Shown in pieces: positions 1 to 64,000 of a DNA stretch of 64,000 bases (position 1 is its first letter; each line of letters opens with the position of its first letter). A program made the translations under genes and the position numbers. Location: NCBI GenBank assembly GCA_051294375.1, contig CM119268.1, positions 4,602,666 to 4,666,665 on the forward strand, read 5' to 3'. This DNA comes from Paraspadella gotoi. Lineage: Eukaryota > Animalia > Chaetognatha. The notes beneath the pieces are model-generated. The model was not told the DNA's origin. It did not search any database and saw only the letters and a list, made by a program, of their open reading frames with translations.

Positions 1-12493: not shown

Positions 12494-15400
12494 CTCTCTC
12501 TCTGTCCTCTCTCCTCAGTCTCTCGTCCCCCCGTTATCCCCCGTTTACACCCCCATTTCCCAACCTCCGCACCTGATATTTCCTTGTGGCCAGTGACTCT
12601 CTTGGATGCCGCGTCCGACGGAACCTGCAGCGCAGCGGAGGTGCAGTGCTTGTCCGCCTTTCTGGACCCGATTCACGGTTTGAAGGCCATATCTTACGCT
12701 GGGACAGAAATAAAACTTACTGTGAAAGATGCTAAAGGATACTGGTGAGGACCCTCAAAATATTTAACAATTTCATTTACATTAATAATTACATTGAACA
12801 CGAGATACACTGTCGAGAGTATTCCTATGTCTATCTTTTATGATGCTAGACTCGAAAAGCCAATGTGATTACGCGCCGAGTATGATGTTGATTTTGTTCT
12901 GTTAGAAAATTTCAAAGGAAATTGAGAAAGCTACTTTTATTTCAAGACAGGCGAGAAGATTCAAGTAGTTCTGGCGGGACGTCCGGTTGTCCAAAGGCAA
13001 GAGCAGCCCGAAGGGATCGCAAGCGCCTTTTCGCCCCCTTATTGGGGAAGGGCTCCTAGTCGTTCGTCGTTGGCTCCTTTTCTTTGATGTTTTCACTTTA
13101 ATTTGATGATGTTAAACGTCGAAAGGACAGAATGCGACGTTATTCTAGTCTAAAAAGACATGAAAGTGAATTTGAAAAAAAAAACGTAGAATAGGCAATT
13201 TATTATTCCATTTATGTAATAAATTGTATATGCCTAAACATTTTATTTATTAATTCATTATTTCATTGGAGGGCGTCAGTATAATTACGATTCGTTCCTA
13301 ACGGTAACAACGTTAGATAATGTCCTCGTCTTTTTTCAGTTAGATTTAGATCATAAATATATAAATTAAATAATTAGATAGAGCAGACAAAATTGGTTTA
13401 AGGATCATTTGGCGAATCGAACAAACAAAGAAGCAGAAGGAATAGCGAAACACAGATATCATAACTTAATTCGTCCGATCGACCAGAACAAACGTGACGG
13501 GTTGAATACCTTTGTGTGATCTCCACGATTTTTGTACGGTTTTTGAGGGTTATCTTCGATCTTGAATTGTTCTGTAATTTCTAGCCTCGTTACTTCGATC
13601 TTCTTGTTTTGATTTTTTTTCTTATTTTGTTTCTGATTCGAGAAGAAGATCGATTTCAGTGGAGTGGATAATCAAGTATAAGAAAGAAGAATCACATCTC
13701 AAGGTCTGTGACCAGAGAAACGATTTTTGTTATTTTTCATCTTTATTAAGTATCTTCTAAGTGCAAATCGTCTTTACGTAATGGTTAATGTTTCCGCTCT
13801 TGGTTTACTCTATGGATTAATCAAATTATTTTTTGCTTTATGCATCATCTCTCAAAGCATATTATGAAATTCGTCTCGTTTTCGTCTCTTCACTAGATTT
13901 ATCGTCGTCTGTCGGTCGTCGTCTGTCGTCCGTCGTCCGTCGAGTCGTAACGTCGTCCGTCACTTGATTCACCAGTCTCCGCAAAAGTAATCTAGAATAC
14001 GAAACACTCTGTAAAAATTCTCTGTGGGGAAGAAGGGGAATCTTAAGTCCGTTCAGGAACGACGCCAGTTGTTAGCCAGTTTAGGAGCGATCGATAATGT
14101 GAATCACTACGGCTACGCCCCTCGACAGGAATAATGAATATAAATATAAGTAAAAATGTTAGCGATAATACAAATTATACATAGATGAGAAATAATTGGA
14201 CCTGAATGAGGGAGTGGTGAGAGAGAAGAGAGATGCTAACGAGGGTAGTAGTTTTTAGATTTTCAAAGATGAGAGAGATGTCAGAGAGCTATTTGCCGAA
14301 GGTGTCATTGAGAGAGAATGAGAGTAGAGTAGAGACCTTGTATTGCTTATTTATTGGGAGGTACAAATTTTTTATCCTCGTTTTTTCTTCGCTTTCCTTT
14401 CGTTTCTTTTTTCTGTCTTTCTTTCTTTCTCATCTTCTTTCTTTATTTATATTTATTTAATTTAATTTATTTATTTGATTTATTTATTTATCCTTTAGGT
14501 TTTCCTTTTTACTGTAATATTGTATTTATTTATTATTATAATTAATATTATTTATTTATTTATTTATTCATTTTTATCGTGTTCTATTTTAATTCTCATT
14601 TTCATAATTCACTTTTATTTTAAGGTTTGTTATTTATGATATTATATTCTTTCTATTTTATTTCCTTTATTTATTTCTTTATTTCAATATTAATGTATAA
14701 TATTGATTAGTATCTAGTATCTATCTTATTTAAAACGTCTATTTGTAATCGTTAACTATATTATTTATTATTAGCCTTCTCTCGTTTCTTCTCTATAATC
14801 CTTATTAGCTGTTCTTTCTTTCTTGTCGTCTTGCCTTCCTTTAGATCATTTCTGTGCTTCTCCTTTTCTTCTCTGTTCTTTCTTTCTTTATAATTTCTCT
14901 CTTCCTTTTATTTTTCTCTCCTCCTTTTGTTGTGTCCCGAAGGACGGAGACTCAAGATGGAGTGCGGACACCGACTCTATGCCAGATCATTTAGGACAAA
15001 ACCGAGGTCGACTCAAGATTCGTTATCTTCTCGGCGTTCCACTTCGTCGATCGGTCCGTAGTCGTCGTCGTCCAGGAGTCACCATGACTATTTGACAGCA
15101 CTCCTTCTTTCAGGCCCTTATGATGGCATTAAGGTACGTAGTAAGTTATGCCTCCCAATCCATAGGTTCATGTTTCGCCGACTTCTGAAAACCGAGCCAG
15201 CAGACGTACGCTAACCAGGTCCATCGTACTCGAGCGCGACGGTCGGAGTATGGATACGCCGTCATTTAGCTTTGTTGGTCCGACTCGCCCTGAGACCTAA
15301 TTTGAGGAATAATAAAAGAATAGCCACTTTTGGTCGCCGAACAAGTACTCTCGAAAGTGTATCTCCTCGTATCCGAAATGTAAATTGATGAATTACTCAT

Positions 15401-16287
15401 TTGAGCGGTTTAAGAGGATCATTATTAGATTGAGTACCAGAAAATTCCAAGGGAATGAAGCCGTTAATCAATCTGTCAGCGCTAGTTGATTATTTGGGGT
15501 TGGCTCATGTTGTCCGCATCAAGTACTCAAGGGTTAACCTCTCTTTACCGACCTGGTTACAGTTTCTCACATATTAATATTAACGAACGGAAAACGCAGA
15601 CTGCTTCTAAAAAGAAGGAGGGAATGTATTTGGCTCACAAGGCATGCCCCAGGTGGAAAAATCTACCACCAGGTCAGCGACCTTCCGGAGCCGCAAGTCT
15701 GCAATTCTCCTGCCCTTTGCGACCATTATATGCTATGGGTCTCTCTCCTACGCCTCGGAAACCATGTGCAAGGATAAAAGGATCTTTCAACAAAGAGAGT
15801 TCATCGGCTCGACACCTGTGAACAAAAGATACTTTTTCCGAATTTTACAGGAATGCTTTAGAATGTACGAAGAGAGAAGTTGCGGGAAAAAATGATGTGA
15901 GGAGGGAGGTTTGTTTAACGGGGGGTATAGACGTGGAGGTGAGTAGTAGATGGTAATGAGATGTATGATCAGTACAAGGAAGACGAGGAGTAGTGAGAGA
16001 GAGAGAGAGAGAGAAAGCAAGAAGAGTATCAAAGAGAAAAGAAGAGTAACGAAGACGAAAGAGAAGACGTAGAGAGAGAGAGAGACTTGTGATAATTCAT
16101 TGTCTCAACATCAGTTTTTGTTCCTGACCAATATGGGAGGTATCATATTTTACCCTTACTGCGACTATATATATCTAAAGCCGTTCACGTTTGAGATTGC
16201 ATGACTATCTAATCCACACTAATTGGGTCTTCCTCTCTCTCTCTACTCTCTCCTCCGTCTCCTCTCTCATCTCTCTCCTCTCTCTCG
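11555..16287 (+). repeat. Apparently identical direct copy of ~5670-10402 (offset 5885 bp)
   Basis: Every ORF in the track from 5871 to 10306 recurs at +5885 with the same translation, including the error-rich fold-back part. Confidence 0.92.
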
Positions 16288-16990
16288 TCTCTCTCTCCTC
16301 TCTCTCTCTCTCCTCCCTCCTCTGTCTTAATCAAGAGAACCGCAGGGATAAGATTCGCGAAGCGGAGGCGAAGAAAATGGAATTAGAATGAGTCAATGGA
16401 ATGATAAGGTAGTTAAGTGTTTTCAAGTTGTGCTTAAATTCTTAAAATGTAATTTTGACATTGACAATATTGTTTAATGATAGTTTTAAATTAAAAATTT
16501 GGATAAAAATCCAAACTACCCTGAAACTAATTTCAAGATAAAGATATAGATAGATTTTTACAAATATAACGAAAGAACATTTTAAGATGCATCCGCAGTA
16601 ACAACGGACACACCAACCGTAGCCCTCGATTTTTGATGCAAAAAAATCTACCAAGAAAAAAAAAAACGGGGAGTTTCTCCCGCAGATCCAAAACTTTTTC
16701 CGGATATTTCGAGGGACAGAAGCCGAAAGAGAGAGAAATAAAAGGGGCGAAATAAGGTGGAGGGAGTGGAACGAAACAGTCGCAAGAATAAGACAAAAAC
16801 AACAAAAGATGGGGAGAGAAGAGAGAGAGGGAGAAAGAGATAGAGGAGAGAAGAGGAGAGGGGAGGAGAGAGGAGAGGAGGGAGAGGAAGAGAGAGAGAG
16901 AGCAGAGAAGAGAGACAGAGAGAGAGAGGGGAGTAGAGAGATAGGGGAGAGGAGAGAGAGGAGAGATAGAGAGAGAGAGAGAAAAGAGAG

Positions 16991-17041
<51 letters not shown>

Positions 17042-17560
17042 NNNNNNNNNNNNNNNNNNNNNNNNNGAGAGAGAGAGAGAGGGAGAGAGAACGAGGGAAC
17101 AGGGAAAGAAGAAGAAAGTGAAAAAATTAGGATAGAAGATTAAAAAAAAAGATGAGTAACAAAAAGAAAAGAGACAGAAAGGAGATTAAAAGGAAAAAGT
17201 ATAAAAAAGAGTAAAAGAAAAAATATTAAAAATAATAAAAAAGAAGTTTAAGAAAATAGTACGTTGTATGTAAAGAAGAATGAAATTCAATGAAGTTCTA
17301 AATGACGTCTATCCCGCTTTTCTCTTAAATACTATATGCTGTTAAGTTTTTAATACTTTTTAAGGAAGAAAATGACCTTATGAACAAAATTACTAGAAGA
17401 AATTAGACAATAGACAATAGATTATTTTTTTAAAAATGCGATTAACGTGACTTTCCATTATTTTGACAAAAAAATGAACAAAAAAAAAGAAAGAAGATAT
17501 AAAAGTGAAGGAGAAAGGTGAGGAAATCTTTAGGACTGACGTCGATTTTCCATTGAGAAA
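16190..17560 (-). repeat. Inverted copy of ~5055-6500 (a partial inverted copy also lies at ~10300-10940)
   Basis: 17520-17557 AGGAAATCTTTAGGACTGACGTCGATTTTCCATTGAG is the reverse complement of ~5055-5092. The copy is interrupted by a 25-N gap at 17042-17066. Confidence 0.85.
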
Positions 17561-17932
17561 AACAAAGGAGGTAAGCATTAATGGTTTAAAGGAGGGAGAA
17601 GAGAGGGAGGGAGAGAGAAGAGGAGAAGTTAGAGGGAGGAGAGGAGGGAGAGAGTAGAGAGGGAGAGAATAGAAGGAGAAGAAAAATGAGAAGGGAGAAG
17701 TAAAGTGTGAAAATTGGAGCAATTCCGGAATTAATCAGGAGGAATAAGAAAGTGAGGGACTTTTTTTTGGAATTACGGAATCAAATCTTTCAGACATCGA
17801 CTTTCTCTTTTTTTCTCTCTCACTCCCACTCTCTCTGTGTCTCTCTCTCTCTCTTCGCCATCATTTCCTTTTAACCCTGAAATCCCAAGGCCCCAGGGTT
17901 ATGAGGGCTTCTGGATCGGATTAAGGGTCTCG

Positions 17933-18026
<94 letters not shown>

Positions 18027-19386
18027 CCCTAAACCATTCGTCGCAACTCAACCTAATATAATACTAATATTAGAAAACACCTCCGCAAACAAACTAGCCA
18101 CGATAATATTACCTAATGATCCACGAAACGAGAACGAGTGTGCATCTAAATTATAACCGTGGTCATTCTTTCATGAGTTATGGTGCGAGAGCAAGTGATT
18201 ACGAGAGTTACGGAAGGAGCGTTTTCACAAATTTCCCTTTTGTCTATCTTTTATCTAGGCTACTGTCTCTTTCTACCTCCCCAGAGATTTTACCTTCTCT
18301 ATTTCCCAGCTCCTCCTCCTCCTCCTCCTCCTTCTCCTCCTCCTCCTCATCCTCCTCTCCCCTCCCCCCGACGGCTCAAAAGGTTTTGACAGCGAAAACA
18401 ATTCGATAGTAAATTATCTTTCGTCGAGAATTGATCGCATCCTTCAACCCGTCGACCGGAGTGTTCGCATCTCTGATCGCTTTGAATGATTGCATCCTTG
18501 AATTTTTATTTTTAGTATTTATCTCATCTTTCAGAACGATAGCTTTTATCTATCGCCTTTCTTACGATCTGAAAATTTATAGAGTTTCCACATTTGTATA
18601 TTATTGCTAAAATACCAATGAGTGTTTGCATTTCTACCTTCGATCGCTGTGATCTACAGTTTATTTTAGTAAGATTGTTTTGAGCGTTTGCATTCGAACC
18701 TTCTAATCGTTCCAAGTGATCCCATTCTCTTCTGCAATCTCTTTTGAGTGATCGCATCCATCGCTTTAAATTCAATTGAGTGTTTGTATTTCTCACCCTT
18801 GATCGCTTCCTATGACGATGCATTCGCTTCCATTCAGATTCATCGCGAAATCTCCGCCGATGATCGAAGACCTCACTTCTCCCTCCGTTCATTATTTTCG
18901 AGACCCAAAGAGATTCAGGGCGAGAAGANNNNNNNNNNNNNNNNNNNNNNNNNNNNNNNNNNNNNNNNNNNNNNNNNNNNNNNNNNNNNNNNNNNNNNNN
19001 NNNNNNNNNNNNNNNNNNNNNNNNNNNNNNNNNNNNNNNNNNNNNNNNNNNNNNNNNNNNNNNNNNNNNNNNNNNNNNNNNNNNNNNNNNNNNNNNNNNN
19101 NNNNNNNNNNNNNNNNNNNNNNNNNNNNNNNNNNNNTCCTTTCGTACTGGGTGTCTTCTGTCAATACGGAGGCGAATCCGATCCTAGGGATTCGATTCGT
19201 ACAGGGTGTCTTCTACCGATACCGGAACCTTTGTACAAGGAGTTTTAAATAAAATTAACTGTATATATTTTGTATGCCATGTGTTGAAATTCCGAAGAAT
19301 TTCTAAAGTCTAATGTCTAATGTCTTCCAAGGAAGGCACGATAATTTGTTATACGTTAAGATAATGAATGGATGAATTGAAGTTGA

Positions 19387-19389
<3 letters not shown>

Positions 19390-19472
<83 letters not shown>

Positions 19473-19482
19473 TTTAATATAA

Positions 19483-19537
<55 letters not shown>

Positions 19538-19580
19538 GAAATCCCTGTCTACTTACTTAAATGTTATTATTATTATTAAT
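19390..19580. repeat. (AAT)n followed by (ATT)n, forming an AT-rich quasi-palindrome
   Basis: About 25 AAT units, a short spacer, then about 17 ATT units. Confidence 0.9.
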
Positions 19581-21601
19581 AATAAACAAAGAATTTTTCA
19601 TCTCGATCTTTCGCCAAAAGAAAATGTATGAATTACATGAATGTAATTGATTACCAACCTCTGTGCAACCTTCTGTGTTAGAATATGAAATTGGTAGGCA
19701 ACGAAAGATATTGTCATTCCTACTAATTTAATATTTCAAAAATTGCTGCTGAAAAGAAAAACCGAAAGTTTTGAATAATTTAATTCCTGTTTTTATTTCT
19801 CGTCATTTTTTTTTTGACCGTCTCTCTGTTTAAATTTTTTTTTTTATATAATGCGATCTTTGAAGATACAAAGTTATCATTCTTCTGCGTTATTTTTTTT
19901 TTTTTTGAAAAGACAGCGTGCGCCTTTCATAGATATTCGTTGCTGCTCAATCTCGTCAATGCTGCGACGGTCTCTCTCTCGCCTCGGCTCTCTTCTCTCC
20001 TTCTTCATCATCTCTCTCTCGTCCAGTCTCTTCGTGCTCGACTTATGTTTTATTAATCTTATTTGGGTCGCCCTCTTTGATCGCTAGAGGTAGGCCGGTC
20101 TCTGCAAGTTGCTCGAGCGTTTCCGTCCGGTCGCGTCGTGGCTTATTGGTCTACTCTCCGCTGGCGATGATCGGCCCGCCTTATGTTCAACTATATGTGG
20201 CTGACCACGAAACGGAAGCACGTCCACAATGAGAAGCGGGACACTCTCGCAATTCCAACGTGCGAACGCGAATGGCCGAGCATGCGAACGGCCAAAGATC
20301 CGAAGCCGGACGATGTTGAGTTTACGAAATGTAGAAGGGAGTGACACAAGGTAAGCGGGCAAGAAAATCCTCGCTTGTTGCTCTCTACAGCGGAGAGGTT
20401 AGAATTTGTTTTTTGTTTTATGTTATCTCATCAGTTCTGGGAATTGCTTGAGATCCCGTAACGCGAGCTGACTATTCTGAACTTTTAAAAAGTGAAATTC
20501 GCTATAGCGAAAGGCAGTGCGCGCAGCGCACTCAACTTGAAATTAGTGGAATCATGCTTTTTATAAGGCAGTATTCATAGTAGAATTCATGTGATATGGC
20601 ACGATCTCACTTCTTGCAGCTTTACCATTGCTACTCTACCTGTTTTGATAATAATTTTACTACATCGCTTTTTAATATTTTTGTATCTGTTTTATAGTAT
20701 TAGTCGCGTTGCTTGAATAATCTTCTCATAATCTGCTCTCTGAGCGTCGTGGTTTCACGCGAGCGCTCTACTTCTCGCGCCGTCGCGCCGCTTACGGAGG
20801 ACGTCGTGCCCGCACTGCTCCCCCTGCTGACTAGGCTGACGAAAGAGGGCGTTGGGTCGCGCGTCCTGGGCGGCCGTTGAGCGTTCGCGCCGGTAAACGT
20901 CGGGCTGCCGGCGATGGGTAATCGCGAGGTGTCGTCACTTATATTAGCTGGCTCGAGGAGAGAGTTGGGGAGTCCACACAGTCGCGTGGCACGAAGTCTA
21001 TGACCGGGTGAATAAGTCTGAACCAGACGCAGTGAAACGGAGCGACGTAGGGTACACACGTATCTCACCAGAGGGTCTGCTGGGAAGGTGTGGTCTCTAG
21101 GGCACGTGGTGACTCTATGGAGAGACCGATGCAATGACCTCCTGTGTACACGGATGTACTCTAGGCAAGGTGACTTTGACGTGACGTGAAGGGTCTAAAG
21201 CCTCGTAAAAGGCAGTTTGGTGACGGGCGGAAAAGGTCCTAAGTACTAAATGGCCTAGAATAGTCTGGGTAAGAACAAGGAAAAGAGGAGTGTAACATTA
21301 TCTCCTAAAGAAGAGGAAAAAGACATCTATCGGCTAAAAACGGTGAAATAACAAAAGGCAAACAATAAATGGGGAAAAGGGGGAACATATCTGCTACGGC
21401 ACCGCCCACCTCCAAGCGCTCGCATCAGAGCGGTGGAAAAACTCCAACCGGAAATCCAACTGCTGATCTGGAGGGGCAGTAGTTATNNNNNNNNNNNNNN
21501 NNNNNNNNNNNACTCGTTCATTAAACGGATGAATGATTTTATATCAATTGTACTAATTGTTTGTACGAACTTACCTTCGACCCACCTTCATTTCATCTCA
21601 G

Positions 21602-23620
21602 GTTGATTGCAGAGATAAGGACGGAACGACGCCTCTCATTCTCGCTGCAGCCAACGATCATTTGCAGGCGACGAAAGAACTTTTAAATTTTGGCGCCAAT
21701 CCGTCGTGTCGACGTCTCACTGGGACCTCCGCTCTTTTCTTTGCAGCGCAGGTGAATTTATGTTGTTGACGCGTCACCGGGACCTCTGCCCTTTTGTTCG
21801 CTGCTAAAAAGTAGATGTTGTTGTTGTTGTTGTCGTCGATGGTGTGCTTGTTGTTTTTAAATTTGTTTATCTCTCTCTCTTCTCTCCGTTCTCTTCCTCA
21901 TCATCTCTCTCTCTCCTCTCTCTGCTCTTCCACCTTCTCCCCGCAACCAACGAAGGGCGGATACCTCGACGTGGTCAAGGAACCCTCGCCAGGGGCGCTC
22001 CCGTCGATCTCGCCTCCTACGACGCGGCACGCCCCTCGTCGTCGCCGTCCAGTGCTGCAACGCCCACGTCGCCGAGACGCTCGTCGACAGCCGGCGCCAA
22101 CGTCCGACGGCGCCATGCTCGAGGGCGCCACTGTGGCTCTCGTCGCCGATCAGAAAAGGCTTCCCTCAATCTTCTGCGATATCATCATCTCCAGGGTGGG
22201 TGTGAAAAGAGGGAGGTGGGTGTGAAAAGAGGGGTGGGTGAAGTAGCGTGGGTGATTGGCGGGTGAAGCGAGGGGTGAGCGAGCGGTGGCTGAGTGGGTG
22301 GGGAAGGGTGGGTGAGTGTAGTGAAGTGAGGGGTTTGGTAAGGTAGAGTGAGTGGTGGGCGAATTTTAGTTGGTTAGGAGTGGTGGGTGAGGTTAAGGGT
22401 GAGGGGGTGTTGGTGACTGGGTGGGTGAGGGTGAAATATTCTTATTGAAATATTATACCGTTTTCATTGATAGGAAAAAGCCATTTACTCTGGGAGTGAA
22501 TAAACGAGACGTGAAGAGAAGGCTTGATGAAAGCTTGCAAGGGAACCTGCTATGTCATTATCTTGTAAAAGAGTGATGGAGGCTTAAACCACCAAAGCCT
22601 GTCCAAAGGTCAGGCACTTCTCATATGAGGGACGGGTGAGTGGAAGATGTGGGATTTCGGGTGTGTATTTTTTGGCTATGTGATCAAAGAGTTCAAGATC
22701 CTGACCAGTACGATAGCTCATTGGGTCGGGGGAAATTAATTATTTTACAACTGTTTTTCTTTTTCCTTCACTATTTCTCTCTCTCTTCTCACTCCCCCCG
22801 CAATTCATTCGCCAATACGCGTTTTTTCTTCCTCCCCGAATCAGAGCGCCGGACATCAAAACGCGCTCTCGCAAGACGGCGCCAGTCCGCTCTGGATCGC
22901 CTGTCAAATGGGTCAGCTGCCTGTCGTCGAGTTTCTGGTCAAAACGGAGGCCAACGTCCACGCGCGGAAGAGAAGACGGGCCTACGCCCCTTTTTAAAGT
23001 TAGTCGATGGCGATCGATGGTCTAATCGATCAAATCGGTCAATCATCAATTGATCTGTCAGTTAATAAACTATACTGTGAGAGAGTCTCTGTAGGGTCAT
23101 TGCCTGAGGTTGTTATCGTAGTAAAAAGGGATGTGAAAGCTAGCTCACCAATTGCCCTGTCCAAGTCAGGGGGCAGAAGATTATTTATTTGAAATTGAAA
23201 TGGAAAATTTTGATATTAGTTCACTAATTTTATAAATTACATATCAAATTATTAAATTGTTAAATCAATCGTCTCATTCTGTCTACGAATCATTCAAATC
23301 ATGTTCTCCCCCCCCTCACCAAACGGCCGCCCACAAAGGCTATCGGCGAACATCTGCCGAGATTCTCTCTCCGCCGCGGCGCAAGTGCGAAAACTCCTCG
23401 CCAAGCGGAGAGACGCCCTCCCACGCGGCGGCGCTCTTCGGTCACCCCGGCGTCGTCAAGGAACTCGTCGCTCAGCTGGCGTCCCCGCTCGAGATCTCAA
23501 GGAATCGGGAGAACTCGACGCCGGCGAGTTTGGCCTTCGAGGGCCGGGTTCACGGAGGTGGCGTCGTTCTTGGATTCGCTCGTCCGTCGCGTCGATCTCA
23601 GACTCAACAAGACTTTTGAA
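21602..23620 (+). CDS. ANKRD29: Ankyrin repeat domain-containing protein 29-like, copy 1 (5' exon(s) not found; later exons indel-rich)
   Basis: Clean AG/GT exon 21602-21751 encodes VDCRDKDGTTPLILAAANDHLQATKELLNFGANPSCRRLTGTSALFFAAQ. Noisy exons follow at ~21956-22195 (GGYLDVVKE..GAPVDLASYD), ~22845-22998 (DGASPLWIACQMGQLPVV) and ~23325-23620 (AAHKG..GETP.HAAALFGH). Motif order matches ANKRD29 orthologues as I recall them. Confidence 0.85.
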
Positions 23621-26600
23621 AGCGCCTTCACCGCGAAGCCAATGTGTCGAACGGAAGTCTTCCGCAGTCAATCGGTGATTTGCGAGATAAGGTCGTTTCG
23701 CACAGGATCTCCGGCTCCGGACCCAAACCCCTCAGCCCTCGCCCCACGCGCGCCCTAAAATCACCAACACCTTCGACCATTCGAACGATGCCTAATACTT
23801 TTGTCCTCATATCATTGTCTTCCTCTTTTCTTTCCTTCATTTTTTTTCTTTCTCTTCATTTTTAATTCAGTTTTCTTCTTTTTTCTTTTTCTTACCCTCC
23901 CTTTACTTATTCCTTTGTTTTCTTTCGCTTCTCTTGTTTGTTTTTTCTTTTTCTTCTTTGCTTTTTTGTTTGTTTTTTGTCTTCTCCTCTCTTTCTTTTT
24001 CTACCCTATTTCTTTTTTCTTCTCTTCTTTTTTTCTTTTTTCTTCTTCCTCTTTGTTTTCCCTCTCATTCCTTCATCTTGCCTCTTTTTTTTCGATCTTC
24101 CACCCTTTTAATAGTCCTCTTTTTTCCTTTTCCTCCTTTCTTTTCTTTCTTTCCTTTATCTCCCTCTTCCACTTGGTCTTCCCAACTGTCGATGCAAGCT
24201 GAATAATTCATTGGCATATTAATTCCCCCTCTTTTTTTTTACATGAAATCTTCGCCTTTACATTAAAATGAATCTCCTTTAATTGAAAAAGATGAATCGC
24301 TTTCCCACTTTCTCGATCTCTTCCAACAATTCGTCATCCAAGAAAAATATCGCAGCGCAATTTTAATTCTAACGCCGGAAAAAAAAGAATTTCAATCTCC
24401 TACTCCTTTTTTCCCTTTAATTTCTCTTTTTCCAATTTCGCGCAAAAAAAATCCTTTTCCCATCCCCTCTCCATTTAATTTCTCTCACTCCTCTCCATGT
24501 AATCTTCCCAATCCGCCCGGTAATCCTCCCTTTCCTTTCCCCTTTCCCTTCCCCTTCCCCTCCCATTTATCCTCGTCCTCCACCTTCCCCGTTTCTTCTC
24601 CCCGACCCCCGCGGTCATTGCCTTCGAAATAAACTGATTACAAATTTAAAACAAAATCTTTCGCTCCGTTTTAATCTGATTTCTTTTTCAATTTCATAAT
24701 TGCATCCCAAACCAATTGCATGATCACCCTCGTCGCGTTTGAAAACCTATTTTTTGTTTTGTCATTTACATTTATTTTTTTTTCTGGTTAAAATCTGATT
24801 TAGTACAAGATAACTTTTTAAGCAACTTGGAATGTATATGTAATTCTTAAAACTGCAACCTTTTTATAACCGTGTTTTAGAATTTTTTTTTTTTTAATAG
24901 ATCTCTTCTGTGGACAATGATCTTTAATTCTCTCATTCAGTAAATTATTTCGGACATATTTGGATAATGGTGGCTTCCCAAGAAACTATATTAAGTTGAT
25001 ATTTTTTTATTTCTTAAACATTAAAAAACATTGTCGAACTCTACGTAAAACTGTAATTTCTCCATCATTATCCCTTGACTTTACATCAAACCAATTTTCT
25101 TAATTCCATCTTACAGTTATTGTCATCTCATTGGCTACACTTATGTATTTTTTATTGACTGTTTTTTTTGTTTTAGAATTTTGTTATAGCGAAAATACGA
25201 TGTACATTTTCCCTTCACTTAGTTCAAAATAACGTCACTGTAATAATTGTTTTGGTTGTTATTTTTTGTGCTATTTAATTGTATGCGCTTTATTATAGTT
25301 TAAGAATTGTTTTGTTGATACAAAAAAAAACCTTTTAATAACGAAAGAAAAATTAGAGAATTTGAAGAATAATTAAGTATGCATTGAACGTTAGATTAAT
25401 TTATAATTTTATTTATCTATTTCTTCAAAATTTCCAACTTTCGAATAAAAAAGCGGATTAGAATTGATGTTTTTCGTTAGGCCAATCGAACATCAATCAC
25501 ATTTGATTCAAGAAACAATCATTAGCTCTACATTTCACGATCCATGTTTTATTCTAGTTTTACTGATATAATCAAAGATTCACATCTCCATTTTATCTCG
25601 CGCGTTTCACATCTTCTTCATTTACGCTCGGTAATGTATTTTCTATTTTTGCCTTTTCGCGTCAAAAATATTTAAATCAAAACAAAAACTTAAAAAATAC
25701 AAGTTCGAACACAATGCGATCTGCCCACGTATTAGCGGTATGCATATGATCAGATAATAATGTAATTATTAAAATAATTAATTTATTAATTAAATAATTA
25801 ATGTATTAATCAATTTTTTTATTTGCGATAAATCGTTTTCAAATTTGTCTCGCCTCTCAAAAATGACAAAAGGTAATAAATAAATATTAGTTAATAAATA
25901 AAATAATTAATTAATTAATTAATTACTAATTATAAATTAATTATTAAATGAAGCTTGAATTTAACATTTAATATAAAAAGAAAAAAGCAAATAAATAGTG
26001 GAAATATGATTTTTGTTTTTTTTCGGAACCGACAAAGTGGATTTATCAGAGCCGGAAATCTGCTGTAACATTCGGCTAAAAAAGTAAAAACCTCGACGAT
26101 AAAATCTTTCTTGGAATATTCTTTCAACCGCATAAGAGGGTGGAAGTCTCTCCTCTCTCTCTCTCTCTCTTCTCTCAATCTCTCTCTCTCTTCTCTCTCT
26201 CTCATCTCTGCTCTGCTCTTTTTTTTTTTTCAATTTATTAGTACGCAAGCTTCATTTAAAAGTAGTGCTATAATCAAAAAACATTTTTTTTACTATAAGT
26301 TATAAAAAAACACAAAGAACAACTTTAAAAAACTTTTTTTCAAGAATTGAAATTGTCTGCATCAGTTACAAAATCAAGAAATCAAGAAAGATAATTAATT
26401 TAAGAGGAGACAGATAATTCTTTGTACATATTAATGATATAGCAAATCAGACGACGAGAATTTGAATACTTTCATATTTTTAAAATCTGTAATTCGACTA
26501 AACCTTAGGCCGCAGTAAAGGAGAAACAAAATAATCAGTCTTACGTTTTACTGTCTTTTTTTTTTTTTACCTTTTCCAATCAGAAAACGACACAAGAATT

Positions 26601-26628
26601 GAACGAAACCTACGACCCCGTAACTCAA

Positions 26629-26669
<41 letters not shown>

Positions 26670-29600
26670 CTCTCTCTCATCGCTCTTCCATCCTCCTCTC
26701 TCTCTCTCTCTCTCTCATCTCTCTCTCTTCCCTTTGTCTCTTCTCCCTCATTCAGGTCATTCCTGACCCAAGAGAATTTTAAAACTTTCACGAATCGTCG
26801 CTCATGCGATTCGGATCATCCATCCATCGTCGGAATTCGCCTTTCACTTCCTCGCATTTCGCCGCTCGCCCTTTCGCATTTCGCCGATAACCCATCGTCG
26901 TTCGCCTTTTCCCGATCAACGGGTGACTCGGCGAATTATTTCCTTTTCACCTTTCACACAACCGATATGGAGTCGACGAGGGACGGCATGCACAGACGAG
27001 AGATACGATACGATCACGAGAGTTATTATGCGATCACAATAAGTCAGTTATAATCGCTAGAGTTACGTATGCTATATGGATGGATACGTCATGATAAATA
27101 TTAAAATGAAATAACAAGGAAAATGAATTCGATATATGATGAATTAATAATGTGATCAACGAGTTATAGGGTACGAGGAATAACATGCGCTCACAATGCA
27201 TAAAACGATATCACCATTGCTGATGCGTTCCCGTTGATTCGTGTCACAGACGTTAATTTTTTTGAACGTGAACGAGCTATAGAATTGTGAGATCAAGAAG
27301 GCAAAAAAAAAAGAAGCTTTTCTAAAGAAAATCTGGATTGTGAAATTGAAAAGTTGATTCCGTAAGAAGAAATTTGAAAGGTGTCAAATTCCTCGTCGTC
27401 GTCGTCGTCCGTTTTCGTTCTTTTCTTTGCACGTCATAGTTACAAGCGTCGTCGTCGGTTTAGTCATCATGCGTCGTCACCGTCGTCGTCATATTCATCG
27501 TCGTTCGTTATCGTCATTGTCATAGTCGTCATCGTCATCGGTTTCGTCGTCATCGTCGTCGTTATCGTCGGCGTCATCGTAGCTTTCAATGAAGCTAAAA
27601 AAGTTGAGGTCGAAGATCGAAACTGAACGAAACTTGGTGGGGGGGTTAGGTGGGATGAGGTGGGTTAAGGTGGGTTAAGGTGGATGAGGTGGGTTAAGTG
27701 GGATGAGGTGGGGTGAGGTGCGGCTGAGGATTGATTATTGTCCCTAAATTAAATACTTCAAAGCAGTTTATTCATCGAGAGAATATCACTGGTGATTTAG
27801 AGGTGAATACGTGATCAGGTGAAATCAGTTTGTTCCCTTTGTATAATATATCTCTGTACCGAAGTCTTAACTTTATAGTTGGGCGACTACATTTAAGAAA
27901 AAAATATACCGAATCTCTTAAGAAAATGACGTTTCTGCCTCTTTTTTTATTTTGTTTGAAAGTCAATGAGAAAAACACTTTTGTAGTCGTCAATGTTGTG
28001 TTTTCAGACATGGTCGTCGTGTCGTCGTCGCCTTCTGTCGTCGTCGTCGTCGGTCGTCGTCGTCGTCATCCGGGGTCGTAGATCCCACTTCGCATCCCAA
28101 CTCGCCTTCGACATTCTCGACGTTATTGTTGTTGTGTTGCTTTGTTGTCGTCTTCGTTGTGAAATGTGAATTGTGAAGTGAGGGAGATAAGTGAGAAGTG
28201 ATTGAGACGAAATTGTGATGATGACGACTGATGAGAAGAATCTTCTTCTCCCGTAATTTTTCACTTTTTTCTTGAGATTCCATCTCTAAGGTATTCAGAT
28301 GTACAACATATAACATAAATCTTGATATAGACTGTCCCAACCAATATTATTCCTTTCATACAATTGAAATAGTTTATATCAGAAACATTACAGATTTTCA
28401 TTAATAGAGAAGAGAAGTGGTCTGGAAATAATTAACTCAAATATGTGAGTGTCCTCTTGATTGAAAGCTTGAATGCAGACCGACAGAGTCTCTCTATGTT
28501 ATTTCATATTAGGGTGATGGAGCCAAGATCCCGCAACTTAGTTACTGACATAAAATCTATTTCTTGTTGTTTGTATTTAAGAAAACATTGAATCATTAAA
28601 AAAGTAAACTCTTTTCAATTTTTCCATTTCAAAACTCCGAAAACCTTTGAGCCTTTACCAGGCGCTTATGACCTGACTCACTTTATTTAACCCATGAAAG
28701 TCAAAAGTGAACCTTTCTTGATTTAAACCGACAACAACACACGACAACAGCAACAACCACACATCGACCCTCTCACGTTTCAACAACAACAAGCCAAAAT
28801 AAACATTCCAAGACTCGGATTCGAACGAACATTTCGAACGATGACTCCTTCACCAGCAATGACGGCCGATCGAGATTTACGCCGCGCGCCGCACGCAAAC
28901 CGCCGTCGCACCCGCAGCAGCCGCCGCCGCTCAGGATTCGACGTTGGCGAAAACAGCCATCGCTTCTGATTGGAGGAACGGATTTCCCCGTTCGTCATTG
29001 CTCAATTCTCAATTTTCCACTTTTCGCTCGCGCAATTTCGATCCTTCGGACCAACATCCGCCGCAGACTCCTTTCCTCCTCCTCCTCCTCCTCTTCCTCC
29101 TCCATTCTGTCTCTTATCCTCCTAGATTTCCCGTCTCCACCAAAAGACTTTACCACCAAAAACCACCTTAACCACCTCATCTTTAAAAACTTACCTTCTC
29201 TGTTTTAACTTCAAAATCAAGCCTTTCCTAACCGTCTTCATCTGTCCATACGAGACCCAGCGGCCTTGTTTTACTAAATGCCCCCTAAATTCGTAATTAG
29301 TGAGTTTGAAATTTAAAGATTAAGTTAAAGATTAGGTAAAGATACGATTTTGAGATTAGGGTTGGGTTCTACATTAGGGTTGGGGATTAGGGTTAGGGTT
29401 ATGACTATAGACAAAGATTAATTATTCAAGATAAAAATAAGTTTAGCGATAAGGAACAGAAATGGAACGTTTTTTGGAAAGAGAGCCGCCACAACCACCA
29501 CCAAGCACTCGACTGTCTCTACCACTATCTAATCCTCTTCCTCCTCCTCTCCTCCTCCTCCTCCTCCCCCTTCACACTCCCAACAGTCCGTCCGCGTCCG

Positions 29601-29869
29601 ACGCGCCTCTCGACTCCTTCTCCCTTCTCAGCCGACGACGACGCCCCTCGCGCGCGTGAAGGAGGCGACTCCGGCGGAGAAAAAAAAAAACCAACACGAG
29701 ACCGAAGCGCCATCTTTTTTTTTTTCTCCGAGACCGTCGTCGCAGTCGCACGTCGACGTCGGAAATAACGCGCGCGCGTCGTGCGCAGATATATCGAGGG
29801 GGGGGAAAAATCCTCTCGCTCTCCTGTATTCATTCCACGAGGAGAAGAGAGAGTGAGAGACGCCCCAGG

Positions 29870-29960
29870 AAATGGGGGAGGAAGGCGAAAGCCCCCGGAG
29901 ATGGAAACGGTCGTCATCACGAGAGCATTCAAGGCGGCGGCGGCGCTCATGGGGTTATGT
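29870..29960 (+). other. TMEM47: Redundant copy of TMEM47-like exon 1 (inside the duplicated block)
   Basis: ATG at 29901 gives METVVITRAFKAAAALMGL(C), followed by GTGTGAGT. It matches 38531-38590. Confidence 0.7.
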
Positions 29961-30704
29961 GTGAGTTGATTTATTTTTTTTTTGTGTGTGTGTGTAGGGG
30001 AGAGAGAAGGGAGGGTGACAAGGTCTGTTTTTTTTGGGGGGAGGCTGACTGGCTGTAAGGGAGAAGAGGTGAAAAGGGTTAATTTTTAAAAAAAATTAAA
30101 TGTCGATCTTTATCGAGAATGGTTTAGTTTAATTATTGACGTGAATTAGTTGCAGTGTTGACGCGTTTGTCTATGTATAGTATAGTTTCCTGCCGATGTA
30201 AAAAAAATCATTACATCATAAAAAAAAAACATAACAAGTTGTATTTTTTCTACAAAATTTAATTTTTTTCCCTTGTAATCATTTTACAACGAAACTAAGT
30301 ACCGTAAAATGTTCAAAAACTAAGACATATTATCTTGAATTCATCTCATACCAAATTGCTTACAAACATCAATGTCGATGACAGCTTGCAAATTCACATC
30401 TATCACCGGTAAATTCACCAACGACGACAACAAACAACAACGAATTACGTTTCAATTTAAATTCACTGATTCGCCAATCGAAATCACATCTTTGCTTTTC
30501 AGTTCGACTCAGCGTGAATCAAATCCATCTTCTTTTCTTTCTTTTTTTTTTTGCGATCGAAACTGAAAAAACTTGAAAACGAGAAAAAAAAAGAAAATAA
30601 AAGACAAAAGAAAACAATTAATCAACTGATCGAAAATCCCCCCCTTGGAAAAAAATTTAAAATAGATTGATTTGGTTGCNNNNNNNNNNNNNNNNNNNNN
30701 NNNN

Positions 30705-32301
30705 ATGGCGCCACCTGTGCCTTCGTCGCCGCTCAGAACGGCTTCCTCAATCTTCTGCGATATCTCCATTCCAAGGGTGGGTGTGAAAAGAGGGAGGTGG
30801 GTGTGAAAAGAGGGGGGTGGGTNNNNNNNNNNNNNNNNNNNNNNNNNNNNNNNNNNNNNNNNNNNNNNNNNNNNNNNNNNNNNNNNNNNNNNNNNNNNNN
30901 NNNNNNNNNNNNNNNNNNNNNNNNNNNNNNNNNNNNNNNNNNNNNNNNNNNNNNNNNNNNNNNNNNNNNNNNNNNNNNNNNNNNNNNNNNNNNNNNNNNN
31001 NNNNNNNNNNNNNNNNNNNNNNNNNNNNNNNNNNNNNNNNNNNNNNNNNNTTAAGGTGAGGGGTTGGTGACTGGTGGGTGAAGGGTGAAATATTCTTTGA
31101 AATATTATACCTTTTCATTGATAGGAAAGCCATTTACTCTGGGAGTGAATAAACGAGACTGTGAGAGAGTCTTGATTGAAAGCTTGCAGGGACCTGCTAT
31201 GTCATTATCTTGTAAGAGTGATGGAGGCCTTAAACCACCAAAGCCTGTCCAAAGTCAGGGGCAATTTCATATGAGGGACGGGTGAGTGGAAGATGTGGGA
31301 TTTCGGTGTGTATTTTTTTGCTAGTGTGATCAATGAGTTCAAGTCCTGACCAAGTACGTAGCTCATTGGTCGGGGGAAATTTAATTATTTTTACAAACTG
31401 TTTTTCTTTCTTCCTTCACTATTTTCTCTCTCTCTTCTCCCCTCCCCCCCGCAATTCATCGCCAATCGCGTTTTTCTTCCTCCCCCGAATCAGGCGCCGA
31501 CATCAACGCGCCTCGCAAGGACGGCGCCAGTCCGCTCTGGATCGCCTGTCAAATGGGTCAGCTGCCTGTCGTCGAGTTTCTGGTCAAAAACGGAGCCAAC
31601 GTCCACGCGCGGAGAGAAGACGGGGCCACGCCCCTTTTTAAAGTTAGTCGATGGCGATCGATGGTCTAATCGATCAATCGGTCAATCATTCAATTGATCT
31701 GTCAGTTAATAAACTATACTGTGAGAGAGTCTCTTGTAGGGTCATGCTGTGTTGTTATCTAGTAAAAGGGATGAAAGCCTTAGCTCACCATTGCCTGTCC
31801 AAAGTCAGGGGGCAAGATAGATTATTTATTGAATGAATGGAAAATTTTCATATTAGTTCTACTAATTTTATTAATATTACATCAATTATTAAATTGTTAA
31901 ATCAATCGTCTCATTCTGTCTTTACCGAATCATTCAAATCATTTCTCCCCCCCCCCACCAAGGCCGCCCACAAAGGCTTCGGCGACATCTGCCGAGTTCT
32001 CCTCCGCCGCGGCGCCAAGTGCGAACTCCTCGCCAACGGAGAGACGCCTCTCCACGCGGCGGCGCTCTTCGGTCACCTCGGCGTCGTCAAGGAACTCGTC
32101 GCTCACGGCGTCGCTCGAGATCTCAAGAATCGGGAGAACTCGACGCCGGGCGAGTTGGCCTTCGAGGCCGGGTTCACGGAGGTGGCGTCGTTCCTTGGAT
32201 TCGCTCGTCCGTCGGTCGGACTCAGACTCAAAGACTTGAACGCCTTCACCGCGAGCCAATCGTCTTCGTCGAACGGAAGTCTTCCGCAGTCGATTCGGTG
32301 A
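30705..32301 (+). CDS. ANKRD29: ANKRD29-like, copy 2 (last three exons)
   Basis: Exon end ~30705-30775 (FVAAQNGFLNLLRYL). Exon ~31494-31642 (ADINAPRKDGASPLWIACQMGQLPVVEFLVK..GATP.FK, with indels). Exon 31963-32301 (AAHKGFGDICRVLLRRGAKCELLANGETPLHAAALFGHLGVVKELVAHGVARDLKNRENSTPGELA...). Confidence 0.85.
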
Positions 32302-35250
32302 TTTGCGAAGATGAGGTCGTTCGCCAGGATCTCCGGCTCCGGACCCAACACCCCCTCCCCTCGCCCCACGCCCCTAAAATCACCCAACACCTTCGACCAT
32401 TCGAACGATGCCTAACTTTTTGGTCTCATTCATTGTCTTCCCTCTTTTCTTTCCTTCATTTTTTTTCTTTCCTTCATTTTTATCAGTTTTCTTCTTTTTT
32501 TCTTTTTCTTCCTCCTTTACCTTATTCCCCTTTTTTTTCTTTCCTTCTTCTTTGTTTGTTTTCTTTTTCCTTCTTTTCTTTTTTGTTTGTTTTTGTCTTC
32601 TCCTCTCTTTTCCTTTTTCCTCCCTTTTCTTTTTTTCTTCTCTTCTTTTTTTCTTTTTTCTTCTTCTCTTTGTTTTCCTCTCATTCCTTCCATCTTTCCT
32701 CTTTTTTCGATCTTCCACCCTTTTTAATATCCTCTTTTTTTCCTTTTTCCTCCCTTTTCTTTTTCCTTTCCTTTCCTTTTATCTCCTCCTTCTTCACTTG
32801 GTCTTCCCAACTTCGATCAAGCTGAATATTCATTGCATATGAATCTCCCCCTCTTTTTTTTTAACATGAATCTTCGCCTTTACATTAAAATGAATCTCCT
32901 TTAATTGAAAAAGATGAATCTCTTTCCCACATTTCTCGATCTCTTCCACATTTCGTCATCCAAGAAAAATATCGCAGCGAATTTTAATTCTACCGGAAAA
33001 AAAAAAGAATTTCAATCTCCACTCCTTTTTTTCCCTTTTTTTTCCTTATTTTTTTGTTCTTTTGTAGTTCCCCCTATTTTCTCTTTTCCAATTTTCCCAA
33101 CAATCCTTTCTCCCATCCCCTCTCCATTTAATTTCTCTCAACTCCTCTCCATGTAATCTTCCCATTTCCCGCCCGGTAATTCCTCCCCTTTCCCCTTTCC
33201 CCTTTCCCCTTTCCCCTTTCCCCTCCCATTTATCCTCTCCTCCCATCTTTCCCCGTTTCTTCTTCCCCGACCCCCGCCGGTCATTGCCTTCGAAATAAAA
33301 AAACTGATTACAAATTTAACAAAATCTTTCGCTCGTTTTAATCTCATTTCTTTTTCATTTCATAATTGCATCCAAACCAATTGCATGATCACCCTCTCGC
33401 GTTTGAAAACCCTATTTTTGTTTTGTCATTTACATTATTTTTTTTCTGTACAATCTGATTTAGTACAAGATACTTTTAGCAATTGATGTATATGTAATTC
33501 TTAAAACTGCAACCTTTTATTACGTGTTTAGAAATTTTTTTTTTTTTAATAGATCTCTTCTGTTGGACAATATCATTTAATTCTCTCATTCAGTAATTAT
33601 TTCGGACATATTTTGGAAAGGTGGCTATCCCAGAAACTTAAAGTTGATATTTTTATTTCTTAACATTAAAAACATTGTCGACTCTACGTAAAACTGTTAA
33701 TTTCTTCCATTCATTCATCCCTGCTTTACATCAAACAATTTTCTTAATTCATCTTACAGTTATTGTCATCTCATTGGCTACACTTATGTATTTTTTATTG
33801 ACTGTTTTTTTTGTTTTTAGAATTTTGTTATAGCGAAAAACGATGTACATTTTCCCTTCCACTTAGTTCAAAATACGTCACTGTAATAATTGTTTGGTTG
33901 TTATTTTTTGTGCTATTTATTGTATGCTGCTTTTATTATATTTAAGATTGTTTTGTTGATACAAAAAAAAAACCTTTTTAATAACGAAAGAAAAAATTAG
34001 AGAATTTGAAGATAATTAAGTAATGCATTGAAGTTAGATATAATTTATAATTTTATTTAATCTATTTCATTCAAAATTTCAACTTTCGAATAAAAGGGAT
34101 TAGAATGATGTTTTCGTTAGGCCAATCGAACAATCAATCACATTTGATTCAATAAACAATCAGTTGCTCTACTATTTCAACGATCCCTGTTTTATGTCTA
34201 GTTTTATATCTGATATCAATCAAAGATTCACATCTCATTTTATCTCCGCGTTTCACATCTTCCTTCACTTCACGCTCGGTATGTATTTTCTATTTTGCCT
34301 TTTCGCTCAAAAATTTAAAAATCAAAACGTAAAAATAAACAACAAAAAACTAAACAATTAAAAATAACAAGTTCGAACAAACAATGCCGGATCTGCCCAC
34401 GATCATTAGCGGTATGCATCTGATCAGATAATTAATTAATTATTTAAATAATTAATTTATTAATTAAATAATTAATTATTATCAATTTTTTTCATTTGCG
34501 ATAAAATCGTTTTCAAATTTGTCTCGCCTCTCAATGACAAAGGTAATAAATAAATTAATTAGTTAATAAATAAATAATTAATTAATTAATTAATTACTAA
34601 TATATAAATAATTATTTAATGAAGCTTGAATTTACATTTAATATAAAAAGAAAAAAGCATAATCAAATAGTGAAATAGATTTTTTGTTTTTTTTCGGACC
34701 GACAAAGTGGATTATAGAGCCGGAATCTGCTGTAAACAGATTCGGCTAAAAAGTAAAAACCCGACGATAAATCTTTCTTGGATTTCTTTCAAAACCGCTA
34801 GAGGGTGGCGTCTCTCTCTCTCTCTCTTCTCTCAATCTCTCTCTCTCTTCTCTCTCTCTCATCTCTGCTCTGCTCTTTTTTTTTTTTCATTTATAGTACG
34901 CAAGCTCATTAAAGTAGTGCTATATCAAAAAACATTTTTTACTATAAGTATAACACAAGACAACTTTAAAACCTTTTTTCAAGAATTTGAATTGTCTGCA
35001 TCAGTTACAAAATCAAGAAATCAAGAAAGAAATTAATTAGAGGAGACAGATAATTCTTTTGTACATATTAGATATAGCAAATCAGACGACGAGAATTTGA
35101 TACTTTCATATTTTTAAAATCTGTAATTCGACTAACTTAGGCCGCAGTAAGAGAAACAAAATAATCAAGTCTTACGTTTTACTGTTTTTTTTTTTTACCT
35201 TTTCCACAGAAAACGACACAGAATTGACGACCTACGACCCCGTAAACTCG

Positions 35251-35303
<53 letters not shown>

Positions 35304-36644
35304 CTCCTCCTCTCTCTCTCTCTCTCTCTCTCTCATCTCTCTCTCTTCCCTTTTCCTCTCTCTCCCTTCATTCAGGTCATTCCTGACCCAGAGAATTTTA
35401 AAACTTTCACGAATCGTCGCTCATCGATTCGGATCATCCATCCATCGTCGGAATTCGCCTTTCACTTTCCTCGCATTTCGCCGCTCGCCCTTCGCATTTC
35501 GCCGATAACCCATCGTCGTTCGCCTTTTCCCGATCAACGGTGACTCGGCGATTTTTCCTTTCACCTTTCACCACCGATATCGAGTCGACGGAGGGACGGA
35601 TGCGATCACGAGAGATACGATACGATCACGAGAGTTATTATGCGATCACAATAAGTCAGTTATAATCGCTAGAGTTACGATGCTATATGGATGGATACGT
35701 CATGATAAATATTAAAATGAAATAACAAGGAAAATGATTCGATAATGATGAATTATATGTGATCACGAGTTATACGGTCACGAGGAATAACATGCGCTCA
35801 CAATGCATAAAATGATATCACCATTGCTGATGCGTTCCCGTGATTCGTGTCACAACGTTAATTTTTTTTTAACGTGAACGAGCTATAGAATTGTGAGATC
35901 AAGAAGGCAAAAAAAAAGAAGCTTTTCTAAATCGGATTGTGAATTGAAAAGTTGATTCCGTAAGAAGAAATTTGAAAGTGTCAAATTCCTCGTCGTCGTC
36001 GTCGTCGTTTTCGTCTTTGTCTTTGCAGTCATAGTTACAAGCGTCGTCGTCGGTTTCGTCATCATCGTCGTCAGCGTCGTCGTCATATTCATCGTCGTCG
36101 TTATCGTCATTGTCATAGTCGTCATCGTCATCGGTTTCGTCGTCATCGTCGTCGTTATCGTCGGCGTCATCGTAGCTTTCAATGAGCTAAAAAAGTTGAG
36201 GTCGAAGATCGAAACTGAACGAAGACTTGGTGGGGGGGTTAAGGTGGGATGAGGTGGGTTAAGGTGGGTTAAGGTGGGATGAGGTGGGTTAAGGTGGGAT
36301 GAGGTGGGGTGAGGTGCGGCTGAGGATTGGATTTATTGTCCCTAAATTAAAATACTCAAAGCAGTTTATTCATCGAGAGAAATTATCAACTGGTGATTTA
36401 GAGGTGAATACGTGATCAGGTGAAATCAGTTTGTTCCCTTTATAATATATCTCTGTACCGAAGTCTTTAACTTTTATAGTTGGGCGACTACATTTAAGAA
36501 AAAAATATACACGAATCTCTTAAGAAAAATGACGTTCTGCTCTTTTTTTAATTTTTGTTTGAAAAGTCAATGAGTAAAAACACTTTTGTAGTCGTCAATG
36601 TTGTGTTTTCAGACATGGTCGTCGTCGTCGTCGTCGCCATTTCT

Positions 36645-36675
<31 letters not shown>

Positions 36676-38503
36676 TCCGGGGTCGTAGATCCCACTTCGC
36701 ATCCCAAACTCGCCTTCGACATTCTCGACGTTATTGTTGTTGTTGTTGCTTTGTTGTCGTCTTCGTTGTGAATGTGAATTGTGAAGTGAGTGAGATAAGT
36801 GAGAAGTGATTGAGACGAAATTGTGATGATGACGACTGTGAGAAGAATCTCTTCTCCCGTAATTTTTCACTTTTTCTTGAGATTCCATCTCTAAGGTTAT
36901 TCAGATTGTACAAACATATAACATAAATCTTGATATAGACTGTCCCAACCAATATTATTCCTTTCATACAATTGAAATAGTTTATATCAGAAACATTACA
37001 GATTTTCATTAATAGAGAAGAGAAGTGGTCTGGAAATTAATTAACTCAAATATGTGAGTGTCCTCTTGATTGAAAGCTTGAATGCAGACCGACAGAGTCT
37101 CTCTATGTTATTTTCATATTAGGGTGATGGAGCCAAGATCCCGCAACTTAAGTTACTGACATGAAATCTATTTCTTGTATTGTTTGTATTTAAGAAAACA
37201 TTGAATCATTAAAAAAGTAACTCTTTCAATTTTTCCATTTTCAAAACTCCGAAAACCTTTGAGCCTTACCAAGGCGCTTATGACCTGACTCACTTTATTT
37301 AACCCATGAAAAGTCAAAAAGTGAACCTTTTCTTGATTTAAACCGACAACAACCACGACAACAGCAACAACCACAACATCGACCCTCTCACGCTTTCAAC
37401 AACAACAGCAAAATAAACATTCAAGACTCGGATTCGAACGCAACATTTTCGAACGATGACTCCTTCACCAGCAATGACGGCCGATCGAGATTTACCGCCG
37501 CCGCCGCCGCAAACCGCCGTCGCACCCGCAGCAGCCGCCGCCGCTTCAGGATTCGACGTTGGCGAAAACGCCCATCGCTTCTGATTGGAGGAACGGATTC
37601 CCGTCGTCATTGGCTTCAATTCTCAATTTTCCACTTTTCGCTCGCGCATTTTCGATCCTTCGACCAACATCCGCCGCAGACTCCTTTTCCTCCTCCTCCT
37701 CCTCCTCTTCCTCCTCCATGTCTGTCTCTTATCCTCCTAGATTTTCCCGTCTCCACCAAAAGACTTTACCACCAAAAAACCCACCTTAACCACCTCATCC
37801 TTTAAAAACTTACCTTCTCTGTTTTAACTTCAAATCAAGCCTTTCCTAACCGTCTTCCATCTGTCCATACGAGACCCAGCGGCCTTGTTTTACTAAAATG
37901 CCCCCTAAATTCGTAATTAAGTGAGTTTTGAAATTTAAAGATTAAAGTTAAAGATTAAGGTTAAAGATACGATTTGAGATTAGGGTTGGGTTCTACATTA
38001 GGGTTGGGGATTAGGGTTAGGGTTAATGACTATAAGACAAAGATTAATTATCAAGAATAAAAATAAGTTTAGCGATTAAGGAACAGAAATGGAACGTTTT
38101 TTGGAAAAGAGAGCCGCCACAACCACCACCAGCACTCGAGCTGTCTCTACCACTATTCTAATCCTCTTCCTCCTCCTCCTCCTCCTCCTCCTCCCCCCTC
38201 TCCACACTCCCAACAGTCCGTCCGCGTCCGACGCGCCTCTCGACTCCTTCTTCCCTTCTGCAGCCGACGACGACGCCCTCGCGCGCGTGAAGGAGGCGAC
38301 TCCGGCGGAGAAAAAAAAAAACCAACACGAGACCGAAGCGCCATCTTTTTTTTTTTTCTCCGAGACCGTCGTCGCGAGTCGCACGTCGCACGTCGGAAAT
38401 AACGCGCGCGCGTCGTGCGCGGATATATCCGAGGGGGGGGAAAAATCCTCTCGCTCTCTGTATTTATTCCACGAGGAGAGAGAGAGAGTGAGAGACGCCC
38501 AGG

Positions 38504-52355
<13,852 letters not shown>

Positions 52356-53880
52356 ATGTTTTCCCCCAAGTCGACTAATTTTCTCAAGATCTCAACTCCT
52401 TCGTAGCTGCGCTGCCGCGTCGATCGTGCGCTGTCGTCGTCGCCGCTGTCGTCGTCGGCGTGTCGACCGTGCTCATCGACCGGCGCCATCAACCGAGAAG
52501 CGAAATGAAAAGTTAACAACGAAAATAAACAAAATAACGAAACATCGAAGAAATACACAAATACGAGGAATAACAAAATAACAATATAGATTTCGAATTA
52601 TCAATCAATAGAGGTCGCGATTGGTCAACTTGCGAGCCCGACAGAGTTCTTCAACTCTGCTCAAGGATATTAATAAATATAAAAACGCACAATAAAAAAC
52701 AAATATTGTTAATTTCTTTATATCTGATTTAAAAATAAACAAACAAGAGGCCAAAGACTTTTTCAGAGTTTAACCTTTTAACTACTTTATTTTGCTGCAA
52801 GTCTTAGGTTCTTCTCTGGAAAAGTCACATCGGTCTTATTTTGATATTATTATTTTTACAACAAAAACAAACGAACAGAAACACATCGAGCGAAACAAAA
52901 GAGCATCGCGCAGGCAAGAAAAAAAGTTAAGCGCGACCCTCAACTCAAGAAATTTTTCAACGCACTTGCCAAACCCAAACTTTTTTTTATTGTCAACATC
53001 AAAATAAATAATTAAGTTTAACAAAATTATAACAAAGATTCACGTGAATGTTCATCCCCAATCTCGCTGTAAATAATGTTCCATAAGCCATTTGTTTTGA
53101 TTTTTTTCTTCTCTACTTCTCCATTTCGCCATCTGGTTTTTTTCTTCTTCTTGTTGATCGATGAAAATTCTGTGGTGTCTTTTGTTCACTTCATTAGAGC
53201 CGAGCTGTGTAACGCGCCCTATATCAACAATTGTATTTTTTTCTAATTATTTTCTCTTTTCATTAATTTCCAAATACAAATTTTTATTGACTTTGTCAAA
53301 AAAGTGAAAAATTATTGCGCGGATGAGTTTCGAGATACTGAAGTCCGGCATCAGTCAAACTAGAAATTAAAAGGACAGATCTAGATATAAATGGAGAGAA
53401 ATACAAACATAAGGTAAACTTTCGAAGAACTAAACGAAATTTTAGGTTTTAAATTTTCCTTCTCAAGTTTTAACATTAAAAAAATAAACCATATAGTAAT
53501 ATTAAACCTTGAACTACCCACCCAATCATAAACCCAAATCAACTTTACTCGAACGGTCAGCGTTCAGAACTTACTCGGTGTCGAAAACCTTACTTCGAAG
53601 CTGCTGAGTCAGTGAGAACGAGTTTTTACAGTCGTAATTCGAAGCCCGCAGACAATCTCGTACCAAGAGGAAGGATCCGTGTCAGGATTTCGACAAAGTT
53701 ACAACATCTCTGACGATGTTTGAACCCAAAAATTACTCGTTCGTAACAAAATCATTAGATTCATATTTAATGAAAAACTTAATACGCGGCCTTCGTTGAT
53801 TTTAATTGTTCGGAGATTGTTTATTTTCTGGACTTGGAAGACGTGGAACCGTCGGAGCGCACGAAACCCAGGCTTTTCTG

Positions 53881-53883
<3 letters not shown>

Positions 53884-53951
<68 letters not shown>
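53884..53951. repeat. (CT)n/GAGA microsatellite upstream of the ANK-TIR gene
   Basis: Perfect dinucleotide run ~310 bp upstream of the ATG. Confidence 0.95.
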
Positions 53952-53959
<8 letters not shown>

Positions 53960-54261
53960 GTGTCGTGTCCCGTTTTTACAGCCTTAAATTCTTTCGCCTT
54001 TTTTTTTCTAAATCACACAATGAATCTCGAATTTATTCTATCTTAATAAACGATAATAAGCATTCCACCCCCGGGGAGTTGTCATTTTGTTCATGTGTAA
54101 TGCATCTTCTCTGTGGCGCCTCTGACGGCGGAGTCACCAACAATTATTCCAGGAGAAAACCTTCGCTCAAGGAGAACGGGAGGAGAGAGGACGAAGAGGA
54201 AGGAAACGAGAAGAAAGGGAGGAAAGAGGAAGAGAAGGAGGATACGAAGAAGACGACGAAG

Positions 54262-57200
54262 ATGCCCTCGGATCCTCTCGTCAACGCCGTTAAGAATCGA
54301 GACGTCAACGTCGTCAAACGGCTTTTGGAAGAGGTGGGGTTTGTTTGATGAAGGAGACTGAAAACTTATAACAAAAAAAGGAATAATTAATCCATTAATT
54401 GTTTAAATAAACAAAGGTGAGTTCTTGAATAGGGTCCCATTATTAATAACTGAATGAATGAACGAAGGACGAAGGGAATGAATAGAAACAAGAACGAATG
54501 GCTGTTTCAATTTTAAAAATTGTCTCACGTCGTAATCACTAATCCAATTTATACCCAACTCTAAAATTCATTAAACTTACCCATTTCTCACCAAATCGTC
54601 ATTACCGCGATTTCCCTTCGCTCAATTAATAACCAACACCTTCCCCCCCCCCCGACCCCCCCCAAAAAAAGGGTCACGACCCCAACGCCTCTGACTCCGA
54701 GGGTCGGTCCGCCCTCGATTGGGCCGTCATCCGGTCCAACTTGGAATTCGTTCGAGTTTTGCTCGACAAGGGAGCGGACGTCAACCGAAGGGGAAAGGGA
54801 GGGAAGACGGCGATCCATTGGGCCGTTCGTTACGCCCTCGACGAACGCATCCTGACGCACCTCAGAGGCTTCAACGCCGACCTCGAAGTCACCAACGACG
54901 CGACGGACAATGTCCTCCACGCCGCCGCGTGAGTTGTCGATGTTGATGATGTTGCGGCGAATCCTAAATTCGCTTCCCGTATAGCTTGGTGAAACTCGGC
55001 TCGTTCCATTGGTTTGGACAGCTAAGTACTCGTTCACCAAGCGTGAGTTCCGGGTTCAATCCCCTCATGCTGATTAAAGTGTGATGGTGTCGGCATAAAC
55101 ACGCCAGTGACTTGGGGTGGCCACTGCAGGTCACTGCAGGTCCAAAGCCCTGAGCGCCAGCTGTTGGGAGATGCCTCACACCCCGGGCATCAGATATGTC
55201 CCCCCGTTGCCATAATGTCATGAATTCGGTACAATCGATACAAAAATTATCTCTGCTTTTAAAAAAATACGCTATCGTGTCGCCTGACTTTGGACAATGG
55301 ACAATGGACATTGGACAATTGGACAATGGACATGGTATGGTGGATTAAGCCCTCCATCCATCTTACAAGATAATAACATAATACTTAAGGGAGTGGTCTT
55401 GTAAGAGTGATGGAGGCCTTAAACCACCAAAGTCAGGGGCAAGATAGTGTGGCAGCAAGACTTAAAGCTGCCTCACTGCTGTCCGTCCTCAGCCTCGTCT
55501 CAATGGCTGAGCAGGCTAAATCATCTCATTCCATCCGTGCGTCTCGGGTTCAATCCCTGGGTATCCCGGTTCTGGCTTAAATGCTACGGTGCCGGTATAA
55601 ACATGCCAGTGACAGGAGGCGGTCACTGAGGGTCCGCAGCCCCTACGCCAGTTGGTGAGATACCCCGCGCCCCGGGTATCACAGACTATCCTCCCGTTGC
55701 CATAATAGCTTATTTATTAAATGAATGGATAATTTTTATACTCGTTGTACCAATTTCATAACAAGATCCTGCAAGTTTTTAATCAAGTCTTTCTCATTGT
55801 CTAGTTTATTGATTCCTACAGCGAACGAATCAAGCAAGCGTTTTGAATTGTTAAATAGTTCGTTGTATGGTTTTTATTTATTTGTTTGTTTTACATCGTT
55901 GTCGATTGTGTCTTTCTCCGTTGACAAAGTGTTGCACTAGGTTTTTTCTTGCAGGTTCTTCTTTTCTGTTCAATAATTATTTCTATTTTTAATATTCACC
56001 AACCACCATCCGAACCTTACCCTCTCCATCTCACCTTTCCCTCCTTTTTCCAGTTACTATGGCAACGCGATAGGGATCGACTTCTGTCTGAATCAAGGCC
56101 TCTCACTCTCGACCATAACCTCCAAGTACGGCTACACTCCGCTGCTCCGTGCCGCCCGAGGATTCGCCGACGAGTCGATCCTCGATCACCTCGTCCGTCG
56201 AGGAGCGGACGTGACGGTCAAGCGGACGGGGGATGGGCAGAACTTCCTGCACTGCGCCGCTAAAGGTTGGTGGGGGAACGATGCTTAACTTACCTTAAAA
56301 TTTGTAGTATTTTTTTTGTGATTTGCAACTTTTTTCATTATCAATATCATACTTTTTTATTAAATAATCAATTCTTTTCCACTCTCGTTTCTTTCCTCGT
56401 TCTCTTTCTGCCAACTTTCCCCCCCTTTTGCCAAAGGCCTCAACGAAGAGGCCATCAAATGGGGCCTCAAGATGGGCATCTCCGCCGACGACGTCTCCGA
56501 CATCGGGACCACGCCCATCCAGCACATGGAGCGTTGGGCCGAGATCAAATCCCAGAGAGACAAGGAGGCCTTCAAGAACATCAAGCTCATCTTGGAGACC
56601 GCCTCCCATATCGACGTGGGGGCGATCCGGGTGGAGAGTGGTGGAACGCCCTGGCGGGAAGGTAGTGGCTGGGGGATGGGGGAGGTGGCTATTATATATT
56701 ATTTTTAAGTATTATATAATATATATTATATATCTTATTTTAGTTCTAATGTTTTATGTTACTTTCAAATTTTAAAATTTTCACATTTTCACTCATTTTT
56801 CCTATATTTATTACAATATTATTGATTATTGTCATTTTACATTTTCTACGTTTTGGTTTCTTTGTCGTTCTTGGTTGGTGTTTTTATCTCTCGGATAAGG
56901 TTTGTATAAATTAAAGCAGTAAATATTATTTATTCTTATTATTTTTTCAAACTTACGTCCCTATCACACCATAATATAAAGTAACTAAACTCATCTTTCA
57001 AACTAGTTCATTTTCATTTCATTTTCATTTTCATTTTCACTGGCCTCGGACCGTCATATTTAGCGAGTGAACCGAGATGGCCGAGTATTGCAACCAGGAT
57101 GCCCGGTTTAATCTTTGCCTCTCAGATATATTGACGCTCCTAAAAAAGACCGGTAGAAAAATCCATCTATTGTCAATCGTAAGGGACTCGAACCCGAGTT

Positions 57201-58085
57201 CTTCGGCTTGGGAGGAGCGGGGGAAAATTAATACGGTCGATGCAGCTGAGTAGTACGCAATTACTGCCTACACAAACTTCTCTTTCTTTGAACAATCTTT
57301 ATCCTCATCTCCTTTTGCTCTTTCCTCCCCCCCCCCCAACTCTCTCGCAGAATCCCTTGAGGAAGATCTCGACGGACGAACGGCTTCAGCTCTCGAGGAG
57401 ATGCAAAAGTGTTTGAGAGACTTGAAGGAAATCCACGGACTAAGCGATGCGGAGGAAGGAAGGCTGCTCAAGTGTCTCGTTGAGAGATCTAATCAGGGTA
57501 AAGGAATATTGGGAGATTTCGATCGCTGATTGGTCGAGACGGTCTCATTAGCGACAAACATGATTCGTCGATTTCATTCTGTCCGATCAGATATGGTTCA
57601 GTAAGAATGCAATGTTATTTACAATATAATTTTTTTTTATTTTATCTTATTTTATACAATATAATCAGTTTCCTCTAGTAACACAAATATTTCAACCCAA
57701 CATAGCATTTTAAAATGATAATAATTTTTAAGCATTATGGGGTGAGTTTTTTTCGGAATCGTGAATAGGCTTTTTTTCGAGCTTTATTGCCGTAAGAGCT
57801 TCACATCTCACAAAACTAGCGACGATCGGAATTCGTTCACAGGGCGAAAGTTCACCTACGACGTTTTCATCTCTCACGCGTGGAAGGGAAAATCGGGTCC
57901 CGTCTCACGCAGCGTGAAAGAAATTCTGGAGAAAGAGAATCTTCGCGTTTGGTACGACGAAGAAAATATACAGGGTGATCTTAATAAGGTGAGAGAAAAA
58001 AAATATAGAAACTATCCTTCAGAGAGAAAACGAAAATTTCATCAGCAAGTATTCAATAAGTGTTTAGTTTCACAAACATTAGTTT

Positions 58086-58184
<99 letters not shown>

Positions 58185-59000
58185 CCAACAAAGAATTGAG
58201 CAAGGGATAGTGGTCTGATGTAAGGACACAAAAGAAACTATTCTAAACTATTTGACTTAATCGTGACAAATCTGACCAACGCCCGTTTTCCTTCAACACT
58301 AATAAATAAATATATATAAACAAATATAATTTTAAATATAAAGGCGATGGTGGACGGAATTTCTAATTCGGCGACGTTTCTTCTCGTGTCGAGTCAAGAA
58401 TATGAAGAGAGCATGAATTGCATGAGGGAAATGAACTACGCCGACAGGAAGAAGAAACCGATTGTCCACGTCTCGACAGGTCGGGTTATGTGAGGACTGA
58501 GGAATGGCGATGTTGCACGAATTGCAGAAATGGTAGAAACTTCTAGCTTATGACAGAATTTTGTCTGAAGCTGATAAAATGGCCTTTTGATTTATGTATT
58601 TAATGTATTTTCTGTCTGGGATCTTTAACATTTTCTTAAAAATTCATTTTTAATTTTCTTAAAAAAAACAAAAAACATTTAAACCGTTGGCAACATGAAT
58701 GCATTATCTTCATGGAAACGATAACTTAGATCGAATGATATTTAAAGAAGGGATTTACTCTTTGTCCCGATGAGGGTTCTAATAACGCTAAACTCGCTGC
58801 ATCCGACTTCGTTATGTCCGAACTTTTCCTCGCCATCTCCAGGTTATCGAACGACGGGCGAATTGGATTTCGTCATAGGAAATCTGCTCTACTACGAAAT
58901 TCCGCGAGACAAAGAAAATCTTTTGAAAAAAGTGAGAGAGGAAATATCCAAAGCCAACAACAACAACAACAACAGCAGTGGAGTCAGACCGTCGCCATGA
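54262..59000 (+). CDS. Ankyrin-repeat + C-terminal TIR (TIR_2-type) protein, ~450 aa, 8 exons
   Basis: Exons 54262-54333, 54672-54928, 56054-56265, 56437-56661, 57351-57497, 57843-57988, 58344-58479 and 58843-59000 sum to 1353 nt, all GT-AG, with matching phases and no internal stop. Ankyrin motifs: GRSALDWAV..LLDKGADVN, GKTAIHWAV, DNVLHAAAYYGN, GYTPLLRAA..GADVT, GQNFLHCAA. TIR: YDVFISHAW..LRVWYDEENIQGDLNKAMVDGISNS..SQEYEESMNCMREMNYADRKKKPIVHV..GELDFVIGNLLYYE. An in-frame upstream ATG at 54100 is possible. Confidence 0.92.
55000..55215 (+). mobile_element. tRNA-derived SINE-like element, copy A
   Basis: B-box GGGTTCAATCCC at ~55052. The body GGTGTCGGCATAAACACGCCAGTGAC...CCCCGGGCATCA...CCCGTTGCCATAA is shared with 55495-55706. 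Confidence 0.65.
55280..55450. repeat. Dispersed short repeat family (CTTGTAAGAGTGATGGAGGCCTTAAACCACCAAAG / TGTCCAAAGTCAGGGGCAA), here in both orientations
   Basis: The same motifs occur in ANKRD29 introns (~22550-22620, ~23155-23180, ~31200-31265, ~31795-31820). Confidence 0.6.
55495..55706 (+). mobile_element. tRNA-derived SINE-like element, copy B
   Basis: A-box-like TGGCTGAGCAGG (55504) and B-box GGGTTCAATCCC (55546). Diverged body ending CCCGTTGCCATAA, as in copy A. Confidence 0.65.
57007..57225 (-). mobile_element. tRNA-derived SINE-like element with a (TGAAAA)n tail
   Basis: The minus strand reads CCTCCCAAGCCGAAGAACTCGGGTTCGAGTCCC (B-box at ~57183-57195). A tandem (TTTTCA)n at 57007-57039 marks the 3' end. 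Confidence 0.6.
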
Positions 59001-59429
59001 CGACGCAGAAATGAAGGCGGAATTTGCGCGGATTTTAATGAATAAATCAATTTAAATACAATTGCGCTTTTTATTTAGCCAAATTAGTTGAACGGACATA
59101 GAAAACTAGGCCAAAGAATAATAATTGACTTTAGAAATTTAAAACTAGGTTTATTTAAAGATAAAGGTAAAAGATAAAATAAAACAAAAACACAGGTATC
59201 ACAGATTTTTTATGAAAAAAACATCAATTGGGTATCTCTCAGACAAAATCCAAACAATTCACGGGCCAATTTACAGTAATATCCTGTTTGTACGAGAATT
59301 AAGTGATTGAAATTTAAGTTACTGTAAAATTTATGTCCATCCAAATGAAGGATCTCAATTAGCCATAGCCGATGAAATTTAAATGCTAATGTATACAGCG
59401 TTAAAATAATCTATCATGACCATAGATTA

Positions 59430-59950
59430 TGGTATTAAAATATTTTTTTTCAAATATGCTTTCTTCTGAGGGTACTAGCCTAATTAAAAATATTATATTA
59501 CTATATAGAGCAAAAAAAATTTTTTTTAAATCTTACAATTTTTTGATGGATTCTGATAGAGCATAAAAAGTTAAACAAGAAATATAATTACTGCTTTTAA
59601 AAATTCTTACGTTTTCTCAGTGAAAATATAAAAAAACTGATAAAATCATTAAAAGATGATGATGATTTTTTACGGTTTTTCTTATTTTTGACACACTTAT
59701 CGTAAAAATATTTAAAAAAGAATCATACTTTGTGTAGACAACTTTTTATGAGCTATCTGAATCTGGTCTTAAAATTAAAAAATTCTAAAAAAAATTTTTG
59801 GCCTTTCCTATTTATAAATAAATATTAAAAAATTAATTACTAGGGTATAGAGCCATATTAGGAATTTTTTGTCCACTGAAAGTATTCTTAAAAATGTCTA
59901 AATATTCGTTTGAGCATGTACTCGCTCTAAATTTTTGACTCACCCCATTG
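59430..59950. mobile_element. Possible AT-rich MITE/DNA-transposon remnant with internal inverted repeats
   Basis: GATTCTGATAGAGCATAAAAAGTT (~59549) and AACTTTTTATGAGCTATCTGAATC (~59740) are imperfect inverted repeats. Termini are not resolved. Confidence 0.35.
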
Positions 59951-60515
59951 AGTGCGGCTACCCCTATCTCAATCGGACTCAATTCCATTTTTAGAATCAA
60001 ACGTAAATCACGAATCTCAAAATAAATAATCTTAATCTAGTTAATTTTTTTAAACCAATTTAACTTTTTAAAACTATTTATATAAATGTTAACAGAAATA
60101 ACAAAATCTATATACATATTTACAGAAATTAATAATCTAAATTCGAATCAAGAATCAAAACCCAATCTGATTCCAAATCATAAATTTAAAATTTCGCCCA
60201 CCCTAGCCATATATTCCAAAAGCGCTCCATTTGAACTGAAACTGAACTAAATTGAACTGAATTAAGTTTTAAAGTTTAAAAATTAGGTTAAGGATAAAGA
60301 TTAATTTAAGGGTGAGAATTGAAAGTTAGGTTAGGGATTCGGTTAAAGATATAGTAATTAGTTATGGAATGGGGGTTAGGTATTGGGGTTAGATATTGCG
60401 TTAAATATTTATCAATAGATTATCATTAAATAATTGAATTAAAAATGGTACAAGAATTAGAAATAGAAACGGGAAGCTTTTCTTTAAAAAAATAGTGCCG
60501 CCCCATTTTATATCT

Positions 60516-63500
60516 TCAGGCCACCACCAACCCGTTTCTCTTCCTCCCGTCCTGTTCTTTAATCATAGAATAAGGATATTCCTCTTCTTCGCCCGATGCC
60601 TCGTCCAACTTGTTCATCTCCTCGTCGCTAAGCGACCAACCGTCGGCCGCCGCCATATTGGATTCCAGTTGAGAGAGACGGGAGACGCCGACGATGACGG
60701 AGGCGACGAAGTCCTTTTGGATGGCCCAGCGGAGAGCCACCTGGGGGTTTAATCGAGAGATAGTCGCTGTGTTGTTTAAGATCGTATAAATTTTTTTTTT
60801 TAAATAATGTGTCCATTTTAAGTATTCATTATCCACACAAGGCTGTCTCTTCTATCATTTCTTGGGCGATTTCTTTCGAGCATTCGCCTGTTGTCCCGTA
60901 ACTCAACCAAACTTACTTGATCCAAAATCCAAAATCCCGCCGGCCGATCTTAGATTTTGATCCCTTGCTGCGTCCATTTTTTCTAACCTTTTATGGTGGA
61001 CTAAAACCCACCAACCGTTCATCAGCGGCCATTGGTGCCGGAAGCAAGTCATTCGCCTCCCAACCCAAAGGTCCGGGGTTCTAGCCCGGTGGTCATCTGG
61101 CAGTTAAGAGGGACGGGGCGCTTAACCCGCCTGTAACATGGTGTTACAGCCTGATCCGAAGCTCAGGGACTGCTTATATTGAACGGTTCTATCACTAACT
61201 CATAACAATAATTACTGTCTCTTCATTGGTGAGCCCGACTTCCGAACACAACAGCAACAACAACACTTTCAGGCAACATGCCTCAACCTGGCGATGCACT
61301 TTCCGCCCACAACACATCAGGCGACATGCCTAAATTTGGTGACGCAGTTTCCACCAACAACAACAATTCACTGAAGAGACGCAACAGACATCTTCCTACG
61401 GGAGGGGGGGATGTATGGTGGACTAAAACCCACCAACCGTTCATCAGCGGCCATTGGTGCCGGAGGCAAGTCATTCGCCTCCCAACCCAAAGGTCCGGGG
61501 TTCTAGCCCGGTGGTCGTCTGGCAGTTTAGAGGGACGGGGCGCTTAACCCGCCTGTAACATGGTGTTACAGCCTGATCCGAAGCTCAGGGACTGCTTATA
61601 TTGAACGGTTCTATCACTAACTCATAACAATAATTACTGTCTCTTCACTTTAAATCTTTATTACACCATCAATTTTTATTATTCCTTACCTCGGCCATGG
61701 AACGACCCTTATTCTCAGCGATCGATCGCATTACGTCGAGAAGATGAAACGTCTTTTCGTTACGGAGCGCGTCTCCCATAGCAGTCTGGGAATTATAATA
61801 GTGATAAAATAATAACATTAATAAACATTAATTTTATATTTAGAAAACCGTAATATATGTTACATGATGTAAGTAGAAAGACAATTTTGATTAAGGTAAA
61901 CAAATCCTGTTATAAAAAGGGCCTTTTGTTTGTAAACCTCAGCTCTGAATCCAGTTTTATTTGCGAAGTCTTGTCTCGATCCCTCGGGAGGCGCTTGGTC
62001 TCTCGTTATCTTTCCCGTCAACCAACCGCCCTTTCGATCGGAAGGATAACAATTATTACGTATATTATCATATATAAATTTAATCATTATTATTATTACT
62101 AACCTTTAAAGGACTCCATGGCAAAACACCGATGTTTTCATTGCGACAGACTTGCACGACCTGGGAAAAGTATATGAAATTAAAAACTAGTTAATGAGGG
62201 GTTTTTTCAATGACTTTTTCATTCTCCTCACTTCTTTTCATACCTCATCAAAAATAAATACAAATTTCCCGTTCTACACACAAGTGCGACAAGATCAGAA
62301 CTTTTATCATTGCCTACACCAGAATAAAGCGTACAGTACAAACCAATGCAATCAAACGCATCGAAACCTTTAAGACCAGAATACAAACCAAACCGATGCA
62401 AACAAATGAAATCAAAAGAGTTTTGACTTCAAACTTCGGAATACAACGTACAGACCAAACCAATACAATCAAAATCAATCAAAACCAGCATCAGAATTCC
62501 CGGTAGCGTCAAAACCGAATCAATTGCAATCAAAACTTCTTTAACCTCAGTCTCGATTCCTCTCGACAACAGACTGTATTGCATCTGCGCCGTCACCACA
62601 TTCTCCATCCCCATGAACTTGGCGTAGTCGCAGATCTTCTGCAACTGCCATCCAGAGACGTTGCAGACGCCAAGGTAGCGCACCTTGCCCGCGCGGACGG
62701 CGTCGTTGAGGGTCCTGAGGGTTTCCTGAGAGAGAGGGGAAAAGAGAGGAAAGGAGAAGCAAAGTAAAGAAAGATGGAAAGAAAGAAAGAAATATGTAAA
62801 GAGAGAAAGAAAGATGAAAAGAGAGAAAGAAAGATGAAAAGAGAGAAAGAAAGGTGGGAAAAAGAGAGAAAGAGAAAAATAAAAGAAAGAAAGAAAGAAA
62901 GAGAAGAAAGAAAGAAAAAAGAAAAAGAAAAAAGACAGAAAGTTTAAGACAGAGAAAGCGAGAATATGTGTAAGAAAGATAGAAAGAAACAGAACGTGAG
63001 AAAGAGAGAAGAAAGAGAGAGAGAAAGAAAGAGAAGAAGAAAGAAAATGACAAAGAAAAAATATCGTAATTGGCGGAAGTGGAAACATGAATAAATCGAA
63101 TTCAAAATTTAAAAACGTAAGGTCCATATATTTATAAATTTCATAATATACTATTATCTAAATTTTAACTAATTCCCCCCCTCCAACCTTCAAATCCGTC
63201 CCTTCGTCCCATCCGTTATCTGATAAAGATCGATGTAGTCCGTCTTCAGTCTCTCCAAACTTTGGCTCAGACTCCAAAGGATGTACGTCTCGAGAGGCCC
63301 GTCCCGTTGGCGGCGGATCAGCTTCGGTCAAGTAGCGGACCTTTGTGGCCACGACGTAATGGTGGCGGGGCTGTAAGGCGAATGGCGGTTGGAGAGGTGG
63401 TGGGGTATTAGCAAATGTTAATGTAATGGTCGCACCGACGATATTTAATGTATTATATTGGACACGGTGAAAAGGATTACGATTCTTTTAACGTCTAAGA

Positions 63501-64000
63501 TCGTTAATAAATGTAAACGCAGTTATCAACTCGTTAAATAGCCGTTCGGGGTTACTTTTACTTTCGTCGACCGGGTTAGGGAGGGTTAGGGTTAAGGATA
63601 GTTTAGGGTGGTTTAGGTTAGGGGTGGTTAAGGTTAGGGTAATATTTATTTTTTAAATTATTAAATTATTTTTTAAATGGTTTTTCAAAAGCCGCCAAAA
63701 CGGCGGGCGGCGAAAGTAAAATTTAGCCAAAGTTCGAATACATGTATGTATTATTTTTGGCTAATGCTTACACACACAACGTTATGTTGTTATTTTTTCG
63801 TTTCTTAAATACCGAAAACCGACTGTCAGTTCCTATTAGTCGAATATGGCCAAATCTTATATCATCGATTCTACAGTGACCTCACCTTCGTCGACAACCA
63901 CCTTCCCACGATGCTCTCGGTGATGCCACTGTGCTGTCTCATTCCGGGTAAGTGTCCGCCGTGTCGATAAAGTTTCCGCCCAACTCGATGAACCTTTTCG
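60516..64000 (-). CDS. Aldo-keto reductase, YajO/aryl-alcohol-dehydrogenase-like; 5' end lies beyond the window
   Basis: Exons (minus): 64000-63886 (KRFIELGGNFIDTADTYP/GITESIVGRWL), 63370-63188 (VVATKVR..GLSR..SLERLKTDYIDLYQI.GWD), 62725-62546 (ETLRTLNDAVRAGKVRYLGVCN..QMQYSLLSRGIE), 62160-62104 (GVLPWSPLK), 62030-61938 (GGWLTGK), 61785-61690, and 60740-60516 (VALRWAIQK..SVIVGVSRLSQLESN..*). Four apparent 1-bp deletions occur in the two 5'-most exons. Confidence 0.92.
60992..61647 (+). mobile_element. Complete non-autonomous miniature LTR retrotransposon (TRIM) with a tRNA-like sequence in each LTR
   Basis: LTR1 60992-61225 and LTR2 61414-61647 are 234 bp each, with 3 substitutions seen. PBS TGGTGAGCCCGAC at 61227. 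PPT GGGAGGGGGGGA at 61400-61411. 188-bp non-coding interior. TSD CTTT (60988-91 and 61648-51). Confidence 0.9.
61447..61518 (+). ncRNA. 72-nt tRNA-like module (Pol III A/B boxes) within the LTR; twin at 61025-61096; not a functional tRNA
   Basis: Acceptor stem GCGGCCA/TGGTCGT, A-box-like TGGTGCCGGAGG, loop CTCCCAA (Gly-CCC-like), T-arm CCGGG-GTTCTAG-CCCGG. The anticodon stem pairs poorly. Confidence 0.7.
63573..63640 (+). repeat. Degenerate TTAGGG-like interstitial repeat (similar patches at ~29355-29400, ~37980-38025, ~60285-60390)
   Basis: GGGTTAGGGAGGGTTAGGGTTAAGG... Short and imperfect. Confidence 0.55.

Follow-up and report, generated by a model that had tools for sequence, protein, structure and literature searches.

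Closest described systems

Helenus TRIMs, together with the proposed TRIMp3 group, were described by Kojima 2024 (PMC10886601), and their animal members are non-autonomous miniature LTR retrotransposons of less than 1 kb with two LTRs, a primer-binding site (PBS), a polypurine tract (PPT), tRNA-like sequence in the LTR, and a 4-bp target-site duplication. The element described here, found in the window (the whole 64,000-nt stretch of Paraspadella gotoi DNA that was analysed), shares all of these features, and its tRNA-Trp PBS is also seen in Helenus-2_SyJa and Gypsy-32_NVi. In contrast to Helenus, its tRNA-like module lies early in the LTR, with a twister-type motif and no T-run after it; moreover, its LTRs begin with TA and its A-box does not have the TRGCY letters. 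None of six 10- to 11-letter probes from the element occurs in the Kojima supplement, where line breaks can hide matches, and as far as these six probes show the element is new to that Helenus set. In the available text of the same paper the word "twister" does not occur, and "ribozyme" occurs only in one reference title.

Two Helenus elements of Synergus wasps, Helenus-2_SyJa and Helenus-2_SyUm, come nearer still in layout. They have the Trp PBS and a similar LTR start, and a reading by eye of the published sequences, unstated in the paper, places a tRNA-like segment and then a self-cleaving-ribozyme motif in the LTR. By the same reading, however, the wasp motif is not a twister; it is a type III hammerhead whose loops are complementary to each other. 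The wasp LTR is 277 bp long with an interior of ~485 bp, and no probe sequence is held in common.

Plant LTR retrozymes (Cervera et al. 2016, PMC4918200; de la Pena and Cervera 2020, PMC7761336) are also non-coding, with one ribozyme per LTR, PBS and PPT, a 4-bp duplication, solo LTRs, and an inferred Gypsy helper. Their ribozymes are type III hammerheads, their PBS is of the tRNA-Met type, their circles of 600-1000 nt were shown experimentally, and a tRNA-like promoter is not among the features reported for them in these sources. The present element, on the other hand, has an animal host, a twister, a Trp PBS, and a predicted unit of 422 nt. Rfam gives no hammerhead match in it. Because the ribozyme class differs, the element is not filed as an LTR retrozyme, and it likely works like one.

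Animal non-LTR retrozymes (Cervera and de la Pena 2020, PMC7229834; bioRxiv 10.64898/2026.07.22.740005) share with it the animal host and the small inter-ribozyme unit, and they provide a precedent for cutting as dimers and for circularisation by RtcB, which has been assayed for them. They differ in that they are tandem repeats with hammerheads of type I, they lack LTRs, PBS and PPT, their duplications are longer, and they are tied to Penelope elements. In the literature consulted, LTR retrozymes are treated as plant hammerhead elements and animal retrozymes as non-LTR repeats. One review cites unpublished work on type III hammerhead elements of insects and on RTE elements with truncated twisters.

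Natural twisters are tabulated by element in Liu et al. 2021 (PMC8501958, Table 1). The twister variants at the 5' end of Schistosoma Perere-3, described in that study, resemble the present motif in their weak or variable P1, their retrotransposon link, and their core layout. Perere-3 is an autonomous non-LTR element with a single ribozyme in P1-type order, whereas the order here is of the P5 type, and two copies lie in LTRs. The one tested retrotransposon role of a twister that was found likewise concerns a non-LTR element. Stem P1 is dispensable and P2 bulges are tolerated, while the catalytic G and A and the pseudoknots matter (Gebetsberger and Micura 2016, PMC5408937; McKinley 2024, PMC11662667). 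A literature search, mostly at abstract level and with thin coverage of subscription journals, found no description of a twister in LTRs or TRIMs, nor of a tRNA-like segment combined with a twister in an LTR.

Anatomy, copies and family of the element

The full-length element is a mini LTR retrotransposon of 656 bases (Table 1). Its LTRs differ at three places (61043/61465, 61095/61517, and 61106/61528; 98.7% identity) and end in TA...CA rather than TG...CA in all three copies of the family. The PBS was compared with the tRNA-Trp 3' complement of Kojima 2024 (Fig. S2, PMC10886601) and starts one base past the end of LTR1. The longest stop-free frame, which runs from the interior into LTR2, has 104 codons (89 from Met) and is far too short for a reverse transcriptase or integrase; the element appears to encode no mobilisation protein. 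The sequence-only reading had proposed ~99% identical 234-bp LTRs, a PBS with 12 of 13 letters shared, a PPT, a 4-bp duplication (CTTT), and no coding capacity, and these traits were recovered, the last with the 104-codon frame as a qualification. It had also called the element young, which agrees with the LTR divergence of 1.3%, the sole measure of age. With a length below 1 kb, two LTRs, and PBS and PPT at the interior borders, the element is almost certainly a TRIM.

Table 1. Features of the element, its relatives and the host intron in the window (LTR positions where so marked)
Feature	Position	Strand	Evidence or remark
5' LTR (LTR1), 234 bp, TA...CA	60992..61225	+	loose contig ends pile up at 60991/60992 and 61225
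3' LTR (LTR2), 234 bp	61414..61647	+	repeat alignment and contig ends
Left target-site duplication CTTT	60988..60991	+	longest flanking duplication is 4 bp
Right target-site duplication CTTT	61648..61651	+	same test as left copy
Interior, 188 bp	61226..61413	+	also holds two worn PBS-like starts (61289, 61337)
PBS, tRNA-Trp type	61227..61239	+	12/13 letters against Kojima Fig. S2
PPT, 12 purines, ahead of LTR2	61400..61411	+	
Degenerate tRNA-like module of LTR1, putative Pol III promoter	61025..61097	+	ARAGORN -ps80 only
A-box-like sequence of LTR1	61033-61044		damaged at 61043
B-box of LTR1	61077-61087		
tRNA-like module of LTR2	61447..61519	+	ARAGORN -ps85 Gly(CCC) pseudogene; descriptor match
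A-box-like sequence of LTR2	61455-61466		
B-box of LTR2	61499-61509		
Permuted (P5-open) twister-type motif of LTR1	61100..61173	+	descriptor; no Rfam match
General-base G of LTR1 motif	61112		
Self-complementary linker of LTR1 motif	61117-61122		predicted cut after 61123
Twister-type motif of LTR2	61522..61595	+	descriptor; predicted cut after 61545
Predicted 422-nt cut-to-cut RNA unit (inferred circle precursor)	61124..61545	+	cut spacing; circular fold
P5	LTR 109-114/177-182		
General base G and A	LTR G121, A122		
Pseudoknot strand	LTR 123-125		pairs with 165-167
Linker	LTR 126-131		predicted cut between U132 and A133
P2	LTR 135-137 with 117-120		one bulge
GC	LTR 138-139		pairs with 170-171
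P3	LTR 140-146/152-158		
P4	LTR 159-163/172-176		
Solo LTR of the element's own family, ATAA duplication	51658..51904	+	twister motif intact; tRNA module broken by 10-nt deletion and 23-nt insertion
Solo LTR of family A, 262 bp, TG...TA, ATGT duplication	54953..55214	+	B-box 55053
Twister-type motif of family A	55083-55152		strict descriptor; 4-bp P2, 8-nt self-complementary linker
Solo LTR of family B, 257 bp, TG...TA, ATAG duplication	55448..55704	+	related to family A; canonical A-box 55504 and B-box 55547
GT-AG host intron of aldo-keto reductase gene, 949 nt	60741..61689	-	Pfam PF00248 on two exons; intron ends

Evidence on copies comes from the window, which has a solo LTR of the same family at a distance of ~9 kb, and from public read contigs (8 of 11 runs, all contigs). 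In run X1, 46, 23, 35 and 53 contigs leave the element at its 5' ends and 58 and 56 at its 3' ends, and their flanks agree with each other at 0.41-0.45, as between unrelated flanks (among the 24 of 778 rows listed). Loose ends lie at the exact LTR termini in all four of four runs, with a flank agreement of 0.41-0.63 (again among the 24 of 778 rows listed). The summed contig depth in run X1 is 0.7-1.0 million in the interior against ~180-300 in the flanks, and since summed depth is not copy number, this ratio of 1,250-5,500 is read only as "very many" copies. All four insertions carry 4-bp duplications (two of two copies of the element's family and two of two sister solo LTRs), and the fixed 4-bp duplications that had been foreseen for further copies are thus present in the solo LTRs ATAA, ATGT and ATAG. 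Dispersed copies with exact fixed ends and a short fixed duplication bear out the claim of a multi-copy TRIM rather than two SINEs.

CpG-type changes account for 14 of the 31 variant rows at >=2%, a share that fits copies in decay and probably methylated. The copy in the window is a minor subfamily member, because many of its departures from the majority are common to both LTRs. Runs X10 (organism B) and X11 gave just 2 and 1 low-depth contigs on the LTR, which provide no evidence for other hosts. Metagenome scans returned no match to a 20-letter probe and 29 matches to an 18-letter probe, all of them chance; the longest had 26 letters, and Rfam matched none of the 20 that were scanned. A six-frame scan of the window for a helper element with a YxDD-type motif gave no match.

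The tRNA-like module and the twister-type motif

The tRNA-shaped module with A- and B-boxes that the sequence-only reading had seen in each LTR is present and degenerate. ARAGORN at default settings finds no tRNA in the element. A 73-nt Gly(CCC) pseudogene is called in LTR2 from -ps85, at which 11 of 500 shuffles are also called, and in LTR1 only at -ps80 (48 of 500 shuffles). Rfam has no tRNA match in the LTR at E<=10. A hand-made descriptor of acceptor helix, A-box and B-box matches LTR2, with matches in 2/20,000 shuffles, and does not match LTR1 or the solo LTR 51658..51904. The two boxes stand 44 nt apart, which is a tRNA-like spacing. For the box motifs of most Helenus members (box A TRGCY...YGG, box B GGTTC), GGTTC is kept in all three families, with one B-box mismatch in the element's family, and TRGCY is found in family B. 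Two common family variants raise G-U to G-C pairs in the acceptor helix, at 61515 (~10%) and at 61518 (~40% of depth, two runs).

Of the three LTR differences, two are changes confined to LTR1, at 61043 in the GG of the A-box and at 61095 within the acceptor helix. Both damage the module of the 5' LTR, from which transcription would start, and because of them this copy may have ceased to act as a source of new insertions. A T4 run is absent from the element's own strand, as it is from 941 of 5,000 shuffles, which makes this lack not significant; the first such run is T5 at 61673. Taken together, the tRNA-like module is real, worn and weak. The Helenus-type assignment holds under Kojima's working definition (a TRIM with tRNA-derived LTR sequence), to which LTR2 answers weakly through ARAGORN and the descriptor, with Rfam negative, and the element also has the 4-bp duplication and the tRNA 3'-end PBS of the type that animal Helenus shares with Gypsy.

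Behind this module, the predicted fold of the LTR has an ordered multi-stem domain (LTR z -2.87, 2/200 shuffles). The twister consensus was taken from Liu 2021, Gebetsberger and Micura 2016, and McKinley 2024, and labels of catalytic roles were assigned by position from the published twister layout. The core fits the element order of Liu 2021, with N^AA, GC, an L4 ending in AAGC, and a G-A-N-G-G strand, and the core letters and two pseudoknots follow each other in consensus order. P4 has 5 bp and P2 has two direct pairs plus a third across the bulge, so that both stems count as present. Stem P1 is lacking, and a 6-nt self-complementary linker stands in its place. The catalytic G, the catalytic A and the pseudoknots are intact in the element's family, and the cores of LTR1 and LTR2 are identical. 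The sequence-only reading of a TRIM with a tRNA-type LTR fits as far as it goes and was incomplete, as it missed this motif behind the tRNA module; with a twister-type motif in each LTR the likely replication route changes.

A strict descriptor of the motif has four matches in the window, which are LTR1, LTR2, the solo LTR of the same family, and 55083-55152 in family A. It gave one match in 5,064,240 nt of shuffled window and matched none of 29 loci that carry the P4-L4 18-mer by chance. A relaxed descriptor has five window matches, all in these LTRs. Because the descriptor is post hoc, drafted once the motif had been mapped in the element's LTR, its own figure of 2/20,000 LTR shuffles is optimistic and the fourth strict match, in family A, is the real test. 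Rfam finds no twister in the element's family at E<=10 in any of the three scans covering the motif, and the gathering score is not reached.

The LTR of family A has no BLAST similarity to that of the element (best E 2.1), and its match to the Rfam Twister-P5 model is partial and below threshold (20.3 bits, E 0.016, gathering 37.6). The twister of family B is decayed, with the general-base G and one A of L4 changed; it is found by the relaxed descriptor only and scores 15.2 bits in Rfam against a gathering score of 67.2. The first pseudoknot pair is C-G in the element's family and family B, U-A in family A, and G-C in the Schistosoma table of Liu et al. The letters of P2 and P4 also differ between families while their pairing is kept. 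All three families have, in the place of P1, a linker of 6 or 8 nt that is complementary to itself over its full length; the duplex energies are -8.3, -9.5 and -10.9 kcal/mol. Judged by its letters and pairings, the motif is very probably a true twister homologue.

When pseudoknots are ignored, the favoured fold is a hairpin in which the T1 strand and P2 are tied up (-27.4 kcal/mol, compared with -19.2), and nearest-neighbour folding never forms P2 or the linker duplex. Plant retrozymes are likewise described as folding with the ribozyme blocked. In the predicted fold of a transcript with both LTRs, the two domains pair by swapping P3 and P5 strands, with no linker-linker pairing. A G>A variant at 61580, with 11% and 3% of depth in two runs, breaks a pseudoknot pair. 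The 30 variable places listed include none of the ten core letters, an outcome with a chance expectation of ~25% that is given no weight. The twister is probably active in the family. Dimeric cutting has been reported for some ribozymes (Weinberg 2019, PMC6765202), and pairing through the linkers is a preference rather than a finding; a monomeric mini-twister is also possible, because P1 is dispensable and P2 imperfections are tolerated in published twisters.

Several other calls in this region were set aside. Relaxed ARAGORN calls of Tyr and Leu across the twister region were rejected as the multi-stem fold of the ribozyme. Matches to Rfam sR38 and other snoRNAs are chance. For the 3' half of the LTR, a 5S-like and a hammerhead reading were dropped, as neither has Rfam support.

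Proposed replication route, its alternatives and the host gene

The best reading of the locus is a Helenus-type TRIM that would work in the manner of the plant LTR retrozymes, the hammerhead being replaced by a twister. Pol III would initiate at the tRNA module of the 5' LTR, near LTR position 34, and would read through to T5 at 61673, because the element has no earlier T4 run on its strand. Both twisters are predicted to cut at U^A, likely paired by their self-complementary linkers, and to release 61124-61545 with 5'-OH and cyclic-phosphate ends. A host ligase of the RtcB type would then circularise the 422-nt unit, as inferred from retrozymes. Successively, a tRNA-Trp-primed reverse transcriptase of the Gypsy type would copy the circle beyond one turn and rebuild both LTRs without strand transfer. 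The integrase of the helper would insert the copy with a 4-bp duplication, of which the footprint is observed and the enzyme inferred, and solo LTRs would arise from LTR-LTR recombination. Since a unit cut at both sites has no terminal redundancy, two LTRs would most simply be rebuilt through a circle. It is somewhat more likely than not that intact family members replicate through such a circularised RNA. The predicted circle has z -2.5 (2/100 shuffles) with 52% of its bases paired, against the published figure of >70% for animal retrozyme repeats. The circle junction is identical in sequence to the LTR and hence invisible in contigs.

In the first alternative, the element would be a conventional Helenus-type TRIM whose RNA stays linear, with Pol III starting in LTR1 and strand transfer of the normal kind, and the twister would be a silent passenger or would cut once in LTR2. 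A single LTR2 cut would make a defined 3' end that replaces the terminator, and the repeat region would be LTR positions 34-132. The predicted blocking hairpin, the imperfect P2, and the failure of Rfam to detect the motif are consistent with this explanation. Moreover, most of the published Helenus LTRs inspected by eye have no such motif and still spread, and an uncut transcript is terminally redundant enough for standard replication. The identity of the two motif cores speaks against it, as does the retention of the core in three families with compensatory changes and a self-complementary linker; the latter argues for selection on function and fits paired cutting. The linear explanation is regarded as unlikely, although as the most probable of the alternatives.

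The retrozyme might alternatively be fed by read-through or by Pol II transcription of the host, with the tRNA module as a worn relic or a processing site. The poor A-box, the one-mismatch B-box, and the lack of an Rfam or default ARAGORN call favour this, all four insertions examined lie in genes or beside them, and plant and animal retrozymes have been proposed to depend on read-through transcription. In contrast, the tRNA-like spacing of the boxes, GGTTC in three of three families, the canonical boxes of family B, and the pairing-preserving variants in the acceptor helix are in line with a module in use, and feeding by read-through or host transcription appears improbable. Two tRNA-derived SINE copies or an assembly duplication mimicking LTRs, suggested by the tRNA-like head and by large near-duplicates and low-quality sequence elsewhere in the window, are hardly credible and largely refuted, because contig ends pile up at the exact LTR termini with unrelated flanks, while PBS and PPT sit at the exact LTR borders, a single 4-bp duplication surrounds the whole unit, the interior is itself very deep in summed depth, and the fixed ends bear no A-tails.

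The broader form of the retrozyme reading, an animal LTR-retrozyme lineage that combines an internal Pol III promoter with a P1-less, pair-cutting twister and makes unit circles from thousands of copies, is proposed tentatively. If true, the twister would gain a defined job in LTR retrotransposition, and together with the hammerhead read by eye in the wasp Helenus-2 elements it would mean at least two origins, with different ribozymes, for LTRs that combine a promoter with a ribozyme. Such an element, abundant in an animal and equipped with a tRNA promoter and one twister per LTR, would link TRIMp3 to the retrozymes. It would also offer a natural dimer-type twister, and its 74-nt motif and 422-nt unit would be a cheap test of genomic twister function. 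Such elements would escape standard Rfam, tRNA and repeat annotation or be mislabelled by it.

The element lies antisense within the spliceosomal intron of the aldo-keto reductase gene. No empty site at this locus occurs among the 15 of 68 contig joints listed; contigs of runs X1 and X5 reach just 25-29 letters into the LTR here, and the rule for a joint is 31 letters. One contig of run X8, a run that has no RNA record, joins across exactly the 949 nt of the intron, and this joint is read as splicing. The aldo-keto reductase protein has 14 matches, of which those named are five gastropod proteins at 57-62% and one bacterial protein.

LTR architecture in wasp and chaetognath TRIMs

On visual inspection, the LTRs of Helenus-2_SyJa and Helenus-2_SyUm, two Synergus wasp TRIMs whose sequences are given in the supplement of PMC10886601, carry what looks like a full type III hammerhead behind the tRNA-like segment, and the loops of this hammerhead are complementary. 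The article text does not mention it. In the 656-bp element of P. gotoi, an inverted repeat joins 61436-61444 with 61601-61609, corresponding to LTR positions 23-31 and 188-196. In the predicted LTR fold, this repeat encloses the entire tRNA-plus-twister core, and in the modelled two-LTR RNA the same repeat would pair LTR1 to LTR2. The element interior looks to be built from three worn copies of one unit, starting at 61227, 61289, and 61337, each opening with a PBS-like word and followed by a CAA-rich stretch.

Read contigs from two public runs

Head-to-tail LTR-LTR joints (61647 to 61414) are present in three contigs of run X2 and six of run X7, one of them with four letters in between, and represent either adjacent insertions or integrated LTR junctions. 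Decay-type variants, such as those at 61448, 61496, 61543, and 61580, are several-fold less frequent in X7 than in X2. The record does not give the kind of run X7; were it an RNA run, the difference would be a hint that intact copies are preferentially transcribed.

Solo LTRs and assembly context

Solo LTRs in the window
Feature	Window position	Motifs
Solo LTR, main-element family	51658-51904	twister motif; disrupted tRNA module
Solo LTR, family A	54953-55214	tRNA box and twister motif
Solo LTR, family B	55448-55704	tRNA box and twister motif

The main-family solo LTR lies in sense orientation, approximately 30 bases upstream of the apparent splice acceptor of a membrane-protein exon, which we take to be claudin-like; this exon has no Pfam match. 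The left two thirds of the window may hold assembly artefacts, as indicated by extensive near-duplicate segments (96.8% and 91%) and lengthy, T-rich stretches of low quality at 5056-16830, 22393-39324, and about 41000-50600. The solo LTRs of families A and B, spaced 234 bp apart, both occupy an intron of an ankyrin-repeat gene. The family B copy is nested in another repeat, which recurs near 31198-31251 and 31698-31811.
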